This document shows positions 1 through 64,000 of a DNA stretch of 64,000 nucleotides, piece after piece. The notes below the pieces were generated by a model. It saw nothing but the letters and a program-made list of their open reading frames with translations, searched no databases and was not told where the DNA came from. Within the stretch, counting starts at the first letter, position 1. Each line of letters opens with the position of its first letter. The translations under genes were made by a program, and so were the position numbers. Where the stretch lies: positions 1,440,001 to 1,504,000 of the forward strand of contig OY843768.1 of NCBI GenBank assembly GCA_963693095.2, read 5' to 3'. The DNA is from Cenarchaeum sp. GTDB lineage: Archaea > Thermoproteota > Nitrososphaeria > Nitrososphaerales > Nitrosopumilaceae.

Positions 1-2
1 TG

Positions 3-581
3 GTCGCCGAGTTTGACGGCTGCAACGTCATCGCGTACGAGCTAAACCTGTCGTGCCCGCACGTCGCCAAGGTCGGCCTCGAGGTCGGCGATGACGTCGA
101 GCTAGTCGGCAGGATCGTAGAGTCCACGCGGCGCGCATCGCGCGTGCCCGTCATCGCAAAGGTCGGACTCGGAACCGCCGACTATATGGAGACAGTCAGG
201 GCAGCAGTTGACGCGGGAGCCGGCGCGATAACTGCAATAAACACGATACGCGCGATGGCCATAGACGCCGAGGCCGCACGACCGATCCTGAGCAACAGGT
301 TTGGCGGACTGTCAGGCACGCCGATAAAGCCCGTCGCACTCCGTTGCGTGTATGAGATAGCGTCACGCCACGATGTTCCAGTTATCGGGTGCGGTGGAGT
401 CTCGACGTGGGAGGATGCCGTCGAGTTTATCCTAGCCGGCGCGTGCGCAGTCCAGGTCGGCAGCGCGCTAGCCGGCGGCAATGTCAAGGTGTTCGGTGAG
501 ATCAACTCTGGAATTGCGCAATACATGGACCGCAAGGGTCACACGTCGGTGTCAGGAATGGTGGGAATTGCAAGGCAATAG
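3..581 (+). CDS. pyrD: Dihydroorotate dehydrogenase B catalytic subunit (5'-truncated by window edge)
   Basis: Frame open from nt 3: ELNLSCPH, AINT, GGLSG-PIKP, IIGCGGV, AVQVGS motifs; followed by pyrK. Confidence 0.95.
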   Translation, partial: VAEFDGCNVIAYELNLSCPHVAKVGLEVGDDVELVGRIVESTRRASRVPVIAKVGLGTADYMETVRAAVDAGAGAITAINTIRAMAIDAEAARPILSNRFGGLSGTPIKPVALRCVYEIASRHDVPVIGCGGVSTWEDAVEFILAGACAVQVGSALAGGNVKVFGEINSGIAQYMDRKGHTSVSGMVGIARQ

Positions 582-591
582 CGCGCCGTCG

Positions 592-1377
592 ATGAGGACG
601 ATAGTCTCAGTGCGTGATGAGACGCCGACGGTGCGCACACTAGAGTTCGCCGACGGTGCACTCGCCGGTGCGCTTGCCGGCCAGTTTGTCATGGTGTGGG
701 TTCCCGGCAAGGGCGAGCTGCCAATGAGCATCATGGTCTCCGAGACTGCAGGCCACGCCGCACTGACCGTGCGAACGCACGGCCCGTCCTCCCGCGCCCT
801 CTATTCGACTCCCGTCGGCGGCCTTGTCGGCATCCGCGGGCCGTATGGCAACTCGTTTGGGGTTCGCGGGCGCAACGTTCTCCTCGCTGGCGGCGGCACA
901 GGCCTGGTGCCGCTCATGCGCCTCATCGCACAGTCACCACCAGATGCGCGCATAACGCTGGCGATGGGGGCTCGCACGGCCGAGGAGGTCTTTTTTGAGG
1001 AGATCGCCGCGCGCCTTGCCGGCCCGAGGAGCCTCGAGGTCGTCGTGGCCACCGATGACGGGACACGCGGAGAGGCCGGAACCGTCGTCGATGCCGTGGG
1101 GCGCATCCTCGAGTCTGGCTCCTTTGACTCGGCACACACGTGCGGGCCGGAGCCCATGATGAGGGGCGTCGTCGACGCTGCCCGCTCAAGGGGCGTCTTT
1201 GTGCAGGCGAGCATCGAGCGCGTCATGAAGTGCGGCGTAGGCATATGCGGGAGCTGCGCAATGGACGCAAGCCTCGTGTGCTGCGACGGAACCGTCCTCG
1301 ACGGGGAGCGCCTGGCGGCTAGCGGCGAGTTTGGGCGCACATACCGCTCAAAGTCAGGCGTGCGCACGCCCTACTAG
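592..1377 (+). CDS. pyrK: Dihydroorotate dehydrogenase electron transfer subunit
   Basis: GQFVMVW, RGPYG, GGGTG, CGPEPM and [2Fe-2S] motif MKCGVGICGSC...C; start approximate (ATG 592, upstream TTG possible). Confidence 0.93.
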   Translation: MRTIVSVRDETPTVRTLEFADGALAGALAGQFVMVWVPGKGELPMSIMVSETAGHAALTVRTHGPSSRALYSTPVGGLVGIRGPYGNSFGVRGRNVLLAGGGTGLVPLMRLIAQSPPDARITLAMGARTAEEVFFEEIAARLAGPRSLEVVVATDDGTRGEAGTVVDAVGRILESGSFDSAHTCGPEPMMRGVVDAARSRGVFVQASIERVMKCGVGICGSCAMDASLVCCDGTVLDGERLAASGEFGRTYRSKSGVRTPY

Positions 1378-1565
1378 GGCACAGTCGCCGATCTCGGGCT
1401 GCGCTTCCCGCCACGCGCGGATCCGGCGCCCTGGCGCATACTTTGGTCGATTTTATGCGCAGTATCATGCAATATAGGCCCCAAAAGGCCCCATATTGGG
1501 CGGTTTTATGGCGTTTTGCCCCCCACATGACCCGCAAGACTTAAAATAATTCATGCGCGCCCTCG

Positions 1566-3308
1566 ATGACGAAACCAAGGATGGGCCACCCCAAAATTGT
1601 CCTCACGGCCGACCGTACGCTCATGTCCCCCTACAGGAACATATCGCTTGCCACGTTCTTTGGCTGCGCGCCGGCCCTTGACCCCCACAGGGACAAGGGG
1701 AGCTTTTGGTACAAGGTCCTAGGCAACCAGGTCACGCCACGCATACTCTTTGACTTTATCTGCAACCCCATCCCCAACACAAACGGCGTGGCGGACTTTG
1801 CCCCCTATGGCCTGCGCAAGATCGAGGCCGGCCTCCTCAGGGACGGCTATGCGCGCGAGGACGTCGTAGTCGCGCATCCTGACCACGTCGAAAAGTTCAT
1901 TGGGCCAGAAACTGAGGTCGTCGGAACCTACGAGATGGACCCACTCGGCATGGGTCCGGTCACGATGACGTTCACGTACGGCAGAAAGCAGGTCTCATAT
2001 GACGAGTTCTACTGTGCGGATCTGCACAAGAGCATAAACGATGCCAAGAAAAAGAACAAGAGCAACGCAAAAGTCATCGCCGGCGCGTCAGGCACGTGGC
2101 AGTACAACTATGATCCCGAAAAGATAAAAGAGTACGGCCTCTATGCCATACTCGAAGGCGAGCTCGGCGGGATTGCCCCAGAGGTCGACGGCCATGCCGG
2201 CAGGTTCTTTGACCACCTAATCGCCGGTGACTTTGAGAACATGGACCCTTTCAAAAAGAATGACCGCTTCAAGGTCAACATAAAGGAGTTCACCCGCAAC
2301 GGCAAAAATATCCATGGCAGGTTTGTCAACTTTTGGGACAGGCCAGATATAGAGGACATACCGGACATCGTTGAGCCTAGCATGCACGGCATGGTCGAGG
2401 TCATGCGCGGGTGCGGTCGTGGGTGCAAGTTCTGCGACGTCACGCTCCGATCGCTTCGTTACTATCCGCCAGAGAAGGTAAAGCGCGAGATCGAGGTCAA
2501 CATCAAAAAGGGCGGTTCGCGCTCGGCGTGGATACACAGTGACGACATATTCGTGTACGGGATGGATCCCACAACGACGAAGAACATGGCGCCAAACAGG
2601 GAGGCACTCGAGGAACTCTTTGAGGCCATAATGTCAACTGGTGTCAATCACACAAACCCAACGCATGGCACGCTAGCCGGCGCGATAGCCGACGAGAGGC
2701 TCCTGCCAAACATATCAAAGACCATAAGGTCATCGGCCTCAAACCTGACGGGCATACAGTGCGGCCTTGAGACGGGCAGCCTGAGGCTCATCGAAAAGTA
2801 CGCCGACCGCAAGCTCGCCCCGTATGCGCCCTCCGAGTGGCACTGGGTCGTAAAGGAGGGCGTAAAGACGCTCAACGAGAACTATTGGATACCCGCATTC
2901 ACGCTCATCATGGGCCTTGACAACGACGAGACGCCAGAGGACTCGTGGGAGACCATACGCCTTCTCAGCGAGCTCGAGCGTGAGCAGCCTGACTCGATGT
3001 TTACGGCCACTCCCCTGACGTTTGTTCCCATAGGCCTCCTCGAAAAGTCCGAGTTCTTTAACATCGGCAACGAGATGGATCCCGCGCAGCTAGGCGTCAT
3101 GTACAAGACCTGGCAGCACAACTTCAAGTATGGCATACAAAAGTTCATGACAAAGACGGGCGGCGGGACGATCCTCAAAAAGGTGTTCTTTAACGGGATT
3201 GCGCGCACGCTTGGCGGCACGCCGCTAAAGGCCATGGAGAGCTATGCGCGCCGGAGCAGCCGCGAGCACGAGCGCGTCATCGAAAAGATAAGGGCAAATT
3301 ACCTCTAG
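1566..3308 (+). CDS. B12-binding class B radical SAM protein, probable GDGT ring synthase (Grs) family
   Basis: CxxxCxxC (GCGRGCKFC); N-terminal IVLTADRTLMS, APYGLRKIEA, DPLGMGP motifs; GLETGS; TATA-like TTAAAA at ~1541. Confidence 0.8.
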   Translation: MTKPRMGHPKIVLTADRTLMSPYRNISLATFFGCAPALDPHRDKGSFWYKVLGNQVTPRILFDFICNPIPNTNGVADFAPYGLRKIEAGLLRDGYAREDVVVAHPDHVEKFIGPETEVVGTYEMDPLGMGPVTMTFTYGRKQVSYDEFYCADLHKSINDAKKKNKSNAKVIAGASGTWQYNYDPEKIKEYGLYAILEGELGGIAPEVDGHAGRFFDHLIAGDFENMDPFKKNDRFKVNIKEFTRNGKNIHGRFVNFWDRPDIEDIPDIVEPSMHGMVEVMRGCGRGCKFCDVTLRSLRYYPPEKVKREIEVNIKKGGSRSAWIHSDDIFVYGMDPTTTKNMAPNREALEELFEAIMSTGVNHTNPTHGTLAGAIADERLLPNISKTIRSSASNLTGIQCGLETGSLRLIEKYADRKLAPYAPSEWHWVVKEGVKTLNENYWIPAFTLIMGLDNDETPEDSWETIRLLSELEREQPDSMFTATPLTFVPIGLLEKSEFFNIGNEMDPAQLGVMYKTWQHNFKYGIQKFMTKTGGGTILKKVFFNGIARTLGGTPLKAMESYARRSSREHERVIEKIRANYL

Positions 3309-3320
3309 TGCGTGTCCGCA

Positions 3321-5219
3321 CTAGTCCGAACCGGCGCGCTTGTCGAGTATGTTGCCGAGGCGCGTGACGTCACTGGGCACATAGAGATCAACGAGCCAGT
3401 CGATGGCCACGCGCAGGCGCTTCTCGGCGCTAGGAAGGCGCGAGAGGTAATAGTTGCGCCAGAGGAGCCAGGCGAGGACGCCCTTTAGCCTGATCCCAAA
3501 GAGGAGCGCAACGCCGTCACGCTTTCCGATCATCGCCATTGAACCGGCTGACTCGTAGTCAAAGCGCCGTGGCGCGCGCCCGCCCTTTAGCGCCGCAGTG
3601 ACGTTGTGTGCCGCAACAGACGCCTGGCGTATGGCGTTCTGCGCAGTCGGCGGGTACGGCCTGTCGGTTCGCGAGTCGATGAGGTGCGCACAGTCGCCTA
3701 GCGCATGGACCTCGGGGTGGCCGGCGAGCTGCAGCCACTCGTTGACCATGACGCGCCCGCCTGATCCGTGTTCTGCATCAAGGGACGCTATGACCGGCGA
3801 TGCCTTCACGCCGCCTGCCCAGACTGTGGTCATGCACGGTATGACCGTCCCGTCACTAAGCGTCGCCGAGTCAGGCTCGACTGAGGCGAGCTTTACGCCC
3901 CTTAGTATCTCGATTCCGCTCCGTGCCATTGCCTTCTCGGCATACTCGCCGAGGTCGCCGATCTCCGGCAGTATGCGGCCCGAGGAGACGAGGATGACCC
4001 TAATGGCGCCCGGCTCGATATTGCGATAATAGCGCTCGGCTGACTCGGTCACAAAGTCCTGGATCGCGCCGGCCGTCTCCACGCCAGAAAATCCGCCGCC
4101 GACTATGACAAACGTCGCCATGCGGGACTGCGCGTCCACGTCATCCTCCTGGTCTGCGCTCTCTAGCATCATGATTAGCCGGTTGCGCAGCGAGAGCGCA
4201 TCCTCTAGCGTCTTTATTGTGAGCGCGTTCTCCTCGACGCTCTTGTTTCCGTAATAGTTGGTCTCGCCTCCGAGTGCGAGGACGAGGTGGTCATAGTTCA
4301 TCTCGACGGCCTTGCCGTCCATCCTGCGCCTGATCGTTGCGGTTCGCGAGTCAAGGTCGATCGACTCGACGCTTGCGTGATAGTAGCGTGCGCGCCGGCA
4401 GAATGTCCTTATCGGCGTCGATATGTGGCGCGGCTCGACGTGACCCGTGGCCATCTCGGCGAGTAGCGGCGTGCTGAGGAAAAAGTTGTCCTCGCTGACT
4501 ATTGTGATGCCCGTGTCAACAGAGTCCTCAAACTCGCGCTGGAGCCGGCGCAGGACGCCAACTCCGGCATATCCGCCGCCGAGTATGAGGATGCGGCGCA
4601 GGAGTGGTGAGCCGCTCCCGTGCATGCGCGCCACGTGCTGCGCGTACGTCGCCCTCTTGGAGAACTCGATGTCACACCTGTGGCAGCGATAGTTGGCGCC
4701 AAATCGGCGCGTCAGTGCCGATGCGATGATTCCGACTGTGAGTCCCCATATTATGTGCGATATCGCCGAGTCCGTCAGGACCACGGCGGCGTCAAGCTGC
4801 GTGGCTGCCATCGAGGGCATGTCAGCGGCAAGACCCGCAGCAGCCGGATCTATGATTGCCATCGAGACGGGAATTGCAAAGGCGACGAGAACCGTGAGGC
4901 CCACGATGATTCCGTACGCGACACCGTTGCGAATGCGCGAGAGGCTTATCCCAAACACCCTATAGAGGACGACTCCGGCGACTATGCCGATCGAGGTCGC
5001 CACGAGCATGTGAAGCACGAGGCCGGCCAACGGCTCGCCAGAGCCGACTATGCGCGCGATGACGAGGAGGAGGCGCAAATAGTCGTTGCCCCCTATAGTC
5101 GTGGCGTATATCTGCGAGGCGTGCATGAGCATCGCGCCGGCTAGCGAGCCGGCCACGACAAAGGCGACCTCGCGGCGAAGCGAATAGTTGACGCGCGGCT
5201 CATCTAGCGTGCTGTGCAC
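3321..5219 (-). CDS. NAD(P)/FAD-dependent oxidoreductase (NDH-2 like) with N-terminal multi-TM domain and C2H2 zinc finger
   Basis: ILILGGGYAG, VIVGGGFSGVETAG, WAGGV, ALGDCA, PPTAQNA; CHRC-x12-H-x4-H finger; hydrophobic N-terminal helices. GTG start at 5219 chosen to avoid overlap with the opposite-strand gene. Confidence 0.85.
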   Translation of the reverse strand: MHSTLDEPRVNYSLRREVAFVVAGSLAGAMLMHASQIYATTIGGNDYLRLLLVIARIVGSGEPLAGLVLHMLVATSIGIVAGVVLYRVFGISLSRIRNGVAYGIIVGLTVLVAFAIPVSMAIIDPAAAGLAADMPSMAATQLDAAVVLTDSAISHIIWGLTVGIIASALTRRFGANYRCHRCDIEFSKRATYAQHVARMHGSGSPLLRRILILGGGYAGVGVLRRLQREFEDSVDTGITIVSEDNFFLSTPLLAEMATGHVEPRHISTPIRTFCRRARYYHASVESIDLDSRTATIRRRMDGKAVEMNYDHLVLALGGETNYYGNKSVEENALTIKTLEDALSLRNRLIMMLESADQEDDVDAQSRMATFVIVGGGFSGVETAGAIQDFVTESAERYYRNIEPGAIRVILVSSGRILPEIGDLGEYAEKAMARSGIEILRGVKLASVEPDSATLSDGTVIPCMTTVWAGGVKASPVIASLDAEHGSGGRVMVNEWLQLAGHPEVHALGDCAHLIDSRTDRPYPPTAQNAIRQASVAAHNVTAALKGGRAPRRFDYESAGSMAMIGKRDGVALLFGIRLKGVLAWLLWRNYYLSRLPSAEKRLRVAIDWLVDLYVPSDVTRLGNILDKRAGSD

Positions 5220-5340
5220 CGCCGGAGTGCCGGCAGTCTCCCCTGTCACACGGATCGGCGTGGCGGGGGGCAATATGTGGGTGCGCATTGGGCAGACCCT
5301 CAATAGCGTTAAATCTAGACCCCGTGGGTGGGGCGCAGTC

Positions 5341-6537
5341 ATGGGTGAGTTTGACGAGTTTGCCGAGGCCCTCCTGGACCAGCTCTCCGTGGAGGTCTCC
5401 GAGGAGCGCGAGATGGAGAGGCTCGCCGGCGACATAGCCGGCGATGCGGACTTTGACGTCTCATTTGAGGCCCTCGATGCCCTCGCCGAGTCCACGCTAA
5501 GCGAGATGGTACGCCTCGCCGAGGAAGTCACTGGCCTCAAGGTCGCCGACGGGCTGCACGTGGAGATAACAGGGTTAGATGACTTTAAGGCACTCAAGGC
5601 AAAAAAGGTCTATGCGCAGGGAGACGCGCGCGAACACGTCAGGCGACTCTTTGCGGCAGTCGCAGCGCAGGACACTGGTGCCATAGCGAGCCTGGCCAAG
5701 GACGACACGGCGCGCTTTCTGGTCTATTCGACATACGCAAAGGCGTATCTCTCAAAGATATCGACGACGTACGGCGACTATATGGACTCGACGATACACC
5801 TCAACTCGTTCATACTCGCGCGCTATCCGCAGATAATACTGTACAGGCAGGGCAAGCCGTACGCCGCGCGCCATGGCGCAGTCAGGTCAGGATACATCGG
5901 TGCCGTAAAGATGACGATCCTCGAGGAGGCGGTACACTCGATGCAGGAGCCGCTCCACAAGGCCAACGAGGCTGCAGTCTCCAAGGTCAACGCGCTAAAC
6001 GAGGAGCTCGCCGCGTCGATCATCGCACTCGATGACTCCACTGCGGCAAGCCTTTCAGAGTACCTAAAGCTGCCGCCCGTGCCCGATGACTTTGCAGTCG
6101 CAAGGCGCGCAAACCTGTTTTTCACGCTAAATCCGGACAACTTTGTCGCGCGCGTCCTCGGGCCTGACGTCATGACATACAGCAGAGTCGAAGTGGATCC
6201 AAAGATAGGCGAGATGGTGCCAGGACTCGCCGACATATACGCAAGGTGGCTTGGCCCCATACAGGCCCACCATGCGGCGTTCACCGTCATGGAGGGCATG
6301 GCAGAGTTTACAGTCAGGGAGGCCCTGTCGGGGGATGCGGACTTTGACATGTACCTGCAGACGTTCATGGGAACCGACATGACGTCATATGGCGTGCGAA
6401 AGAGCATAGGGCGCGACTTTGTCGCCGCGGCGCACAAGGGCATCGGGCAGGGCGCCTTTGGCGAGATGCTGCGCCGCACGCCGACGACAAGGGACCTAAA
6501 GGACCCCTCGGCGTGGCTTGGGACCACACGCGCATAG
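5341..6537 (+). CDS. Conserved hypothetical protein, zincin-like (DUF2342-like) metalloprotease fold
   Basis: Host-like codon usage; EEAVH motif and downstream TVMEGMAEF resembling the zincin third-ligand helix. Confidence 0.6.
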   Translation: MGEFDEFAEALLDQLSVEVSEEREMERLAGDIAGDADFDVSFEALDALAESTLSEMVRLAEEVTGLKVADGLHVEITGLDDFKALKAKKVYAQGDAREHVRRLFAAVAAQDTGAIASLAKDDTARFLVYSTYAKAYLSKISTTYGDYMDSTIHLNSFILARYPQIILYRQGKPYAARHGAVRSGYIGAVKMTILEEAVHSMQEPLHKANEAAVSKVNALNEELAASIIALDDSTAASLSEYLKLPPVPDDFAVARRANLFFTLNPDNFVARVLGPDVMTYSRVEVDPKIGEMVPGLADIYARWLGPIQAHHAAFTVMEGMAEFTVREALSGDADFDMYLQTFMGTDMTSYGVRKSIGRDFVAAAHKGIGQGAFGEMLRRTPTTRDLKDPSAWLGTTRA

Positions 6538-6541
6538 CGCC

Positions 6542-7354
6542 ATGCCCGCGTTTGACCCGTTTCTAGCCGAGTGGTCGTCCTTTGCGACTGATGCGCGCTA
6601 TAGTCTCGTCGAGCGCGGCCTAAAGATGGCCCAGCTCCTCGAGTATCCAGACCTTGACATGTCCGCATATGTCGCCAAGCTTGCGGCAATGCGCGAGTCA
6701 TTCAGGCTTGATATGGGCAGTGCAGCAGACACGTCATCGGTGATAGGCGCGCTCAACTCGCACGTCTTTGGGACGTGCGCGTTTAGGGGCGACTTTGAGG
6801 ACCACTATGACCCGCGAAACAACTTTCTCAACGAGGTCATCGACCGGCGGGTAGGAATCGCCATAACTGTCTCGATGGTCTACGCCGAGATAGCGCGCGG
6901 TGCGCGCCTCGAGATGAGGCTCATCAGCTTTCCCGGCCGCGTTCTCGTGGGACATGGCGCGACGGTAATCGATGCTGTCTCTGGCGGGCGTATACTAGGC
7001 GAGGACGACTTGCGCGCGCTCCTAAAGGCCACCGTGGGCCCGAACGCCGAGCCCACCGAGGACATCCTTGTGGGCGCAACACCAGAGAGGATGCTCGTGC
7101 GCCTCGCGCGAAACCTAAAACACTCGTACATGCACTCGTACGCGCACGACAGGGCATTGCGCTGCGCACGCATGGCCCTCGTCCTAGCGCCAGACTCGGC
7201 TGAGGACATGAGGGACTCTGGCCTCCTTGAGGCGCGCCTCCAGGATCGCCAGGGTGCCATAGAGCACCTTGGGCGCTACCTCGAGATGAACCCCAACGGG
7301 GACGACGTCGACCACGTCCTAGAGATTATACGTCAGATGCGCTCTAGTCGATGA
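6542..7354 (+). CDS. SirB1 / transglutaminase-like protein with C-terminal TPR
   Basis: YDPRNNFLNEVIDRRVGIAI, FPGR, RLARNLK, RDSGLL...YLE pattern typical of SirB1. Confidence 0.85.
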   Translation: MPAFDPFLAEWSSFATDARYSLVERGLKMAQLLEYPDLDMSAYVAKLAAMRESFRLDMGSAADTSSVIGALNSHVFGTCAFRGDFEDHYDPRNNFLNEVIDRRVGIAITVSMVYAEIARGARLEMRLISFPGRVLVGHGATVIDAVSGGRILGEDDLRALLKATVGPNAEPTEDILVGATPERMLVRLARNLKHSYMHSYAHDRALRCARMALVLAPDSAEDMRDSGLLEARLQDRQGAIEHLGRYLEMNPNGDDVDHVLEIIRQMRSSR

Positions 7355-7514
7355 TGGACTCGACATCGCTGCCGCCCTTTATCATCGAGATTTCGTGGCG
7401 TGCGATCTTGTTGCGCATTGCGTGCTTTAGCCTGTCGACCTCTGCGCGCAGCGTTGCGACCTCGTCCTCGAGGCGCGCGACGCGGTTGTAGATGGTCTCA
7501 GATGACTCGCTCAT
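7344..7514 (-). CDS. Small coiled-coil hypothetical protein (56 aa, not in ORF track)
   Basis: Manual translation MSESSETIYNRVARLEDEVATLRAEVDRLKHAMRNKIARHEISMIKGGSDVESIID; heptad pattern; AT-rich TATA-like tract ~25-35 nt upstream. Confidence 0.7.
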   Translation of the reverse strand: MSESSETIYNRVARLEDEVATLRAEVDRLKHAMRNKIARHEISMIKGGSDVESIID

Positions 7515-7573
7515 TTCAGCGTCCCCCTCACCAAATTTACTTAAAAAGGTATGTCCGGCCCCACGCGTGAAGC

Positions 7574-7735
7574 CTAGAGCTCAAACTCCTTGTTGCACGA
7601 GGGGCACTTTGCGCGCTCCTCGCCCGGAGGGCCAATTATCTGGATTCGCCCTATCGTCTTGCACTCGCGGCACATGCCCGTCGTCACGTTGCGTGCGCGC
7701 GTGCGGACGATCTTTTGGCTCTTTCTGCGCCCCAT
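7574..7735 (-). CDS. Small basic zinc-ribbon protein (53 aa)
   Basis: MGRRKSQK...CREC...CPSC; TATA-like TTAATA upstream. Confidence 0.7.
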   Translation of the reverse strand: MGRRKSQKIVRTRARNVTTGMCRECKTIGRIQIIGPPGEERAKCPSCNKEFEL

Positions 7736-7792
7736 CTCGCGCGGTGGGGAGTCGCGCGCACTATTAAGTCTAATTGCCACGGCGCGCTTTGG

Positions 7793-7879
7793 TGGCGCGG
7801 AGAGAGGGATTCGAACCCTCGTGCTCTTGCGAGCATGGGATTAGCAATCCCACGCCCTACCAGGCTAGGCGATCTCCGC
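7793..7879 (-). tRNA. tRNA-Ser(GCT) with encoded CCA
   Basis: Reverse complement folds as a cloverleaf: GCGGAGA/TCTCCGC acceptor, TGGGA-ttGCTaa-TCCCA anticodon arm, long variable arm, GGTTCGAATCC, CCA. Confidence 0.97.
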
Positions 7880-8109
7880 ACGTGCGCCGCACGCGCAGTC
7901 GCGCGTATTAAACTGATGCGCATTTGGAGCCGCGCATTGGCCTTCGGCGCCTGATGTCCGCCATCCCTGTCCGGGGAACCCAAGCCGTGCCGTTGGGGAG
8001 AGTCCAGGACGCCCCATGGCTCCCACGGCGCAGACAGGTCGTCCCGCAAGGCGGCCATGCGGCGCGCACGGCGCAGGGTTTAATATCAAATTCCTGCGAG
8101 CGCAGGGCA

Positions 8110-9144
8110 ATGACCAGCAAGGCAGCAGTGATGCGAGGGGATGGCATAGGTCCGGAAGTCGTCGATGCCATGCTATCTGTCCTGCGCGAGTGCAACACGG
8201 GGATTGAGCTTGTCATGTGCGAGGCCGGCTCGGAGCAGTGGGAGAAAAATTCGCGACGCGACGCGACGTACATACCTGATGCGACGATGGACGAGCTAAA
8301 GCGCACAGACGCGTGCTTTAAGGGTCCGACGACGACTCTGCCAGTGCCGGGCGCACCGCGAAGCGTCGCAGTCACGCTGCGCCAAAAGTTTGAGCTGTAC
8401 GCCAACATTAGACCGTGCTCGACATACGAGAGGATCACGCCGGGCCGCCACCTCGAGTGCGTCTGCTTTCGCGAGGCCACAGAAGGCCTCTATTCGGGCG
8501 TCGAGGCCCAAGTCGGGCCAGACGCGGCCATTGCAATAAGAAAGGTGACAAGGGCTGGTTGTGCGCGTCTCGTCGATGCGGCGTTTGCGTGGGCAAGGGA
8601 TCGCGGCATGAAAAAGGCAGTCGCCATCACAAAGAGGAACATACTAAAGCGCACCGACGGCATATTTTGGGAGGAGGTTCAGCGAGCCGCCTCTGAGTCT
8701 GCCGGCGTCGACGTCTCTGAAGTGTACATTGACAACATGGCCCAGCAGCTCGTCGTGGCGCCTGAACAGTTCAACGGGGCAGTCCTGCTCAGCACAAACC
8801 TCTTCATGGACATCATATCCGAGCTCGTCTCTGGCCTCGTCGGCTCGATAGGGCTAATACACTCGGCGAACATGGGCGACACGTACGCAATGTTCGAGGC
8901 TGCCCACGGCTCGGCACCAGACATCGCCGGCCAGGGAAAGGCAAATCCGGCAGCGACCATACTGTCAGGCGCATGGATGGCCGAGCACCTCGGCGAGGCC
9001 GAGATCGGGCGCGCCATAAGGGAATCGACTGCCAGTGTCATCAACGAGGGCAAGGCCGTGACTGCAGACATTGGCGGCTCGGCGGGCACCACGCAGATGG
9101 CCGCAGCCATTGCTGCCGGTGCGGCCTCGTCGCTACGCCGCTGA
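8110..9144 (+). CDS. Isocitrate/isopropylmalate dehydrogenase family protein
   Basis: GDGIGPEV, LRQKFELYANIRP, REATEGLY, NLFMDIIS, FEAAHGSAPDIAG, NPAATILS. Confidence 0.93.
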   Translation: MTSKAAVMRGDGIGPEVVDAMLSVLRECNTGIELVMCEAGSEQWEKNSRRDATYIPDATMDELKRTDACFKGPTTTLPVPGAPRSVAVTLRQKFELYANIRPCSTYERITPGRHLECVCFREATEGLYSGVEAQVGPDAAIAIRKVTRAGCARLVDAAFAWARDRGMKKAVAITKRNILKRTDGIFWEEVQRAASESAGVDVSEVYIDNMAQQLVVAPEQFNGAVLLSTNLFMDIISELVSGLVGSIGLIHSANMGDTYAMFEAAHGSAPDIAGQGKANPAATILSGAWMAEHLGEAEIGRAIRESTASVINEGKAVTADIGGSAGTTQMAAAIAAGAASSLRR

Positions 9145-9173
9145 AACGGCGATTGCCGCGGGTGCGGCCGCCC

Positions 9174-9728
9174 CTATGCCCGCGAGGCCTCGATTAGTAG
9201 GAGGGTCTCAAAGAACATCTTTTTTGACATGACCGTGCGCGTCAGGAGGCCAGACGAGCGCGCCAGGTTGACTAGCTCCTCGGGGTGCGAGAGCGATGAC
9301 GTGACAAAGAGAAAGCGCCCGCCGCGCGCAATTCGCGGGATAGCCGAGCGCATTATGCGCAGCGGGACCTCGACGCCGCCGCGTCCGCCATCAGTCGCGT
9401 GGACCTCGACGGAGTCTGACTCGACATAGGGCATGTTGCATATGACAAGCTCAAAGTCTCCCCGCAGCGCGCCGGCACCGTCACAGCAGACGCGATTTTT
9501 CGCGCGAAATGTCTGCGTGTGCAGCGCGCCAAGGTTGATGTCTGTCGCGACGACGAACTCAAATGAACGCTCCAGGACGCGTGTCAGGTATCCGGATCCC
9601 GATCCTATCTCAAGGGCGCTATGGCCAGACGCGCCGACTAGGCCATCCTCAAGGAGGAACGTGTCCTCGGCGCGCGCGTACTCGCGCTCAGCGCCCAAGT
9701 GACTGCGCGATGCGGACAATCTCTCCAC
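9174..9728 (-). CDS. HemK2/Mtq2-like SAM methyltransferase
   Basis: AEDTFLL, LEIGSGSG, NMPY (NPPY-like), DGGRGG; start uncertain. Confidence 0.85.
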   Translation of the reverse strand: MERLSASRSHLGAEREYARAEDTFLLEDGLVGASGHSALEIGSGSGYLTRVLERSFEFVVATDINLGALHTQTFRAKNRVCCDGAGALRGDFELVICNMPYVESDSVEVHATDGGRGGVEVPLRIMRSAIPRIARGGRFLFVTSSLSHPEELVNLARSSGLLTRTVMSKKMFFETLLLIEASRA

Positions 9729-10407
9729 CGTCGAGCTCCTCTACCCGCCCGTCACCATCCCCCGTGCGCGGCGCCGCACCGAGTATCTGCAGCGCGCGGC
9801 GGAGCGTCTTTCTCCTGTACGAAAAGAGCGAGTTTATCGCATGAACGGTCTGCGCATCGAGCGTAGCGAGGCGGCGCAGCGAGAGTATGACCGAGTCAAC
9901 GCGAGGCGGCGGGTCAAAGCTGTCACGGCCAACGCCGGCGACACGCGATATGTCAAATGCCGCATTGGCGACCACGCTTATTGCGCGCCGGTCGCATGCG
10001 CGCGCAGGGCAGAGCTTGTCGGCAAACTCGCGCTGCACGATGACGGCCCCACGGGCAAAGCGGCGCTGTGCCATCCACTCAAAGGCACGCCGGCTCTGTG
10101 AGTACGGGAGGCTAGAGACAAAGACGTCAAACTCGCCATCACCAGAGAACGCATCAGCGCAGCGCAGCTCAAGGTTTGGCGTGTGCCCGAGGCGCTCACA
10201 GACGTCGGCGTGAAGGCGCGCATCAGACTCTACTGATATGACTCGCGCGGCGGCCTCGCAGAGGAGGGGGACGAGTGCGCCCGTGCCCGTGCCTGCCTCA
10301 TATACCGTGTCCGAGCCCCCCACGTCGGCAGCCGAGACCACTAGCGTGGCGGCCTCTGTGGAGGCCAAAAAGTGCTGACCCGCCTCAGCGCGCCGGCTGC
10401 GCGTCAT
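9688..10407 (-). CDS. rsmA: 16S rRNA adenine dimethyltransferase
   Basis: GQHFL, EAGTGTG, SSLPY, QREFA, FDPPPRVDS, RRKTL; archaeal rpl21e-rpo4-DUF655-ksgA-hemK gene order. Confidence 0.92.
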   Translation of the reverse strand: MTRSRRAEAGQHFLASTEAATLVVSAADVGGSDTVYEAGTGTGALVPLLCEAAARVISVESDARLHADVCERLGHTPNLELRCADAFSGDGEFDVFVSSLPYSQSRRAFEWMAQRRFARGAVIVQREFADKLCPARACDRRAISVVANAAFDISRVAGVGRDSFDPPPRVDSVILSLRRLATLDAQTVHAINSLFSYRRKTLRRALQILGAAPRTGDGDGRVEELDGGEIVRIAQSLGR

Positions 10408-10970
10408 CGCTTGACAAAGATGCTCATGCGCGTGACGCCCGTTATCTCGTCCATGACGCGCTGCACGATGCGCGTGATGGGATCCTTGAGACCCGCGCGC
10501 TCCTCGACGTCGTCATAGCTCTCAAACGGGCTCCTTGTGCGCTCGTCGATGATCGTCTTTAGGAGCTTCCTGCCCACGCCGGGTATTATCTCTAGGGCAT
10601 GCGTGCGCGGCGTGAGCGGCTCTGCCCTGTTGATGTACATGACAAAGCGCTCCTCGCTGTCCTCGACTATCTCACGCACGATGCGCGGGATCGCATCTTT
10701 TGCGCCGCTAGGTATCCGCTCGTACTCTAGCTTGCCGAGGACGGAATCGATCTTTGATCGACTCTCCTTGCTCACGTCAAGCCTCTCGCCGATCTCAAAG
10801 GATGCGCCCTCGCTGCCGAGAACCTCAAGGAGCGTAAACTTGTTCTCGCCGATCGTCGTAAGTATAATCCCCTTTTTGCCGCGAACCGTCATCGAGCGCT
10901 GGCGCGTGCGAAAGTCAAGCACGCGCACCATCTCCTCATACTTTTTTGGGACAGGGGCGGACAATACCAC
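10404..10970 (-). CDS. DUF655 family RNA-binding protein
   Basis: IGENKFTLLE, FVMYINRAEPLTPRTHALEIIPGVG (HhH); conserved position. Confidence 0.92.
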   Translation of the reverse strand: MVLSAPVPKKYEEMVRVLDFRTRQRSMTVRGKKGIILTTIGENKFTLLEVLGSEGASFEIGERLDVSKESRSKIDSVLGKLEYERIPSGAKDAIPRIVREIVEDSEERFVMYINRAEPLTPRTHALEIIPGVGRKLLKTIIDERTRSPFESYDDVEERAGLKDPITRIVQRVMDEITGVTRMSIFVKR

Positions 10971-10981
10971 ATTACCCTTGG

Positions 10982-11308
10982 TCAGGACTTCTCCTTGATT
11001 ATGGAGATTATCTTTTCAAGTGTCTCTGTAAGGATTAGCTTTTTCCAGCCGAACGTGAACGAGCGCAGCTCGGCCATCGAGGACGGGAGGATGTTGACTA
11101 TCTCCACGGCCTCCTCCTCGGTCAGTCCGCACTCCTTGACCATGCGCTGTCGCATCTTTTTGGCCTCATCTCCCTCGATCGAGACGAACTTTGTCGCATA
11201 GTCGCGCGTCCAGTTCTGTATCTGATCCATCGAGTCAGGATCCGCCTTGCCAAGGAGATCCTTGACCTCTGCTAGAGTGATCGGCTGCTTTTTGCGTATC
11301 TCCTCCAA
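10982..11308 (-). CDS. rpo4: RNA polymerase subunit Rpo4 (RpoF)
   Basis: ITLAEVKDLL, EEAVEIVNILP..ELR; lies between rpl21e and DUF655; TTG start inferred. Confidence 0.88.
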   Translation of the reverse strand: MEEIRKKQPITLAEVKDLLGKADPDSMDQIQNWTRDYATKFVSIEGDEAKKMRQRMVKECGLTEEEAVEIVNILPSSMAELRSFTFGWKKLILTETLEKIISIIKEKS

Positions 11309-11309
11309 C

Positions 11310-11612
11310 TTACAGCACCCCAAACGGCTTTACGTGATCAAGCCTGGTTATCAGCGTCTTTGACTTGTTGCCCAGCTTTACGTCGAGCGTGAGCGTGCGC
11401 CTGCCCACGTTGCGGACGAGGCCAACCTTGCCGTGATAGCGACGGTGCGGCAGGCCCTTGTGCTGCGAGGGGTCGATGATGACGAGTGCCCTCTGGCCCA
11501 CGGTGTACTCACGCAGGAGGAACGAAACGCCCCTGATGGCCCTTTTGGTCATGATCGAGCGTGACTTGTGGCGGAATCCGTGCGAGCGGCCCGACGGCTT
11601 TTTGGTGGTCAT
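11310..11612 (-). CDS. rpl21e: 50S ribosomal protein L21e
   Basis: SHGFRHKSR, IDPSQHKGLPHRRYHGKVG, DHVKP. Confidence 0.97.
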   Translation of the reverse strand: MTTKKPSGRSHGFRHKSRSIMTKRAIRGVSFLLREYTVGQRALVIIDPSQHKGLPHRRYHGKVGLVRNVGRRTLTLDVKLGNKSKTLITRLDHVKPFGVL

Positions 11613-11653
11613 TACAGGCCGCGTGCGCGGCTGCCTATTTTTAACACTTTTGG

Positions 11654-12865
11654 CTATTTAGCGGCCTCTTGGGGGTCTGAATCGCCTGATTCTGCCCCTG
11701 GAGCCGGTGCGTCAGGCGAGGCGTCAGGCGAGGCCTCTACTGTGGCCGCATCGTCGACCCCCGGCTCGGGCACGTCAGTAGGACCCTCGACCCTAGGGCC
11801 GTCATCGGCCTCTGGCTCGGGCGCTGCCTTTTTGACCCTCTTGGTGGCCGGCTTGGCCGCAGGCTTTGCGGCAACTACCTTTTTGGTCTTTTTGGCCCCT
11901 GCATCCTCGGGGTCGATCACTCCGGCTGCCCCGAGCGCAAAGAGAACCTCTTCCTCGGGATGGTGCGGGCTGTCAACCATGCGCGCAATCCTCTTCTTGC
12001 CGGATTTTTTAAAGTAGACTCGGTACGTGCTCGTGTGGGCCACAACGTTGCCGCCGACGGGACGCGTTGGATCGCCAAAGAAGACATCTGGTGATGCCAT
12101 GACCTGGTTTGTCGCTATCGCAGCACAGTTGTATGTCTCGGCGATGCGCGAGAGCAGGTGAACAAAGTGGTTGAGCTTTTGCTGCCTGGCGGCTAGCGTG
12201 CCCCGTCCAAGGTACTCTGACCTAAAGAGGCCCACGGCAGAGTCTGACACTATGAGTTTTATGTTGTTGTCCTTTATCAGGTTGCTCGCCTCCTCGAGTA
12301 TGAGCGTCTGGTGCGCGCTGTTGTAGGCGCGCGCAACTATGATGTTCTCGAGAACTTTTTCGGGATCCATTCCGTGCGCATTGGCGATTGTGACTATGCG
12401 CTCCGGACGGAAGGTGTGCTCGGAGTCTATGTAGAGCACGTTGCCCTGCAGGCCGCCCTCCTCGGGAGACTTTTGGACCATGACGCACATTGTGTGACAG
12501 AACTGTGTCTTGCCGCAGCCAAACTCGCCATACACCTCGGTGAGCGCCTGCGTCTCGATGCCGCCCTCAAAGAGCGTGTCAAGGCAGTTCGTGCCAGTGG
12601 TGATCTTGCCAATGTCCTGCCTCCTCTTGTAGATTTCCGAGGCGCTCTCAAAGCTCTGCGCTATGAGACCAGCGTCGGCAAGCTGCACGCGTGCCTTGTT
12701 GACTATCTTTTCGGCCGTGTCGCGGTCCATGCCGGTGATCTCGGTGATCTCGACGGGACCCCTGACTACGAGGTCCATCATGTTGTGAACCCCGGCGTCG
12801 GTGAGTTTCTTCGTGGTGACCGGCCCGACCCCCGCGAGGTTCTCGAGCTTGTACTCGGCTTCCAT
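11654..12865 (-). CDS. radA: DNA repair and recombination protein RadA with low-complexity C-terminal tail
   Basis: N-terminal HhH (LAGVGP), Walker A GEFGCGKTQ, YIDSEHTFRPERI, GRGTLAARQQKL, RIARMVDSPH. Confidence 0.97.
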   Translation of the reverse strand: MEAEYKLENLAGVGPVTTKKLTDAGVHNMMDLVVRGPVEITEITGMDRDTAEKIVNKARVQLADAGLIAQSFESASEIYKRRQDIGKITTGTNCLDTLFEGGIETQALTEVYGEFGCGKTQFCHTMCVMVQKSPEEGGLQGNVLYIDSEHTFRPERIVTIANAHGMDPEKVLENIIVARAYNSAHQTLILEEASNLIKDNNIKLIVSDSAVGLFRSEYLGRGTLAARQQKLNHFVHLLSRIAETYNCAAIATNQVMASPDVFFGDPTRPVGGNVVAHTSTYRVYFKKSGKKRIARMVDSPHHPEEEVLFALGAAGVIDPEDAGAKKTKKVVAAKPAAKPATKRVKKAAPEPEADDGPRVEGPTDVPEPGVDDAATVEASPDASPDAPAPGAESGDSDPQEAAK

Positions 12866-13051
12866 GGCAGAGGGGTCAGTACGGTACTATAAAGGGATTT
12901 ACCTGAATGGCGGATTTCGGCGTGTTTCTCCACAAGGGCAAATTTCCTGTTTTCTATATAGATAAATCCTGCCCACGCCGAGCATCAGGACGCGCCAAAG
13001 TGACCACATCCCGTAAAGACTTTTTTAGAGCGCCCCGGCGGGCCGTTCCAG

Positions 13052-13684
13052 ATGGCAGATATCATTGCCAGGATCGATGGGCTCATCGAGAGAAAGAGCC
13101 TGCTAAAGCACCCGTTCTACCAAAAGTGGTCCGAGGGCTCACTTGACATCGAGTCGCTTGCCGGATACTCAAAGGAGTACTATCAGCTCGCGCGCGCAGT
13201 CCCGGACTTTGTCGGCTCGATAGTTGCCAGCGCGCCGTCTGGCACCGACACTGCCGAGATGGTCAGTGTAATGGACGAGGAGCGCGAGCACATACCGATG
13301 TGGGAGAGGTTTGCCGCATCGCTTGGCGCAGGACGCGAGTCGCTAGGATCAGGGAGGCCAAAGACAGTCGATGCAGTCAGCACCATAGGCGGCCTCATGG
13401 GATCATTTGAGGGCGGCGCGAGTGCAATGTATGCGCTTGAAAAAGAGATACCAAAGATCAGCCACACAAAGCTTGACGGACTAGCAGAGTTTTACGGCAT
13501 AACATCAGCAGACGCAACAGAGTACCTAAGGGTTCACACAGAGGCAGACATACGCCATGCTGCAGTCTGGAGTCGCATAGTGGCCGAGTCGCCAAGTCCC
13601 GAGACGATGCTCACCGTGGCCGACGCGTCACTCGATGCGCAAAACCTGCTACTCGACAGCTGCTATGAAGCATACTGCCAATAG
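13052..13684 (+). CDS. TenA/PqqC/CADD-like diiron (heme-oxygenase fold) protein
   Basis: SLLKHPFYQKWSEG, EE..H..W.RF, YALE, ISHTKLDGL, H..AD..H ligand pattern. Confidence 0.85.
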   Translation: MADIIARIDGLIERKSLLKHPFYQKWSEGSLDIESLAGYSKEYYQLARAVPDFVGSIVASAPSGTDTAEMVSVMDEEREHIPMWERFAASLGAGRESLGSGRPKTVDAVSTIGGLMGSFEGGASAMYALEKEIPKISHTKLDGLAEFYGITSADATEYLRVHTEADIRHAAVWSRIVAESPSPETMLTVADASLDAQNLLLDSCYEAYCQ

Positions 13685-14253
13685 CACGTCGTGACGTTTC
13701 ACGCAAGCCCCCGCAATACCAGACAAAACCATCACACTTGCATGGCTCTTGTGGCATTCCATCGAGCCGGCAACTATTGACTAACGCAGCGCCTCGCACT
13801 CCAAATCTGCGTTAGTCCTGGCGCAGGACGTCAAGAACGCCATGGCAGTCTGTCTGTCTCTAGTCTTGCGCACATGCAAACTGCGCGCACGCGCTGCCGA
13901 GTCCACACCATGTGCAATGCCCCGCATGCGCGCCTTGAGCGGGCTCATCAGCACTACGGTGGGAGGCCCGCCCATTATAGGAGGACGCCATGGGGGCGGC
14001 CAAATCCGCACCTCCAATATGGGCACAGTAGGGGCACGACTGTCCTGATGCCCCCTCATGCCAGGGCACAGCAGGCAATGCCCACCGGCGCGCACTGCCC
14101 CCAGCGGCCACGGCGCGGCGCATGGAGCCATCAGCATGTCTGCGCCCCTCCATCACGACCCAGGTTGCGCCATGGGAGGAGGGACACGTGCCGAGCCATG
14201 GGCGTTTGCGCGCGTGTAACATTTTATAGCAGCGCAGCGGCGCGCCGGAGCGT

Positions 14254-14327
14254 GGGCCCGTAACTCAGCTTGGTAGAGTAACCGGCTCATAACCGGTGAG
14301 CCACGGGATCGAAGCCCATCGGGCCCA
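14254..14327 (+). tRNA. tRNA with CAT anticodon, probably tRNA-Ile2 (agmatidine type) rather than Met
   Basis: GGGCCCG/CGGGCCC acceptor with A discriminator (Ile-type GGGCCC start), ACCGG-ctCATaa-CCGGT; TATA TTTTATA at ~14222. Confidence 0.9.
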
Positions 14328-14337
14328 CCTTCGCTAG

Positions 14338-14345
14338 TTTTAAAG
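14338..14345 (+). promoter_or_regulatory. Putative TATA box for the box C/D sRNA
   Basis: TTTTAAAG 22-29 nt upstream of the sRNA terminal stem in GC-rich context. Confidence 0.55.
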
Positions 14346-14366
14346 CGAGTCTTGCGTGCGCGCGCA

Positions 14367-14436
14367 GTCGGCTGCGATGAGGAATCAGAGTTAACCTGAA
14401 CTGACTGATGAAAAGGCATTTGACCGAGCTGCCGAC
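14367..14436 (+). ncRNA. Box C/D methylation-guide sRNA (dual guide, 23S rRNA H69/H70-71)
   Basis: Terminal stem GTCGGCtGC/GCtGCCGAC; C ATGAGGA (14377), D' CTGA (14396), C' TGATGA (14406), D CCGA (14424); ~12-nt guides complementary to conserved LSU sequences UAACUCUGA and CAAAUGCCUU. Confidence 0.85.
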
Positions 14437-14438
14437 GA

Positions 14439-15041
14439 CTATGCGCGCGTGCGCGCGCGTATCTCGCCCATGACACCATCATCAATCCTGCCGCTCGAGT
14501 GGAGCGCATCGGCGAGCTCGAGTATGGTCGCGACGCTCCGGAGCTCGACGCCCTCGTTTCGCAGGGCGTCGCCGGCCCCCTCGAGGCGGTCAACGAGGAC
14601 GATTGCGCCGCTGACGCCGGCGCCGATCTCGCGAAGTGCGGCGACTGCGTGCAGGACAGAGCCTCCCGTCGTGGCGACATCATCAACAACTAGCACACGG
14701 TCGCCGGGTGACACAATGCCCTCGACGGCGCGCGAGGTTCCGTGGCCCTTTGCGGACTTGCGGACATAGGCTAGCGGCTTTGCGGACTCGATGGCCATGG
14801 CCGACGCAAAGACGAGGCCTCCGGTGGGGATGGAGGCAAGCGAGTCAAATGAGCCAAGGCCCCCGAGGGCCTCGATCTCCCCGAGGAGCGCGCCGACCAT
14901 GCGCCTGAACGCCACCGGCGAGGAGGGCACGGCACGCATGTCGACATAGTAGGGGCTCCTCTTGCCGCTAGAGAGCTCAAAGTCGCCAAACTTTAGCGCA
15001 CCGAGCCCATGGAGCGATTCGGCGAACTCTCTAGGCCTCAC
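14439..15041 (-). CDS. pyrE: Orotate phosphoribosyltransferase
   Basis: KFGDFELSSGKRSPYYVDMR, RK..KGHG, VVDDVATTGGS, VDRLEGA. Confidence 0.96.
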   Translation of the reverse strand: MRPREFAESLHGLGALKFGDFELSSGKRSPYYVDMRAVPSSPVAFRRMVGALLGEIEALGGLGSFDSLASIPTGGLVFASAMAIESAKPLAYVRKSAKGHGTSRAVEGIVSPGDRVLVVDDVATTGGSVLHAVAALREIGAGVSGAIVLVDRLEGAGDALRNEGVELRSVATILELADALHSSGRIDDGVMGEIRARTRA

Positions 15042-15095
15042 GCGTGGCCCCAAGCGCGACGGTTTTATTTTAGTTTGCGCGCGGGTCGGCCGTAG

Positions 15096-16175
15096 ATGCC
15101 CGAGATATGGCTCAACTATGGCTCCACGGACACGGTACTTGACATAAGGGCCGAGAACCTCGGTGACTCGATCGGCGCGGCAGGCTCGGCCCTGACGGCC
15201 GAGGGTCTCGGCGAGAGGCTCGAGGCCCTAGAGGCCGTGATGCCCCCGCGCATCGTCATGCTCAACGCAACGCGCGCCACTGCCAAGGCCATCGGGGCGC
15301 TGCGCGAGCTGTGCGAGTCAAAGTCGACGCCGTTTCCGGGCATTCTCGCCGAGCACGCGCTAGTCGCGCAGGCCAGGGCCGTCCTGCCCGAGGGCATCAA
15401 TGTCGCCGAGTTTGATCCCGCCGGTGGGCCTGGTGGCGGGATTGCGTTTCTAGCCGAGGCCGAGCTCGACGGCCTCTTTGGCTATGAGACTGTCGCAACG
15501 AGGCTCCTGCGGCGGTTTGGCGGCGAGGCGATGCACAGGGCATACACGAGGCGCGCGGGCAACTCGCCGGTTCCCGGACAGGAGACGCCATGCATGGAGG
15601 AGGCAAAGTCGTTTGCCGCAGGCCTCGACGTGACTGCCATAGAGGTCATCGGCGGCGGTGACGGCATTGGCGAGATTGCCACGGGCAACCCCGCCGAGAC
15701 TGCAGGTGCGGCAGCACCCCTCGGCAAGACGCGCGCCCTAGAGTCCTCAAACCGCTCAATGATCCTGAGCACTGGAAACGCGCACAGTGGCGCGACGCTC
15801 TCCAGGGCGCTCCACTCGCTGTGGAGCTGCGCGCGGGCCGTGCCCGGCGGTGGCCTCGTGGTCCTCCTCGCCGAGTGCTCTGGTGGCCTGGGCTCAGAGG
15901 CCCTGCGCAGGTTCGTCGAGGGACGCATGACCATCGAGCGCACAAAGCGTCCGCCAACATACATGGAGGGCATGGAGGATCTCCTCTACCTCGCCGAGGC
16001 GCGCGAGCGCATGGCCGTCGCGCTAGTCTCGACCATTCCTGACCTCTATACCAGAAAGCTCTGGATGTCGTCGATCGACTCGACAAAGCTTGCACTAGAG
16101 CACATACTAAAGAAGGGGCCGCGCCAAAAGGTCGCAGTCATCGCAGACGGCGCGCACACGCTCCTTGGCGCCTAG
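15096..16175 (+). CDS. Divergent LarA/DUF2088-like (lactate racemase fold) protein
   Basis: N-terminal IWLNYG, GGLVVLLAECSGGLGS and C-terminal KVAVIADG resemble the LarA superfamily; catalytic residues not evident. Confidence 0.6.
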   Translation: MPEIWLNYGSTDTVLDIRAENLGDSIGAAGSALTAEGLGERLEALEAVMPPRIVMLNATRATAKAIGALRELCESKSTPFPGILAEHALVAQARAVLPEGINVAEFDPAGGPGGGIAFLAEAELDGLFGYETVATRLLRRFGGEAMHRAYTRRAGNSPVPGQETPCMEEAKSFAAGLDVTAIEVIGGGDGIGEIATGNPAETAGAAAPLGKTRALESSNRSMILSTGNAHSGATLSRALHSLWSCARAVPGGGLVVLLAECSGGLGSEALRRFVEGRMTIERTKRPPTYMEGMEDLLYLAEARERMAVALVSTIPDLYTRKLWMSSIDSTKLALEHILKKGPRQKVAVIADGAHTLLGA

Positions 16176-16207
16176 TGCCACGCGGGCATCCATCTGTCAT
16201 GGGTTCC

Positions 16208-17311
16208 CTAGATGAGGCCCATGAGGGGCACTAGGATCGCGTCCGGGAGCGGCGCGCACAGGAACGCCAGGACCGCCATTGCCGCAAAGGCGGCCTTTCT
16301 TCCGGCCGGCAGGGGCGAGACGTCATCGAGCGGCTCAGCGCCAGGGCTCCTCATCGAGAGCACGACGATGAGTATGGCCATCGGATAGTAGCCGAGCGCG
16401 GCAAGGACTGCGACGCTGCCGTACGTCGCGTATCGATGCGCCTTGCGCCCGAGAAGAACCCTTGCCATGTGGCCACCGTCGAGCTGCCATGCGGGCAGCA
16501 TGTTTAGAAACGTGATGAAAAACCCAACCCATGCGGCGAATATGACCGGCGTGACTATGATCGTCATGCCATCACCGCCGTTGCCAAACGCCTCAAGTGC
16601 GGCATACATCAGCAGGGGCTGGCCGAGCATCCATGGGTCAAGCCGCATCATTGCGGCCTCCTCGTTCGTTATCGCCGGTGCAGTCGCCGCGCCGACGACC
16701 ATGACGATGATGGCGACTGCGAGGCCGGCGATCGGGCCGGCGATCGCGACATCAAAGAGTATCCTCCTGTTCACCGTCACGCCGCGTGACTGGATAAACG
16801 CGCCAAACGTCGGTATGCCGATGATCGGCAGGCCGGGTATAAAGTATGGCCATGTCGTCCGGAGTCGGTGGTGCCATGATGCCGCCAGGTGCCCAAGCTC
16901 GTGCATCCCGAGGATGCCAAGGAGCGCCAGCGTGTACACTATGGCAACTGCGATGGGGTCGCCTATATGGGCAATCTCGTTTGTCGCCTGGGCCTTGTGC
17001 GCGCCATCGACCATCACAAAGGCCACGACGATGGCAAAGAGCGCGCGTGGAACCCACGGCGACGTGAAAAAGAAGCCCTGCGAGCGCTGCTCCACGCGCT
17101 GGGCGAGTATGCTCGTCTGTCCGGCACTTGACTCGACCCTGCACACGACATCGGTTCCGTCTAGCATGCGCGTCAGGCTCACAAACTTCTCCTCAATATC
17201 GCCCTCGGCGACGCTGATTCTCACAATCCCGTTCTCCTCAGAGACCGAGTCGACAGTCATCAGCGAGGAGACCATGTCCACCACGTCCTGGGCGCTCGGG
17301 CTCCTTACCAC
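16208..17311 (-). CDS. Site-2 protease (peptidase M50) family intramembrane metalloprotease
   Basis: HELGH, PYFIP, TFGAFI, IAGPIAG, NMLPAWQLDGGH; GTG start inferred. Confidence 0.93.
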   Translation of the reverse strand: MVRSPSAQDVVDMVSSLMTVDSVSEENGIVRISVAEGDIEEKFVSLTRMLDGTDVVCRVESSAGQTSILAQRVEQRSQGFFFTSPWVPRALFAIVVAFVMVDGAHKAQATNEIAHIGDPIAVAIVYTLALLGILGMHELGHLAASWHHRLRTTWPYFIPGLPIIGIPTFGAFIQSRGVTVNRRILFDVAIAGPIAGLAVAIIVMVVGAATAPAITNEEAAMMRLDPWMLGQPLLMYAALEAFGNGGDGMTIIVTPVIFAAWVGFFITFLNMLPAWQLDGGHMARVLLGRKAHRYATYGSVAVLAALGYYPMAILIVVLSMRSPGAEPLDDVSPLPAGRKAAFAAMAVLAFLCAPLPDAILVPLMGLI

Positions 17312-17579
17312 GTTGAGCCCCGCGCGCGTGCGGCAATTAATGGCTTTTGGGCATGAGCCCGCATGGCCGCACGCAGCCGTGGCGCGGTGCAGGGCTCTCC
17401 CGAGGGGGCACGGGCAGGCCCCATGGCCAGGGAGCCAGATCGCAGGAAGGGGCGAGTGGGCCATGGCAGGGCAGGATGCCTGCTGCGCGACCCTGTGCGG
17501 TCTGGCGGTCATGTGGACGCAGGGCCACAGGGTTGCCGAATTGCCTTCATACTTTAAATAAGGACATTCTGGGGGCGGT

Positions 17580-17888
17580 TTGAAAATGAAGCGCGCAATG
17601 CCCGTTATCCTGACCCTAGTGGCGCTTTCGATCGCATCATTTGCCGGAACTGCGCACGCGCAGGGCGCAGGCGAGGACTCTACGGGACTAAAGCTCTTTG
17701 GCGCAGGCCTGGCCTTTGGCCTAGCCGCATTTGGGGCAGGAATCGGCCTCGGGCAGGTGGGTGCAGCCGGCCTGGCAGTCATCAGCGAAAACCCCGCTCT
17801 CCAGTCAAAGGTCTTCATATTCGTCGGCATGGTCGAGTCAATCGCGATATATGGCATCGTCATGATGTTCATCATACTCGGCCAATAG
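17580..17888 (+). CDS. atpK: A/V-type ATP synthase subunit K (proteolipid c)
   Basis: AGLAFGLAAFGAGIGLG, ENP, conserved Glu in MVESIAIYG; N-terminal leader; TATA TTTAAATA at ~17553. Confidence 0.93.
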   Translation: MKMKRAMPVILTLVALSIASFAGTAHAQGAGEDSTGLKLFGAGLAFGLAAFGAGIGLGQVGAAGLAVISENPALQSKVFIFVGMVESIAIYGIVMMFIILGQ

Positions 17889-18107
17889 GCCAGCCTAACT
17901 TTTGCCCACCAGATCTCCTACTCTTGGCGTGCCTTGTCACACAGGCTAGGGGTTCCTGGCCTCTCGAGTCGGTCTATTCCAGAGCTCTCAGTCATGACGG
18001 GCAGTGCCCCACAGGTGCCTTGTACGAAAAGTAGTGGACTGGGCACGGGTGCTTGCCGGGGGCGTCCAGATCCAGGACTCGCCTTCCCACACGGCGCGCT
18101 GTGCGCC

Positions 18108-18572
18108 CTAGCTCCGGTACTGGAGCCTCTCGTTGTCGAGAATGCGGTCACAGTAGCGGCACTTTAGGACGCGGCCGTCCCTGTCGATGACGTCCATGAC
18201 TGACTCGATGGGCTCGCCGCTGTTGGTGACACAGTCTGGGTTTGTGCACATGAATATGCGCCCAATGGCATCAGGCAGTGAGGCTCGCCTCTTTTCGACT
18301 AGGCGGTACGAGCGCACTATATTGACAGTCGCCCTGGGGGCTATGACTGCGAGCTTGCTCGTGTCATCGTCCTTGAGGAGGACGCCCTCGACCTTTATGA
18401 TGTCCTTTTTGCCGTGCTTTGCGCTAGGCACGTTGAGCGCGACGGTGACCGTCTCGCCGTCCCTGCCGTCGATGCCCAGGGCCGAGACGACGCGCAGTCC
18501 CCTGCCGGCATCGATATGGTCGATCACGGTGCCCTCGCGGATGCGCCTCACGGTCAGCTCCGACTCGTCCAT
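18108..18572 (-). CDS. pyrI: Aspartate carbamoyltransferase regulatory subunit
   Basis: GTVIDHI, KKDIIKVEG, ATVNIV, CTNPDCVTN, CRYC. Confidence 0.97.
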   Translation of the reverse strand: MDESELTVRRIREGTVIDHIDAGRGLRVVSALGIDGRDGETVTVALNVPSAKHGKKDIIKVEGVLLKDDDTSKLAVIAPRATVNIVRSYRLVEKRRASLPDAIGRIFMCTNPDCVTNSGEPIESVMDVIDRDGRVLKCRYCDRILDNERLQYRS

Positions 18573-18611
18573 GGCAAGAGTTTGTATAAGTGCCCGTATA
18601 TATGGTGCGCC

Positions 18612-19538
18612 ATGAGCCTGCGCGGGAGCGACGTCATATCGGTCCGTGACCTGGGTCGTGACGGCCTCGAGAGCGTCTTTGCGGCAACTGACCGCATCAT
18701 GGAGATGCCCGAGGCGCAGCGCCGCCTCCTGTGCGCAGGCAAGTCGCTAGGATACCTCTTCTTTGAGCCGAGCACCAGGACGCGCCTGAGCTTTGAGGCC
18801 GCAATGGCATCTGTCGGCGGGACGTCATTGGGCATATCGGACTCGGCATCCTCGTCTGCGCAAAAGGGCGAGTCACTCGCCGACATGGTTCGCATAATGT
18901 CGATATACTCTGACGCCCTGGTCCTGCGCCACTCACTTGACGGCTCGAGCAGGTTTGCCGCCGAGGTCTCGGAGCGCCCAGTCATCAACGGCGGCAGCGG
19001 AACCGAGGAGCATCCCACGCAGGCGATACAGGACCTCTATACCATGCGCCGCGAGCGCGGCAGGATCGACGGACTCACCGTCGGCATCATCGGCGACCTA
19101 AAGTACGGCCGGACAGTCTACTCGCTCCTCCACGCGCTTGGCAACTATGACGTAAAGGTTCACCTAGTCTCCCCCGAGTCGCTGCGCATACGGTCAGACT
19201 CTGTATACGAGATACGCCAAAAGATGGATCTCGCCGAGTCGACTAGCCTCAATGACTGCATTGACGCACTAGACGTCGTGTACGTCACGCGCGTGCAGCG
19301 TGAGCGCTTTCCGGACAGTGAAGAGTACCAAAAGGTTCGCGGGAGCTATATCATTGGCACGGACATGCTCCAAAAGATGAAGAGCGAGGCTATCATCATG
19401 CACCCCCTCCCGCGCCTCGACGAGATAGCCACAGAGGTCGACTCGTCGCCGGCGGCGCGCTACTTTGAGCAGGCGCGCTATGGCATGCACACGCGCGCGG
19501 CCCTCCTCGCGCTGATTCTTGGCGACTGGAAGGCCTAG
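18612..19538 (+). CDS. pyrB: Aspartate carbamoyltransferase catalytic subunit
   Basis: FFEPSTRTRLSFE, KGESLAD, HPTQ, GDLKYGRTV, RVQRERF, HPLPR. Confidence 0.97.
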   Translation: MSLRGSDVISVRDLGRDGLESVFAATDRIMEMPEAQRRLLCAGKSLGYLFFEPSTRTRLSFEAAMASVGGTSLGISDSASSSAQKGESLADMVRIMSIYSDALVLRHSLDGSSRFAAEVSERPVINGGSGTEEHPTQAIQDLYTMRRERGRIDGLTVGIIGDLKYGRTVYSLLHALGNYDVKVHLVSPESLRIRSDSVYEIRQKMDLAESTSLNDCIDALDVVYVTRVQRERFPDSEEYQKVRGSYIIGTDMLQKMKSEAIIMHPLPRLDEIATEVDSSPAARYFEQARYGMHTRAALLALILGDWKA

Positions 19539-19818
19539 GCGAACAGACTCTGCGCGCCACTGATGTTCGCGCATGTGCCCCGGCATACAGACTGTATTCA
19601 ACAGCACATGGCCGGGGCCACACGGTTCTGAAGGTCAGCGATGGCATGCGCGCATGATGCCATCAGGGGCGCGTTCGCCTGTCTTCTGCCACGTTCGTAC
19701 AGTCATGTAAGCGGGGACGTCTAGAGGCGCCGAGACAAGCGGGGTGGGCAGAATGCGACAGTTTAGGCTGGAGATCGTAGGCGCCAATCACGCCTGATGG
19801 ATCCAAAAACAGTTAAAA

Positions 19819-19977
19819 ATGGAGCCTGACGACACCACCATGTTGGATGACGACGAGAGGATGAAGAAGGCGAGGGAAAGGGTCGCCAAGATGGAGCTGG
19901 GCGGTCCAAAGTTTGCGTCACCGGAAGAATACATGCGCGGACAGGCACCTGACTATAAACCCAAAAAGCAGGAGTGA
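19819..19977 (+). CDS. Possible small hypothetical protein (52 aa)
   Basis: Manual translation MEPDDTTMLDDDERMKKARERVAKMELGGPKFASPEEYMRGQAPDYKPKKQE; purine-rich, protein-like composition; no homology recognised. Confidence 0.35.
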   Translation: MEPDDTTMLDDDERMKKARERVAKMELGGPKFASPEEYMRGQAPDYKPKKQE

Positions 19978-20037
19978 CGATGACTCCAGAGTCAGACTCG
20001 AATGACGGAGTTGCTAATTGGCACGATAATAAATGAT

Positions 20038-21486
20038 TTATTCTGTGATGGTAAATGAACGTGCCAATATTCTTGAATATGATATATAGTTAAGCAGATG
20101 AGGAAGATCATCAAAGAGATTTTTCCATAAGGGATTAGAAGGGTCAGCTTTTTGAAGGTTGTTAAAATGGTCAGATCTACGCAATATACCTTTGGTTGCT
20201 GGATCAAGCGAGTGTGTCGAACGAAGATCATTAATTTTTACCAGGTTAATCAGCTTGACAAGATCTGAAAAGAGATCAAAACGAAGATTATGTAAAGACA
20301 TATAGCTTAGTAATGCTGGTGGAATAATGTATACAAAGTCATCATGTTTATGCAATAGTGGGTTAAGTCCAGTAATCGATACGTCAAGACCATCTTGGTC
20401 AAATAGTTTGCTCCAAGACTCATCAAAAAATTCTTTATTTGATGATAAAATTGTAAATAGTTGCTGTTGTAAATCAGTAAGAGTGATTGATTCAATAAAT
20501 TTGAATGCATTCAGATTATTTAAATGAGTGTGAACAGCTATAGAGGTAAGAACTTTGAGATCAGAGAGCGAGGGTGTGCGCATAATTGAACCAAGTTTGC
20601 CAGCAATTACTAATAACGAATTTTTATTTTTAAATGCATGACGTCGAATAATAATACAATTGACGATATCGCCGGGTTCAAGCTCAGAAGCTAGTGGTTC
20701 AACAACAAATAAACGAGTGTTTAGAGAAGTGAATTTAGGAGGTTTAGAGAGAATTTTACCTTGAATTGCGCGATATTGAAACCGATCCTGTAAAAAATCA
20801 AATTGATGAACAGATGAATCAATTTTAACGATCTTTACTAGTGTTTTAAATACATCACATGTCTCAAGAAGTTCTGTGTAGCCATGATAAATAAAATTAT
20901 GGAAAGAATCATAGTCATTATTAATATCAGCAGCAGGCAATCGCCAATAAGAGTAAGTAAAACACTGATCAACTATTTTAGAATGAGTAATGTTTGGCCG
21001 TTCAATATTAGTAGCCCAATTTCTGAGAAGAAAATTCAAACTAGAAAATTGTGGCGGGATATTACGCTCAAATTTGAATCGTTCATACACATCAGAAACA
21101 AGAACACGCTGAGCAGAATTAGGAAAATATTCATGTATGCGTTTAGTTCCATGTAGATGCATCAATGTAAAATGGTTTAGATCTTGAACATATGTGGCAA
21201 GAAAAGCAGCTGGTGCGCGTGTATCAAAATAATGTATTTTACGACTAAGCAGGTTAAAAGATTGTGGAGAGAATAATGATAACGGTAATCTCAAGTTAAG
21301 CCGTATGCACGCATTATCTTTAACACTTTCAATACGCATATGTTCAATATCAGGAACTGAGCGAGAAGTAAGTTCTGCAATTCTTTGAGAAGAAACCAGA
21401 ATTAACTGTGTTAAAAATTTAGGATATGAAGGCTCAATAAGCTTTTCTAAAATTTGGATTTCTATATTTTCGCGAGATGGCATCAA
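20038..21486 (-). CDS. Uncharacterised 482-aa protein, last gene of the DISARM-like operon
   Basis: Long ORF in AT-rich DNA; its ATG overlaps the drmC stop (TGATG at 21485-21481); no family recognised. Confidence 0.8.
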   Translation of the reverse strand: MMPSRENIEIQILEKLIEPSYPKFLTQLILVSSQRIAELTSRSVPDIEHMRIESVKDNACIRLNLRLPLSLFSPQSFNLLSRKIHYFDTRAPAAFLATYVQDLNHFTLMHLHGTKRIHEYFPNSAQRVLVSDVYERFKFERNIPPQFSSLNFLLRNWATNIERPNITHSKIVDQCFTYSYWRLPAADINNDYDSFHNFIYHGYTELLETCDVFKTLVKIVKIDSSVHQFDFLQDRFQYRAIQGKILSKPPKFTSLNTRLFVVEPLASELEPGDIVNCIIIRRHAFKNKNSLLVIAGKLGSIMRTPSLSDLKVLTSIAVHTHLNNLNAFKFIESITLTDLQQQLFTILSSNKEFFDESWSKLFDQDGLDVSITGLNPLLHKHDDFVYIIPPALLSYMSLHNLRFDLFSDLVKLINLVKINDLRSTHSLDPATKGILRRSDHFNNLQKADPSNPLWKNLFDDLPHLLNYISYSRILARSFTITE

Positions 21487-21998
21487 AGATCATCTCCTTG
21501 TTTTATAGAACGCGCAAGCACATCCAACATATTAGCAATTTTGGAAACAGAATTTCCGTTAATTTTAAGCATAATTTCATAATTATAATTCATAGCATTT
21601 TTAGATATGTTAGGAGATCCTATCAACGCAAATTTTCTATCGATTACTATAATTTTAGCGTGAAGAGAACCATATTTGTGCTTTATTTGAAAGTTAAATA
21701 GATCAAAATTTGAAAATTTTTGAAAAGCAATCAATTTTTGTCTTGAAAAGTCTCCAATGGTTGATCCTTCCAAATCATTAACAATAAATTGAACATAACA
21801 ACCAGCATTAATTTGATCTTGAATAATATCAAAAAATGTTTTCATTTCAAAATTATCTCGGCCTAAAGAAAATGCCGAGATTTGTATGCTAGTCCGGGCT
21901 TGTTTTAGTGAATCAAAAACTGTGTCTACTATATTACTTGCTTCGTATCCTACCCATAATGCGCCAGATGCAGAAATTGAAGCAATCTCACGGGTCAA
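21483..21998 (-). CDS. drmC: Phospholipase D-family nuclease (DISARM DrmC-like)
   Basis: Single HKD motif LHAKIIVID followed by GSPN and NYE; directly downstream of DUF1998 gene. Confidence 0.85.
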   Translation of the reverse strand: MTREIASISASGALWVGYEASNIVDTVFDSLKQARTSIQISAFSLGRDNFEMKTFFDIIQDQINAGCYVQFIVNDLEGSTIGDFSRQKLIAFQKFSNFDLFNFQIKHKYGSLHAKIIVIDRKFALIGSPNISKNAMNYNYEIMLKINGNSVSKIANMLDVLARSIKQGDDL

Positions 21999-23944
21999 CG
22001 CTTAAGTGACTCCAAAAGAAGGTTACGATCTAAAAACTTGTTGTAAGAATCACATGATGTTTCAGAAACAAATAAGCAAGCATGACAAGCAGCACCATTA
22101 AACCGATTGTGGGTTTTCCGTCTATCAACACAAACAGGATCATTGGAACATATACGGATGTTATGATAAACATGGGATAGAATCTCTGAAAATGACGGAG
22201 CTAGGCTAATTAGACCCCCCAAGGTTCCGTCTCCCCCGGGCTGAGCTGTGTAAAGCAGAAGGCCAGATGTGTGTCGGCCAGACTCATCCTCATGACAATA
22301 AACACGCTCAGCAATACTTGCAGATGAAAATCCCGAACTGATTGCAAGCTGGTTAATGATTTTATGAGACAGCGCATGCCACCACACAAATCTAGGATTA
22401 GTTTTTCTTTTAGCTTCTAAACTTTTTTTAGACCAAGATTCATAGGTTGTGTTCCAAGCATCAAATGAGTCGTTTGAAGTATTTAGAACAGTGAGGGGGT
22501 CAAAGTTTATGTTTTTGTCAGAAGGGTCACATACTTGTATAAATAATCCTTCACCACGCAGTTGATGGCCAACAAACCACCTAGTATCATCTTCGTCATA
22601 GTAATTATAAATCAATTTACCCTGACGGTGGATGATTGGTATATTAGCATCATCCGAATCATCAAGTTCGTGTGTAACAACCTCACGCGAATATCCCAAT
22701 TGTACGCGGGTTAAATGTAATTGACGTATTGGAGAAATTCGGAAGTGGAGATTGAAATCCTCATGAAAGAAATCTATCGAATCAGTAGGTTCAATATGTA
22801 AACCAGTGAACGTACCATGTTTTTGGGGAGGAAAACCGTTTACGGTTGCATTAAGTAAATTGTTAAATTCATCATTAATCACGTTTTCAAAGTCAAATTC
22901 TGATTTATCAGATTGTTTTTTTGTCATATCTTCTGAAATTTTTGTAAGCGCATGTTTTATTTCATCCAATGTGGAAGTTTCAATAGCAGGTATAGGAAGA
23001 TTAGCATTGTATTTTTGATTAATTCGTTTACAATGATCAAGAAATTGCGTGTGTGTAAAATTAGGAGAGTTGTTGTGAAGAAATAGATCTAATGCCAATG
23101 GGTTTTCAGAGAGTATTCCAAGCTTACCAGGTACAGGAGGAATAGAAACGGCCAACATCAAGTCCACAACACGGATATTGCTAGAGTTTTTTAGTATAAG
23201 TTTAGAAGGTTCGCCACATGTTGAGATATTGTCTCTGGGAGGGTATTCTTGCATCACGCCAGAACATTGCAAAGTACCATTATCAGATTTTGACCGAAGT
23301 TCAAAGTACGAAACAGATTTATCACAATTTGTGCGCTGAAATGAACCATTTTCATAATAACCGTAACATCGAACAGTGAAATTATTATCACTATCAGATT
23401 CGTCCCATTCAAATACATCACCTAGGCATTCAAAGTGTCCACGATGAACCTCATATTTCCAATCAATGTCATCCAAATGACCGTTGTTACACGCCCTAAC
23501 AAATCGTACCGATGAACCTCTGTTTTTGTGACGTTTTGAAAGATTAGCATTGCTAGAACAGTTTGGACAGCGGATTTCAGCATGACCAGATATGTTTTGT
23601 AACTTAGACAATACAGGAGTTCCCGGATGGGCATTGCAAACAGACCAACGAGGAAATATGAAAGATCGAAACAAATATGTATTGTCGTCAGGGGTCAGAT
23701 CAGCGTTAGATGGCATTTGAAATATTTTAATAGCTTTTTTAGCAGGAAATTTTCTTTTTAGTATATTTTCCATATTAGAATCTTTAATGCAGAATGAATT
23801 TAATTGAAAATCAGGAAAACGACGAAAGTCGTCTATTATATTCAACAAAGACGGAATCACCACATAGCCACTTGCAATCGGAATCATCGATCCACTACCA
23901 TAGGTAGTAACATATTGTGATGGTCGTAATTGAACACTAGGCAT
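21995..23944 (-). CDS. drmB: DUF1998 helicase-associated protein (DISARM DrmB-like)
   Basis: LRPSQYVTTYGSGS, RFVRACNNGHLDD, GEGLF, HALSHKII, GTLGGL, CSNDPVC, ACHACLFVSETSC...LDR; ATG 23944 overlaps drmA stop by 8 nt. Confidence 0.9.
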   Translation of the reverse strand: MPSVQLRPSQYVTTYGSGSMIPIASGYVVIPSLLNIIDDFRRFPDFQLNSFCIKDSNMENILKRKFPAKKAIKIFQMPSNADLTPDDNTYLFRSFIFPRWSVCNAHPGTPVLSKLQNISGHAEIRCPNCSSNANLSKRHKNRGSSVRFVRACNNGHLDDIDWKYEVHRGHFECLGDVFEWDESDSDNNFTVRCYGYYENGSFQRTNCDKSVSYFELRSKSDNGTLQCSGVMQEYPPRDNISTCGEPSKLILKNSSNIRVVDLMLAVSIPPVPGKLGILSENPLALDLFLHNNSPNFTHTQFLDHCKRINQKYNANLPIPAIETSTLDEIKHALTKISEDMTKKQSDKSEFDFENVINDEFNNLLNATVNGFPPQKHGTFTGLHIEPTDSIDFFHEDFNLHFRISPIRQLHLTRVQLGYSREVVTHELDDSDDANIPIIHRQGKLIYNYYDEDDTRWFVGHQLRGEGLFIQVCDPSDKNINFDPLTVLNTSNDSFDAWNTTYESWSKKSLEAKRKTNPRFVWWHALSHKIINQLAISSGFSSASIAERVYCHEDESGRHTSGLLLYTAQPGGDGTLGGLISLAPSFSEILSHVYHNIRICSNDPVCVDRRKTHNRFNGAACHACLFVSETSCDSYNKFLDRNLLLESLKR

Positions 23945-26900
23945 CTGAAACAAACCCCCATTTTTCACCCATTGTGAATGTCGGCTCAACATCACGAAGT
24001 GAGTAATGCACATTTTTGTAAGCAGAAATTTTACCAGCCATTTGATGATGTTTTGTGCCGAGCACAACATGATTTTTTAGTTTAGCTCTAGTAGATTGAT
24101 TATAAATAAATTTATCGCCATAGTCTCTAGAAATCCGATTCGCACAACTGTTCCATATACAAATAGCGTCATTAAACAGCAGAGTAAACTCGTCAGAACT
24201 AACTGGCAAATCTGAATCAGGCGACAGATTGGAAAGAAGTGTTTTTGCAGAGTCAAATATTTGAGTTAGAGAAGTGCAAAGTGCAGTTATTTCATCATTT
24301 TTGTGATGTCCAATCATATAGTTAGGATTGTTTTGCCAATCAGCAGAAACAGGTTGTTGGGCAATGTGGCCAGCATTTCGTAGTATAGCCACAATTATTG
24401 GGCCAAGACATGTCTTTAACGCTTTTTCAGAAAATGGAGAGGCACTAATAGGTTCTACAAAACGGTTTATAGCTCTATGATACCCAACAAAATTTTCATA
24501 ATGACTAAGATCACGAACTCGTGTAGCACGCAGCCAAGTAATCACAAGTCCGGGATGTTTGCGTCCAATACGACCGGTTGATTGAATGTAGCTAGATGTG
24601 GATTTTGGCTGCCCCACAACAGTCATAAGTCCAAGTCTATCAATATCAATTCCTGTACCAAAAATAGAGGTAGTGAAAAGAGCATCAATTTTTCCAGGTT
24701 TTTCTAGATCTTCCATAGCTTTAGGGAGATCTAGAGATTTGACAGAGCTAGAAAGCTCAACAGCTTTTGTTTGATCTAAGTATCTATGAGAATAGTTTAA
24801 GCTGACCATTATAGATTCAGGAATTTTGCTTGTTTGTTCTACAGAACTAAAAACTATTTTATTATTTTTGATTTGAAATTTATTTGTGATGTGTGACTTT
24901 CGATCACTAGCACCACATTGAAAAGAGGTAGTTGATGAATAGTTGTGAATAGCAACCCACACGAGCGTTCCACGAGATGATGGAATTGGGGTTTCAAGCA
25001 ACAATTCATTTGCATTTTTATGACAACGCTTGACAAATTCATCTGTTGTGTTCGAAAGTAGTTTAGACGGAGTATCATCGATCGGATTATTGTCGTACAA
25101 GGCAACAGACATTTCGCCCGATTCGTTAGAGCAATAGATGGTAATGGAGACAAGGTCAGAGTCATGGGAAAGTAGAACAGGAATAAACCTCGTTCCCGGA
25201 TCGAATTGACTGTTGTCTAATCTGTGTGAGATTGAAAAGTCATTCTTTGAGCTCAATTTTTTAACATCACGTATAATATCAGAATTGTACAAATTGCGCG
25301 CAATGGCCAATTCACGAATTGCATTGAAGTATCCCACAAGTGTCCAATATGCATCAAGATTAGCAGGCATTGCCTGGGATTTTGGGGATTTATGAAGTCG
25401 GTAAATTGAACTAAGTAATGATGCATATATTCTCACCAACCCAAGTAGCATGCTTCTTGGGGCAAGTAGTCCAATATAAAGTCGTCCGGGAGTATCACAC
25501 GAACATGAAGGATCTTCGTCAATTTTGCTAAAATAATTATCGCCGTCACGTATACCCGGAGGCGGGAACACACGTGCAGTACGTCTGTAAACCACTGCAA
25601 CCTGACGTGAAGATTCTTTGATTGTAGCCGTAGATGCAATGTATTTAATTTTAGGAGTGCCCGGAGAAGAAAGTATATCAATAGCGATTTCGTAAAGGCC
25701 AACCATGCTTCCCAATGGGCCTTCAATAAGATGAAGCTCATCCTGTATAATTAATGACGGTGGATAAAAATTGGGCACAGGATCAGATAAACTATCGTCT
25801 TTGTACGTGCCAGCACGGTGAAATCCATCAAACATGTGATAAGTGTCAACATTGCCGAATATGGATGCTGCTTCGGGTTTAAATGCCAATTGGGCAAATT
25901 TGTCAGTAGTGGCAATTATAACTGTCGGGCAACGGCCATACACTTGTGGATCGATTGTAAAGGCCGAAATAGGAGTGCTAATCGACTTATTAGGATCATT
26001 TTGTGAAACAAACGGCTTGGCTATGAGCGTTTGACCACGAGGCATAGTTTTTTCAAACCAAGGGATCTCCCACGTTAAGCAATCGGGGTTTGGGCAGTGT
26101 ATAGAAAAATCAAATCGCTTATTAGAATTATTCTCATACAAAAAGAAATAGCCCGGTCGTGATGCACGAGTGCATTGGAGCGGAACACTGTATTTTGTAA
26201 GCTTAAGTGCCCGCATTATATCATCACGCCACCATTTATCTATATTGTCAGAAGAGAGATGGTTAGTACGAAAATGTACACGTAGAGCACAATAGGTACC
26301 GTGTTCATTAGTGTGAATACGAGAAAGAGATTTTGCTGGTGAGCCATCTTTTTTGCATATAATGTGCCCATTACCACAAAATTTTGAATTGTCTATTGAA
26401 TCGAATTCTTCAGACACCATATTGGTTTCTACAATCCAGGTAATAGTAAAAATTTCACGGTTTGTAATTTCTTTGTCAGAAATTGCCAATAATGATCCAC
26501 AACAAGGACACTTTGTAATTTGGGCAGGTTCGCCGCTATTCCCTCGACTAGTTCCAGGAGGAAGCGGAGATAGGGCGCCTTCAGCATTAAGGAAAGATCC
26601 AACTTGTTCAAACCGGTTAGGAGTTATATCACCGATCCACAATCCTAACGAAAAACGGTTTTGACCCCAGAGATTTTTTCGTGAATCTCTTTCGATCAAA
26701 TCTGGATCAGTAAATTCAACATTTCGAGGCAGCCAATGCTTGACTCTCAACATATCAGAGGCGAGGATTAATCCCAACGTCCTACTAAATTGCTGAATTG
26801 TCAAAAGTCGGAGAGTGTATCGAGATATGATAGAAACACCGCCATCTGTTTGAAAGTCTTTGTACGTAACAAGTCGGCGATAGGCAAAAGTAAACGCCAT

Positions 26901-28361
26901 AAGTCCAAGATACGCCTCTGTCTTTCCACCACCGGTTGGGAACCATAGAATGTCACAAAAATCTTTATCTTGTTTATTGTCTGGAATGAGACCCGGCAAT
27001 GTTTGTAAGATAAATGCTATTTGAAATGTATGCCAAGAAAAGTGTGCGTCATTATCGTTGCTATCCCATTGGTGTTTCATATGCATAGCCTCGTTCATAA
27101 AGCAAAATGCCAATCGTGCTTTTTCGTTACACAATAATAAATCAATCCCTTTTTGGATACGATCTGCACACTGATAACATTGTTCAATATTTTCATCAAG
27201 TAAATCATTTTTGGTAGAATAAGTTTCTTGTTGATCAGATATCCATTGTTTGTATTCTGTGACAATTGGTGTGAATGTAGAAGAGATAGAATTAACATCC
27301 CACAAGTCAGCAAGGCGATCTGCATTAAATCTGTCAGAATTACCTCGAATTTCAGGTTGGCGAACAACATACATTGGTAAATATTCGGTACGTATGTCAG
27401 AATTTTGAAATTTTTGAAGAACATCATCTGGCATTATTGATGATTGTGCATCAGGCCACATCATGGAGCAAAAATCTTGATTCGCGGAATCAGAAGCAGG
27501 ATCTATATCTTTCCACATAACCCCACACAGATGTCCACGACCTTTATTGGCCTTGTTTTGATATAAATAATCATTGTTTGTTTTATCGGCAAATGGTGTT
27601 CCAAGATCTTCAACGGATGAGTCAGAGCCGCATATAACGCGAATTTGTGGTTGAAAAATCGACAATACATTGTTTTGTCTTTTGTTGGGTTTGGTTCCAG
27701 AATATGGCGATTCGTTAACAAGAAATATAGATACATGCCATTTATTATTTTCAACGTAACGTGTATAGACATAAAGCTTTGCATCATTGCTTCCAATATT
27801 ATGAATAAATGAATTTGAAGGCAACAGAGGGGTAGCGATTTTAGAAACATCGATCAGGTCAGAAACCATCAGACTAGGGTGACGTTTGTATGTTCCCGGA
27901 GCATGGACTAGCTCGTATTTGCCCCACGTGCAACATATCTGAATTAGTGGCGGGGCACCTGCAACGACAAATGATAGACCCATTGAGTATGCACCCTGCA
28001 TTAGGTTAAGGTCAGAATCAACACTAATTTTATAGTCTGTTTCATCTGATTCAAAGTCGGAATCTCCATGATGTAAATTGTCGGGAAAATTTGCCTTTTC
28101 GTATGGATCGGGAGGGATGTTAAAATCAGGTTTGTCAGAAGAACGAAGACGGGGGTTAAGAATTCCCATGGTGTATTGAACTGATGGATTTTCGATTACC
28201 TCATCAGGTCCACATCTAGGTCCAAGCATATCTTCAAAAAGTGATTTGACCATATAGGTACGAGCTAAACCTGAGAATAGACTCTCTGTAGATGTAAAAT
28301 TAGAATTATTAGTTTCAGAATTTGAATGGTTGTCTGTATGCTCAGTGGTAGGTTGTGTCAA
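23937..28361 (-). CDS. drmA: SF2 helicase (DISARM DrmA-like), 1474 aa
   Basis: SMGLSF, FQPQI, FQIAFIL, WFPTGGGKTEAYLG, RYTLRLLTIQQFSR, TTDKFA, IQDELH, ASTAT, YFNAIREL, GIDIDRLGLM, YIQSTGRIGR, RDLSHYENF, SLRDVE. Confidence 0.92.
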   Translation of the reverse strand: MTQPTTEHTDNHSNSETNNSNFTSTESLFSGLARTYMVKSLFEDMLGPRCGPDEVIENPSVQYTMGILNPRLRSSDKPDFNIPPDPYEKANFPDNLHHGDSDFESDETDYKISVDSDLNLMQGAYSMGLSFVVAGAPPLIQICCTWGKYELVHAPGTYKRHPSLMVSDLIDVSKIATPLLPSNSFIHNIGSNDAKLYVYTRYVENNKWHVSIFLVNESPYSGTKPNKRQNNVLSIFQPQIRVICGSDSSVEDLGTPFADKTNNDYLYQNKANKGRGHLCGVMWKDIDPASDSANQDFCSMMWPDAQSSIMPDDVLQKFQNSDIRTEYLPMYVVRQPEIRGNSDRFNADRLADLWDVNSISSTFTPIVTEYKQWISDQQETYSTKNDLLDENIEQCYQCADRIQKGIDLLLCNEKARLAFCFMNEAMHMKHQWDSNDNDAHFSWHTFQIAFILQTLPGLIPDNKQDKDFCDILWFPTGGGKTEAYLGLMAFTFAYRRLVTYKDFQTDGGVSIISRYTLRLLTIQQFSRTLGLILASDMLRVKHWLPRNVEFTDPDLIERDSRKNLWGQNRFSLGLWIGDITPNRFEQVGSFLNAEGALSPLPPGTSRGNSGEPAQITKCPCCGSLLAISDKEITNREIFTITWIVETNMVSEEFDSIDNSKFCGNGHIICKKDGSPAKSLSRIHTNEHGTYCALRVHFRTNHLSSDNIDKWWRDDIMRALKLTKYSVPLQCTRASRPGYFFLYENNSNKRFDFSIHCPNPDCLTWEIPWFEKTMPRGQTLIAKPFVSQNDPNKSISTPISAFTIDPQVYGRCPTVIIATTDKFAQLAFKPEAASIFGNVDTYHMFDGFHRAGTYKDDSLSDPVPNFYPPSLIIQDELHLIEGPLGSMVGLYEIAIDILSSPGTPKIKYIASTATIKESSRQVAVVYRRTARVFPPPGIRDGDNYFSKIDEDPSCSCDTPGRLYIGLLAPRSMLLGLVRIYASLLSSIYRLHKSPKSQAMPANLDAYWTLVGYFNAIRELAIARNLYNSDIIRDVKKLSSKNDFSISHRLDNSQFDPGTRFIPVLLSHDSDLVSITIYCSNESGEMSVALYDNNPIDDTPSKLLSNTTDEFVKRCHKNANELLLETPIPSSRGTLVWVAIHNYSSTTSFQCGASDRKSHITNKFQIKNNKIVFSSVEQTSKIPESIMVSLNYSHRYLDQTKAVELSSSVKSLDLPKAMEDLEKPGKIDALFTTSIFGTGIDIDRLGLMTVVGQPKSTSSYIQSTGRIGRKHPGLVITWLRATRVRDLSHYENFVGYHRAINRFVEPISASPFSEKALKTCLGPIIVAILRNAGHIAQQPVSADWQNNPNYMIGHHKNDEITALCTSLTQIFDSAKTLLSNLSPDSDLPVSSDEFTLLFNDAICIWNSCANRISRDYGDKFIYNQSTRAKLKNHVVLGTKHHQMAGKISAYKNVHYSLRDVEPTFTMGEKWGFVSDA

Positions 28362-28413
28362 TGTAGAACGTTACCTCTGGACAAAATGAACTTAATCAAC
28401 ATGGACAATTTGT

Positions 28414-29436
28414 TTACCTCGTAGACTGTGCGCGTAGGGTTTTTCTGCGCGGGTGGCGAACAATCATTCGATGGGCAGTTATATGAGGCACCATATGTTT
28501 GGCTATTTCAGAGACTATTGGAGGAACCACCGCATTGCCTAATTGTCGGTATGCGTGAGAATCGGAGACGTGTAGCTTGAAGTTTTTGGGAAAACCCATG
28601 AGTAGAGCGCATTCTTTTGGTGTAAGTCGGCGCGGGTTTTTCCGTGATCCCTGGTAGACGAGGATTTCAGCCCCATCCTTGTAGTAGCGGGCACTCAGAG
28701 TTCTTGATGCACCGTCAAGGTCAGCCAAGCCATATCCAAACCCATTTCCTTTTTTTCGGTTTCTTTCTGCATGACGTTTCAGCGCAGACCACACGCCGTC
28801 AGTTAGCGTGTATTTTGCATCCGGTGAGCTGTCCAAGATTTTTTTGAGTTTGGGGCCTGATCCGGAAAATTGCGGAAATGCAAAGTTTGTGGGCTCGGCA
28901 AACCCAACCAAGAAAAGGCGCTCCCTGTGCTGGGGAACTGCGGATCGGGCATCAATTACCTCATGGCGTATATCATAACCGAGTTTTTTCAGCTCTTTTT
29001 CGATGATCATGAGCGTTCGACCCCCATCATGTGAACGGAGATTTTTGACATTCTCCAAGAGAAATGCCCGTGGACGTTTGGCTCGGAGTATACGGACGAT
29101 CTCAAAGAACAGGTCTCCCTGTGACGAGTCAGCAAACCCGTCAGGCCTGTTCATACTTCGCTTTTTGGACACGCCGGCCAGAGAGAACGGCTGGCAGGGA
29201 AAGCCCGCCACGAGCACATCATGATCGGGTATTTCAGAGGGCCGGATTTGGCGAATGTCCCCAGATGGAACATCCCCAAAATTAGACTCATAGGTGTTGC
29301 GGGAGTGCTCGTTCAGCTCGGAGGAAAAGACACACCGCCCACCGGCCTTTTCGAATGCCATACGCATTCCCCCAATTCCGGCAAATAGATCGATGAACGT
29401 GAATTTAGATCGCTGTCTGGTAGGCAATTCTGTCAA
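28414..29436 (-). CDS. drmMII: C5-cytosine DNA methyltransferase, Dcm/M.EcoRII-like (DISARM DrmMII-like; CCWGG predicted)
   Basis: FIDLFAGIGG, GFPCQPFSLAGVSKK, ENVKNL, QHRER, KYTLT, GNGFGYG, RTLSARYYKDGAEIL, QLGNAV. Confidence 0.9.
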   Translation of the reverse strand: MTELPTRQRSKFTFIDLFAGIGGMRMAFEKAGGRCVFSSELNEHSRNTYESNFGDVPSGDIRQIRPSEIPDHDVLVAGFPCQPFSLAGVSKKRSMNRPDGFADSSQGDLFFEIVRILRAKRPRAFLLENVKNLRSHDGGRTLMIIEKELKKLGYDIRHEVIDARSAVPQHRERLFLVGFAEPTNFAFPQFSGSGPKLKKILDSSPDAKYTLTDGVWSALKRHAERNRKKGNGFGYGLADLDGASRTLSARYYKDGAEILVYQGSRKNPRRLTPKECALLMGFPKNFKLHVSDSHAYRQLGNAVVPPIVSEIAKHMVPHITAHRMIVRHPRRKTLRAQSTR

Positions 29437-29457
29437 GGCGCCGTACGGTATACTACG

Positions 29458-29463
29458 TTATAA
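29458..29463 (-). promoter_or_regulatory. Putative TATA box of the defence operon
   Basis: TTATAA 22-27 nt upstream of the MTase TTG start, typical leaderless archaeal spacing. Confidence 0.5.
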
Positions 29464-29480
29464 GGATAATGGACAACTGC

Positions 29481-29647
29481 ACAGGCGTGCGAGAACAGGC
29501 GTGCGAGAACAGGCGTGCGAGAACAGGCGTGCGAGAACAGGCGTGCGAGAACAGGCGTGCGAGAACAGGCGTGCGAGAACAGGCGTGCGAGAACAGGCGT
29601 GCGAGAACAGGCGTGCGAGAACAGGCGTGCGAGAACAGGCGTGCGAG
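29481..29647. repeat. Perfect tandem repeat (ACAGGCGTGCGAGA) x ~12
   Basis: Read directly: 14-bp unit over 167 bp, last copy lacks its final A; no spacers. Confidence 0.97.
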
Positions 29648-29692
29648 GCCAATACTGTGAATCAAATGCCAGTGTTCCATCCTGATCGCAGC

Positions 29693-32600
29693 CTAGCTTT
29701 CCGCATCACGCGTGGCCGGCGTGTAGACGACGGTCGGCGTACTAGCCGTGCCTCCAAAGTCACCGTGCGTGAGTGCAAACCCCATGTCACCCGAGAGGCG
29801 CAGTGTGCGCACAAACTCGCCTGACGCGTCATCTGCAACCCCCACGGCCGCCTCGCCGTTGACAATCCACTCAGCTGCCACAATGTCCCCGATCACAGGC
29901 TCGTCGAGGGTCACCGTTGTGACAGTCGCCGATGTCGTGTGCGCCGATGCGATCGTCGGAGGCCTAGTGTCGATCTCTATTGCTCCAGAGGCACCCTGGA
30001 CCGCAGTCGCCGTCACACCCGTCGAGCCGTCAATCGCCGTGACCTCAAAGGTGAGCAGGCCAGAAACTGCGTCGCCTGCCACCGTGTGCACGTGCGTCCA
30101 GGTCTGCCGATAGTCCCCCGGCGCGTCGACCATGGTGAGCGCAGGACCGCCGAGGATGGAGACTGTTGGGTCTGCGCTGATGCCGGCCGGCTCGTTGAGC
30201 GTTGCAGTGATGACAATGTCATGGCCGATGCCGGCCGTGCGCGCGCCCAGGCCGCTCCGCTGCACCTTTGGCGTCTGCACGCTGTCGTCATCGTCCTCCA
30301 CCACAATGGCCGAGACGGCAACGGTGAGCGCAGTCGTATCGGTGCCGGCCGGAATTGTTCCAGAGACTGCAGTCGACATGCGCGGCAGGTATGCCTGGCA
30401 CACCGGATCTATTGTGTCGCTGTGCAGGCATGTGCGCTCTGTCTCAAAGTTTGGCGTGGCGACCGGAAGGTATCGCACTGTCGGAGCAACGTCTGCCGGC
30501 TGGGCCGAGGTGTCCGGAAGTGTGAGGGACATGCTTATGCCGTCGGCAGAGAGTTTATGGGACGCAAACTCTAGGTGGCGCGCGACGTCACCGGCCGCAC
30601 CAGGAAACGTCGCAGGCGTCAGGTCTATTATCCAGCTCGATGGCGTGGACTCGGCAAATCCTAGCAGCCGTTCTGTGAACGTGACTGTCATCGTTGTCGG
30701 TGACGTGAGCGCCGCCGTGAATGCCGGAACGAGATTCGTGCCAAACCGGAACGGAATATTCACAAGCTGCGGGTTGTCAGCCGGTGTCAGGTCACCGGCA
30801 ATATGCCTCTTTAGCGTCGTGGGGATGGTGACTGTGTGCGACGGAGCCGATGGTCTTGTCGCATCGAGCTGAATCGAGACGTACGATCCGTCGGCCTCGG
30901 CGGCGCTGACGGTTCCGTCAAACGCAGCTCCTATGGCGGCGTCGGACGGCAGCGCACCTCGTTCAGGCATCACGCGCAGCGTCCCCCACGGACCGTCCGT
31001 GCGCGAGGCCGGATGCGGCGGATCGGCAAGCGTCCGGCGATCAGGGGCGTTGCCCGGAAAGTAGACTAGCACGCGCGAGGCGTCTGGTGAGGCATCAGAC
31101 GGGATGATGCGCAGTGACACGGACTCTTGCGAGCCGGCAAACGCAGAGCCGTCTGAGCCCATTATCGTCGGCGGCAGGCGGACAGAGTATGCGACGTCGC
31201 CCCTGGCCTCGTACGTGCTGCCACGCTCATCGACGAGCGAGACGACTAGCGTTCGCGGGCCGTCAGGCGCGACCCTGTTGGATATGGGAAGCGGCGGGAT
31301 CGGCAGGCATTGGGGCTGGAGGCTGCCCTGTGCAGAGCACGCTGGATCCTCGGGCATGTCCGGCGGCGCCTCGCCCCGCACGACGTCAAGCGAAGAGGGC
31401 ACCGAGGAGTGGTCGATATCGGCGCCAAAGAGGACGCGAATCTCGCCATATGCGGCAAACTCGGCACTCACCACGCGAGGCGGGCCGGCGACTGCCACAG
31501 TCACCGGCGAGGCCAGCGCGTTTGCGGGCTGCGCGGTGTCCACTATGGAGAGCCGTCGTGTCGTGTCAGCCGGCGCGTACATTATCGACACCCCCTCGCC
31601 GAGCGTCGCGTGATCGGTGGCAGTCGCACCTAGCGTGACTGTGCGTCGCGCAAGGTCCACCATAACTGATGACGGCACGATTCCCTCGGGGCTCGACCCG
31701 GAGACGAGGCGCCAGTCATCTGCAATGGGAGCCGACTTTGTCGGCGCGAGCATGACGGCTTCGCTGAACGTGACCACATAGGATGGCGCAGACTCGTCAA
31801 ACGGGTCAGCACGGTGCGCCGTAAACTCTGGGGGCGCGCCGTCTGTGGCCAGCGTGTCAAAGACACGAAGCGGCAGGTGGCCGTCTCGTGACAGGCTGTC
31901 AGAGACATCAGAGTATATCACGCGCGGCTGCTGGCCGGTCGAGTCTAGCGCGCTGTGCGTTATGGTCATCGTCGTGACCGGCGAGCCCTGTGGTATCGTG
32001 TGCGCAGAGCCCGCAGTGACCATCGACGTCCCGACATATATGGCATCAATTGCACCATCGACAATGCTGTCATCGTCATGGTCCATGGACCAGTCACCAA
32101 TCTCGATCGTTCCGGACACTGCAGGAGTGAACGTGACGACTGTCATAGTCGCCGTCGCAGTCCGTGCGCTAAACGGGATCGTGTACGTGGCCTGGTGCGT
32201 GAGCGCCTCTCCCAGCGTGTTGGGCGTTGGGGACGCCGCGTCGCGCACGCCAGTCGAGAACGTCAGCGTCGGCGAGCCCTCCCTGCGCTGCGGCACGACG
32301 TATGCCACAAGCTCGCGACCCTCGGACTTTACGCCGGTGATCATGTACGGCGCCGAGATGGCGACCCAGTCCAGTGACGCGCTGCCCAGCGGCTCGCTGA
32401 ACGTGGCGGTGACCTGGAGGCCATACGCGTCAAACCCGTGGGACACCAGGGTAGGCGGCGCGCCATCACGGGCCATCACGGGCAGAGCGCCAGTCGAGCC
32501 CACGCGCAGCGTGCCGTCCTGCCCGCCGCTCAGGCCGCCAGAGGCAGGGGCGGTGTACGAAACCTCGGGCGTCGAGGCAGTCGAGCCAAGCTCGCCATGG

Positions 32601-33577
32601 AATATCATGAGCGTCGAGCGCGCCGACTGGCCGGGGATGGCAAGGGATTCAGAGCCTGCCGTGCCGACTCCCGTGACGGCAATGTCTGGCGCCGACGAGC
32701 CGCGCTCGCCAATGCCCCATTCGCCAGGCTCGGTGGTTCCCGAGACCGGCCTGTCAAACGTGATTACAGTCGATGTCCTCGTCGACGTCTCTGCCGTGAA
32801 GGCGATCGACGCGGTGTATGACGCCGAGACGGTCTGCGCGGCCGGCGCGTTGCCGGCCCTGTCCCTGATCTTGGATGGCAGCCTTATCGTGTGCTCTACG
32901 CCCTGGGCTGCATCAGAGGCTAGCGTGAGCGTGATCCTTGACTGACCCAGCTGGACGACGTGCGGTGCCGAGCCGTCAAGCTCCACGTCATCTGTGCCCA
33001 CAGTGACGCCGTACTCGTAGCGATAGACGCGCTGGGAGAACTGCAGGGCCTCATCAAAGGCGAGCACGATCGTGTCAGCCGCCGTGAACTGTGCAGTTGC
33101 GGTGGGTCGCGTGACGTCGATGGTTGGCAGGAGGAGGCCGACGTTCTCTGGAAGGTTCTGCGCAGGCGTGATGGTCATCCCCTGCTCGCCGGGCAGCGTT
33201 ATCGTGAACGTGAACGCCGAGCCTGCAGTTGGCATCAGACTCCCGGCTACGACATAGTCATGGTACCATGTCGAGTCGTTGCCATCACGATCGTACATCG
33301 TCGCATCCGTGACGCCGGTGATCTCGCCTCCGGCGATCGTTATCGTCGGTGGCGAGTCGATTCCCGCATCAAGCCTAAGATACGTGCGGATTGTGTCGCC
33401 AATGCCAGCGTATGACTTGTAGTCGCCGATCTTTTCGAGGCCCACTCGCGGCGGAACTGGATCAAGAACCGAGAACGTCAGCGATATCGTACTCGGCTCG
33501 GCGTGCGCACCACCATGCGCAAGGGTGGCGAGGAGCGCGGCGGCCATGACGCACACAACTGTCATGCTGCCGTTCAT
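29693..33577 (-). CDS. Large secreted/surface protein with repeated Ig-like beta-sandwich modules, possibly C-terminally truncated
   Basis: Signal peptide ending AHGGAHA; ~5 copies of FTA-x-T..VTF...V-G....W module; 2 copies of AGIG-x-I...PT-I-GG...TW-H-V-G; Thr/Ser/Pro-rich; start approximate. Confidence 0.8.
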   Translation of the reverse strand: MNGSMTVVCVMAAALLATLAHGGAHAEPSTISLTFSVLDPVPPRVGLEKIGDYKSYAGIGDTIRTYLRLDAGIDSPPTITIAGGEITGVTDATMYDRDGNDSTWYHDYVVAGSLMPTAGSAFTFTITLPGEQGMTITPAQNLPENVGLLLPTIDVTRPTATAQFTAADTIVLAFDEALQFSQRVYRYEYGVTVGTDDVELDGSAPHVVQLGQSRITLTLASDAAQGVEHTIRLPSKIRDRAGNAPAAQTVSASYTASIAFTAETSTRTSTVITFDRPVSGTTEPGEWGIGERGSSAPDIAVTGVGTAGSESLAIPGQSARSTLMIFHGELGSTASTPEVSYTAPASGGLSGGQDGTLRVGSTGALPVMARDGAPPTLVSHGFDAYGLQVTATFSEPLGSASLDWVAISAPYMITGVKSEGRELVAYVVPQRREGSPTLTFSTGVRDAASPTPNTLGEALTHQATYTIPFSARTATATMTVVTFTPAVSGTIEIGDWSMDHDDDSIVDGAIDAIYVGTSMVTAGSAHTIPQGSPVTTMTITHSALDSTGQQPRVIYSDVSDSLSRDGHLPLRVFDTLATDGAPPEFTAHRADPFDESAPSYVVTFSEAVMLAPTKSAPIADDWRLVSGSSPEGIVPSSVMVDLARRTVTLGATATDHATLGEGVSIMYAPADTTRRLSIVDTAQPANALASPVTVAVAGPPRVVSAEFAAYGEIRVLFGADIDHSSVPSSLDVVRGEAPPDMPEDPACSAQGSLQPQCLPIPPLPISNRVAPDGPRTLVVSLVDERGSTYEARGDVAYSVRLPPTIMGSDGSAFAGSQESVSLRIIPSDASPDASRVLVYFPGNAPDRRTLADPPHPASRTDGPWGTLRVMPERGALPSDAAIGAAFDGTVSAAEADGSYVSIQLDATRPSAPSHTVTIPTTLKRHIAGDLTPADNPQLVNIPFRFGTNLVPAFTAALTSPTTMTVTFTERLLGFAESTPSSWIIDLTPATFPGAAGDVARHLEFASHKLSADGISMSLTLPDTSAQPADVAPTVRYLPVATPNFETERTCLHSDTIDPVCQAYLPRMSTAVSGTIPAGTDTTALTVAVSAIVVEDDDDSVQTPKVQRSGLGARTAGIGHDIVITATLNEPAGISADPTVSILGGPALTMVDAPGDYRQTWTHVHTVAGDAVSGLLTFEVTAIDGSTGVTATAVQGASGAIEIDTRPPTIASAHTTSATVTTVTLDEPVIGDIVAAEWIVNGEAAVGVADDASGEFVRTLRLSGDMGFALTHGDFGGTASTPTVVYTPATRDAES

Positions 33578-33641
33578 CGTGACGCAATAGTCCTTTCGCA
33601 CTTTTTAGTGTAATTGCGCCGTGCGCACGTCGACGTCACGG

Positions 33642-36410
33642 CTATTTCCCGCTGTCGGCCCATCGCCCCAATGCGTCTCGCCGTTGCCCAATTGCGCGAA
33701 CCACGAGTAGCGGCGTGGCGACGGCGATGACGGCGATGAGTGGGGCGGCGAGCTCGGCATAGGACACCTCGGTGGATGACGACGGCGCATCGCGCAGGAC
33801 AGTCGATGCGAGCGCAGATATCTCGACGACCCCTATGCGTGCGGCCCCCGGCGCGGCATACCAGATGTTTCCCTCCGAGTCGACTGCGGTAAACTGGGCC
33901 TGCGCTCTCGGCGTCGGGAGCGCGACGCTGACGAGCTCGCCAGAGGCGTCGTTGTGAAGCCCAAGCGCATCGACTGTGTGCTGCGCAAACCACGCGTTGC
34001 GGTGCCTGTCAAAGGAGACCGAGTTGGGCAGCGCGCCTGCGTCAGTGGCCATGACACGCGTAAATGTTCCAAGGAGCGGATCAAGGCGCGCAACGCCCCC
34101 TCCCTCGGTGTGCTCAGAAACCCAGAGCCCGCCGTGCGGCCCGAACGTGAGCGTCTCGGCGGTTCGCAGGGGCGGGTCGGGGGCAAACTCGACGATCTCG
34201 CCGCTTGCCATGTCAATGCGGCCGACCTTGCCTCCGGTCAGCTCGGCAAACCACATCCCGCCGCGCGGTCCCTCGGCGAGGCCAAACGGCCGCGACTCGG
34301 GCGTCGGCGAAGCATGCGCGATGAACTCGCGCGTTGCCGGATCGTGCTCGAGGACCGCGTTCCAGTTGGGCACGCTCACCCAGACAGTGCCGTCGCGCGC
34401 AGCATGTATCCACGTCGGCGTGGCTCGCAAGCCGTCAGGCCCGAGGCCGTCGGGAATCGCAGTTGTGCCTATCGCGCGCGTCTGCGCGTCGATCGACCCA
34501 ATGAGGGCTGACCGGCTGTCGGCAAACCAGACCGTCCGGTCATCGCCCACGCTAACGATCAGCGATCCGGTTCCCTCAAACTCGTGCGCGGCAAACTCGC
34601 CGGTCTGGCGATCCAGGCTCCAGACGCGCGGCATCGACGGGTCGCTGATCCAGACCGTCTGGCCGTCGTGTGCGAGATGGAGCGGAACTGCGCCGTCTGG
34701 CATTACATGCTCGGTTATCTCTATACCGAGCTCGGAGGCCAGGGGTCGCGCAAAGGCGCCGATGCGAACCGACTCGTTTGCCGCACCAGACCGGATCGCC
34801 TCGACGTCAATGTCCCACGCGCCCCAGAACCCAAGGGTGAGCTCGCCGGTGTGCACGCCGCCGTCGTCCTCGACCTTGACCTCGATGGGTGCGATCGCGC
34901 GCTGAGGGCTAGAGACCTTTACGCGAACCTCCTCGAGGTCATCGAGTGGCTCGCCGTCGGTGCCCGTGACGCCCACGCTGATCGTGTTGGGGCCGGCGGC
35001 GAGCGGCCAGAGCGAGACGCCAAAGGCCGCGCGCGCCGAGAACTCGGTCACCTCAAGGCCAACGGGCGCCGGCGGGGCATAGTCTGTGGCCTCGCCTCCC
35101 GGAAGTGTCGTGTTGGTGAGGAGCGCCACGGCTGCCAGGAGGGCCACGCCGAGGGTCGCCTCTAGGCGCAGGGAGCGCGTGAGGCGCACGACGGCGCGCC
35201 GGGCCCCGCGCGCGATGACTGACGAGTTGTATGCGCCGATTGCCACCATGGTCGCGGCGATGGCGATCTTTGCGGCGAGGATCGCCCCGTATGTGGAGCC
35301 CACGATGGCCATGACGCTGTCCTCAAGGAGCCACATCAGCAGCGGTCCGGTTATGGCCGCCACGCCGACGCACGTGACAAATATTGCCGAGAGCGTCGGT
35401 ATGGCCACCAGTGCGGCCTCGTCGGCCCGCTCGCCGAGGCGCCTGAGGGCAGGCATGACGGCGAGGAGGAGGTATGCGACGCCCCCAATCCAGACACCGG
35501 CGATCACATTGTGCGCATAGTCTAGCACAGCAGCTCCCTCACTGCTCGCCGAGCCGTGCCCGACCATAGTCATCGTGGCCGCAAGGGCCATGCCGAGTGC
35601 CGCAAAGGCCGCAATCCACGGCCTGCTCGGGCCCCCTCGCCGCTCGGCGACAAACCATACGGCAAGCAGTGCCACAGTTATCGCCATCCTTGCGGCAATC
35701 GTGCCGCCAAACGTCGTGCCCAGCGCGTCGATGACTGAGGCCTCGAGGCGAAACGACTGCGCGGCGAGCATGAAAACGTTGGAGGCCAGGACCATGATCG
35801 CACCGGCGCCGACTAGCATCATAAAGCGCGAGTGATGAACCGACTCGGCCTCGCGCGCAATGCCCAGCGCACGCCATGTCGTGGCGGTGATGAGCATCGC
35901 GACGGCAGCCCCGATAATGACGCTCTGCCCGATGAGTCCGGGCAGGCGCGCTGCGGCCTCTGGAAGAAAGACCTGTGCGGTGGGCGCGACGGACTCGGCG
36001 GCGGCCGCATCGATCGTGGCGCCGCCGACTGCAAAGATGAACGCGCCGCCGACGAGGTGTCCGTCAACTCGCGACAGGACGCTGCTAGCAACGGTGTAAA
36101 CACCGTCATCTAGCGGCGACGTCGTGACCCTCAGGGACACGTCGCCCTCGTGGTATGCCGTGTCCCCATTGTCAACCCTGCTGCCGGCCGAGTCGTACAC
36201 CTTGAGCGAGCTAAAGTCGAGCTCGACTCCCTCAGAGTACCACACCGTCACGTGATCGGTGCCCAGCGGGGCACTAGAGAGGCGCTGCGGCATCGTCTCC
36301 TCGATGAACGGGTGTGCCCATGCCGACGGGGACATGACGGTGAGGATGGCGAGTGCGGCCAGCGCAATGACTGCCCTGTGAACCATGCGTCGGCACGCGA
36401 GATCAGGCAA
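33642..36410 (-). CDS. CopC/CopD copper-binding fusion protein with Vgb-like beta-propeller and C-terminal TM
   Basis: Signal peptide then AH-P (His1 CopC), VLSRVDGH; CopD TM region (GH, HNVIAGVWIGG, STYGAILAAK, EATLG); repeated G-x-W-F/V propeller blades. Confidence 0.87.
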   Translation of the reverse strand: MPDLACRRMVHRAVIALAALAILTVMSPSAWAHPFIEETMPQRLSSAPLGTDHVTVWYSEGVELDFSSLKVYDSAGSRVDNGDTAYHEGDVSLRVTTSPLDDGVYTVASSVLSRVDGHLVGGAFIFAVGGATIDAAAAESVAPTAQVFLPEAAARLPGLIGQSVIIGAAVAMLITATTWRALGIAREAESVHHSRFMMLVGAGAIMVLASNVFMLAAQSFRLEASVIDALGTTFGGTIAARMAITVALLAVWFVAERRGGPSRPWIAAFAALGMALAATMTMVGHGSASSEGAAVLDYAHNVIAGVWIGGVAYLLLAVMPALRRLGERADEAALVAIPTLSAIFVTCVGVAAITGPLLMWLLEDSVMAIVGSTYGAILAAKIAIAATMVAIGAYNSSVIARGARRAVVRLTRSLRLEATLGVALLAAVALLTNTTLPGGEATDYAPPAPVGLEVTEFSARAAFGVSLWPLAAGPNTISVGVTGTDGEPLDDLEEVRVKVSSPQRAIAPIEVKVEDDGGVHTGELTLGFWGAWDIDVEAIRSGAANESVRIGAFARPLASELGIEITEHVMPDGAVPLHLAHDGQTVWISDPSMPRVWSLDRQTGEFAAHEFEGTGSLIVSVGDDRTVWFADSRSALIGSIDAQTRAIGTTAIPDGLGPDGLRATPTWIHAARDGTVWVSVPNWNAVLEHDPATREFIAHASPTPESRPFGLAEGPRGGMWFAELTGGKVGRIDMASGEIVEFAPDPPLRTAETLTFGPHGGLWVSEHTEGGGVARLDPLLGTFTRVMATDAGALPNSVSFDRHRNAWFAQHTVDALGLHNDASGELVSVALPTPRAQAQFTAVDSEGNIWYAAPGAARIGVVEISALASTVLRDAPSSSTEVSYAELAAPLIAVIAVATPLLVVRAIGQRRDALGRWADSGK

Positions 36411-36437
36411 TTTAAAGAGTGGGCCGTGCGGTGCGCC

Positions 36438-37121
36438 TCACAGGCCAAATTCTGACTTTATGTTGCGATAGAGCAGGCGCATGTTCTCGTTGACTGCATG
36501 AATCCTTGTCGCAGCCTCGGCACCGATGGCCTCGGCGTCGGCCCTCGATATTCCCCCCTTTGCGCGCGATGCGGCATCAAGCCACGAGCGAACCATCCCT
36601 GGTCCGACCTCTAGGTGAAACTGGACGCCGAGTGCGCGGCCGATGCAGAACGCCTGGTTCTCGTATGACGCCGAGTGCGCGAGGCGTGTTGCGCCATCGG
36701 GCAGGCCAAACGTGTCATTGTGCCAGTGGAATGCCGCAAAGGGGCTCTTGAATCCTGCCATGATGCCGTCCTGCGTGTCTGGCACCAGGTCGCCATAGAA
36801 TCCAATCTCGGGTTTTGGGCCGCGCCAGACGCGCGCGCCGAGCGCACGGGCCAGGAGCTGTGAGCCAAAGCATATCCCGATGATCGGAATGTCCTGATCA
36901 ACGCACGAGCGCATGAGCGACTCCTCCTCGCGCAGGTACGCCAGGTCGTCGTTTGCGCCCTCGGGGGCGCCGAGTGCCACGAGGAGCTCAAAGCCCTCGT
37001 GCGGGATGCTGCCGAGGCGCGCATCGACTGTGTGGAGCTCAAAGCCGTCATCCTCAAGGAGGCTGCCGAGGAGTCCGGGACCCTCAAGTGGCGAGTTTTG
37101 CAGCACGAGCGCCCGCGTCAT
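36438..37121 (-). CDS. Type 1 glutamine amidotransferase
   Basis: GICFGSQLLA, WHNDTF, QFHLE triad. Confidence 0.9.
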   Translation of the reverse strand: MTRALVLQNSPLEGPGLLGSLLEDDGFELHTVDARLGSIPHEGFELLVALGAPEGANDDLAYLREEESLMRSCVDQDIPIIGICFGSQLLARALGARVWRGPKPEIGFYGDLVPDTQDGIMAGFKSPFAAFHWHNDTFGLPDGATRLAHSASYENQAFCIGRALGVQFHLEVGPGMVRSWLDAASRAKGGISRADAEAIGAEAATRIHAVNENMRLLYRNIKSEFGL

Positions 37122-37133
37122 TGCGGCGCGACC

Positions 37134-38408
37134 CTAGGGCCATATGCCGCGGTGCTCAAAGGCCTCGACGACCCTGCCCACGGCGAGAACCATGGCGGCC
37201 TTGCGCATGTCAATCTTGTGCTCTTTGGAGAGCGCGTGCGTGTCGTTGAACCCGCGCACAATGTGCTCCTCCATCTTTTTTGCGACCTCGTCAAAGGTCC
37301 AATAGTAGCCCATGTTGTTTTGGACCCACTCCATGTACGATATGCACACGCCGCCCGAGTTTGCGAGTATGTCCGGCACGACCATTATCTTTTTGGAGTG
37401 TATGACGGGATCCGCCTCGGGCAGCGTCGGGCCGTTGGCCGCCTCGCCTATTATCTTGCAGCGCAGGCGTGATGCGAGCTTTGCGTCGATCTGGTTCTCT
37501 AGTGCCGCAGGTATGAGAATGTCGCACTTTAGCGTAAGGAGATCTTCAGTCGATATCTTTTTGCTGCCCGGAAACCCGACGACTGTTCCCTTCTTTGCCT
37601 TCCAGTCCTCGATCTTTTCCATCTTTGCGCCACTCGGGATTGATATCGAGCCTCGGGAGTCACTCGCGCCAATGACAGTCGCGCCCTGCTTTTCAAGATA
37701 CTCGCCGGCAAACGTTGCGGCGTTTCCAAATCCCTGCAGGACGACAGTCGCGCCGCGCATTTTCACCTTGAGGACCTTTGCGGCCTCACGCACACAGTAT
37801 GCCGTGCCAAGGCCCGTGGCGACGTTGCGCGCAAGGGAGCCGCCCATTGGGATCGGCTTGCCCGTTATGACGCCGGGCAGCCGGCGGTTGCCGTTCATCT
37901 TTGAGAACGTGTCCATTATCTGCGTCATCTCGCGGCCAGTCGTGTACACGTCAGGTGCGGGGATGTCCTTTTCAGGACCGATGACCTCGGATATCGCGTA
38001 GGCGAACCCGCGCGTCAGGCGCTCCATCTCGCCGGTGCTGAGCTTTTCTTTTTTCGGGTTTACGAATATTGCGCCCTTGCCGCCGCCGAGCGGGACGTCA
38101 ACGACTGCGCACTTCCACGTCATCCATGACGAGAGCGCCATGACCTCGCGCTCCATGTACTCTGCGCCGCCGGCCGGATCAAAGTACCTGATGCCGCCCT
38201 TGTACGGACCCCTGTCGTTGTTGTGCTGTGAGCGAAATCCGACAAAGACGCGAATCTTGCCGTTGTCCATGCGAACCGGTATCTTTACGCGCACTAGGCG
38301 GTTTGGCATCGCAAGGTACTCGCGAAGGCCCTTGTCATTTATCCCAAGGACATCGCACGCGTCATTGACCTGTTTGGTCGCGTTCGCAAAGGGGTCAGCA
38401 CCGGCCAT
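37134..38408 (-). CDS. gdhA: Glutamate dehydrogenase (Glu/Leu/Phe/Val family)
   Basis: RGPYKGGIRY, MTWKCA, GGGKG, DIPAPDV, QGFGNA, EAANGP, PDILANSGGV. Confidence 0.95.
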   Translation of the reverse strand: MAGADPFANATKQVNDACDVLGINDKGLREYLAMPNRLVRVKIPVRMDNGKIRVFVGFRSQHNNDRGPYKGGIRYFDPAGGAEYMEREVMALSSWMTWKCAVVDVPLGGGKGAIFVNPKKEKLSTGEMERLTRGFAYAISEVIGPEKDIPAPDVYTTGREMTQIMDTFSKMNGNRRLPGVITGKPIPMGGSLARNVATGLGTAYCVREAAKVLKVKMRGATVVLQGFGNAATFAGEYLEKQGATVIGASDSRGSISIPSGAKMEKIEDWKAKKGTVVGFPGSKKISTEDLLTLKCDILIPAALENQIDAKLASRLRCKIIGEAANGPTLPEADPVIHSKKIMVVPDILANSGGVCISYMEWVQNNMGYYWTFDEVAKKMEEHIVRGFNDTHALSKEHKIDMRKAAMVLAVGRVVEAFEHRGIWP

Positions 38409-38650
38409 GCCTGCAGGCACGCCGTGAGGGCCGTGCATATTTAAGTCTGACATGGCCAAGTCGGCCAAAAATCCCGCATAGTCTGCCACTTTGTGCGCAA
38501 TGCGCCGTCTCTGGCGTTGACTGCCCTCCAGGACCTGCCCACGTGGGCCAGGGCCGCCCAGGCACATGCCCGCCCCTATGCGGCCCACGGCTCGCGCCCA
38601 CGCCTGTGGCACTTAGGCTTAAATTGACAAGATCCGGCCATTGCGCCATT

Positions 38651-39370
38651 ATGATGGGATCACGGGGATATGACATGACCCCCACAATGTACTCGCCAGA
38701 CGGCCGCATATACCAGGTCGAGTATGCGATCGAGACCGTAAAGCGCGGCACGCTCGCAGTCGGCATAAAGTGCGATGCGGGCATCGTCATGGCAGTCGAG
38801 GAGAAGCCCCGCGCGCTGCAGGCAAACGACATCACCCAAAAGATATTCAGGGTCGACGGCCACATCGGCGTTGCCGCGGCCGGATACATCCCTGATGCGC
38901 GCGTCCAGGTCGACAATGCAAGGATGTTCTCGCAGGGCAACCGCCTGACATATGACGAGTCCGTCGAGGTCGAGACGGTCGCAAAGCACCTCGCCGACCA
39001 GTGCCACCAGTTCACGCAGTATTCGGGGGTGCGGCCCTACGGCGTTGCGCTCATCGTCGCCGGCGTGGACCAAAAGGGCCAGTCGATATACGTGACTGAC
39101 CCGAGCGGGACGTACGTCCAGTACGCCGCAGTCGCCATAGGAGCCGGTGCCGAGGAGGTCAATGACTTTTTGGAAAAGCACTATTCGTCGTCGATGAGCA
39201 TGGAGGACGCCTCTGCCCTCGCAGTCGCCGCAATCAACCTAAAGTCCGAGACGCCAGACGGGACTGACCACATAAAGATGGCCCGCATCGTCAACGGTGG
39301 CGAGCTTGCCAGGGTCGAGAACAGCGAGCTCGGCGGCCACGCCGAGGCCTCTAGGCGCTTTGGGCACTAG
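38651..39370 (+). CDS. psmA: Proteasome subunit alpha
   Basis: YDMTPTMYSPDGRIYQVEYA, RPYGVALIVAG, TDPSG. Confidence 0.96.
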   Translation: MMGSRGYDMTPTMYSPDGRIYQVEYAIETVKRGTLAVGIKCDAGIVMAVEEKPRALQANDITQKIFRVDGHIGVAAAGYIPDARVQVDNARMFSQGNRLTYDESVEVETVAKHLADQCHQFTQYSGVRPYGVALIVAGVDQKGQSIYVTDPSGTYVQYAAVAIGAGAEEVNDFLEKHYSSSMSMEDASALAVAAINLKSETPDGTDHIKMARIVNGGELARVENSELGGHAEASRRFGH

Positions 39371-39397
39371 GGCACAGGTTCAAATTATGCGCCGCGC

Positions 39398-40099
39398 ATG
39401 GGCGGCTCGATGGGACTCGGTGGGGAATGGAACGACGTAATCGACGCGCTGCGCGAGATCATACCGGTATATGACAGGGTGAATCGCGCAATATCTCTGG
39501 GAACCGCCGAGCCCAACAGGAGGCGCGGCCTTGCCGGTCGCATTCACGCCGGCGACTCTGTGCTAGATGCGGGCTCTGGTTTTGGCAACATGTCGCGCGT
39601 CGCACTAGAGGAGTGCGATGGCAAGATGACGCTCACCCTGCATGACGCGCTAGTTCCCATGCTTCGCGCCGCCGGCGGGCGCCTCGGCGAACAGGTTGGG
39701 CGCTCGTGCGGCGTCTTTGAGGCCCTGCCCTATCGCGACGCGCAGTTTGACGTTGTCATGTGCGGCTATTCGCTGCGCGATGCGATAAGCCTAAGGACCG
39801 CAATATCCGAGATTCACCGCGTACTGCGCAAGGGCGGACGCCTCGTCATCGTCGACCTCGGCAAGCCCGACTCGGCGATCGTGCGCGCAGGCGTTGGCGC
39901 GTACCTGAGGGCGATTCTGCCCATAGTTGCGCTCTGCGCCGGCGGGCGCCTCGGCCTGCGCTTTGGAGCCCTATATGGGACGTACACGAGATGGCCGCGC
40001 AACTCGGAGCTGCGCAGGCTCCTCCTAGAGCGCTTTGAGCGCGTCGAGTTTGAGACGGGCCTCATGGGAGGCGCGATCATGGTCGCGGCGCACAAATGA
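39398..40099 (+). CDS. UbiE/MenG-like class I SAM methyltransferase
   Basis: YDRVNRAISLG, VLDAGSGFG, LPYRDAQFD, EIHRVLRKGG. Confidence 0.85.
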   Translation: MGGSMGLGGEWNDVIDALREIIPVYDRVNRAISLGTAEPNRRRGLAGRIHAGDSVLDAGSGFGNMSRVALEECDGKMTLTLHDALVPMLRAAGGRLGEQVGRSCGVFEALPYRDAQFDVVMCGYSLRDAISLRTAISEIHRVLRKGGRLVIVDLGKPDSAIVRAGVGAYLRAILPIVALCAGGRLGLRFGALYGTYTRWPRNSELRRLLLERFERVEFETGLMGGAIMVAAHK

Positions 40100-41262
40100 A
40101 CCGCGCGATCGCCCTAGTCAACGCGACTGGCATACTCATCGGCATAGCGTATGGCATGCACGGGCCAATACTGCCAGTCTTTGCGAGCACGACTATCGGC
40201 GCGTCATACGCCGAGCTGGGCCTCATCGGCCTCGCAAACTTTGTGCCATACATGTTTGTGCCGCTCCTCGTCGGCCTCCTTCTCGACAGGTTCAACAGTG
40301 CGCGCCTCCTTCTCGTCGGCATCGTCATAAACGCAACGGCGCTGTACCTGCTCTCGATCGCCGAGTCCGTGCCCGAGATAATGGCATACCGCGCAATGAC
40401 CGGAGTCGCGCACGCGTTCTTTTGGCCGCCGAGTGAGGCCATACTCTCAAAGTTCTCCCCCGGCGGGAGCCGTGTTGCGAACATATCGAGGTTCACCGGC
40501 CTCTTTGTCGGCGGCTTTACCATCGGCCCGCTAATCGCCTCGTTCATGCTAGCCGGAGCCGAGGGCGACGGCGAGGCGTACAGGACCGTCTTTGCCGTCG
40601 CGGCGTATGTGCTGGCCGCCGCGATGATCACGTCGATTCCGCTCTCGCGCGCTGACACGCGCGAAAAGATCCAAAAGTGGTCATTCGTCGCGTTTCGCCG
40701 GATTGCAAAGTTTCCAGAGGTCATCACGATGCTCCTCTACCTCACGGCGGCCTTTGGCATGATACTCACGATATACCCCGCGTTCCTCCACGAGCGCGGG
40801 ATTGGAGACATTGGGATCGGCATTCTCTTTTTCGTCTTTGGCGTCTCGCGCATAGTCTCGCTCTTTACGGCCGGCCGGCTAGCGCAGAGGAGGGGCCTTA
40901 CCATGAGCACGGTGACGGCGTCTATCGCCGGTGCGCTGCTCTTGTCGTTCTTTGCTGATGGCATGGTCGCCTTTGCCGCCTCGATGGTCCTCATGGGGTT
41001 TGGCTTTAGCATATTCTTCCCGCTCACGCTTGACATCGTCCTTGGCAAGGCAGGGCGCGGCGAGGAGGGCAGCATGATAGGCGTGTATGAGACGATATTT
41101 GGAATCGGCTGGGCCGCCGGACCCATCGCAGCAGGCCTCATATCGCAATACTGGGGCGGTGCGGCGCCCTATTTGGCGTTCTTTGCCGTCGGTGTCGCCG
41201 TTACTGCCATGTCCGTCATTCGTCGGCGCCAGCTCGAGCCGTCTAGGCGCGCGAATCCTTAA
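40096..41262 (+). CDS. MFS transporter
   Basis: ~12 hydrophobic helices, GLLLDRFNS motif A variant, GPxxA motifs; ATGA overlap with upstream gene. Confidence 0.9.
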   Translation: MNRAIALVNATGILIGIAYGMHGPILPVFASTTIGASYAELGLIGLANFVPYMFVPLLVGLLLDRFNSARLLLVGIVINATALYLLSIAESVPEIMAYRAMTGVAHAFFWPPSEAILSKFSPGGSRVANISRFTGLFVGGFTIGPLIASFMLAGAEGDGEAYRTVFAVAAYVLAAAMITSIPLSRADTREKIQKWSFVAFRRIAKFPEVITMLLYLTAAFGMILTIYPAFLHERGIGDIGIGILFFVFGVSRIVSLFTAGRLAQRRGLTMSTVTASIAGALLLSFFADGMVAFAASMVLMGFGFSIFFPLTLDIVLGKAGRGEEGSMIGVYETIFGIGWAAGPIAAGLISQYWGGAAPYLAFFAVGVAVTAMSVIRRRQLEPSRRANP

Positions 41263-41290
41263 TTTGGGAGGGCGCCCGGGGCGTGGACGC

Positions 41291-41626
41291 ATGGAGGGCA
41301 TTGTGCTCAACATTGGCGGGAGCGAGTGGGTTCTCATCGCGTTCGTCGCGCTCATCGTTCTCCTTGGAACGAACAGGCTGCCCGGCGTGGCGCGCCGGCT
41401 CGGAAAGCTAGCCGGCGAGTATGACAAGGCCAAAACGGAGATCCGCGGCCACGCCGAGGGCATGGGCGGCATGAGGCCCACGGCGGCAATGGGCACAGAG
41501 GCCGAAAAGCTTGACGCAATGGCCGCAACACTTGGCATAAAGCGCAACGGGCGGACTGATGAGGAGATGCGCAGGCTCATCTCCGAGGGCGTCGGCGGCA
41601 AGGCCGGTGGCAAGGCCGACGCCTAG
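41291..41626 (+). CDS. tatA: Twin-arginine translocase TatA/TatB family subunit
   Basis: IGGSEWVLIAFVALIVLLG..RLP..AR.LGK...EY.KA. Confidence 0.85.
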   Translation: MEGIVLNIGGSEWVLIAFVALIVLLGTNRLPGVARRLGKLAGEYDKAKTEIRGHAEGMGGMRPTAAMGTEAEKLDAMAATLGIKRNGRTDEEMRRLISEGVGGKAGGKADA

Positions 41627-42399
41627 GGCAGGTACTTGCCAGACTCTAGTCTGCCCTTTGCAAACTCGTAATACTCGGGGGCAACCTCAAAGCCGACATA
41701 GCGCCTCTTCATCAGGTTTGCAATGACTGCGACCTGCCCCGAGCCGAGGAACGGATCCATGACCACATCACCCTCGATGCTAGAGTGCTCGAGCATCTTT
41801 TCGACTAGCTCGCGCGGGAGCTTTGTTGGCGTCTTTTGCCTGCCCGTCCAGTATTCGCGCTTTATCTCCCACACGTCCTCCTTGTCGCGATAGTGCGCGC
41901 TGTGCCCGTCATCAGTCCGGTCACGCGGCCCGAATCGCGCAAATGGGTAAAAGCGGCGCCTTGATGCGCTTTTGCAGACATAGAGGCAGTGATAGTGCGA
42001 CGTGACGAACTTTTTTCTTGTGACTACGCCAAACTGGTACTTCCATATGATATGGTTTATCGTCACAAACCCCGTCTCATCGAGCGCAGTCAGCACGTCC
42101 TTTAGCCTGTTCCATCCCGAAAAGACGTACATGCTTGCAGTGTCGGCCATGACGCGGTGCGCCTGCTCCATCCATGACCGCGTAAAGCCCAGATAGTCAG
42201 CCGCGCTGATCTCGCTGTATCCCCTCATCACGCGCGAGTCGGTCCTGTTATAGTTGGCTCGCGATGGCGCAAAGTCTATCGCAAACGGCGGATCCGTGAT
42301 CACAAGGTCAACGCACGAGTCGGGCAGCCCTGCCATTCCGCGGACGCACTCAATGTTACGGATATGGGACTTGATTGCGGCGTGCGAGCGACGTGCCAT
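41623..42399 (-). CDS. Orphan N4-C/N6-A DNA methyltransferase (beta class)
   Basis: VDLVITDPPF precedes IIWK, PTKLP.EL and MDPFLGSG; no adjacent endonuclease. Confidence 0.9.
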   Translation of the reverse strand: MARRSHAAIKSHIRNIECVRGMAGLPDSCVDLVITDPPFAIDFAPSRANYNRTDSRVMRGYSEISAADYLGFTRSWMEQAHRVMADTASMYVFSGWNRLKDVLTALDETGFVTINHIIWKYQFGVVTRKKFVTSHYHCLYVCKSASRRRFYPFARFGPRDRTDDGHSAHYRDKEDVWEIKREYWTGRQKTPTKLPRELVEKMLEHSSIEGDVVMDPFLGSGQVAVIANLMKRRYVGFEVAPEYYEFAKGRLESGKYLP

Positions 42400-42479
42400 G
42401 CGTGGCGTGCGGGCGGCGTGCGCTATATCAACTAGGCGCGGACATCGTGCCTTTCCGCCTTTTCTTTCCGGGATCGCGC

Positions 42480-42668
42480 CTACTTTAGCGCGCGAGCCTT
42501 CTTTTTGACCGCGGTGAGCTCCTCGCGAAGGTGCCTCTTTAGGAGACGCTCGTGCGCCTTTTTGTGGGCGCGGAACGCCTTCATCAGGGTCCTGCTGGAG
42601 CCAGCCCGCTTGGCCGCCGCATTGTACCGCTTGTGTATCGCGGCGACCTGGCCAGTGTAGGTTGCCAT
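42480..42668 (-). CDS. Small basic helical hypothetical protein (62 aa)
   Basis: K/R/H-rich ORF with ATG, host codon usage and upstream AT-rich promoter-like tract. Confidence 0.65.
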   Translation of the reverse strand: MATYTGQVAAIHKRYNAAAKRAGSSRTLMKAFRAHKKAHERLLKRHLREELTAVKKKARALK

Positions 42669-42823
42669 GGATCGCGTGTGGTGTCATTTCGGATAAAAAT
42701 GCAGAATTGACCAAAATCGGCTCTGGGCAAATTAAAGCTGACTTGATTGGTGCGGACGTTCGCGTCGACTGTGGCCGCTGGCAGCACGACACACCAATAT
42801 GCCCACGTGCGCAGGGCCGTCGC

Positions 42824-45325
42824 ATGGCCTATGACTGTCCGGCATGCGGGGACGAGCTCAGCATTCACCGTTCTGCCAACGGCGCGATAGTCACGTGCGA
42901 CGCATGTGGTCTCGAGGAGACCGTCTCGCCGGCAGGCCGCGACGACGAGATATACCTGGAGATCTGCGTTCGCCATGACGAGGGCAAGACAGGCAAGCGA
43001 AAGGACGACTGGCGGGGTCGTGCCGAGGGCGTTGGCGAGGCCAGGGACCACGCCGAGATCGACGCGATGATCGGCGATGCAGACCCGCCTGATGATGTCA
43101 GAAAGGCGCTACACTCGCGGCGCGCATACCTTGCGCAGTACAGGCTGATGGCACAGGAAGACCCTGCGGCCGGAGCCGATGTCGGCTCGTCTGGCATTGA
43201 TGAGCGCATCGCAGGGCGCGTGCGCGAGCGCGGGATAGGGACGTTTTACAAATACCAGTCAGATGCCATGGAGCTCATACTGCGCGGCCGGAGCGTCGTC
43301 ATAGAGGCGCCGACGGCATTTGGCAAGACCGAGGCGTTCCTGATCCCCATTGCGCACCTCGCCGCTGCGATGGAGCGTGGTGCGGTTCGCGCGGTATTTG
43401 TCTATCCCACAAAGGCCCTTGCGCGAGACCAGCTTCCAAAGGTCGCAGCCATCGCAGTGGCAGTCGGCATGCGCGCGGCTATATTTGACGGTGACACCAA
43501 TGATGCCGATCGCAAGGCGATCCTCGCAGACCCGCCTGAGATGCTCATCACCAACTTTGACCTCCTCCACCACCAGATGTTCCGCCACGGGGGACTCGCA
43601 GAGCTCTTGCGCACGGCACGGTTTCTCGTAGTCGATGAGGCCCACGAGTACACTGGCGTGTTCGGCTCCAACGTGCATCACATCATCGCGCGCCTAAAGA
43701 GGCTGACTGGCCCCCTCCAGTGCGTCGCCGCATCGGCCACGCTGAACAACTCGGGGGAGTTTTGCTCTGCGCTCTTTGGCCAAGAGATGGACGCCGTCGT
43801 CGGAAGCGGGCGCCGTGCCGCAGTCGACTTTGCGATCATGGGCTCTGTCAGGGTTCCAAAGCGGCGCCTCATGGTCAGCCTCGCAAAGAGGATGAAGTCG
43901 TCCAAGCGCAAGACGATGATATTTGGCAACTCGCACCGCAACACCGAGCTCGTCGGCGCCGAGGCCAAAAACAGGATAGAGATAGACATACACCGCGGCG
44001 GCATGGACGCCGGACGGCTGCGCGACATTGAGGCGAGGTTTCGCACCGGTGAGCTAGACGCGATCTCGTGCACGTCCACGCTCGAGCTCGGAGTCGACAT
44101 TGGCGATGTCGACTGTGTCATATCCGAGGCGATTCCCTTTAGGAGGTTCATGCAGAGGATGGGCAGGGCGGGCCGCTCAGGCCGGCGCGGGTGCGCATTT
44201 CTTGTCCTCGGAGGCGACCCAATATCGCAGTACTATATGGCGCACCCCGAGGACTATGAGCACGACGAGGAGACGCCCCATATCGACGCCTCAAACGTGT
44301 ACGTCGAGGAGCACCAGACTGCAGCGACAGTCGCAGACAGGCCGCTCACGCGCGAGGAGGAGGCGGCGCGGCAGGGCGCAATAGGGCGCTGCATCGAGGA
44401 CGGCCTCCTCGAGCGAGTAGGCAAGGCGCTCCGCCTCACCGCCACGGGAAGGCGCAAGCTGGAGCGAGAGTACAGCATTCGCGGCATCGGCGGCTCGGTC
44501 ACGATACACATGGGGGGAAGAAAGGTCGGCCACCGCGAGATGCCGATCGCGCTAACGGAGCTGCACACCGATGCGGTGTACATGATGGGCGGCAGGTCAC
44601 ATGTGGTCAAGCGCCTCGGCTACCCGCGCTCGTGGCGCGCCGAGATAGAGCCGCTCCCGCAGGGCACGACGTCGCAGACCAGGGCGATAAGTGAGGACTG
44701 GCCGACGGTAAGGGGCACGATCGAGTCGCGCAGGTGCTTTGGCGCAGAGATCGAGTTCTGCGACCTTGTCATAAAAAAGGTCGTCACCGGATACGCGGTC
44801 CTAGACAGCGCAGATGCCCCAGAGGGCGAGAGGGTCAGCCTGCCAAGACCCCTGTCCTACACGTTTCCCACAAAGGGCATCAGGTTCTGCGCGCCGCTCC
44901 CCAAGACGGCCATGAAGTCAGGTGCTGACTCGGAGGGCATTGTGGCCGGCTCGTACCATGCCGCCGAGCACGTCATCATAGAGGGAAGCCGCATGGTGAC
45001 TGGCGCCTCGCCGACTGACCTTGGCGGCATGTCGATGGGCTCATCGGGGATGATCTACGTGTATGACGGCGCAGTCGGCGGGAGCGGCGCGAGTAGGGCG
45101 CTCTATGACCGCATGGAGCGCGCAGTCGTGCGCGCGCGCAACATTGTCGCCGGATGCCCGTGCGAGACTGTCTCCGGATGCCCACGCTGCACGCTCTCGT
45201 ACAGGTGCGGCAACAACAACCAGTGCCTCCACAAGGCCGGCGCGCTAGAGTCACTCACAAGGATGGCCAGCGGCGAGGAGACGACAGTATTTGACACTGA
45301 CGCGTCTAGCCGGCCCATAGTCTAG
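42824..45325 (+). CDS. DEAH-box helicase with C-terminal DUF1998 (Hrq1/MrfA/SftH type) and N-terminal Zn ribbon
   Basis: CPAC..CDAC; APTAFGKT, YPTKALARDQ, DEAH, SAT, TSTLELGVDIG, QRMGRAGR; HAAEH, YDGAVGGSG, CPC..GCPRC....C. Confidence 0.92.
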   Translation: MAYDCPACGDELSIHRSANGAIVTCDACGLEETVSPAGRDDEIYLEICVRHDEGKTGKRKDDWRGRAEGVGEARDHAEIDAMIGDADPPDDVRKALHSRRAYLAQYRLMAQEDPAAGADVGSSGIDERIAGRVRERGIGTFYKYQSDAMELILRGRSVVIEAPTAFGKTEAFLIPIAHLAAAMERGAVRAVFVYPTKALARDQLPKVAAIAVAVGMRAAIFDGDTNDADRKAILADPPEMLITNFDLLHHQMFRHGGLAELLRTARFLVVDEAHEYTGVFGSNVHHIIARLKRLTGPLQCVAASATLNNSGEFCSALFGQEMDAVVGSGRRAAVDFAIMGSVRVPKRRLMVSLAKRMKSSKRKTMIFGNSHRNTELVGAEAKNRIEIDIHRGGMDAGRLRDIEARFRTGELDAISCTSTLELGVDIGDVDCVISEAIPFRRFMQRMGRAGRSGRRGCAFLVLGGDPISQYYMAHPEDYEHDEETPHIDASNVYVEEHQTAATVADRPLTREEEAARQGAIGRCIEDGLLERVGKALRLTATGRRKLEREYSIRGIGGSVTIHMGGRKVGHREMPIALTELHTDAVYMMGGRSHVVKRLGYPRSWRAEIEPLPQGTTSQTRAISEDWPTVRGTIESRRCFGAEIEFCDLVIKKVVTGYAVLDSADAPEGERVSLPRPLSYTFPTKGIRFCAPLPKTAMKSGADSEGIVAGSYHAAEHVIIEGSRMVTGASPTDLGGMSMGSSGMIYVYDGAVGGSGASRALYDRMERAVVRARNIVAGCPCETVSGCPRCTLSYRCGNNNQCLHKAGALESLTRMASGEETTVFDTDASSRPIV

Positions 45326-45348
45326 TGTGCTGCGCCCTGTCGTGTGCG

Positions 45349-47589
45349 CTATTGGAGCGCGAGGGGTATCTTTGTCACATAGTCGTCCCCGTCAACTGGC
45401 GAGCGCGTGATGGCCGAGTCAGAGACCGTGTAGAGGCTCTGCCCTATGTAGAGCGACCTCGCAAAGTCAGTGTCCGTGTCATATGTATAGTCGTGGCCGA
45501 GGGACTGCATGAGGTCAAAGCCTGACTGCCCTATCCCGTACACGAGAAACGTGAACGTGCCGGCCTCGTCCTCTGTCGCCGAGAGCGTCTGCTCTATGGG
45601 TAGTCGAAGGTTATTTCCGCTTATCACGGGTATCGACATTATGGCATGCTCGCGCGAGACGAGGAGTGCCTTGTGCTCGTGCTCGGCCTGTGACCATGTC
45701 GCCCACGATCCCAGGACGATCGAGTCAGCCAGGCTCGGCTTCCGGATGTCAGATATGTCAAACATTGCTATCTTTAGGCCCTCCTCGCGGCCGATCCCGA
45801 TCACCGTGGACTCGTCATAAAAGTGCAGATAGTCCGAATAGCCCGGCATCTTTAGCTCTCCGAGTATCTCGGGATCATCGCCGGACAGGTCGATGACAAA
45901 GAACGGGTCTATCTGCCTGAACGTCACGAGGTACAGCCTGTCGCCGACAAAGCGCGCAGAATAGATGCTCTCATCAGGTGCGATCCCCGTGAGCGCGCCG
46001 GTGGGCTCGAGTGCCGAGTCGAGGACAAAGACGTTGTTGAACGTGTTGAGGCGCCCGTTGATCGTCGTCGCCACGCGCAGCTCGCCTGCGCGCTCGTCCA
46101 TCGAGAACTGGTTGAGCATGTGGCCGGGCACCGTCCCGCGCGCGGCGAGCTCAAAGTCCACGCCGTCGACGCCGATGCGGTATATCTCGGTGGCCTCGCT
46201 CGCAAGTCCCAGGTCCGTGGCGATCTTTGCGAGCTCCTGCGTTGCGGCCACGTCAATGCCCGCGCGCGCCGCCGCGCCGCCCCTGGCGTACGACTCGAGA
46301 ATGTCACCGAGGAGCGAGACGACTGCCTCCTCGTCGCCCTCCTCGACGGCATCAAGCCTCAAGGCCAGGTCGTCCCTGTCTGGCTCGTTGAGCAGGTCGA
46401 TTATCGAGCCGAGGAGCTGCGAGACGATATAGAACGCGGCCCACTCGTCGGTCCCGTGCGGCGATGCCGTCAGGTAGAGGCTCGTGTGCGACACGAATGT
46501 CGTGGACCGGGGATCCATGAGGAACGCCACCGAGTTTGCCTCGTCGGAGCCGATGTCAAATGCCATGACTGTGACTAGGTGCGGCGGATAGTCAGCAATC
46601 CCGTCCTCGTCAGCAGGCATGTACACGGGCGTCTTTTGGGCGATCCGGCCGTCAAGAAGGAGGGCCGGCACTGCGGGGTCGTCATAGTTGGGCATCTTTG
46701 AGGCCACGACGTACACGTGCTCGCCGATCATGCGGCCAGTATCTAGCCTGCCGGGGATCGTGAACTCGCGCACGGGCTCGGGAGAGTCCCTGTCAGAGAC
46801 GTCGAGGACGAGGGCGTGGGTCGTATAGTCGTCAATGCCGCCGGCCTGGTTGAACACGGAGAGAAAGTACAGGATGACTAGGCGGTCACCGTTGACGAGC
46901 ATGTCGTACTTTTGGACCAGCGGGGGCAAGTCGAGCTCCACCGTGGTCACGGCCCTGGCTGGGTTTGTCACCTGCGTGTCAACGATGGCTAGCGTGTTGT
47001 GCCTTAGCGCATAGATGTGCCTCCCGTCGCTCTTTACAAAGTCCGGCTCGTCCACGTCGACAACCTGGACGTTTGTAGTCGAGTATTTTGGCGCGGCGAT
47101 GGCAGTCACCTGGGGTGACGGAGCCGACGAGGCAGAAAAGGCAGAGTCAACGTCGGCCATCATTTCAGGGCTCTCAAAACTCCTAAACATGAAATCATCA
47201 TGCAGGTAATAATGTCCAAAGCGCGGTTGCTCATAGGTTGACAGAAACTCCACATACTCGTCAAATGAGAGCCTCACTAGTCCGGCACCGTTGTCTGATG
47301 CTCCCATGGTGGCCGGACGCGAGACGGCGGCCGGATCGCGCGTGGTCGGCTCCTTTGCCGGCGTGGCGGGATCTGCGGGCGGCGGGGTCGGCTCCACGGG
47401 ATCCGTCGGCAGAACAGACGGCATGGCAGGCTCGCCGGCCAAAGGCGGCTCGACGGGGCGCGGCTGCGGCATCGCCGGCGTTGGCTGTGCGATGCCGGGC
47501 GCATCAGAGGCCGCAAGGTAGATCGCCGAGCCGCCGATAACTGCAATTGCCACGAGTGCGGCCGCTAACGCCGGAGCCGTTGAGGCCAT
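45349..47589 (-). CDS. Membrane-anchored beta-propeller domain protein (Beta_propel type)
   Basis: N-terminal TM, Pro-rich linker, YSTTNVQV..VDEPDFVKSDG, LNQFSMDE, ESIYSARF, VTFRQIDPFFVIDL, LKMPGYSDYLH. Confidence 0.9.
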   Translation of the reverse strand: MASTAPALAAALVAIAVIGGSAIYLAASDAPGIAQPTPAMPQPRPVEPPLAGEPAMPSVLPTDPVEPTPPPADPATPAKEPTTRDPAAVSRPATMGASDNGAGLVRLSFDEYVEFLSTYEQPRFGHYYLHDDFMFRSFESPEMMADVDSAFSASSAPSPQVTAIAAPKYSTTNVQVVDVDEPDFVKSDGRHIYALRHNTLAIVDTQVTNPARAVTTVELDLPPLVQKYDMLVNGDRLVILYFLSVFNQAGGIDDYTTHALVLDVSDRDSPEPVREFTIPGRLDTGRMIGEHVYVVASKMPNYDDPAVPALLLDGRIAQKTPVYMPADEDGIADYPPHLVTVMAFDIGSDEANSVAFLMDPRSTTFVSHTSLYLTASPHGTDEWAAFYIVSQLLGSIIDLLNEPDRDDLALRLDAVEEGDEEAVVSLLGDILESYARGGAAARAGIDVAATQELAKIATDLGLASEATEIYRIGVDGVDFELAARGTVPGHMLNQFSMDERAGELRVATTINGRLNTFNNVFVLDSALEPTGALTGIAPDESIYSARFVGDRLYLVTFRQIDPFFVIDLSGDDPEILGELKMPGYSDYLHFYDESTVIGIGREEGLKIAMFDISDIRKPSLADSIVLGSWATWSQAEHEHKALLVSREHAIMSIPVISGNNLRLPIEQTLSATEDEAGTFTFLVYGIGQSGFDLMQSLGHDYTYDTDTDFARSLYIGQSLYTVSDSAITRSPVDGDDYVTKIPLALQ

Positions 47590-47764
47590 GTCGCACTAGA
47601 TCGCCTGAAATCTAATATACTTTATGTAATATCTGCGGCATGGCCGCTGGCCGGCCGACGCACCCTACATATTGAGGCCTGAAGCATGGCGCGTCGGCGG
47701 CGTGTCCGGCCATCGCAAACCTCCTGCAAGTCGTTTCGTGGCAGGACCGCTGCCAATGATAATT

Positions 47765-47839
47765 TGGAGGTGAGAGGGGGAGTCGAACCCCCTTGGATGG
47801 GCTTTGCAGGCCCACGCATAACCGCTCTGCCACCTCACC
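47765..47839 (-). tRNA. tRNA-Cys(GCA) with encoded CCA
   Basis: GGTGAGG/TCTCACC acceptor, U discriminator, TGGGC-ctGCAaa-GCCCA, GGGGGTTCGACTCCCCC. Confidence 0.96.
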
Positions 47840-47873
47840 GGAGACCCATGATCCTGACCGGCAATTAAACGCT

Positions 47874-48089
47874 TCAGGCAGTAGGTCTTGCCGAGAGGCG
47901 CACGTCCTCGGCCTTTACCGTCTTGCGCCGCGCGTGGCCGGCGAGCTCGACTGAGCGGCGCGCCATGGCCACGGCATATTCCTCAGTCACGCGTCGGAGC
48001 TCCTCGGCGGACTCGGCGCTCACGCGCTCGGCACCGGCCTTTTTGAGTATGCGGTACATTGGGGAGACCCCAATCTCTCGCGATGCCAT
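47874..48089 (-). CDS. Archaeal histone (HMf family)
   Basis: PMYRILKKAGAERVS...A.HARRKTVKAEDV histone-fold signature. Confidence 0.93.
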   Translation of the reverse strand: MASREIGVSPMYRILKKAGAERVSAESAEELRRVTEEYAVAMARRSVELAGHARRKTVKAEDVRLSARPTA

Positions 48090-48185
48090 CAAGTCCACTG
48101 CGCGTGTGGCCGATAAAAGGCCGCGGATGAAAAAATATGACGGCGCGCGCGATTATTGCAGACTATTTAGGGCAGCGCGCGCGCC

Positions 48186-48977
48186 ATGGCGCGCATGGGC
48201 GACTGCGGCGGGAGCCTCGCGCAGGAGGTGGCCACGGCGGCCATCTATGACACGCATGTCCACCTAGCCGACGCCGCATACGGCCCGTACGCCCACAGCC
48301 TCGCAGCAAGCATGGATGCGCTCGACATTGCGGCGTTCTGCGTCTCGACTACGGCGGTCGACTCGGCCCTTAGCGCAGAGCTTGCGGCGCGCAGCAGGCG
48401 CATCGTCGCCTTTGCTGGGATACATCCGGACGGTGCCGACGGGGACACCGAGCCCATCACCGGCCTCGTCGAGTCTGGCCGTGTCGGCGGCATCGGCGAG
48501 ATCGGCCTCGATCCGACGGTGACTGACGAGCGCGGGTACAGGCGGCAGCGCGAGGTCTTTGCCTCCATGCTCGCACTCGCCGAGGCCAACGGGCTGCCGG
48601 CATCAATACACTCGCGTCGCTCAGTCGATGACGTTCTTGACACGCTCTCCTCATACAGCGTGCGCGCCGTGCTCCACTGGTTTGACGGCAACAGGCGGCA
48701 GCTCGCGCGCGCCATGGACATGGGCGTCTATGTCTCCTATGGGCCTGTCTGCGTCTATGCGGCCGACAAGCGATCGCTCATCGCGCGCACGAGACCCGAG
48801 ATGCTTCTAGCCGAGACTGACGGGCCGGTGCGCTTTTCGAGGTGCTTTGCGGGGAGGGCCGCACAACCGTGCCACATCCCAAGTGTCGTTCTCTGCATGG
48901 CCCGATCGCGCCGAACGAGCTATGGCGAGATGCGCCGCACGCTCGCGGCCAACTCGCGGCGCTACCTCGGAATATAG
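48186..48977 (+). CDS. tatD: TatD family deoxyribonuclease
   Basis: DTHVH, GIHP, IGEIGLD, IHSR, LHWF, ETDGP; start uncertain. Confidence 0.93.
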   Translation: MARMGDCGGSLAQEVATAAIYDTHVHLADAAYGPYAHSLAASMDALDIAAFCVSTTAVDSALSAELAARSRRIVAFAGIHPDGADGDTEPITGLVESGRVGGIGEIGLDPTVTDERGYRRQREVFASMLALAEANGLPASIHSRRSVDDVLDTLSSYSVRAVLHWFDGNRRQLARAMDMGVYVSYGPVCVYAADKRSLIARTRPEMLLAETDGPVRFSRCFAGRAAQPCHIPSVVLCMARSRRTSYGEMRRTLAANSRRYLGI

Positions 48978-49009
48978 GTATAAAACACCCCGTGCGGCAG
49001 TGCGCATTC

Positions 49010-49432
49010 GTGAACCGGATAAAGCGATACACCGAGCAGGTCTTCGCCGAGCACAAGGCGGAGTTTGGCCTTGACTTTGCCGAGAACCGCAAGGCCCTAA
49101 AGGCCATAGCGATAGTCAGGTCAAAGGAGCTCCAGAACGAGATAGCCGGATACATCACAAGGACACTAAAGCGCGAAAAGCACGAGATGGAGGAGCGCCG
49201 GAGGCGTGCGGCAGCAGACGCCGCCCAGGAGCAGGCCGCCGCGGAGGCAAAGCCTGAGGAGCCCGAGCAGGCAGCCGAGTCGCCAGACGGCAAGGCATTC
49301 GTCGACGGCGGCGCAGTGGTAAAGCAGTCAGACGCCGAGCCCGCCGGGGCAGCCGCGTCTGTGGACGAGGCCGACGCGGAGGCAGCAGAGGCATCTGCGG
49401 TCCTCGGGGCAGCCGACGCCGAGTCGCGCTAG
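49010..49432 (+). CDS. rps17e: 30S ribosomal protein S17e with acidic C-terminal extension
   Basis: IKR...F..DFAENRKAL...SKELQNEIAGYITR; GTG start; TATAAA upstream. Confidence 0.88.
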   Translation: MNRIKRYTEQVFAEHKAEFGLDFAENRKALKAIAIVRSKELQNEIAGYITRTLKREKHEMEERRRRAAADAAQEQAAAEAKPEEPEQAAESPDGKAFVDGGAVVKQSDAEPAGAAASVDEADAEAAEASAVLGAADAESR

Positions 49433-49444
49433 CGCAGGTTTGCG

Positions 49445-50197
49445 TTGATAACGATCGAGCTCCTAGGCGGTGCGCGCAAGTCATTTCCTGACGGAGCGCC
49501 GCAGATTAGCGGCGATGCGATCGGCCTAGACGAGGCACTAAGGCGCGTCTGCGCGGCCGTTCCAAAGGGTGCGGTCCCGCTTGACCTAAAGAACTCACTC
49601 GTCGCGCTCAACGGGATCGACTCATCAGCCCTGCGCGAGGCGAGTGTGCATGACGGGGACACGATAACGATAATACCCATAGTTCACGGCGGGCAGGTAA
49701 CGCGCGCGACATCAGAGGTTCTTGTCACAAGCCTCGGCCGTGGCGTAAGAGCCGACAGCGAGCTAGTCGACGCGCTGCGCGCCGAGTTTCCTCGCATCGC
49801 CATACAGCTCTTGCGGCGCAAGTTCGTCCTCGGCCAGTCGCACGCAAGGCGCATAGCCGGCGTCTCGATTGCAGCCGCGCGCAGGGGCGCGCTCCTCGCC
49901 AAGAGGATAGAGACGGACATGCTCATGAGGTTTGCCAACACGCACCAGATATCACAGGCGATCAGCCTCGTTGGGGCGAGACGGGGCGAGGGCGCAGTTC
50001 TCGTGGCAGTCGGCTCGCGCTTTCAGCTCGACAGGCTAGAGTCGCACGCCAGGCCGCTCCTGAAAAACCCTGTCGGATATGGCTCCGAGCAGGCACTCCG
50101 GCGCGAGCTTGGCATAACGTCCATGCACATGCGTGCAGTCGACTCGCGCCATGCCCTTGAGGACATACTAGTCGAGCGCGCCGCCGTCCTCCTCTGA
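49445..50197 (+). CDS. cgi121: Ubiquitin-like (MoaD/ThiS/SAMP) domain fused to KEOPS subunit Cgi121
   Basis: N-terminal beta-grasp ending IIPIVHGG; then AKRIETDMLMRFANTHQISQAI..VG and ILVERAA (Cgi121). Confidence 0.85.
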   Translation: MITIELLGGARKSFPDGAPQISGDAIGLDEALRRVCAAVPKGAVPLDLKNSLVALNGIDSSALREASVHDGDTITIIPIVHGGQVTRATSEVLVTSLGRGVRADSELVDALRAEFPRIAIQLLRRKFVLGQSHARRIAGVSIAAARRGALLAKRIETDMLMRFANTHQISQAISLVGARRGEGAVLVAVGSRFQLDRLESHARPLLKNPVGYGSEQALRRELGITSMHMRAVDSRHALEDILVERAAVLL

Positions 50198-50710
50198 GGC
50201 GGCCATCTTTTCGTGCTGCACGCGAAGCACGCCGTCTGGCCTGATGACTGATACTCCGGCGTCCGGACCGAGGATCTCGACGAGGACGACCCAGTCCGGA
50301 TGATCCAGGCACACGCGACGCTCTACTGCGTCGGCTACTGCGGTGATTATGGCGTCTCGCGGCTCGCCCGAGTTGCGCTTTTCGAGCGTAATCCGGTATG
50401 TCTGCGCCTCAGGTATGCGCGAGGCGAGCCGGCCGGCGGCCTCGGCGATATCCTCGGCTCGCGCGCTAGTTGTGACCTGGATCGGCATGACGCGCATGAC
50501 ATACCTGAACTCCCAGGGCTCCTCGGCGAGGCGCGCGCGCAGTGCCGCAATGGCCGCATCAGGGCCAAGCGACGTCTGCGCAGTCAGTATGCCGCGCATG
50601 TCAGTGGGCGAGGCCGACGCTTCGCTGTCACCGCACGCGCCAAGTAGCGAGACGAGCTCGGTGCACGCGTCTTGCTCAAAGTGCCTTGCGCACGTCGCTA
50701 TTAGGTCCAA
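50168..50710 (-). CDS. Stand-alone THUMP-domain RNA-binding protein
   Basis: RVMPIQ, TYRITLEKR, VCLDHPDWVVLVEILG. Confidence 0.88.
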   Translation of the reverse strand: MDLIATCARHFEQDACTELVSLLGACGDSEASASPTDMRGILTAQTSLGPDAAIAALRARLAEEPWEFRYVMRVMPIQVTTSARAEDIAEAAGRLASRIPEAQTYRITLEKRNSGEPRDAIITAVADAVERRVCLDHPDWVVLVEILGPDAGVSVIRPDGVLRVQHEKMAASEEDGGALD

Positions 50711-51309
50711 TGCGCCTCCAGCTCGACGGTGCGCACGGCTCCCTCCCGCAGGACCGTCGGGGGCCGCGAGCCCTCAAGGCGTATGACCGTAGAGGGCACC
50801 GGCCCGTCGCCCACAACGCCACCGTCAACGAGGAGATCAACGCCGTGAGGGCCTATAGAGTCCGGACTGGTCGCCGGGGTGAGACCCGCGACGTTTGCGC
50901 TCGTGCCGACTAGCGGGCCGCATGCCTCAAGAAGCGCAAGTGCGCAGCGCGAGGAGGGCACGCGCACTGCGACCGTGCCGTCATGCAGTCCCATCGTGTC
51001 GCGCAGGCCCAAGTCGGCCAGCGGCAGAACCATCGTGAGTGCGCCGGGCCAAAATGCGTCAGCAAGCCGGCGCGCCAGCGCGTCTGGTGAGGCAATCTCC
51101 CATGCTGACTCGGCCGAGGCGCACAGGATCGGCATGGGTTTTGAGGGATCGCGCGACTTTGCGGCGCACACAGCAGCTATTGCTGCGGCGTTGTGCGGGT
51201 CGCAGCCGATCCCGTACACCGTGTCAGTTGGGAACGCCACGGTTCGCCCGTCACGCACGGCACATGCGGCACTCTCGATTCCGGCCGCATCGCAGCCAAC
51301 GCGCATCAT
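50701..51309 (-). CDS. sua5: L-threonylcarbamoyladenylate synthase (Sua5/YrdC/TsaC)
   Basis: FPTDTVYGIGC, KSR...KP, FWPGALT, VAVRVP, TSANVAG, PSTVI. Confidence 0.93.
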   Translation of the reverse strand: MMRVGCDAAGIESAACAVRDGRTVAFPTDTVYGIGCDPHNAAAIAAVCAAKSRDPSKPMPILCASAESAWEIASPDALARRLADAFWPGALTMVLPLADLGLRDTMGLHDGTVAVRVPSSRCALALLEACGPLVGTSANVAGLTPATSPDSIGPHGVDLLVDGGVVGDGPVPSTVIRLEGSRPPTVLREGAVRTVELEAHWT

Positions 51310-51469
51310 CGTGTCTGCGGGGCGCACCACGGGGCAATAATAGGCATGTGCGAGCCCCCAATGGCCAGTCACGCGCTGGCATGGGACGCCAGGCTCAGAA
51401 ATGGGCCGCACAGGGCACAATGGGCTCGCAGACATGCGGGGCTATCCACTGCCCCGTGCGGCGCGTCAC

Positions 51470-51757
51470 CTAGAGGCTTAGTCCAAAGCCGCCGGCGAAC
51501 TCGCTGAACGTCCTGTACGCGACGAGGAACTCGCGGCCAGAGTCGCTTATCTTGTATCTGCATGCGCCTGTCGGCGAGCCGCGCTCGAGTAGGCCATGCG
51601 AGACGAGAAGCGAGAGTATGCCCGTGAGGCGCGCGTGGGGGACGTTGGCGTGGCGAGAGATACGCGTGACGGCCAGACCATGCGAGTCAATGACGTCGTC
51701 CCTGGCTGCCGTCAGAATGTCATTGACGATTCGGAGTTGCGTCCTGTGCCCACCCAT
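51470..51757 (-). CDS. Winged helix-turn-helix transcriptional regulator
   Basis: RTQLRIVNDIL, TRISRHANVPHARL, LV..GLL, YKISDSGREFL. Confidence 0.85.
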   Translation of the reverse strand: MGGHRTQLRIVNDILTAARDDVIDSHGLAVTRISRHANVPHARLTGILSLLVSHGLLERGSPTGACRYKISDSGREFLVAYRTFSEFAGGFGLSL

Positions 51758-51838
51758 GCCCTAGCGACAGCGTCTCCGGATCGGGCAATATGACACGCCA
51801 TATACCATCCATTGAACCAACAGCACAAAAGTTATTGA

Positions 51839-52492
51839 CTAGAATTTGCCCTGTGAGCCGCCCTGCCGCCGCGCGCGCATTCGCGCAAGCGGGATCTTTG
51901 ATATGGGGACAAAGAGTGATGAGAGGCCGGCGATCTTTATGATGACCGAGGCGCCATAGAGTATCGAGGCCGGAAAGACAAGCGAGTACCACCCCAGGAA
52001 CTCGCCGAGTGCGAGGAGCGCAAACCCGCACGCGACAAATATGGCGCCCTTGTTGCGCCGTTCCATGTAGGTGAGCAGCGTCTCGATCGCGCCATAGACC
52101 AGGAGCACAAACGAGACGGACTTGAATATGTGCTCGAGGTTGACATACGAGAGAAAGAGCGGCGGAAAGATGACTATGGACCGCAGTGCCCTGTCACGCG
52201 GAAGAAACGACCGTATTCCGTGCGAAAATGCGATAAAAAAGTATCCGGTCATCTGCATGCCGTTGCCGAGTGTCTGTGCCCATTGTGCCCCAGGCTCGCC
52301 CGGCGCGACGCCCATTGCCGCAGTGCCGGACCACACGACAAAAAATCCTGCGCCTATCGCAAAGAACGCAATTGTCATGCGGAACATTGCAGGGCTTCCC
52401 GTGCCCCTATATGCCAGGTACGACATTGCGCCTATGGACATGCCGACGACAAACCCTACCAGGTTTAGCGCGTTGTCTAGCAGTGCCTCCAA
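51839..52492 (-). CDS. Hypothetical integral membrane protein (6-7 TM)
   Basis: Consecutive hydrophobic helices; upstream of and co-oriented with the wHTH gene. Confidence 0.75.
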   Translation of the reverse strand: MEALLDNALNLVGFVVGMSIGAMSYLAYRGTGSPAMFRMTIAFFAIGAGFFVVWSGTAAMGVAPGEPGAQWAQTLGNGMQMTGYFFIAFSHGIRSFLPRDRALRSIVIFPPLFLSYVNLEHIFKSVSFVLLVYGAIETLLTYMERRNKGAIFVACGFALLALGEFLGWYSLVFPASILYGASVIIKIAGLSSLFVPISKIPLARMRARRQGGSQGKF

Positions 52493-52556
52493 CGCGCGCG
52501 GCGCGGCTCCATGCCATATTTAACAAGAACGGGCATTCGCGTGCGCTCGGCTGCCA

Positions 52557-52766
52557 CTAGTCCCAATCATCATCGGTTCCGGCGCGGCGCGCATCAAGGG
52601 TGCCGGCATAGTCGGCAAGTATATCTGAATATGTGGGGTTTGCGTGGGCCACCTCGCGGACATAGTCGCCATAGGGCATGTCAAGGCCGCATGACGCGCA
52701 TGTCACGCGAGCGTATCCAGCGCTAAGCTCGGCGCTTGCCTTGCACTTGTGACACCTGATCTTCAT
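52557..52766 (-). CDS. Small zinc-ribbon protein (69 aa)
   Basis: MKIRCHKC..AEL....VTCASCG...YGDYV; TATAATA-like element upstream. Confidence 0.7.
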   Translation of the reverse strand: MKIRCHKCKASAELSAGYARVTCASCGLDMPYGDYVREVAHANPTYSDILADYAGTLDARRAGTDDDWD

Positions 52767-52990
52767 GCGTGCGCGGCGCGGCGCGTCTCCTATTATACGT
52801 GTGCGATTCCACCGGTCGCGACGGGGATGTCGCGGCGCGGGCAGGCGCACCATGCCGGTGTGCGCGCAAAGGCTCCCCAGGGAGCCTGTTGGCCACTATC
52901 GGCTGACTGCCGTCGGTGGGGCCTACGGCCGACATTTTCACGCCTACGCCAATGGACAGGTTTAAACGGTGGGGCACTTGTGAGCCTGCC

Positions 52991-53245
52991 ATGGGCAAGG
53001 TAGTCAGAATCGGTGGACGCGGCACCTCACGAAGGGTTGCTGAGAAGAGCCCCGACAACTGGTCCGGTGACAGCTTTCGTGACGTCGCGCGCCAGCGCAA
53101 AGAGTCCGCAAAGGACGCATACGTCACGGTAGGCCGAGGCACAAAGAAAGTGAAGTTCGGTGACCTAACCGAGTCGCGCAGCGTATCCGCAAAGGGACGC
53201 TACGTCGTAAGCGGCAGGGGCACCGGGCGTCGAAAGGTAAACTAG
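52991..53245 (+). CDS. Small basic hypothetical protein (84 aa)
   Basis: MGKVVRIGGRG...; TTTAAA box ~25 nt upstream; T-rich 3' end. Confidence 0.7.
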   Translation: MGKVVRIGGRGTSRRVAEKSPDNWSGDSFRDVARQRKESAKDAYVTVGRGTKKVKFGDLTESRSVSAKGRYVVSGRGTGRRKVN

Positions 53246-53263
53246 ACCACTAGACGCTTTTCA

Positions 53264-55144
53264 TTATTTTGATGACTCGATAGCGGACGCTATGAGTCGC
53301 CCAAGCGCAGAGTTCACGCGCTCGCCGGCAACCCTTCCGCGCAGCCGCTCCATCGCACGACCCATGAGCAGGCCCGTCGCGCGCTCGCGCTGCTCGGCTA
53401 TGGCATCAGCATTCTCGGCGATGATCTCGCCGAGTATTTCATCGAGCTCCGAGTCGCCAATAGTGTGCGCAGTTGCGCACTCGGCTGCAGTCAACGCCCG
53501 TCCTGACATTATCTCCTCGAATATCATCTCGATCGACTCTTTTGCGACCTCTCCACGCGAGAGCATCGCAAACGCGGCATCAACCTCGCTGTCCGGAAGT
53601 GGTGAGTCTAGGCCTCGGCGCCGCAGTGCCGTTATTGTGGAGACTAGGGCCGATGCGGCAAAGTTTGCCTCGATCGACGGGTATGACACTATGCGCTCAA
53701 ATATTCCAAGACGTTCAGAGTCCATGAGCTGCTCGGCGAGCTGCGCGTTGAGCGAGTGTCTTTTTTGGAGCTCGGCGAGCGCGTCTTCCCATGGTTGCGG
53801 GACTGACGCCTGTGCTGCATCAAGCTCATCGCGCGATATTCGTATTGGCGGCACGTCAGTCTCTGGATACATCCTTGCCGCACCCGGCCGCGGCCTGAGA
53901 TAAACCGTCTTTCCGTCCGGCGTCGCCATGCGCGTCTCGGCTGGTGCGCCATGGCGTGCGGCGTTTAGGCGCTCGCGCAGCGCGCGCGCTGCATGCTCGG
54001 TGACTGCTGGCGCGACTGCAACCATGACAAACGCATCGCCCTCGCAGAGTCCTAGGAGCTTGCGTATCTCGCCGACCTCTTCGGCAGATATGCCATGGGC
54101 GGGCAGCTCGTCAGAGTGAAAGACGCCGCGCGCGCCCAGCGGCTTTACGGCGCCGGCGAGCTCGCGGCCGAGGCGAAATCCTGCGCGCGGCTCGAGGGAT
54201 ATCATGCCGGCTAGGCCACGCGCCCTTATGCATACGACAGACTCTCCGCGCGCGAGTGCCTTTTTGAGAATCTCCGAGGCGCTCTGAGCCAGGATGCGCG
54301 TGACATCAAACGTGTCATCCTTGCCAATCTCGGCCATGTCGCGAACCTCCGGCCTTGCGGCAAGCTCGGCGAGCGCCGCATGCCTCTGGGCCTCGTATGT
54401 CACGACGCGCTCGAGCTGGTCAAGCTGCTGTACGCCCTTTACCTCCACTACTGCCCCGTCATCAAGGGAGACGTTGACGTCCTGGCGTATGGAGCCCAGG
54501 CCGCGCCTGACGCGGCGCGTCGAGCGCAGGAGGCGGCCCAGCGCAAGGGCGACTGTGCGCGCGCCTGCACCATCGGTGGCCACAGGAGCGAGGGCGATCT
54601 CGACGAGCGGGATTCCAAGGCGATCAAGGCTGTACGTCCCCTTTTTGCGCTCCCCCTCTAGCCTGCGGGCCGCATCCTCCTCGAGGCAGATCGACTGGAC
54701 GCCGACGCGCATTCCCGCAACTTCTATTGCGCCGCCGGCTGAGACCAACATCGTTCGCTGGAATCCGGACGTGTTCGAGCCGTCGATGACCATCTTGCGC
54801 ATCGGGAGCAGCTCGGCAAACTGGGTAGAGCCTAGCGCAGCGGCAACGGTGAGCGCTATGGCCTTGGCATCAGGATCCAGGCCTCGCGGCGGCATCTCGT
54901 CGCGCTCGAGCGCGCAACTGCTCGCCGGACTTGCGCGGTACGTAAACTCTTGTGCGCGCGCGCCCTCAAAGACTGCGGCGCGGTCATACGTGCCAGTCTC
55001 GCTTGCCGCGGCCCGAAGCCGTCGCGTAAACTCGACGGCACCATCATCGGACTCGACTGGCTCGCATGCGCAAAAGAGCTTGCGCCCCGTGTCGAGCTGC
55101 TGGTGAACCTCGAGGCCGACGAGGAGGCCACGCGGGGCGCTCAT
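53264..55144 (-). CDS. gatE: Glutamyl-tRNA(Gln) amidotransferase subunit E
   Basis: GLEVHQQL, KLFC, MRKMVIDGSNTSGFQRT, LEEDAAR, LDRLGIPLVEI, RPRPGAARMYPETD. Confidence 0.97.
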   Translation of the reverse strand: MSAPRGLLVGLEVHQQLDTGRKLFCACEPVESDDGAVEFTRRLRAAASETGTYDRAAVFEGARAQEFTYRASPASSCALERDEMPPRGLDPDAKAIALTVAAALGSTQFAELLPMRKMVIDGSNTSGFQRTMLVSAGGAIEVAGMRVGVQSICLEEDAARRLEGERKKGTYSLDRLGIPLVEIALAPVATDGAGARTVALALGRLLRSTRRVRRGLGSIRQDVNVSLDDGAVVEVKGVQQLDQLERVVTYEAQRHAALAELAARPEVRDMAEIGKDDTFDVTRILAQSASEILKKALARGESVVCIRARGLAGMISLEPRAGFRLGRELAGAVKPLGARGVFHSDELPAHGISAEEVGEIRKLLGLCEGDAFVMVAVAPAVTEHAARALRERLNAARHGAPAETRMATPDGKTVYLRPRPGAARMYPETDVPPIRISRDELDAAQASVPQPWEDALAELQKRHSLNAQLAEQLMDSERLGIFERIVSYPSIEANFAASALVSTITALRRRGLDSPLPDSEVDAAFAMLSRGEVAKESIEMIFEEIMSGRALTAAECATAHTIGDSELDEILGEIIAENADAIAEQRERATGLLMGRAMERLRGRVAGERVNSALGRLIASAIESSK

Positions 55145-56439
55145 GGCGAGAACTCCGATGAGATGCGCTCTAGCATGAGCGCCGTGACGTCCTCGCGCGC
55201 CTCATGCTGTGAGAGCGCCCACATCGCCTTGACTAGTGCGGTCTCTGAAAGCATGTCACGCAGTGGGACGACTCCGAGATTTTGGAGCTCGCGACCCGAC
55301 TCGTACACGTTCATGTTCACCTCGCCCTCACCGCACTGTGAGCACATTGCAACGAGGACACCGCGCCCCACTGCGCGCGATATGGCCTCGTGGAGTCTCC
55401 TGCCGGTGTGGCCCAGGCCTGTGCCCTCTAGTATGATTGCGCGGCAACCGCGTTCGACTAGCGTGTCTAGAATTGCCTCATCCATGCCAGGATGGCACTT
55501 TAGCAGCGCGGCGCGCGCGTCAACGCCGATTCGCGGGGCAGCGCCGTCCCGTGTCCCACATGCGCCCTGCACGGCGCGCTCGACGCCCTTGCGCGTGACT
55601 GTAAATGCCGGCTCGCCGCCGACGGTCTCAAAGGCGCCGCGCGCGCTCGTGTGGCACTTGCGCACGCGCGTGGCCACGTGGCACGAAACGCGCCCGTCTG
55701 AGGCCCCCTCGTGCATGACGACAAAGATGCCGGGTCCGGGTTTTGAGGCGATGAGGCGTGCGGCGGCAATGAGATTCTCGGCGGCATCTGAGGATGGCCT
55801 GTCTGATGACCTCTGTGCCCCGACGAGTGCCACTGGCGTGCTCATGCCGGCGAGCGCAAATGCGAGGTACGAGGCTGTGTGCTGCATCGTGTCCGTGCCG
55901 TGCGCGACGATGATGCCGTCATAGTCTCGGGCAGCACCATGGATCTCGGTTGCGATACGCACCCACATGTCTGGCTCGATATTCTCGGACTGCTCGGACA
56001 TTGCGATTCGCGGCTCGATCGCAGCGAGGGCGCCAAGCTCGGGGACCGATGCGGCCAGGCCGGCCGCATCGAGGGCCGGCGTGACAGCACCGGTGACATA
56101 GTCTATCCTGCTTGCGATCGTGCCGCCTGTCGAGAGCAAGAGTATGCGCGGGAGCGCGGCGCCCTCGCCGCTGCGCGCTTTAGCCGTCGGGGCGCTCGCA
56201 GTGGCCACGGTGCCGTCTTTGCCCTTCTCGAGAACCGTCGCGCCCTTTAGCCTCGAGGACTCGACTGCGACATTGTAGCCGCTTGGGACCTTTAGAACCA
56301 CAATCCCGTCATCACCGCCCTCATAGCGCGGCATTATGCGTCCCGTGATGTCGCCTGCGCGTATTGTGTCGCCCACGCCGACACCCACTGACTCGAGGAA
56401 CGCAAGGGCTGTCTTGCCATACCCGCCGGTGCCGGCCAT
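55141..56439 (-). CDS. gatD: Glutamyl-tRNA(Gln) amidotransferase subunit D
   Basis: STGGTIASRIDY, HGTDTM, GAQRSSDRPSSD, RKCHTS.R, GTGLGH; start overlaps hisI stop (TGATG). Confidence 0.96.
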   Translation of the reverse strand: MAGTGGYGKTALAFLESVGVGVGDTIRAGDITGRIMPRYEGGDDGIVVLKVPSGYNVAVESSRLKGATVLEKGKDGTVATASAPTAKARSGEGAALPRILLLSTGGTIASRIDYVTGAVTPALDAAGLAASVPELGALAAIEPRIAMSEQSENIEPDMWVRIATEIHGAARDYDGIIVAHGTDTMQHTASYLAFALAGMSTPVALVGAQRSSDRPSSDAAENLIAAARLIASKPGPGIFVVMHEGASDGRVSCHVATRVRKCHTSARGAFETVGGEPAFTVTRKGVERAVQGACGTRDGAAPRIGVDARAALLKCHPGMDEAILDTLVERGCRAIILEGTGLGHTGRRLHEAISRAVGRGVLVAMCSQCGEGEVNMNVYESGRELQNLGVVPLRDMLSETALVKAMWALSQHEAREDVTALMLERISSEFSP

Positions 56440-56777
56440 CACGCGCGCGCGTCCCCCAGTGTGTTGTGAAAGCACGTGCCCTCGCCGGTGTGGCACGCCG
56501 GCCCGGTCGGCTCGACCCTGTAGACTAGCGCGTCTGCGTCACAGTCGACGAGTATCTCGGTGACCTTTTGGACGTTGCCAGACTCCTCGCCCTTCATCCA
56601 GAGCTTTGAGCGTGACCTGCTGTAAAACCACGATCTCGACGTCTCCTGTGTGCGCCGCAGGGCCTCGGCGTTGGCATAGGCCAGCGTGAGGACTCGGCCG
56701 CTAGAGGCGTCCTGCACTATAACGGGGACGAGTCCGCCGCCCTTCTCAAAGTCGATCTCGGCTGCGCTGCGCTCCAT
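56439..56777 (-). CDS. hisI: Phosphoribosyl-AMP cyclohydrolase
   Basis: [27 protein letters not shown]. Confidence 0.96.
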
Positions 56778-56802
56778 GCGCCATCGGCGTGGCGCATTCG
56801 GC

Positions 56803-57597
56803 TTATAACCTTACAGGGATGCCGCGCGTGCGCAGCTCGCGCTTTACGGCCTCGACGCCCCTGCCCTCATAGTGGAATATCGATGCGGCAAGGGCCGCGT
56901 CTGCGTGGGCGAGAACGTCGGCCATGTGGGCAGCGTTGCCGCATCCGCCTGACGCTATGACTGGAACTCCGACTGCGCGCGAGACGCGGCCGGTGAGGCC
57001 GAGGTCATAGCCCTCGCCGGTCCCGTCTCGATCCACGCTAGTCAGGAGTATCTCGCCTGCCCCCAGCTCTGCTGCGCGGCGTGCCCACTCGATGGCATCC
57101 ATGCCGGTCTGGCGCTTTCCGCCGTATGTGCGGACCTCAAACCACGACCCCCCATCAGGCTCGGCGCCGTCTGGCGCGGCGGCCATGTCATCGTTGCGCC
57201 TCGCGTCTATTGCGACCACCACGCACTGTCGCCCAAAGAGGTCTGCCATGCGGGTCACTAGGTCAGGGTCCTCCACTGCGCGCGTGTTGATGCCGACCTT
57301 GTCAGCGCCATGGAGGAGTATGTCACGCGCGTCCTCAACAGAGGAGACGCCGCCGCCGACTGTAAACGGGATGTCTATTCCGGCAGCAACGCGCGAGACG
57401 AGATCCACGACTGCGGCCCTGCGCTCCTGTGAGGCCGTGATGTCCAGAAAGACGAGCTCGTCGGCCCCGCCGGCACTGTACGAGGAGGCAAGCTCGACGG
57501 GGTCACCGGCATCGCGGATCGACTCGAACTGTGTTCCCTTTACGACGCGGCCATCCCTGACGTCAAGGCATGGTATGACGCGCCGTGTCAGCGGCAT
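56803..57597 (-). CDS. hisF: Imidazole glycerol phosphate synthase cyclase subunit
   Basis: [47 protein letters not shown]. Confidence 0.97.
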
Positions 57598-58307
57598 GCG
57601 GCCTCCTTGGCCTCACGAACGCTCAGCTCCATGTCATATATTGCGCGCCCGAGTATGACGCCGTGTGCGCCGCGCTCACGAACCGAGGTGACATCAGCAG
57701 CACTGGCGATCCCGCCGCTGGCGATGACGTGTGCGCTGCGCGAGCACGCATCAGCCAGCAGGTTTAGCTCCGGACCGGCCATCATGCCGTCACGATCCAC
57801 GTCAGTCACCATAAACTCGGTCAGCCCGTCGGCCATGAACGAGTCCATGGCATCTGTCACCGAGACGCCGGCGCTAGCGGTCCAGCCGCGCATGAGGACG
57901 CGTCCGGCCCTGTGGTCAAGTGAGACGACGACGCGCGAGGGGCCTAGCGTGTCGCGCAGCCAGAGGAGCGCGTCTCTGTCTGCGAGTGCCATCGTTCCGA
58001 GGACTATGCGGTTGCGCGTGCCGGCCGCCGCAATTGCCGCGTTGATGTCGCGCAGGCCGCCGGCGACCTCGACGGGGACGCGCGACTCAGAGGCCAGGCG
58101 CGCTATGGCCTCGGCGTTTGACCCGCGCCCAAGCGTCGCATCAAGGTCGACGACGTGGATCATGTCAGCGCCCTCAGAGGCCCACTGCCTCGAGAACTCG
58201 GCGGGATCATCGCCATATGTGGTGCTCTGGGCGGGGTCGCCCCTGCGCAGGCGCACGACTGCGCCGCCCATGATGTCTATTGCCGGTATCACGATCAGCG
58301 CCGACAC
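57588..58307 (-). CDS. hisA: ProFAR isomerase
   Basis: [43 protein letters not shown]. Confidence 0.95.
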
Positions 58308-58888
58308 GCCCCCACAAAGTTTGCGATCATCGTGCGCCCGGCAGCTCCTGACTTTTCAGGGTGGAACTGCGTGCCCACATAGCTGCCACTCTGCACGATC
58401 GCCGGTATCCGCGCGCCATAGTCGGCCTCGGCTGCTATGACCGAGGCGTCAGCGGGGCGGGCCATGTACGAGTGGACAAAGTAGGCCCACGTGCCCTCGG
58501 GCACGCCGGCGGTGAGCATCGAGTCGGCCCCGAGCTCGAGGCTGTTCCAGCCCATGTGCGGAACCTTTAGGTCCGTCGGGAGCCTGATGACGTCACCGGC
58601 GATGATTCCCAGGCCCTCGAGGCTGCCCTCCTCGCTGCGCTCAAAGAACATCTCCATGCCGAGGCATATTCCCAGAACAGGCACGCCGGCGGCCCACTCG
58701 GCGAGCGCACCGGCGTTGATCGTGCGCATTGCAGGATCAAAGCTGCCCACGCCGGGCAGGACGATCCCGTCATGCGCCCCACGCTGTGCCGGTTCTGTGA
58801 CCGTTTCCACCGTCACGCCGGCGCGCTCTAGTGCGTTGCGTATGCTAAAGAGGTTGCCGGCCCCATAGTCAAGAACCGCAATGGCCAT
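58295..58888 (-). CDS. hisH: Imidazole glycerol phosphate synthase glutaminase subunit
   Basis: DYGAGNL, LPGVG, GICLG, VPHMGWN, YFVHSY, QFHPEKS. Confidence 0.97.
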   Translation of the reverse strand: MAIAVLDYGAGNLFSIRNALERAGVTVETVTEPAQRGAHDGIVLPGVGSFDPAMRTINAGALAEWAAGVPVLGICLGMEMFFERSEEGSLEGLGIIAGDVIRLPTDLKVPHMGWNSLELGADSMLTAGVPEGTWAYFVHSYMARPADASVIAAEADYGARIPAIVQSGSYVGTQFHPEKSGAAGRTMIANFVGACRR

Positions 58889-58890
58889 CG

Positions 58891-59484
58891 TTACATCGTG
58901 CCCTTTGAGCTTGGCGGCCCGTCGCGTCGCGCGTCTGGAGCGGCGGCCTGGCGGAACGAGAGCGCAAGTGACTTTATTGCCGCCTCGGCCTTGTGGTGCT
59001 CGTTTGTGCCGCGCAGAACGTCAACGTGCGCGCAGCACGCCATGGCCTTTAGCAGTGAGCTGAAAAAGTGCTCAAGGTCCTCGCGCGGCATTCCCTCGAC
59101 GCGCTCTCCGGTGACTTTGAGCGAGACGTGCGAGTGCTGCCTGCGCACAAGGTCAACAGACGCGCGAGCGAGTGACTCGTCCATGGGCGCTGTCATCGAG
59201 CCAAACCTGACTATGGAGTGGCGCTCGCCGAGTGCCTCGTCTATGGTCTCGCCTAGCGCGATGGCCGCATCCTCGGTCAGGTGGTGCGCAATGCCGTCGC
59301 GCGAAGTCGCGCGCATTGTGACGTCGACCATTGAGTGCTTTGCGAACGAGGCGACTAGGTGGTCAAGGAATGCGTCCCCCGTCTCGACTTTCGAGTCTCC
59401 CCTGCCGTCAATGTTGATGCTCACTGTGATGTCCGTCTCGGACGTCTTGCGGTTCCTGTTTGCCTCCCTCGGCCCTGTCCCCAT
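58891..59484 (-). CDS. hisB: Imidazoleglycerol-phosphate dehydratase
   Basis: RKTSETDI, FLDHL, HHLTED, PMDESL, NEHHKAEA, PSSKG. Confidence 0.96.
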   Translation of the reverse strand: MGTGPREANRNRKTSETDITVSINIDGRGDSKVETGDAFLDHLVASFAKHSMVDVTMRATSRDGIAHHLTEDAAIALGETIDEALGERHSIVRFGSMTAPMDESLARASVDLVRRQHSHVSLKVTGERVEGMPREDLEHFFSSLLKAMACCAHVDVLRGTNEHHKAEAAIKSLALSFRQAAAPDARRDGPPSSKGTM

Positions 59485-59685
59485 GGATGCCGGGCGCAGG
59501 CGCCTCGCGATTTAAAATGTTCGAAATGTGCGCAGGCGCGAGATGCCCTCACGCGCCAAGGTGGACGAGTGCGTGACGCTCACCGTGCCGGCCATGACGG
59601 CTGCCGCGTCAGGTAAAAATATGGCATCGCGAGCCGCCGTGCCCGTGCCAGGGGCATTCGGATCGCAGGCCGGCGCGTGGTGCGC

Positions 59686-59814
59686 ATGAGCGCGACTGAG
59701 CCCGTTGAGTGCCCGCGCTGCTCAGAGACGATGAACAGGATGCAGGCCTGCCACCTAGTCTGCCCCAACTGTGGCGCTCACCTCGACTGCTCGGACAAGG
59801 GAAGCTTTTGGTGA
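59686..59814 (+). CDS. CPxCG-type zinc-finger microprotein (42 aa, not in ORF track)
   Basis: Manual translation MSATEPVECPRCSETMNRMQACHLVCPNCGAHLDCSDKGSFW. Confidence 0.75.
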   Translation: MSATEPVECPRCSETMNRMQACHLVCPNCGAHLDCSDKGSFW

Positions 59815-59837
59815 CAGTGCGGCGCAGACGAGCCCGC

Positions 59838-60011
59838 TCACATGCCGGGCCTGTCAGGGACATAGTCTGAGGACATCTCTTGCGCGCGGCCCTTCATCGA
59901 CTCGATATACTCGTCATATCCGGACTCGTACCCGCATGCGCACTTTATGCGCGTGGCGTTCTCGTCAAGCTCGGCGTCACGGTCGCACTCGGGACATCGT
60001 GCCCTGATCAT
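59838..60011 (-). CDS. Small zinc-ribbon protein (57 aa, not in ORF track), apparent paralog of 52557-52766
   Basis: Manual translation MIRARCPECDRDAELDENATRIKCACGYESGYDEYIESMKGRAQEMSSDYVPDRPGM. Confidence 0.7.
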   Translation of the reverse strand: MIRARCPECDRDAELDENATRIKCACGYESGYDEYIESMKGRAQEMSSDYVPDRPGM

Positions 60012-60172
60012 CAGCGGGGGCGCACGTGCGACCCAATATTAGCGTGTGCCGAAGCCTAGTCGATCATGCGCTCTAGCCGATCAGCCATGATGCGGCAATC
60101 GCGGGAGGACGCACGTGCCGACCATGTCCACACGGAAAGCCGTTTTGGCCCATTTCAGGCACACGTGGCAAA

Positions 60173-61135
60173 CTAGAGCTCTGATATCGCCTTGCGTATG
60201 TCACGCCTGTCTGGCGCCGAGGGCACGAGGCGCAGGTACTCCTCGAGGTCAGCCTTTGCGCCGTCCTTGTCGCCAAGCCCAATGCGCGCAATTCCGCGGT
60301 TTTTGTGTATCGGCCCAAAGCGCGTCGCGTTTATCGTAATCGCCGCAGTATAGCTGCGCTCGGCGGCAGCATTGTCACCGGCCTTTAGGTAATGGTTTCC
60401 GAGGCCGCGGTGCGCAAGGTAGCAGCGCTCGTTGATCTCTAGTGCCTTTTCATAGTGCCCAATGCACTCGGCGCTGCCAGCCGCATTGAGCATGCCGCCC
60501 AGGAGCGAGTGGGCCGTAGAGTTTGACGCGTCTATCGAGATGGCGTCGCGAAGCATAGCGATGGCCTCATCGTGGCGAGACTGGAGATCCAGCCTCTCGG
60601 CCTCAAAGCACATGCGGTTGGAGCGCGCCTCCTCCTCGCCGCCAAGCGAGAGCGACGGTCCGATGTCAGGGGGCGCGATCGCAATGAGGAGCATGCCGTC
60701 CTCGCCCCACATCTCGGCAAACTGTGACTGCGGGATTGCCCCCAGCTGGAACTCGCCGCCCCCTCCGGACTCGGGGATATAGTGCAGGATCGTCCCCTCC
60801 GAGTCGTCATATCCGGATATGACCGAGGCGTGCTGGACAGTCTCGCGCAGGCCCGGCAGTATCACTATGGGCGGCACGCCGGCATCTATTGAGCGGCGCA
60901 GCGCGGCCATCGACGAGTGGTGAATCGAGCTCCAGAGGCCATGGGCCTCGGCGAGGCCGATGCCCTCGATGAGTATGCTCCCGCGCGCGCCGGCGTACCT
61001 TGTGGCGATCTTGCGCGCCTCGTCCATCGGTATCTCGACGCCCCAGTACCTGCAGACGGCGTTGACTGAGAGCGGAAGGCAGATGTTCTCCTCCTTGACC
61101 CTAGGCACCTCGAGGTCGCGCGCACTTGATGACAA
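60173..61135 (-). CDS. Peptidase C39-like domain plus TPR repeats protein
   Basis: N-terminal ICLPLS...YWG, QHASVISGYD papain-like Cys/His; C-terminal TPR motifs. Confidence 0.8.
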   Translation of the reverse strand: MSSSARDLEVPRVKEENICLPLSVNAVCRYWGVEIPMDEARKIATRYAGARGSILIEGIGLAEAHGLWSSIHHSSMAALRRSIDAGVPPIVILPGLRETVQHASVISGYDDSEGTILHYIPESGGGGEFQLGAIPQSQFAEMWGEDGMLLIAIAPPDIGPSLSLGGEEEARSNRMCFEAERLDLQSRHDEAIAMLRDAISIDASNSTAHSLLGGMLNAAGSAECIGHYEKALEINERCYLAHRGLGNHYLKAGDNAAAERSYTAAITINATRFGPIHKNRGIARIGLGDKDGAKADLEEYLRLVPSAPDRRDIRKAISEL

Positions 61136-61182
61136 TGGCAGGCTGCGCGCCCCGTGCGCTATTAAAACCGATCACGGTGCCC

Positions 61183-61737
61183 TCACGCGCGCGCAATCTC
61201 TCGCACAAACGTGGCGAGGAGGCCGGCGCCGTCAGCGGACATCTCGGGGTGAAACTGTGTCCCGTACACGGGCGCGCCCTCTACGCGCACGACCTCAAAG
61301 GCGCACGCATCCGAGGAGGCAAGCGCTGCCATCCCGTCCGGAAGGCGCGCGATCTCGTATGCGTGGCTCTCAAATGCGGCAAGTGTGCCCGAGCAGAGCG
61401 GGTTCTCGGCCATGACCCTGACGGCATGGAGGCCACGGCGCGGAGCCGCCATGCGGCGCAGGGATCCCCCGCGGCACTGTGCGAGAATCTCGGCCCCATA
61501 GCAGACTCCCAGTAGCGGCGTTCCGGCTTGGCACGCCGCACCAATGACGCGCGCGTTGACGGCATTGGAGATGCGGCTCGAAGCTCCACGACCCGAGAGG
61601 ATAAAGGCCGAATAGCGCAAGAGCGATGCAGTGTCTATGCGCGAGGGCACAAGGCGCTCAACCTCGCAGCCAAGGGACGAGAGGTGGGCATCTAGCGCAT
61701 CCGAGTATGCCGAGCCGTTGTCGACAAGGAGGAGCAT
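61183..61737 (-). CDS. Class I glutamine amidotransferase (GMP synthase subunit A-like)
   Basis: LVDNGS, ILSG, GVCYG, ESH, QFHPE. Confidence 0.85.
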   Translation of the reverse strand: MLLLVDNGSAYSDALDAHLSSLGCEVERLVPSRIDTASLLRYSAFILSGRGASSRISNAVNARVIGAACQAGTPLLGVCYGAEILAQCRGGSLRRMAAPRRGLHAVRVMAENPLCSGTLAAFESHAYEIARLPDGMAALASSDACAFEVVRVEGAPVYGTQFHPEMSADGAGLLATFVREIARA

Positions 61738-61750
61738 GGCGCCCCGGAAC

Positions 61751-64000
61751 CTAGTTGCCGACCTCGACTGTGATATAGTGGAGCTCGGTTATCCCGTCGC
61801 GCACCATGATCGTCCCATAGCTTATCGTCTCTGCCTCCTCGTCCTCCCATGAGACGATGCGATCAGACGCGCCTATGAACGAGTCGATAAAGCCGAGTAT
61901 CGTCGAGGCGGCCTCTCCCTCCTCGGCGGCCGTGTAAAAGTATGCACGGGCCTCCTCAAAGGAGAGTGACGCCTGGATCGAGGACGGGCGCACGATTCCG
62001 GCTCCCTGGCCCTCAAAGAGCGCCTCGACGGCTGTCATGCGCGCCTCGCGCGAGAGGTCGCGCTCGTCTGCAGCAGCACCGGACGGCGAGACGCGCGCAA
62101 GCTTTGAGAGGTATGCCTCAAAGGCCTCCTCCTGCGTGTCGCCGAGACCGACATAGTACTCGCCGGTGAACTCGGCGCCGACTGCGGCGATCGTGCCGAG
62201 CTGCGCGACGACGCCGCCGGCGCCGGCCGTGTAGACTGGAATAAAGTACGTGTCATGGTCACCGACCCTGTAGAGTATGTTGTCTCCGATTCGCGGGTTG
62301 CGCAGGAGCGTCTTTAGCTGCGCAAAGTCGGGATCGCGATCAAGGGCCTCGCGGACCGCCGTCGGGCCGATGAGCTTTGTGGTCGATTCAAGCGGAACCT
62401 CGTAGAACTGCATCTTGCCTAGGCGCGGCAGGTCGTTCTCGACGACCATGTATCCGGCGAGGTTGCGACCCTGCGAGCCGCGAAGCTCGAGGGAGAGGAG
62501 ACCCACGAACTCGGGCTTCTCAAAGCCCGGAGGCTTTGCCTGGATATAGTACGTGTCAAGTCCCGTGGGCACCTCGTAGAACTGGTTTGCCTGTATGAAC
62601 GTCTCGACGTCAGTCACGTGGTACACGTTGTACATGTTTGTCTTCCAGTTAAAGAGCTCGACAGGATAGCGCGTCTGCTCGGTCAGCCACTCGGGGATCG
62701 GCTCAAAGTCAGCCTCGTACTGGCTCACAAACATGTCGGTGAAAAAGTCATCACCCGTGCGCAGAAGCCTAATGTCACCGTCGTACGTGTCGATGAGCGC
62801 ATAGCCGACGAGGCGGAGGTATGGGTTGCCCGCTGACCACGGCACGTCACGCGCGTCAAAGCCGACTATGAGCGGCATGAGCCAGTACGAAGAATCGCCG
62901 TCAGTCACGGGTATCGAGTCTATCTCCTTGCCAAAGAGCGAGTACAAAAAGTACGGATACAGCGTCTGCATGCGCTCGATGATGTCCTTGTAGCGCATGA
63001 CATGGACGGACTCGGCCGGAAATGAGAGCAAAAAGTTGGGCTCAAATATCCAGCTCACCGGCGGCGACACGCTCAGGCCTCCCTCGCCCGTATAGAACGT
63101 CCCGCCGAGCTCGGCGCTCGTGTCCCCGCGAGACACGGGATACGCCGACCACTGCTCCTCAAGGAGGCCCCCCTCGCCATAGTATATGGCGCGCTGCGAG
63201 AATATGCTGCTGCTGTCCACGATGTTGCCGTCCGTGGCGCCAAGCGTGAGGAAGCCGTTTGGCACGTGCGTGTAGACGAGGTGCTCGTTGTACCAGCGGT
63301 TCTCGAGCGTGACTGATGACGGGAGGATCGGCTTCATCGACGCGGTCCAGTAGAGCGTGTTGTTGAAGCGCAGGATGTCATTGTCCTCAAAGTCGACATA
63401 TGGTATGAGGCCGATCTCGGGCTTTAGCTTGGCAAAGGCCGCCTCCCAGTCCCACACGCGGATGGCCCCGAGGACGTCCGAGTTGGACTCGACGTACGAG
63501 GCTATATTGTTGGGGGAGACGGCCTCGAGGTCGATGTTGTGCATGTTCTCAGACACGTCGTCGAGCTCGCCGAGGTGGCGGTTCACGCCGATCTCCTGCG
63601 CCGTGTACGGCCCGAGGTACTCGATCTTGCGCGCATCAGCAATGCTGTTGTTGACTGACATTATCGACGCGGCGATGATGACTATGGCGACTATGGTCAA
63701 AAAGCGCACGTACACGTCGCGCTTGAGTATATGCGTCAGGACACGCGCGCGTATGCGGTCGATGGCCGAGAATGCCGCAAAGGAGACTCCGACGGCGAGG
63801 ATCGCGGCGATCGCATAGCGCGTGTTATAGTCGAGCTCGCTCGTAAAGAACATGTTGAGGCCAGTCCAGAGAATGCCGACGGCGAGGATTGCCTCAAAGC
63901 TTGAGACATAGCTCAGGTATCGCGGCTTGCCCTCGGCCATGTCGCGCACGTATGACGTCACGACGCGCACGACCGTGTGCAGTCCGACATAGAGCGCCAG
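61751..64000 (-). CDS. UPF0182 family membrane protein (5' part outside window)
   Basis: TM helices then IRVWD, WYNEHLVYTH, IYYGE, IDTYDG, RYPVELF, YHVTD..TF, NLAGYM, IGP; frame open to the window edge. Confidence 0.88.
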   Translation of the reverse strand: MALYVGLHTVVRVVTSYVRDMAEGKPRYLSYVSSFEAILAVGILWTGLNMFFTSELDYNTRYAIAAILAVGVSFAAFSAIDRIRARVLTHILKRDVYVRFLTIVAIVIIAASIMSVNNSIADARKIEYLGPYTAQEIGVNRHLGELDDVSENMHNIDLEAVSPNNIASYVESNSDVLGAIRVWDWEAAFAKLKPEIGLIPYVDFEDNDILRFNNTLYWTASMKPILPSSVTLENRWYNEHLVYTHVPNGFLTLGATDGNIVDSSSIFSQRAIYYGEGGLLEEQWSAYPVSRGDTSAELGGTFYTGEGGLSVSPPVSWIFEPNFLLSFPAESVHVMRYKDIIERMQTLYPYFLYSLFGKEIDSIPVTDGDSSYWLMPLIVGFDARDVPWSAGNPYLRLVGYALIDTYDGDIRLLRTGDDFFTDMFVSQYEADFEPIPEWLTEQTRYPVELFNWKTNMYNVYHVTDVETFIQANQFYEVPTGLDTYYIQAKPPGFEKPEFVGLLSLELRGSQGRNLAGYMVVENDLPRLGKMQFYEVPLESTTKLIGPTAVREALDRDPDFAQLKTLLRNPRIGDNILYRVGDHDTYFIPVYTAGAGGVVAQLGTIAAVGAEFTGEYYVGLGDTQEEAFEAYLSKLARVSPSGAAADERDLSREARMTAVEALFEGQGAGIVRPSSIQASLSFEEARAYFYTAAEEGEAASTILGFIDSFIGASDRIVSWEDEEAETISYGTIMVRDGITELHYITVEVGN

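Follow-up and report, generated by a model that had tools for sequence, protein, structure and literature searches.

Positions 14367-14436 of the window (the whole 64-kb stretch of DNA analysed here) very probably hold an archaeal two-guide box C/D sRNA gene, independently transcribed, from a Cenarchaeum-like thaumarchaeon. It encodes a real but ordinary archaeal double-guide C/D sRNA, kept in many ammonia-oxidising archaea and their relatives, and its family, of a well-known kind, is newly delimited here. The sequence allows a terminal stem, a C'/D' k-loop and a C/D k-turn in which tandem G.A pairs are followed by two G-C pairs; 38 other archaeal genomes, with differing gene neighbourhoods, retain this architecture with compensatory base changes. 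The sRNA is predicted, as the most likely reading of its guides, to direct methylation of two nearby large-subunit rRNA adenosines. Box C/D sRNAs are routinely missed by genome annotation, and no C/D sRNA catalogue for Thaumarchaeota was found in the literature searched. The gene offers a testable predicted pair of rRNA modifications in the helix 69 subunit-interface region of ecologically important archaea, and the family alignment (A1) and covariance model (R1) described below can be used for annotating it. The understanding of how C/D sRNAs work is left unchanged.

Anatomy of the sRNA gene

The gene, its parts and its two immediate neighbours are distributed as follows.

14338..14345, + strand: TATA-like element TTTTAAAG; its centre lies about 26 nt before the stem begins
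14367..14436, + strand: entire sRNA gene of 70 nt, terminal stem included; its ends are those of the match to the leave-out model R1
14367..14375, + strand: 5' arm of the terminal stem, GTCGGCTGC, pairing with 14428-14436
14377..14383, + strand: box C, AUGAGGA (ATGAGGA in DNA); consensus RUGAUGA, position 5 being G
14384..14395, + strand: D' guide ATCAGAGTTAAC, 12 nt; predicted target the helix 69 loop, A1913 equivalent
14396..14399, + strand: box D', CUGA (CTGA), from the sequence and from the pairing of D' position 1 with C' position 6 in the family
14400..14404, + strand: k-loop spacer ACTGA, 5 nt, from the sequence
14405..14411, + strand: box C', CUGAUGA (CTGATGA), from the sequence
14412..14423, + strand: D guide AAAGGCATTTGA, 12 nt; predicted methylated nucleotide the A1938 equivalent
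14424..14427, + strand: box D, CCGA; consensus CUGA, position 2 being C
14428..14436, + strand: 3' arm of the terminal stem, GCTGCCGAC, from pairing, covariation and RNAalifold
14254..14329, + strand: tRNA with CAU anticodon (ARAGORN, Rfam), a neighbour 37 nt upstream and not part of the RNA
14439..15053, - strand: pyrE (NCBIfam TIGR00336, 130.2 bits against a cut-off of 106.8; Pfam PRTase), a convergent neighbour and not part of the RNA

The terminal stem comprises 9 bp with a single T.T mismatch at the third pair counted from the boxes, a mismatch common to the window and its two closest relatives (L034 and L036). A single G at 14376 stays unpaired between the 5' arm and box C. Boxes C and D each deviate by one base from their consensus (RUGAUGA and CUGA), and the two deviant bases, G at position 5 of box C and C at position 2 of box D, lie opposite each other in the k-turn, where they may form a G-C pair. 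Tandem G.A pairs are possible between G14379-A14380 and G14426-A14427, and the Watson-Crick pair of the k-turn is present, G14382 (box C position 6) facing C14424 (box D position 1). The U.U pair expected at box C position 5 and box D position 2, with at least one uridine, is replaced here by G with C. A strict k-turn test demanding a uridine would fail because of this replacement; such a uridine is the requirement of one prediction program and not of the RNP, and its loss marks a box variant, by which membership of the sRNA class is not excluded. The internal C'/D' k-loop has CUGAUGA and CUGA with 5 nt between them. Spacers of 12 and 12 nt and a total length of 70 nt compare with the expected spacers of 10-12 nt and total of about 50-70 nt; these expectations, as well as the box consensus, are those given in the accessible part of Breuer et al. 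2021.

An alternative box C, GCGAUGA at 14374-14380, would leave a 15-nt spacer and was rejected, as the family alignment fixes the box at 14377-14383, with a 12-nt spacer, in every member. The preliminary description of this DNA had proposed a TATA box, a 9-bp stem with one mismatch, the C/D'/C'/D spacing and both guides, and this anatomy is recovered base for base.

By analogy with the family mechanism, L7Ae would bind the k-turn and the k-loop, Nop5 and fibrillarin would assemble on the RNA, and each guide would pair with nascent 23S rRNA; the target nucleotide that faces the fifth guide base upstream of D' or D would then be methylated by fibrillarin on its 2'-OH. This mechanism (L7Ae, Nop5, fibrillarin and the N+5 rule) is the one set out in the accessible part of Breuer et al. 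2021. Because the two guide targets lie in a single short segment of the subunit interface, the RNA would probably also hold this region open or together during folding. Within the 64-kb window, taken as such and not as the genome, no L7Ae, Nop5 or fibrillarin gene was found.

Conservation, covariation and chance

A genome collection was scanned with a pattern made of the two 8-nt guide cores, the GA of D', the TGANGA of C' and a variable loop, for which about 0.3 matches are expected by chance with a uniform base composition. Such an exact-pattern scan yields a minimum count of carriers, not absences. It returned 38 loci, all archaeal and none bacterial: 31 are titled Nitrososphaerota or Thaumarchaeota (Nitrososphaera, Nitrosopolaris, Nitrosopumilales, Nitrosothermus, Cenarchaeum, Terraquivivens and Caldarchaeum), six are titled Thermoproteota or Crenarchaeota, one of these being Infirmifilum (Thermofilaceae), and one is titled 'uncultured archaeon'. 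Neither Nitrososphaera viennensis nor Nitrosopumilus maritimus is among the matches of this exact pattern. The window has no exact self-match in the scanned collection. Its nearest record, L036, is a Cenarchaeum sp. chromosome to which it is 91% identical in DNA over 2.3 kb and 91-98% in the neighbouring proteins, and the next nearest, L034 ('Thaumarchaeota archaeon S13'), displays 76% DNA identity. These two records indicate that the window comes from a Cenarchaeum-like thaumarchaeon; the preliminary description had already supposed a thaumarchaeal origin, and the 91% identity to the Cenarchaeum sp. chromosome bears it out. RadA and other archaeal genes nearby, together with a G+C content of 58.8%, fit an archaeon.

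The window and the 38 loci make a family set of 39 sequences, 33 of them distinct. Several features that the search pattern does not force are found in all 39: the TGA of box C (positions 2-4) is invariant, it stands 5 nt before the D'-guide core (box C positions 5-7 and two guide bases), the GA of box D falls at positions 4-5 after the D-guide core, and a stem starts beside boxes C and D. Both spacers measure 12 nt in 39/39, half of each spacing being fixed by the pattern and the other half free. The invariance of the guide cores among the matches is imposed by the search and has no evidential value. Outside the cores, position 10 of the D guide (counted from box D) is an A complementary to the target in 38 of the 39 sequences, and position 11 is A except in the Terraquivivens-type copies, whose G could still form a G.U pair; both positions are unforced. 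Position 2 of the D' guide is A in the window and C in most Nitrosopumilales-type copies.

The loop between D' and C' is the sole length-variable part of the RNA, ranging from 2 to 18 nt across the 39 sequences. It is enlarged to 16-18 nt in five Nitrosopolaris-type loci (L011, L020, L022, L030 and L038), and in L013 the start of box C' is duplicated in tandem within it, as an 8-nt unit (CTATGAAG CTATGAAG).

Covariation was assessed on alignment A1 for 13 proposed pairs of the stem and k-turn. Paired combinations fill 80.2% of the cells, as compared to 29-53% for slid controls, a compensating two-sided change occurs in 12 of the 13 pairs, and column shuffles matched the observed covariation in 0 of 500 cases on any of five measures. 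Among the 33 distinct sequences, box C position 6 and box D position 1 are always paired (G-C in 28, A-U in three, U-A in two), as are D' position 1 and C' position 6 (C-G in 29, U-G in four), the C' side of the latter pair being fixed by the search pattern. Box C position 5 and box D position 2 are more diverse: A-U in 11, G-C in five, G-U in three and other combinations in 14. Stem pair 3 alternates between A-U and G-C, and stem pair 4 between C-G and U-A. RNAalifold, run without an input structure, predicts the inner 6-bp stem with compensatory changes in 6/6 pairs. To note, columns 15/72 and 31/56 of the same alignment point to a preference for Watson-Crick pairs.

Covariance model R1 was built from 36 relatives, leaving out the window, L034 and L036. 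Applied to the window, it matches exactly 14367-14436 over its full length with 65.7 bits (E 4.5e-16), while the runner-up scores 12.8 bits. Conservation, covariation and the leave-out covariance model thus uphold the claim, made in the preliminary description, of a real gene.

A decaying relic, in which the family is real and the copy of this genome non-functional, is very unlikely. The T.T mismatch in the stem and the non-consensus boxes C and D are what such decay might leave, but the same combination of AUGAGGA with CCGA is also found in five distinct sequences of several lineages, and the deviant bases pair together. Besides, the promoter, boxes and guides are identical in the relatives at 91% and 76% DNA identity, in which the spacer and the outer stem change, and the model score of 65.7 bits is high.

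Short boxes may also arise by chance, and the hairpin might serve as a terminator for the tRNA or for pyrE. The fold of the single sequence is in line with such a reading: compared to shuffles its z is -2.05, and six of 200 shuffles fold equally well. This weak signal is expected of an RNA whose sole regular helix is the terminal stem. A consensus regex tolerating at most two box mismatches has one match on both strands of the 64-kb window, at this site; over 100 first-order Markov simulations it gave any match in two and a match with a stem in none. A looser, family-style regex likewise finds this site only in the window, against one match in 40 simulations. Simulations thus almost never yield such a match, and the same element stands in 38 genomes beside unrelated genes, with covariation. 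The chance or terminator reading, whose probability is close to nil, is refuted as far as sequence analysis reaches. Neither the regexes nor the covariance model detected further C/D sRNAs in the window beyond 14367-14436.

At gathering thresholds Rfam gives no match over the gene, and no curated Rfam family covers the sRNA. A permissive scan of 14230-14500 returned 10 sub-threshold matches over the element, every one to a C/D-box family. The best is sR17 (RF01144), with 27.2 bits against a threshold of 36; sR14 (19.1 against 38), sR49 (19.6 against 50) and others are also below gathering, all these families being built from Pyrococcus-type sRNAs. The Rfam C/D models align end to end over 14373-14429 and resemble the sRNA in box arrangement and length, but the similarity is confined to the boxes and the guides differ.

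Predicted rRNA targets and known guide RNAs

The cores of both guides have precedents in the RNA-seq-derived sRNA lists of Dennis et al. 2015 (Additional file 1). The D guides of Sulfolobus acidocaldarius sR113 (Sac-sR113) and Ignicoccus hospitalis sR91 (Iho-sR91) contain the core TCAGAGTTA followed by 2 nt and CTGA, as does the D' guide here, and this identical register implies the same predicted nucleotide in the helix 69 loop. In these two RNAs the guide adjoins box D, whereas it adjoins D' here. The partner guide of sR91 has its label in the next alignment block and that of sR113 is unrelated; with such differing partners, sR113 and sR91 are not the same RNA as whole molecules. The D-guide core is found, again in the same register, in Sac-sR125, Iho-sR109 and Pca-sR40 (Pyrobaculum calidifontis), as AGGCATTTG plus 1 nt and then a D or D' box. 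The partner guides of these three aim at other nearby positions, and in Pca-sR40 it is the D' guide that is shared, with a degenerate D' box after it. As judged from the sequences, then, each guide has precedents, and the pair that sits on separate RNAs in the seven surveyed species sits on a single RNA here.

The 23S alignment printed in Additional file 3 of Dennis et al. 2015 reads, in the portion available, GUAACUCUGAC ... GGUAGC CAAAUGCCUUG for four species: P. calidifontis, T. tenax, S. acidocaldarius and I. hospitalis. These are the LSU sequences that the preliminary description had given. In the same portion, the helix 69 block bears the labels S113 and I91, and the next block, which begins CAAAUGCC, bears S125, P40 and I109 at its start. 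Escherichia coli numbering was taken from a real rrlH (U1911 A1912 A1913 C1914; A1936 A1937 A1938 U1939), and guide-target pairing was counted by hand against the printed crenarchaeal 23S. On that printed sequence, positions 3-11 of the D' guide pair with 1911-1919 over 9 bp, placing A1913 at N+5, and positions 2-11 of the D guide pair with 1935-1944 over 10 bp, placing A1938 at N+5. In both inferred duplexes the N+5 position is a Watson-Crick U-A pair. Lengths of 9 and 10 bp reach the nine-base-pair criterion given in the accessible text of Dennis et al. 2015, the D' duplex being exactly at the threshold.

With a 23S of the crenarchaeal type, the predicted sites are therefore A1913, which is the second A in the loop of helix 69, and A1938, the third A in a run 25 nt downstream. 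The preliminary description had named the same two adenosines, about 25 nt apart, and the N+5 count on the printed crenarchaeal 23S with rrlH numbering arrives at this prediction too. If the targets hold, the organism's own 23S is predicted to read UAACUCUGA in the helix 69 loop and CCAAAUGCCUU in the downstream run, or else to differ in ways that the lineage-specific ends of the guides would match. The sequences examined include no Nitrososphaerota 23S, so the assignment rests on crenarchaeal sequences and guide retention: the window and all fetched loci contain no archaeal 23S, a search of paper full texts for the target motifs gave 15 matches, unrelated or eukaryotic and none in a thaumarchaeal 23S, and one supplement of Lui et al. 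2018 has 0 occurrences of either guide core. In M. maripaludis, M. kandleri, N. equitans and E. coli, the accessible alignment of Dennis et al. 2015 shows departures at one site or at both. The longest exact guide complements in E. coli 23S measure 6 and 8 nt, both elsewhere in the molecule. Target complementarity thus depends on lineage.

It is unlikely that this genuine C/D sRNA acts mainly as a folding chaperone, or that only one of its guides methylates. Dennis et al. 2015, in the text available, argue that double guides aimed within 100 nt aid local rRNA folding and report that 16 of 262 double guides have one unmethylatable site; the D' duplex, moreover, has just 9 bp with rRNA of the crenarchaeal type. 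Opposed to this are the two N+5 pairs, both Watson-Crick U-A in the inferred duplexes, and the canonical k-motifs and 12-nt spacers, both kept in 39/39 sequences.

That the sRNA is genuine but aimed at other RNAs, such as the neighbouring tRNA or mRNAs, is highly improbable. About one third of catalogued archaeal sRNAs lack an rRNA target, according to the accessible text of Dennis et al. 2015, and the 5' part of the adjacent tRNA contains GTAACTC, with 6 contiguous bases common to the D' guide complement. This match falls far short of 9 bp, however, and linkage to the tRNA is found in just two of the 38 loci, whereas the guides are kept everywhere. The 9-mer TCAAATGCC of the D guide complement occurs at four other places in the window, but a count of four over 128 kb is close to random expectation, and outside the gene there is no match of at least 10 nt. 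Both guides, furthermore, equal guides already assigned to 23S.

Functional counterparts exist in yeast, where the 2'-O-methyl adenosines 25S Am2256 and Am2280/Am2281 are guided by the box C/D snoRNAs snR63 and snR13, respectively; these are two separate snoRNAs, whereas one RNA has both guides here. The yeast positions equal 1913 and 1938 plus a constant 343, an equivalence by offset alone and not by sequence. The helix 69 pseudouridines of E. coli lie at 1915 and 1917. The same offset of 343 relates 1915/1917 to pseudouridines 2258/2260 in a review table of yeast modifications. That table also lists snR63 and snR13, in agreement with the statement, in the preliminary description, that Am2256 and Am2281 depend on separate snoRNAs. 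Helices 68-71, at the subunit interface, are known to be a hotspot of methylation.

According to the literature, the exact sites of methylation in archaea are 'generally not conserved' from one genus to another, and no site is common to all seven surveyed species. Thermophiles carry far more C/D guides than mesophiles (Breuer et al. 2021, accessible part). Here, a single RNA with a fixed guide pair is present in no fewer than 38 species-level genomes; their lineages come from the sea, soil, sponges and hot springs, and many are mesophilic. Since sites are rarely conserved and mesophiles are guide-poor, the presence of this pair in many mostly mesophilic lineages is a mildly notable exception. 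A tentative reading, more doubtful than not, is that of one orthologous dual-guide sRNA, whose guide pair would have been kept since the ancestor of the ammonia-oxidising Thaumarchaeota and the Caldarchaeales/Terraquivivens ('Aigarchaeota'), reaching some Thermoproteota, and whose sites would be the adenosines of yeast snR63 and snR13. If this orthology were true, the sRNA would join the small number of archaeal methylation guides that are conserved across a phylum; the modifications would predate the archaeal-eukaryotic split, as perhaps would the guides themselves, the two guides having later been distributed to separate RNAs.

Promoter, gene neighbourhood and defence genes

The sRNA gene lies within a 109-nt gap between tRNA(CAU) and the stop codon of pyrE, which is reached 3 nt beyond the sRNA stem. 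Its TATA-like element TTTTAAAG recurs unchanged in the two closest relatives, where the sequence that follows has diverged; similarly, TAGTTTTAAAGCGAG is identical in the window, L036 and L034 and the bases following it differ. Over 38 distinct upstream sequences, A+T peaks at 0.85-0.87 in the interval -40..-31 from box C, as compared to 0.33-0.65 elsewhere, and an A/T-rich heptamer at promoter distance is present in 37 of them. The TATA-like element stands out sharply in G+C-rich loci. These observations bear on the claim that the gene has its own TATA box, which is sustained by the presence of TTTTAAAG and by the A+T peak at a fixed distance in the relatives. A promoter of this kind is reported for only about 20% of archaeal C/D sRNA genes, which places the family in the independently transcribed minority. 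L018 (Ca. Terraquivivens tikiterensis) is the only copy devoid of an A/T-rich element at the usual promoter distance, and it may be transcribed from an upstream gene.

A synteny search between the tRNA and pyrE had been proposed. The order tRNA-sRNA-pyrE is retained in the two closest relatives, L034 and L036, and not in the other 36 of the 38 loci, which have no pyrE within 2 kb and in none of which tRNA(CAU) is found at that distance. The neighbourhood thus varies while the RNA and its promoter are kept, indicating that the conserved unit is the RNA with its promoter and not the locus. In four loci titled 'Thermoproteota/Crenarchaeota archaeon' (L017, L021, L023 and L026), a same-strand tRNA-Gly(GCC) lies about 45-60 nt after the sRNA match, which suggests a possible sRNA-tRNA co-transcript in this lineage.

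The tRNA at 14254-14329 is called Met by ARAGORN and Ile2 in the preliminary description. A TATA-like TTTTATA of its own precedes it by about 25 nt, and the tRNA is 100% identical in L036 and L034. Alternating-GC tracts at 14354-14366 and 14442-14458 flank the sRNA gene; they comprise a perfect direct repeat of 12 nt, GCGTGCGCGCGC, as well as inverted repeats 9-13 nt long, the downstream copy falling in the 3' end of pyrE. The GC-alternating inverted repeat was considered as a precursor stem and set aside: its upstream arm is located between the TATA-like element and the predicted start, and this arm is not kept in L034. The pyrimidine genes of the window (pyrK-like at 481-1377, pyrE at 14439-15053 and pyrB at 18414-19538) are scattered over 19 kb and form no operon.

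Farther downstream, a DISARM-like anti-phage island occupies 20038-33601 on the minus strand of the window, with three recognisable components.

21483-21998, - strand: DrmC-like PLD nuclease of the DISARM-like island
23937-28361, - strand: DrmA helicase (NCBIfam 1074.8 bits; PADLOC 1098.8)
28414-29436, - strand: DrmMII cytosine methylase of the DISARM-like island

Two large ORFs of the island, 20038-21486 and 29693-33601, have no match in NCBIfam or PADLOC and may be the missing DrmB and DrmE-type parts. Two other genes of the window, near the island, may also serve in defence: the one at 42662-45325 (+ strand) encodes a DEAH-box helicase with BrxH/DruE-like matches, and the one at 48186-48977 (+ strand) a TatD/QatD-like nuclease.

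Follow-up and report, generated by a model that had tools for sequence, protein, structure and literature searches.

Does a compact gene cluster in an archaeon recorded as Cenarchaeum sp. encode a DISARM defence system, and if so, of which class, and what is the uncharacterised gene at its end? The DNA analysed here (the window) is a 64,000-nucleotide stretch of contig OY843768.1 (positions 1,440,001 to 1,504,000), which comes from an archaeal host as judged by RadA and GatD/GatE. According to the ORF map, five genes, all on the minus strand, occupy positions 20038-29436 in the order drmMII, drmA, drmB, drmC and a fifth gene, here called ORPH. These positions agree with the original prediction of a co-oriented methyltransferase-helicase-DUF1998-PLD-orphan operon, and the overlaps of 8, 4 and 1 nt that it gave for the last four genes can be read straight off the junctions: drmA and drmB share ATGCCTAG (8 nt), drmB and drmC share TTGA (4 nt), and the A of TGATG belongs to both drmC and ORPH (1 nt). 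A gap of 52 nt separates drmMII from drmA.

The PADLOC check identified four of the five genes as drmMII, drmA, drmB and drmC, as had been proposed, and NCBIfam agreed. The drmMII gene (28414-29436, minus strand) encodes a C5 cytosine DNA methyltransferase of 340 aa, detected by PADLOC (PDLC02653, 3.2e-150), Pfam (DNA_methylase, 7.8e-85) and NCBIfam (dcm, TIGR00675; 306.7 bits, cutoff 100.65), with a complete set of C5-methyltransferase motifs (FAGIGG, PCQPFS, ENV, QHRER and GNAV). The product of drmB (21995-23944, minus strand), the DUF1998/MZB zinc-binding partner of DrmA, measures 649 aa if translation begins at the ATG responsible for the 8-nt overlap; the longest ORF extends to position 24070. 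The protein was recognised by PADLOC (PDLC02583, 5.7e-133), NCBIfam (DrmB_fam, 376.4 bits, cutoff 240) and Pfam (MZB, 1.1e-8), matches the solved chain 7s9v_B at 1.7e-41, and has Cys residues that are invariant in an 18-sequence alignment.

DrmA (23937-28361, minus strand; 1474 aa) is a long-form DISARM SF2 helicase by PADLOC (PDLC02571, E = 0), NCBIfam (DISARM_DrmAL, 1074.8 bits, cutoff 999) and its match to the solved Serratia DrmA (7s9v_A, 3.1e-110), with a Walker A motif (GGGKT) at 26919-26933 and DELH at 25731-25742. An acidic low-complexity loop at residues ~72-122 (27996-28148, minus strand) aligns in HMMER opposite residues ~174-233 of the 7s9v_A chain; the trigger loop of Serratia DrmA is described as residues 176-232 (PMC9142583), and on this alignment the two loops may be functionally equivalent. 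Just before the Helicase_C domain lies an insertion of ~150 aa (residues ~1041-1190; 24792-25241, minus strand) that has no Pfam match and that, in a 13-sequence MAFFT alignment, occurs only in the window and in three related loci (L001, L022 and L023), being missing from the other nine sequences.

The drmC gene (21483-21998, minus strand) encodes a short, single-HKD phospholipase-D-family nuclease of 171 aa (PADLOC PDLC02614, 4.8e-27; Pfam PLDc_2, 1.7e-15) that also matches NucT (6ehi_A) at 1.1e-7. Its HAKIIVID (HxK(x)4D) and GSPN (GSxN) motifs are intact and invariant across 10 sequences. The NCBIfam model DISARM_DrmC_I scores 56 bits, below its cutoff of 133 because the model was made for class-1 DrmC; the match spans positions 99-226 of the 236 in the profile, which means that this protein has no counterpart of the N-terminal part of class-1 DrmC.

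The operon was also predicted to lie in AT-rich foreign DNA, and the composition profile agrees, with one refinement. The island (20000-29440, unstranded) has a GC content of 31-39%, with drmMII at 50.5%, against 60-65% in the surrounding archaeal genome. Gene by gene, GC is 0.338 for ORPH, 0.308 for drmC, 0.376 for drmB and 0.392 for drmA, with flanks at ~0.60-0.65, and GC3 in these four genes is 0.20-0.29, compared with 0.73 in the neighbouring gene. The drmMII gene is intermediate in both measures (GC 0.505, GC3 0.50), and the island is therefore not uniform. A related Cenarchaeum locus (L023) is likewise AT-rich, at 30-35% GC against a flank of 53-58%. The island is horizontally acquired DNA. 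At its borders we found no integrase, no flanking direct repeats or att-like pair and no adjacent tRNA; the flanking genes identified by Pfam are pyrI/pyrB at one end and a gene for an Ig-like repeat protein at the opposite end. No synteny with related genomes was found, so the insertion site is not common to them. A composition this far from that of the host (GC3 0.20-0.29 versus 0.73) could hamper expression, which would suit an island that survives as a non-functional remnant of its transfer; that reading is highly improbable, as all five frames are open and of full length, no frameshifts were seen, the motifs are intact and the compact, overlapping gene arrangement has been kept.

To which class does this operon belong? 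It has the core features of DISARM, namely DrmA, a separate DrmB encoded beside it, DrmC after drmB and a DNA methyltransferase, and its combination of a C5 methyltransferase (DrmMII) with drmABC agrees with a loose definition of class 2. Neither the class 1 SNF2 helicase DrmD nor the N6-adenine methyltransferase DrmMI is present among the five genes (PADLOC) or the flanking genes (Pfam), as the original prediction had held. That prediction further took class II to comprise drmMII, drmA, drmB, drmC and drmE. The drmMII/drmABC part stands; the demand for drmE is too strict, because a preprint describes class 2 as having drmMII "and, on occasion" drmE (10.1101/2021.12.28.474362) and only the PADLOC type II rule, as described in PMC9252829, requires DrmE together with DrmA, DrmB, DrmC and DrmMII. 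Under that rule the five proteins fall outside type II, as none matches a DrmE model, the models being used here without an authentic DrmE as positive control. DrmE-less loci are numerous among those that we retrieved.

Later papers citing Ofir et al. 2018 give the class 2 order in Bacillus paralicheniformis as drmE-drmA-drmB-drmC-drmMII. The operon in the window resembles that system in its DrmMII, long DrmA, separate DrmB (DUF1998) and short PLD-type DrmC, and in its co-oriented, tightly packed genes; it differs in having no detected DrmE and an ORPH of ~480 aa after drmC, in the position of the methyltransferase at the 5′ end of the operon, in the clade-specific ~150-aa insertion in DrmA and in its archaeal host. 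The class 1 system of Serratia sp. SCBI (7S9V/7S9W; PMC9142583) shares clear DrmA and DrmB homologues and the trigger loop to which the acidic loop of DrmA aligns, whereas the operon lacks DrmD, DrmMI and the N-terminal region of class-1 DrmC. Other retrieved loci without DrmE, for example in Chloroflexota and Cyanobacteriota, have drmMII, drmA, drmB and drmC, some with an HhH-GPD glycosylase; their DrmB and DrmA belong to the same subfamily and their DrmC is also short, but ORPH occurs in 0 of 34 evaluable bacterial loci. Some loci without ORPH carry a GHKL-type ATPase and a PbeA-like helicase, or DrmD and a TmtA-like methyltransferase, and many related loci have neither ORPH nor DrmE nor DrmD, so that a fifth gene is not generally required.

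DrmE has a length of roughly 800 aa. The possibility that ORPH is a DrmE that has diverged strongly or been truncated, and the system thus an ordinary class II DISARM, deserves attention, since DrmE is likewise of unknown function and thinly covered by family models. A DISARM locus on a Lactiplantibacillus plasmid makes the same point: its 801-aa gene occupies the DrmE position, between a C5 methyltransferase gene and drmA, and the protein matched no PADLOC or NCBIfam model, so the DrmE models may be narrow (the plasmid collection contains just three copies of it, nearly identical and each labelled hypothetical). In six archaeal loci (L041, L049, L051, L061, L062 and L065), which share the drmABC core with the window and include Nitrososphaerota, a gene of ~770 aa lies directly before drmA; its homologues bear no informative name. 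PADLOC detected no DrmE in 56 distinct neighbouring proteins (53 of 98 candidates with lengths of 400-1300 aa that are encoded close to the cores, plus three plasmid proteins), and NCBIfam detected none in 14. ORPH itself, as predicted, is not DrmE by HMM: it matches 0 PADLOC families at E ≤ 10, and therefore none of PADLOC's DISARM models, and none in NCBIfam or Pfam. It is also ~480 aa long family-wide, against roughly 800 aa for DrmE, and is placed after drmC, not before drmA. Its profile is unrelated to the ~770-aa family (hhalign probability 0.2), whose gene flanks the core on the opposite side and was never seen together with ORPH (six versus eight loci, no overlap), and the probability against the 801-aa plasmid protein is 0.35. 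DrmE is, moreover, reported by PADLOC and DefenseFinder in archaeal systems described in PMC11529989 and PMC11705971. An identity with DrmE is thus very unlikely, and the window DISARM is not an ordinary DrmE-type class II system.

Because DISARM II with DrmE has been reported in archaea, the archaeal setting alone is not new, and of the predicted variant subtype in an archaeon it is the variant with its co-occurring orphan that stands. The operon is a DISARM system of class 2 type and belongs to a sub-lineage in archaea that is marked by a conserved accessory gene not described before. Full-text searches of a literature library returned no prior description of DISARM in ammonia-oxidising archaea or of an equivalent fifth gene; a recent survey does mention "many uncharacterized DISARM-like" classes (PMC12458937).

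ORPH (20038-21486, minus strand; 482 aa if started at TTG, 481 aa if started at the ATG at 21483) is indeed the unknown that had been placed after drmC, with no match in Pfam, NCBIfam, PADLOC (E ≤ 10), PHROGs or PDB sequences. The best E value in the PDB sequence-profile search was 0.45, which is noise, and so by calibration is the best score (0.75) of an ESM Atlas search with the ORPH homologue P0002. No consistent hit came from a Pfam scan of all 34 ORPH family members, plasmid and phage sequences yielded no match in tblastn, every hhalign probability against other accessory proteins was <1, and hmmsearch --max over 394 neighbouring ORFs reached a best E of 0.069. In a library of 1.84 billion proteins, the family comprises 46 cluster representatives at E ≤ 1e-3 and 31 at ≤ 1e-10, nearly all ~450-500 aa long. 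In one pair of loci (L037/L046) its dN/dS is 0.054, a value below those of drmB, drmC and drmMII there (0.061-0.122), and seven residues (Y98, N103, W180, P183, K213, T214 and P375) are invariant in a 34-sequence alignment. Judged from these sequence comparisons, ORPH is a genuine, constrained gene of a previously undescribed family.

One could imagine that ORPH, as a novel nuclease or toxin, is the real effector and DrmC auxiliary, given that this DrmC is without the N-terminal part found in class-1 DrmC. We consider this unlikely. The 34-sequence ORPH alignment contains no invariant Asp, Glu or His, a pattern still compatible with catalysis in so divergent a family, and similarity to nuclease or toxin families is absent in Pfam, PADLOC, PHROGs and PDB sequences; the HKD motif, on the other hand, is invariant in 10 of 10 aligned DrmC sequences, which argues that DrmC is probably active. 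With a median pI of 8.9 and no hydrophobic segment, ORPH is probably a basic, non-catalytic partner of DrmC/DrmAB.

How firmly is ORPH tied to DISARM? An ORPH HMM matched 8 of 75 genome loci retrieved via DrmB, a sampling that shows ORPH to sit in DISARM where it is found, not its absence elsewhere; all eight are archaeal, and jackhmmer gave the same eight. In every one of them ORPH is the gene right after drmC, on the same strand, and its start is only a few nt from the stop of drmC, so that the orphan does co-occur with drmABC outside the window; the same five-gene order is present in L001. When the count is limited to loci that have drmC and ≥1.5 kb of sequence beyond it, ORPH comes next in 8 of the 17 from archaea and in none of the 34 from bacteria. 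Six of the eight ORPH loci are from Nitrososphaerota MAGs, which lends indirect support to the predicted ammonia-oxidiser lineage of the host; the other two are from Thorarchaeota and Methanomethylicaceae, and the subtype is thus not confined to ammonia oxidisers. In a 71-row DrmB tree, the distribution of ORPH-bearing rows requires 2 changes, compared with a shuffled mean of 8.7 (0 of 500 shuffles as low), and a tree that holds all nine ORPH-bearing DrmB together has a likelihood 10.6 units above the free tree (p-AU 0.835), so a single ORPH-bearing DrmB clade is not rejected by these data. The ORPH tree mirrors the DrmB tree, with the same four groups recovered. For three of the seven close ORPH homologues the longest contig has exactly the same length as that of close DrmB homologues (10536, 10727 and 11047), which suggests that these ORPH and DrmB homologues lie on the same contigs. 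A genome-collection scan seeded with an eight-sequence ORPH alignment returned no relative; the scan was insensitive, since DrmB-seeded loci of the same collection contain ORPH.

These data also bear on whether ORPH might be an independent gene, be it a single-gene defence system or a passenger of a mobile element, that happens to lie beside DISARM in a defence island. Defence genes do cluster, and other PADLOC candidates, PDC-S41 and an IetA-like ATPase, lie close by in L023 and L037; ORPH also diverges faster than the Drm proteins, with a mean pairwise identity of 27% versus 34-39%. That ORPH is an independent gene is nevertheless quite unlikely: it has the same position, strand and abutting or overlapping start in nine of nine loci, window included, from three archaeal phyla, its tree is congruent with that of DrmB, and in the window the five genes fill the AT-rich segment, which holds nothing else. 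It is the methyltransferase whose place is variable: drmMII lies upstream in the window, L001 and L018 and downstream in L031, L037 and L046, and L023 has one methyltransferase-like gene on each side. Because drmMII differs in composition and varies in position among the ORPH loci, the operon is a mosaic, not one fixed unit.

Taken together, the region is likely to be an intact, horizontally acquired class 2-type DISARM operon that belongs to an archaeal sub-lineage marked by ORPH, a gene whose translation is coupled to that of drmC. Its defence activity, the division of labour among its proteins and the molecular role of ORPH we infer by analogy with described systems. DrmMII would methylate host cytosines and so mark self DNA; DrmA and DrmB would form an ATP-dependent helicase complex that loads on unmethylated invading DNA and is probably kept inactive by the acidic loop at the trigger-loop position; and DrmC would supply a PLD-type nuclease activity. 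ORPH may act as a non-catalytic accessory subunit, probably binding nucleic acid or protein, that helps DrmC and/or DrmAB to sense targets or to control the effector, and could fill the slot that DrmE or DrmD has in other DISARM classes. A bolder reading, in which ORPH defines a third, archaeal DISARM class as an essential subunit co-translated with the PLD nuclease, is possible but rather doubtful. If it were true, ORPH could be the reader of non-self DNA or the factor coupling DrmAB activation to DrmC cleavage, and its fast divergence (27% versus 34-39% identity) would be the mark of an arms race against the counter-defences of archaeal viruses; it would also offer a way to learn how class 2-type DISARM selects its targets for destruction, and how uncultured archaea, ammonia oxidisers among them, defend themselves against viruses.

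The advance reported here is incremental, not categorical. In the account of PMC9142583, DrmC is dispensable and the roles of the less-conserved DrmD and DrmE are still to be studied; ORPH, strictly linked to drmC and co-diverging with DrmB, offers an independent entry to target finding and destruction by DISARM. The locus also points to movement of a defence module between archaea of low and of high GC, among them lineages recorded as Nitrosopumilus, Cenarchaeum and Nitrosomirales, in which virus-host biology is experimentally hard.

Two features lie upstream of the operon. A TATA-box-like TTATAA (29458-29463, minus strand), read from the sequence ~24 nt upstream of the drmMII start, is a candidate archaeal promoter for the operon. 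Directly upstream of this putative promoter, on the GC-rich edge of the island, TRF detected a perfect 14-bp tandem repeat, ACAGGCGTGCGAGA (29481-29647, unstranded), to which nothing comparable was found in eight related loci. It runs to 11.9 copies with 100% matches and a score of 334, and the 14-bp unit has 12 matches against 0.06 expected.

The island at ~20.0 to 29.4 kb, where the GC content falls from the ~60 to 65% of the window to 31 to 41% in the composition profile, is filled by five co-oriented ORFs, all on the minus strand: drmMII (C5 methyltransferase; 28414 to 29436), drmA (SF2 helicase; 23937 to 28361), drmB (DUF1998/MZB; 21995 to 23944, with the ATG start chosen in the original prediction), drmC (short PLD-family nuclease; 21483 to 21998), and the fifth gene, ORPH (20038 to 21486). 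The predicted overlapping arrangement of the last four genes was confirmed in the sequence: drmA and drmB overlap by 8 nt (ATGCCTAG) and drmB and drmC by 4 nt (TTGA), while the ATG of ORPH and the drmC stop have one base in common (TGATG). The gap between drmMII and drmA is 52 nt. The GC content is 0.338 for ORPH, 0.308 for drmC, 0.376 for drmB, and 0.392 for drmA (GC3, 0.20 to 0.29), unlike drmMII at 0.505 (GC3, 0.50); the values for the neighboring host gene are 0.64 and 0.73. The proposal that this is AT-rich foreign DNA thus holds for the segment, but with drmMII as a compositionally intermediate member.

The host is archaeal: RadA (Rad51 + HHH_5), GatD/GatE, and further housekeeping proteins are encoded in the window. 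No integrase, flanking direct repeat, or adjacent tRNA was found at the island borders. Another Cenarchaeum locus, L023, likewise has an AT-rich island within a GC-richer genome, which is compatible with transfer from low-GC relatives. Several of the close ORPH and DrmB homologues sit on metagenomic contigs of ~10.5 to 11 kb, barely exceeding the size of the operon; apparently, the island repeatedly assembles by itself, perhaps because of its composition, border repeats, or location on a small mobile element. A tandem repeat (29481 to 29647) comprising 11.9 copies of the 14-bp unit ACAGGCGTGCGAGA with 100% matches lies between the TATA-like box of drmMII and the 3′ end of a gene for a surface protein. 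The repeat is GC-rich, i.e., host-like, with no second occurrence within the window and nothing similar in the eight loci related to it; perhaps it modulates promoter activity, or perhaps it just marks the island border. Such an array would break short-read assemblies. The adjoining surface protein (1302 aa; 29693 to 33601), directly beside the island, has Ig-like (Big_5) repeats and a signal-like N terminus. A second gene there, at 33642 to 36410, encodes a 922-aa protein in which CopC, CopD, and a Vgb-lyase-like beta-propeller are fused. Both are host surface/copper-handling genes outside the DISARM system.

The assignment of the methyltransferase, helicase, DUF1998, and PLD genes to drmMII, drmA, drmB, and drmC was borne out by PADLOC (3e-150, E = 0, 6e-133, and 5e-27, respectively), NCBIfam (DISARM_DrmAL, 1074.8 bits, cutoff 999; DrmB_fam, 376 bits, cutoff 240), the Pfam domains DNA_methylase, Helicase_C, MZB, and PLDc_2, and intact motifs (FAGIGG, PCQPFS, ENV, QxRxR, and GNAV in DrmMII; GGGKT and DELH in DrmA; CxxC pairs in DrmB; HAKIIVID and GSPN in DrmC). 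DrmA (3e-110) and DrmB (2e-41) matched the Serratia DrmAB complex 7S9V, and DrmC matched the PLD nuclease NucT (1e-7). An acidic, low-complexity stretch of DrmA (residues ~72 to 122) aligns with the Serratia trigger loop, as delimited in the Fig. 1 legend of PMC9142583. The window DrmC is a short form, covering only positions 99 to 226 of the 236-position class-1 DrmC model of NCBIfam. DrmA also carries an insertion of ~150 aa (residues ~1041 to 1190; 24792 to 25241) before the Helicase_C domain, which has no Pfam match and among 13 aligned DrmA sequences is common only to the window, L001, L022, and L023. A single ORF encodes a DrmA-DrmB fusion (2216 and 2155 aa, respectively) in L022 (5432 to 12082) and L023 (5591 to 12058), both of them MAG loci of Nitrosopumilaceae/Cenarchaeaceae, and drmC and ORPH follow it. 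DISARM is described in the survey PMC12458937 as the branch with the helicase and DUF1998 module consistently in separate genes.

ORPH is a real protein family. A word-based search gave seven homologues of 479 to 488 aa with 41 to 45% identity, and an exhaustive HMMER search over 1.84 billion cluster representatives detected 46 proteins at E ≤ 1e-3, of which 31 reach ≤1e-10 and 10 reach ≤1e-30, counting ORPH itself. Fragments apart, nearly all are 440 to 560 aa, and none of the 46 is a fusion. In the two closest loci, L037 and L046, the dN/dS of ORPH was 0.054, versus 0.063 for drmB and 0.061 for drmMII. ORPH had no family match in Pfam, PADLOC (E ≤ 10), NCBIfam, or PHROGs, and no tblastn match in the plasmid and phage collections; the best E value of its profile against PDB sequences was only 0.45, and a Pfam scan of 34 aligned members gave nothing consistent.

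Because PADLOC returned no match at E ≤ 10, ORPH is not detectably a DrmE, a distinction drawn with the PADLOC models. No DrmE-model match was obtained among the 56 neighboring proteins scanned, hence the DrmE models had no positive control here. The view that the operon lacks an ordinary DrmE is supported to this extent. ORPH differs from a DrmE-position protein in its size (~480 aa) and in its placement after drmC. By hhalign, the ORPH profile is unrelated to a ~770-aa archaeal family encoded before drmA (probability, 0.2) and to an 801-aa protein encoded at the DrmE position on a Lactiplantibacillus plasmid (0.35). DrmE calls by PADLOC/DefenseFinder in archaea are in print (PMC11529989 and PMC11705971). 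As to the class, the statement that class II comprises drmE agrees with the PADLOC type II rule, which needs DrmE (PMC9252829, Fig. 1 legend), but not with the passage of another paper in which class 2 is drmABC plus drmMII, with drmE "on occasion" (10.1101/2021.12.28.474362). The window system is therefore class 2 under the loose definition and fails the strict PADLOC type II rule.

A search over the full texts of one paper collection found no description of ORPH as a fifth gene or of DISARM in ammonia-oxidizing archaea. DISARM in other archaea is already known (PMC11529989 and PMC11705971), and PMC12458937 speaks of "many uncharacterized DISARM-like" classes.

ORPH recurs with drmABC elsewhere. 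A scan of the genome collection by ORPH alignment returned nothing but was insensitive, as a DrmB-alignment scan of the same collection gave 75 loci (flanks of up to 10 kb per side), eight of which carry ORPH by HMM; jackhmmer found the identical eight and none further. By record title, these are from Nitrosopumilus (L001, L022, and L037), Cenarchaeum (L023), Nitrosomirales (L018), Nitrososphaerota (L046), Thorarchaeota (L031), and Methanomethylicaceae (L073). In all eight, ORPH lies directly after drmC on the same strand, its start being no more than a few bases from the drmC stop, and L001 has the five-gene order of the window. When the count is restricted to loci in which drmC was detected and is followed by at least 1.5 kb of sequence, ORPH comes next in 8 of the 17 archaeal loci and in none of the 34 bacterial ones. 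For three of the seven close metagenomic ORPH homologues, the longest contigs were equal in nucleotides (10536, 10727, and 11047) to those of close DrmB homologues, which suggests that each such pair stands on the same contig.

The two proteins also have concordant trees. On a DrmB tree of 71 rows (4 partial DrmB rows excluded), the nine ORPH-bearing rows need two changes, compared to a mean of 8.7 upon shuffling, with none of 500 shuffles that low. In a 34-row subset, the log-likelihood of the tree uniting all nine rows was 10.6 units above that of the free tree (p-AU, 0.835), so that a single ORPH-bearing DrmB lineage is not rejected. The ORPH tree shows the same starred groups as that of DrmB, i.e., window plus L001, L022 plus L023, those four together, and L037 plus L046. 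ORPH diverges faster than the other subunits: it is 32% identical between the window and L001, where the other four proteins are 46 to 55% identical, and over 36 locus pairs its mean identity is 27%, versus 39% for DrmA and 34% each for DrmB and DrmC. In 26 of these pairs ORPH had the lowest identity of the proteins compared, and six more gave no ORPH BLAST alignment at all.

No Asp, Glu, or His is invariant across the 34 aligned sequences; the residues that are invariant are Y98, N103, W180, P183, K213, T214, and P375. As a family, the ORPH proteins are basic (median pI, 8.9; range, 6.6 to 9.5) and lack any hydrophobic segment. These features, along with the translational coupling to drmC, favor a non-catalytic partner: ORPH would act beside DrmC and/or DrmAB in sensing, licensing, or scaffolding. 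According to PMC9142583 and 10.1101/2021.12.28.474362, what the less-conserved DISARM components do is still to be worked out, and DrmC is dispensable.

Overall, DISARM in the DrmB-anchored loci is a modular system in which different accessory genes serve as alternatives, ORPH (eight loci, all archaeal) being one of them. The ~770-aa family (734 to 976 aa, most ~770) is encoded directly before drmA in L041, L049, L051, L061, L062, and L065, all archaeal, and never beside ORPH in the same locus. It has no PADLOC or NCBIfam match, its profile gave only weak winged-helix matches among PDB sequences (E, 0.012 to 0.95), and it may represent a DrmE-like accessory gene of archaea. Six to eight bacterial loci have a GHKL-type ATPase of ~730 aa plus a PbeA-like helicase. 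The GHKL-type loci are L060, L068, L069, L071, and L074, and in part L072 and L073, with a protein of 631 to 740 aa (581 aa in L073) before drmA and a ~590-aa PbeA/type-IV-restriction-like helicase after drmC on the opposite strand. The three scanned with NCBIfam (L060, L068, and L074) have a histidine-kinase-like (GHKL) ATPase C terminus, with a BbrUII/HgiDII-like N terminus in L060 and L074 but not L068. DrmD plus a TmtA-like methyltransferase is found in seven loci, by record title six cyanobacterial and one from Acetobacteraceae (L009). Finally, 18 of the 75 loci encode HhH-GPD base-excision glycosylases of 211 to 259 aa next to drmMII or the DISARM core (e.g., L031, 13663 to 14397; L018, 3966 to 4649), with Pfam matches of 1e-8 to 2e-16 in two members scanned; the island in the window has none. 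By analogy with Vsr, which is found in two bacterial plasmid loci (L079 and L080), they plausibly provide T:G mismatch repair offsetting 5-methylcytosine deamination.

The position of the methyltransferase gene varies among the ORPH loci, which, with the divergent composition of drmMII in the window, points to a shuffling of modules. The same positional differences and the GC/GC3 contrast suggest that the methylation module probably has a history separate from that of the rest of the island.

In the Bacillus plasmids L077 (10626 to 15085) and L079 (3608 to 11550), genes for a DrmA-like helicase and a DUF1998 protein are accompanied by a conserved pair of genes for hypothetical proteins (~327 and ~508 aa), which follow the helicase/DUF1998 genes in one plasmid and precede them in the other. 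By hhalign, both hypothetical proteins are unrelated to ORPH (probability, <1), and the gene set is a further uncharacterized DrmAB-associated module. The window itself has a second helicase/methyltransferase pair of host-like GC, formed by the divergent neighbors encoding an N4/N6 DNA methyltransferase (41623 to 42825, minus strand) and an 887-aa helicase (42662 to 45325, plus strand). The latter, with DEAD/Helicase_C domains and a C-terminal MZB (DUF1998) and a best PADLOC match to BrxHI (2e-49), is an unsplit YprA/MrfA-type relative of DrmA plus DrmB. The pair can be read either as a repair helicase and an orphan methylase or as a second defense module.

Follow-up and report, generated by a model that had tools for sequence, protein, structure and literature searches.

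The window analysed here, a stretch of 64,000 nucleotides from an archaeal genome of approximately 62% GC, contains an island of 9.4 kb with a GC content of 31 to 50%, which encodes five proteins: DrmMII, DrmA, DrmB, DrmC, and the product of an unnamed gene, here termed X. The features of this island and of its edge, in the order of transcription, are as follows:

29481 to 29647, no strand assigned: perfect 14-nt tandem repeat (11.9 copies) at the island edge, 45 nt upstream of the drmMII start
28414 to 29436, minus strand: drmMII, C5 cytosine DNA methyltransferase, first gene of the cassette
23937 to 28361, minus strand: drmA, SF2 helicase (1,474 aa from the first possible start codon)
21995 to 23944, minus strand: drmB, DUF1998/MZB protein (649 aa as in P0054; the ORF listing extends to 24070)
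21483 to 21998, minus strand: drmC, short single-HKD PLD nuclease (171 aa), whose TGA stop overlaps the ATG of X
20038 to 21483, minus strand: gene X (481 aa; stop codon at 20038 to 20040), fifth gene of the DISARM cassette

The first four proteins were assigned by profile matches to PADLOC and Pfam, with E values of 3.2e-150 (PADLOC) and 7.8e-85 (Pfam DNA_methylase) for DrmMII, 0 (PADLOC) for DrmA, which also matched Pfam Helicase_C, 6.3e-133 (PADLOC) for DrmB, which also matched Pfam MZB, and 4.8e-27 (PADLOC) and 1.7e-15 (Pfam PLDc_2) for DrmC, the HxK..D..GSxN residues of which are invariant in a 23-row alignment. The genes drmA and drmB are adjacent and drmC follows drmB, while no match to DrmE (PADLOC), DrmE_C (Pfam), or DrmD was found among the five island proteins. 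Class 2 DISARM is described as comprising DrmA, DrmB, DrmC, and DrmMII, with DrmE "on occasion" (10.1101/2021.12.28.474362), and the predicted gene content of the cassette (DrmA, DrmB, DrmC, and DrmMII) is that of this class.

The sequence-only reading had remarked on an AT-rich composition common to X and drmC, which was borne out by GC contents of 0.338 (GC3 of 0.22 for X) and 0.308, respectively, against 0.62 to 0.64 (GC3 of 0.73 to 0.76) for the host genes flanking the island; drmMII, at 0.505, lies above the other island genes and below the host. Neither att-like direct repeats flanking the island nor tRNA genes at its edges were found, and no Rfam families were detected within positions 19000 to 30500. 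The cassette was evidently acquired horizontally by a high-GC archaeon, and is evidently mobile among archaea of very different GC content.

In the ORF listing, X spans positions 20038 to 21486 of the minus strand and is counted as 482 aa from a TTG codon. A second start, the ATG at 21483 to 21481, is located one codon 3′ of this TTG, and its A is also the last letter of the drmC stop codon TGA (TGATG), the minus-strand text of the junction being CTTTGATGCC. The TGATG coupling claimed earlier from the letters is present, and because this ATG overlaps the drmC stop, the product of X is likely to be 481 aa in length; an identical 481-aa protein (P0001) was present in the protein collection.

A word-indexed search returned eight approximately full-length homologues of X, and an exhaustive search among 1.84 billion proteins extended the family to 45 other cluster representatives, mostly of 450 to 500 aa, of which 30 were recovered at an E value of ≤1e-10. 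The longest contigs of four of the eight close relatives of X were identical in size to those of four close relatives of DrmB (11047, 17866, 10536, and 10727), which suggests that these X and DrmB homologues reside on the same contigs. In addition to its homologues and a confidently predicted fold (see below), X displays a dN/dS ratio of 0.05 (between loci L029 and L040, with dS near saturation, and compared with 0.06 for DrmB and 0.12 for DrmC), and it is a real gene rather than a chance ORF which, as judged from this ratio, is under purifying selection.

Known families offered no assignment. X matched none in Pfam, PADLOC, or PHROGs at an E value of ≤0.1 and none in NCBIfam at ≤0.001, in agreement with the earlier remark that no nuclease or ATPase motif is recognisable. 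When PADLOC and Pfam were applied to 37 aligned members of the X family, no consistent match was obtained, each weak Pfam family being confined to at most one of the 37 (E ≤1). A PDB sequence-profile search with X gave a best E value of 0.65, to unrelated proteins; an ESM Atlas search yielded no usable match; and tblastn of X against plasmid and phage collections yielded none. A scan of genome contigs with the X-family alignment pattern matched 12 stretches, none of which proved to be a relative.

To place X among related systems, 79 DrmB-bearing loci from species-representative genomes, found with a DrmB alignment, were used as a reference set. The X-family profile identified a member in four of these (L001, L019, L029, and L040), all from Nitrososphaerota, and in the window and all four loci, which form the synteny base of five, X lies directly after drmC on the same strand, with junctions ranging from -4 to about +7 nt. 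The suggestion that X is an extra DISARM gene coupled to drmC is consequently upheld beyond the window itself. A C5 methyltransferase gene is present in each of the four reference loci; it is the first gene in the window and in L001 and follows X in L029 and L040, so that in the latter two X is located inside the cassette. DrmE and DrmD were matched in none of the five X-bearing cassettes, nor was DrmE or DrmE_C matched in the flanks of L001, L019, and L029 (L040 being represented by the cassette only).

When 75 DrmB rows were placed in a tree, the five X-bearing systems fell on one side of a branch with an SH-aLRT value of 99, and the presence of X requires a single change, a value as low as which was reached in none of 500 shuffles. 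This is a quick tree in which four of the five rows of the X clade are flagged for unusual composition; other AT-rich and likewise flagged Nitrososphaerota rows are placed elsewhere. Pairwise identities between X proteins follow the same rank order as those of DrmA, DrmB, and DrmC but are lower (for the window versus L001, 34% for X against 48 to 49% for the other three), X co-diverging with these proteins over an identity range of 85% to 21%. On this sequence evidence, X has been inherited together with a single clade of DrmA/B/C.

These observations bear on the reading of X as a passenger, i.e., an independent small defence or anti-defence gene travelling with the cassette rather than a functional component of DISARM. 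Unrelated genes are often stacked in defence islands, and the slot after drmC is variable in other DrmB loci, where it is occupied by a methyltransferase, DrmE, PIN, CHAT/EAD2/death-like, REase-ARP, or MzaE-like protein, or by unknowns. Among 18 unannotated post-drmC proteins of other loci, none resembled the X family by hhalign (probabilities of ≤0.3%), and BLAST among these proteins connected nothing except a DrmE trio and the L001/L029 pair. Against such a passenger stand the stop/start overlap or near-abutment with drmC in five of five loci, the co-divergence with DrmA/B/C, the position inside the cassette in L029 and L040, and the single clade formed by the accompanying DrmB proteins, and we consider this reading to be very unlikely.

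The same slot invites comparison with DrmE, which X had been proposed to replace. DrmE occupies the post-drmC position in three of the 79 loci (L068, L075, and L077), and its deletion abolished DISARM defence in Bacillus, as 10.1101/2021.12.28.474362 states with reference to Ofir et al. 2018. As neither DrmE nor DrmD occurs in any of the five X-bearing cassettes, X can be said to occupy the accessory place, and to this extent the proposal stands. Both this placement in a DrmE-less, class-2-type DISARM and the likewise post-drmC location of DrmE would accommodate X as a strongly diverged or truncated DrmE. This candidate was, however, rejected: comparison with a 12-sequence DrmE profile by hhalign gave a probability of 0.08%, comparison of the X-family profile with three single DrmE sequences by the same method returned nothing, and neither PADLOC DrmE nor Pfam DrmE_C matched X (E ≤0.1) or any of the 37 family members (E ≤1). 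Furthermore, X measures 481 aa against about 790 aa for DrmE, and the predicted structure of DrmE, of moderate confidence (pLDDT of 76.7), gave 145 PDB matches at an E value of ≤1e-3, led by RIG-I, MDA5, LGP2, and XPB, and resembles a two-RecA SF2 helicase fold rather than a tandem OB arrangement. Descent of X from DrmE is accordingly close to refuted, and, since X lacks homology to DrmE and the DrmE model is helicase-like, a like-for-like functional replacement is not indicated.

An AlphaFold2 model of X was obtained with a pLDDT of 90.0 and a pTM of 0.92. With high confidence, it predicts that the chain begins with a helical hairpin, continues with two basic beta-barrels between which a helix is placed, and ends in a helical domain. 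These parts map to the window as follows:

21361 to 21465, minus strand: N-terminal helical hairpin, residues 7 to 41 (H7-19 and H21-41; family median pI of 6.1)
21004 to 21351, minus strand: first beta-rich domain, residues 45 to 160
20899 to 21003, minus strand: connecting helix (H165-177) and loop, residues 161 to 195
20584 to 20898, minus strand: second beta-rich domain, residues 196 to 300
20041 to 20583, minus strand: helical C-terminal domain, residues 301 to 481, with two small beta elements

Across the 37 family members, the first of the beta-rich domains has a median pI of 9.1 and a net charge of +4 and the second a median pI of 9.3 and a net charge of +5, while the helical parts are neutral, unlike both barrels. 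Y98 and N103 of the first barrel are invariant and its S147/S148/N150 motif is nearly so; the linker carries an invariant W180 with near-invariant F175 and P183; and K213 of the second barrel is invariant. Sequence similarity was detectable neither between the two barrels nor between the barrels and the C-terminal domain. The beta elements of the latter comprise E331-334 and a hairpin of E377-380 and E383-386, and the DSSP order of residues 306 to 386 (H306-323, E331-334, H335-348, H355-360, H363-372, E377-380, E383-386) is compatible with a winged helix, as the sequence-only reading had suggested.

The predicted second barrel (residues 205 to 296) has an element order of three strands, a short helix, and two further strands, which fits an OB fold. 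When the model was compared with the PDB using Foldseek, at least 39 of the 42 matches listed were to proteins that we take to be OB-fold nucleic-acid binders, including Deinococcus radiodurans and Thermus SSB, RPA, Teb1, CST, RADX, TEBP, Cdc13, the MCM N-domain, LEF-3, and the HIN-200 domains of p202, IFI16, and AIM2; against BFVD, the matches comprised LEF-3, phage SSBs, and DUF669. The lowest E values were to two-OB SSBs and RPA (3udg_A, 9.8e-4; 8aaj_A, 1.1e-3), with E values of about 1e-3 to 4e-2 overall and a single PDB match and a single BFVD match at ≤1e-3. Query-normalised TM-scores were 0.11 to 0.21 and target-normalised ones did not exceed 0.41, with rmsd values of 8 to 19 Å. Given such weak fold matches, the designation "OB fold" rests on the homogeneity of the match list and on the element order, and not on close superposition. 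The OB-fold-like central stretch noted from the sequence thus finds a counterpart in the second barrel (residues ~215 to 296) and in the OB-dominated match list, yet the marginal E values and low TM-scores leave that part of the claim less firm. No sequence profile in Pfam or NCBIfam linked the X family to SSB, RPA, or HIN.

The HIN-200 matches raise the prospect that X is a sensor or scaffold for duplex DNA, the barrels of which would grip the dsDNA backbone, as the HIN domains of AIM2 and IFI16 do, and so mark or tether the incoming duplex for DrmAB instead of handling single strands. HIN-200 domains (p202, p204, p205, IFI16, AIM2, and MNDA, several of them solved with dsDNA) received the highest Foldseek probabilities (0.91 to 1.00) and the best target-normalised TM-scores (0.36 to 0.41), and they share a barrel-helix-barrel layout with the model of X, both barrels of which are basic. 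Their E values, however, were 1.8e-3 to 3.6e-2 at an rmsd of 8 to 9 Å, the lowest E values belonging instead to the two-OB SSBs and RPA, and Pfam HIN was matched by none of the 37 family members at an E value of ≤1. DrmAB itself did not bind dsDNA in vitro, as reported in PMC9142583, an observation which is neutral with respect to an accessory subunit. We regard a duplex-DNA sensor as unlikely, and the similarity to HIN domains may reflect nothing beyond the generic geometry of tandem OB folds.

It is proposed, with a probability of about 0.5, that X is an accessory subunit which binds DNA but is not itself catalytic, and that it belongs to a compact DISARM system of class-2 type (drmMII, drmA, drmB, drmC, and X) which was horizontally acquired and is transferred as one unit between Nitrososphaerota-like archaea. 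The two barrels would serve as DNA-binding modules, their most likely ligand being the single strand which DrmAB recognises (as 5′ overhangs) or exposes by unwinding, and the C-terminal domain would dock onto another DISARM subunit, allowing X to hold or present the foreign strand, for example, to the co-translated PLD nuclease DrmC; alternatively, X may stabilise DrmAB on its substrate. In PMC9142583, DrmAB is reported to bind ssDNA and 5′ overhangs, and DrmC is described as dispensable and as not co-purifying with DrmAB. As DrmC is dispensable in the DISARM systems studied, a DrmC-centred role of X may be secondary; a co-folding prediction of DrmC with X gave a score of 0.00, which speaks neither for nor against binding. 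The suggested function of X as an ssDNA sensor or loader remains, in our analysis also, a matter of inference.

The evidence for binding of single-stranded DNA is indirect and consists of the predicted basic barrels (median pI values as given above). Since OB folds also act as protein-protein modules, DNA binding by X is putative. X may instead bind proteins and not DNA, as a regulator or adaptor whose barrels and C-terminal domain would mediate contacts in the manner of RPA32/RPA14 or Stn1-Ten1; it could then restrain DrmAB or DrmC until infection or assemble the complex. OB folds and winged helices serve protein contacts in RPA and CST, both of which are represented among the Foldseek matches, X showed neither a catalytic motif nor a family match, and its tight translational coupling to drmC in five of five loci fits stoichiometric co-production. 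The basic charge of both barrels across the 37 members, however, fits nucleic-acid binding better, and a purely protein-binding role is likewise held to be unlikely.

Returning to X as a DNA-binding subunit, a bolder version may be envisaged in which the X family would be a prokaryotic counterpart of HIN-200/RPA-type tandem-OB sensors, recognising foreign ends or strands and licensing DrmAB and DrmC in DrmE-less archaeal DISARM. We deem this version decidedly improbable; were it true, X would be a new and required specificity component of DISARM and possibly connect archaeal defence in evolution with the sensing of cytosolic DNA in eukaryotes. "DISARM-like helicase" entries are listed for Nitrosopumilus genomes in the supplements of PMC12458937, in the available parts of which the term "OB-fold" does not occur, and our search of the DISARM literature, including thaumarchaeal and accessory-gene reports, found no description of X. 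Overall, the data suggest that X is a new candidate DNA-binding helper of DISARM. It is the hallmark of a separate clade of DISARM cassettes and shows that alternative accessory modules, missed by PADLOC, Pfam, NCBIfam, and PHROGs, exist in DISARM of class-2 type. As a small protein predicted to fold well and to resemble a DNA binder, X may also make the stage that lies between sensing and restriction accessible to study.

Compared with known systems, the cassette shares DrmA, DrmB, DrmC, and a C5 methyltransferase with class 2 DISARM as portrayed in 10.1101/2021.12.28.474362, but in place of DrmE carries the conserved, unannotated 481-aa X after drmC. X and DrmE are alike as accessory genes of class-2-type DISARM, DrmE also following drmC in three reference loci, but differ in sequence, profile, and predicted fold (tandem-OB-like for X versus SF2 helicase-like for DrmE). 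With the two-OB SSBs of Deinococcus-Thermus and with RPA, X, as predicted, has in common two barrels per chain, a basic surface, and the best Foldseek E values; it differs from them in the lack of a sequence family match, the low TM-scores, an additional N-terminal helical hairpin and 180-residue helical C-terminal domain, and its location in a defence cassette, SSB and RPA being housekeeping proteins. The HIN-200 proteins AIM2, IFI16, and p202 possess two OB barrels with a helix-containing linker, a layout resembling that predicted for X, and likewise belong to an innate-immunity context; those matched are of mouse or human origin, and X has no Pfam HIN match and E values of 1.8e-3 and weaker. 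Finally, DruH of Druantia III is, like the proposed X, a non-catalytic partner beside a DrmAB-like, ssDNA-sensing YprA helicase, but has, according to 10.64898/2026.05.13.724758, ten domains, with Ig/Fn3-like ones among them, as opposed to the OB-type barrels predicted for X.

The low-GC stretch of the window, which extends from about 20.0 to 29.4 kb, harbors five co-directional genes, of which four were identified by PADLOC and Pfam, while neither DrmE nor DrmD was found among the five by these tools. The fifth is an unnamed gene located 3' of drmC and is here termed X. The system is DISARM, a defense system of known kind, and X represents an unannotated family and a candidate new part of it. 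The five genes are as follows:

28414-29436, minus strand: DrmMII (3.2e-150; C5 methylase 7.8e-85)
23937-28361, minus strand: DrmA (E=0)
21995-23944, minus strand: DrmB (6.3e-133; MZB domain)
21483-21998, minus strand: DrmC (4.8e-27; PLDc_2), with HKD residues invariant in a 23-row alignment
20038-21486, minus strand: X as called, 482 aa counted from a TTG

The host of this island is an archaeon, as the window also encodes an archaeal proteasome alpha subunit (8.8e-84) and an archaeal GdhA. The island lies between the pyrB region on one side and a gene for a very large secreted-looking protein on the other; no tRNA was found at its edges, a search for flanking direct repeats was negative, and no Rfam family matched the region. 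The GC content of X (33.8%; GC3, 22%) is similar to that of drmC (30.8%), upholding the common AT-rich composition claimed in the sequence-only reading, and compares with 62 to 64% (GC3, 73 to 76%) for the flanking host genes. The composition of drmMII (GC, 50.5%; GC3, 0.50) is intermediate between that of the host and that of the other four island genes (GC, 31 to 39%; GC3, 0.20 to 0.29), and its product shares 54% identity with the methylase of the Nitrosopumilus locus L001, consistent with the values for the other cassette members. At the boundary between island and host, 45 nt before the drmMII start, a 14-nt unit is perfectly repeated in tandem (29481-29647; 11.9 copies); the array has a host-like GC content and no Rfam match. 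The unit has 12 matches with ≤1 mismatch, a number reached in 0 of 100 shuffles, and possible explanations of the array are a scar of the junction, a promoter element, and a slippage-prone switch. Outside the island, the host DNA of the window carries genes specifying a CcrM-like N6/N4 DNA methyltransferase (41623-42825, minus strand; 5.9e-31) and a 922-aa protein (33642-36410, minus strand) in which CopC- and CopD-like copper-homeostasis regions are combined with a Vgb-like beta-propeller region, an unusual fusion.

The proposed TGATG coupling of X to drmC is real: an ATG at 21483-21481, one codon inside the TTG, shares its A with the final base of the drmC TGA stop (CTTTGATGCC, minus strand). 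The product of X is, therefore, likely to be 481 aa in length, and an identical 481-aa entry (P0001) is present in the protein collection. No match to X was obtained in Pfam, PADLOC, or PHROGs at E≤0.1 or in NCBIfam at E≤0.001; a sequence-profile search of the PDB gave a best E value of only 0.65, and the ESM Atlas yielded no usable match. A word-indexed search of 5.8 billion clusters returned eight homologs, seven with 42 to 45% identity over 88 to 99% of the length and one with 26% identity, while an exhaustive HMMER search of 1.84 billion representatives returned 46 proteins at E≤0.001 (query included), 31 at E≤1e-10, and 10 at E≤1e-30. The proteins from the HMMER search are mostly 450 to 500 aa long and include no long fused forms, the longest being 558 aa. 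In a 37-sequence alignment of the family (A1), Y98, N103, W180, K213, and P375 are invariant, and S148, N150, F175, and P183 are nearly so.

Because a scan of the species-representative genome collection with the X-family alignment found no locus, a DrmB alignment was used instead, and the X-family profile was then run on every six-frame open reading frame of the 79 loci with DrmB relatives so obtained. Besides the window, four of these encode an X-family member:

L001: Nitrosopumilus
L019: Ca. Nitrosomirales
L029: Nitrosopumilus
L040: Nitrososphaerota

In all four, the order drmA, drmB, drmC, X is maintained on a single strand, with drmC and X overlapping by 4 nt at one extreme and separated by approximately 7 nt at the other, and neither DrmE_C nor a DrmD-like gene was found in the scanned flanks. 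A C5 methyltransferase gene lies before drmA in L001, upstream in L019, and after X in L029 and L040, thus placing X inside the cassette in the latter two. In a quick IQ-TREE analysis of DrmB (75 rows; the partial-DrmB loci L003, L049, L053, L076, and L078 were omitted), all five X-bearing systems fall on one side of a single branch (SH-aLRT, 99), and the presence of X requires one state change, a value as low being reached in 0 of 500 label shuffles. Four of the five X-bearing rows were flagged for unusual amino acid composition, and some attraction is, therefore, possible; the likewise flagged AT-rich Nitrososphaerota DrmB proteins of L015, L042, L044, and L061 belong to a different clade. 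Cassettes with X make up a separate branch of the class-2-type systems, one that is mainly thaumarchaeal. Four of the eight close X homologs and four close DrmB homologs have the same longest-contig sizes (11047, 17866, 10536, and 10727), an indirect hint that the two possibly occur together. The L001 cassette (methylase, drmA, drmB, drmC, X) is bordered on both sides by inverted insertion sequence copies with DDE transposase genes (3508-4290 and 14116-14897; 96 to 97% complementary; 9.8 kb apart) and looks like a composite transposon; the metagenome contigs with the closest DrmB and X homologs are mostly 8 to 11 kb, a size compatible with assemblies that break at such repeats.

A rival explanation holds that X is a passenger gene. 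Ranked by pairwise identity, the X proteins fall in the order seen for DrmA, DrmB, and DrmC, yet the X identities are lower at depth (window versus L001: 34% for X, 48 to 49% for DrmA/B/C). Between L029 and L040, whose X copies are 85% identical, dN/dS is 0.05 for X, 0.06 for DrmB, and 0.12 for DrmC, ratios which are approximate since dS is near saturation.

The AlphaFold2 model of X, built on the 37-row alignment (pLDDT, 90.0; pTM, 0.92), predicts the following parts:

residues 7-41: helical hairpin
residues 46-153: first beta-rich domain
residues 165-177: linking helix
residues 196-296: second beta-rich domain (strand, strand, strand, short helix, strand, strand)
residues 306-474: helical C-terminal domain with a short strand and a beta-hairpin

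Foldseek matches of this model in the PDB form a strikingly uniform list, comprising two-OB single-stranded DNA-binding proteins (SSBs; Deinococcus and Thermus), RPA, HIN-200 domains (probability up to 1.00), Teb1, CST, RADX, the Oxytricha telomere end-binding protein, Cdc13, MCM N-terminal domains, and LEF-3. Among the matches listed, at least 39 of 42 are what we take to be OB-fold nucleic acid binders, and two are RNA polymerase subunits (probability, 0.06). The viral structure library returned LEF-3, phage SSBs, and DUF669, with one match at E≤1e-3. The stretch previously called OB-like falls within the second predicted barrel. Only one PDB match reached E≤1e-3, and TM-scores were low (0.11 to 0.21 per query length; ≤0.41 per target) with high rmsd. 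Such values are expected where multi-domain proteins differ in domain orientation, but they limit the OB assignment to the type of fold. No sequence relation between the two barrels was detectable. As for the suggested winged helix, the modeled helix-helix-hairpin (helices 335-348, 355-360, and 363-372; strands 377-380/383-386), preceded by helix 306-323 and strand 331-334, is compatible with one.

Both barrels are basic family-wide (median pI, 9.1 and 9.3; net charge, +4 and +5), while the helical parts at both termini are close to neutrality. DrmAB is reported to bind single-stranded DNA and 5'-overhang DNA (PMC9142583) and to be auto-inhibited via a trigger loop (PMC9142583, 10.1101/2021.12.28.474362). 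X is read as a putative non-catalytic DNA-binding subunit of DISARM; its conservation, position, and predicted fold are what is shown, and DNA binding, a strand preference, a partner, and a need in defense are inferred. The two OB-type barrels may hold a single strand, either one marking the invader or one spooled out by DrmAB, and the C-terminal domain would anchor X to a second Drm protein; the strand might, for instance, be presented to the co-translated PLD nuclease, DrmC. Less likely rival explanations are a HIN-like sensor of duplex DNA, to which the HIN-200 matches would point, and a regulator or adaptor that binds protein only, which the basic barrels fit less well.

Literature searches on DISARM returned no description of X. 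A survey of the YprA family is reported to describe "many" uncharacterized DISARM-like classes (10.1101/2025.09.15.676423); its supplements list DISARM-like helicases in Nitrosopumilus, and the term "OB-fold" is absent from the portions available to us (PMC12458937).

Among DrmB loci, the gene that follows drmC differs widely (L025, L007, L070, L035, and others). This slot is occupied by a C5 methylase in seven (L002, L003, L006, L020, L042, L045, and L050) and elsewhere by DrmE (three loci), a PIN-domain protein, a CHAT/EAD2/bacterial death-like protein, REase-ARP, or an MzaE-like protein; the remaining occupants are without match and mutually unrelated. In 12 loci (L012, L024, L028, L033, L036, L050, L057, L060, L066, L067, L071, and L072), a protein of about 690 to 770 aa with two GHKL ATPase domains (N-terminal HATPase_c_3, C-terminal HATPase_c) is encoded next to drmA, in most cases just upstream, and appears to be a further accessory module of DISARM-like systems.

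In the Bacillus class 2 system, deletion of drmA, drmB, or drmE is reported to abolish protection (PMC9142583, 10.1101/2021.12.28.474362). DrmE was detected in L068, L075, and L077 (PADLOC DrmE, Pfam DrmE_C), directly 3' of drmC, and a Pfam scan of 70 large same-strand open reading frames near DrmAB revealed no further copy. No assigned fold for DrmE was found in the accessible portions of the DISARM literature. Its AlphaFold2 model (L075, 12353-14740) is of moderate confidence (pLDDT, 76.7) and has 145 PDB matches at E≤1e-3, led by RIG-I, MDA5, LGP2, and XPB and including Dicer-2; as modeled, DrmE is a two-RecA, SF2 helicase-like core plus a DrmE_C region. That X is a diverged DrmE, as their common slot might suggest, was rejected and is essentially excluded: the X family shows no similarity to the three single DrmE sequences, alignment to a 12-sequence DrmE profile gave a probability of 0.08% (hhalign), and a helicase-like model stands against one of tandem-OB type. 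X and DrmE are, therefore, different kinds of accessory protein, and X is unlikely to do the job of DrmE in the way of DrmE. What stands of the proposed replacement of DrmE is that X, in the same slot of its own cassettes, fills the accessory place of a DrmE-less system with a different kind of protein.
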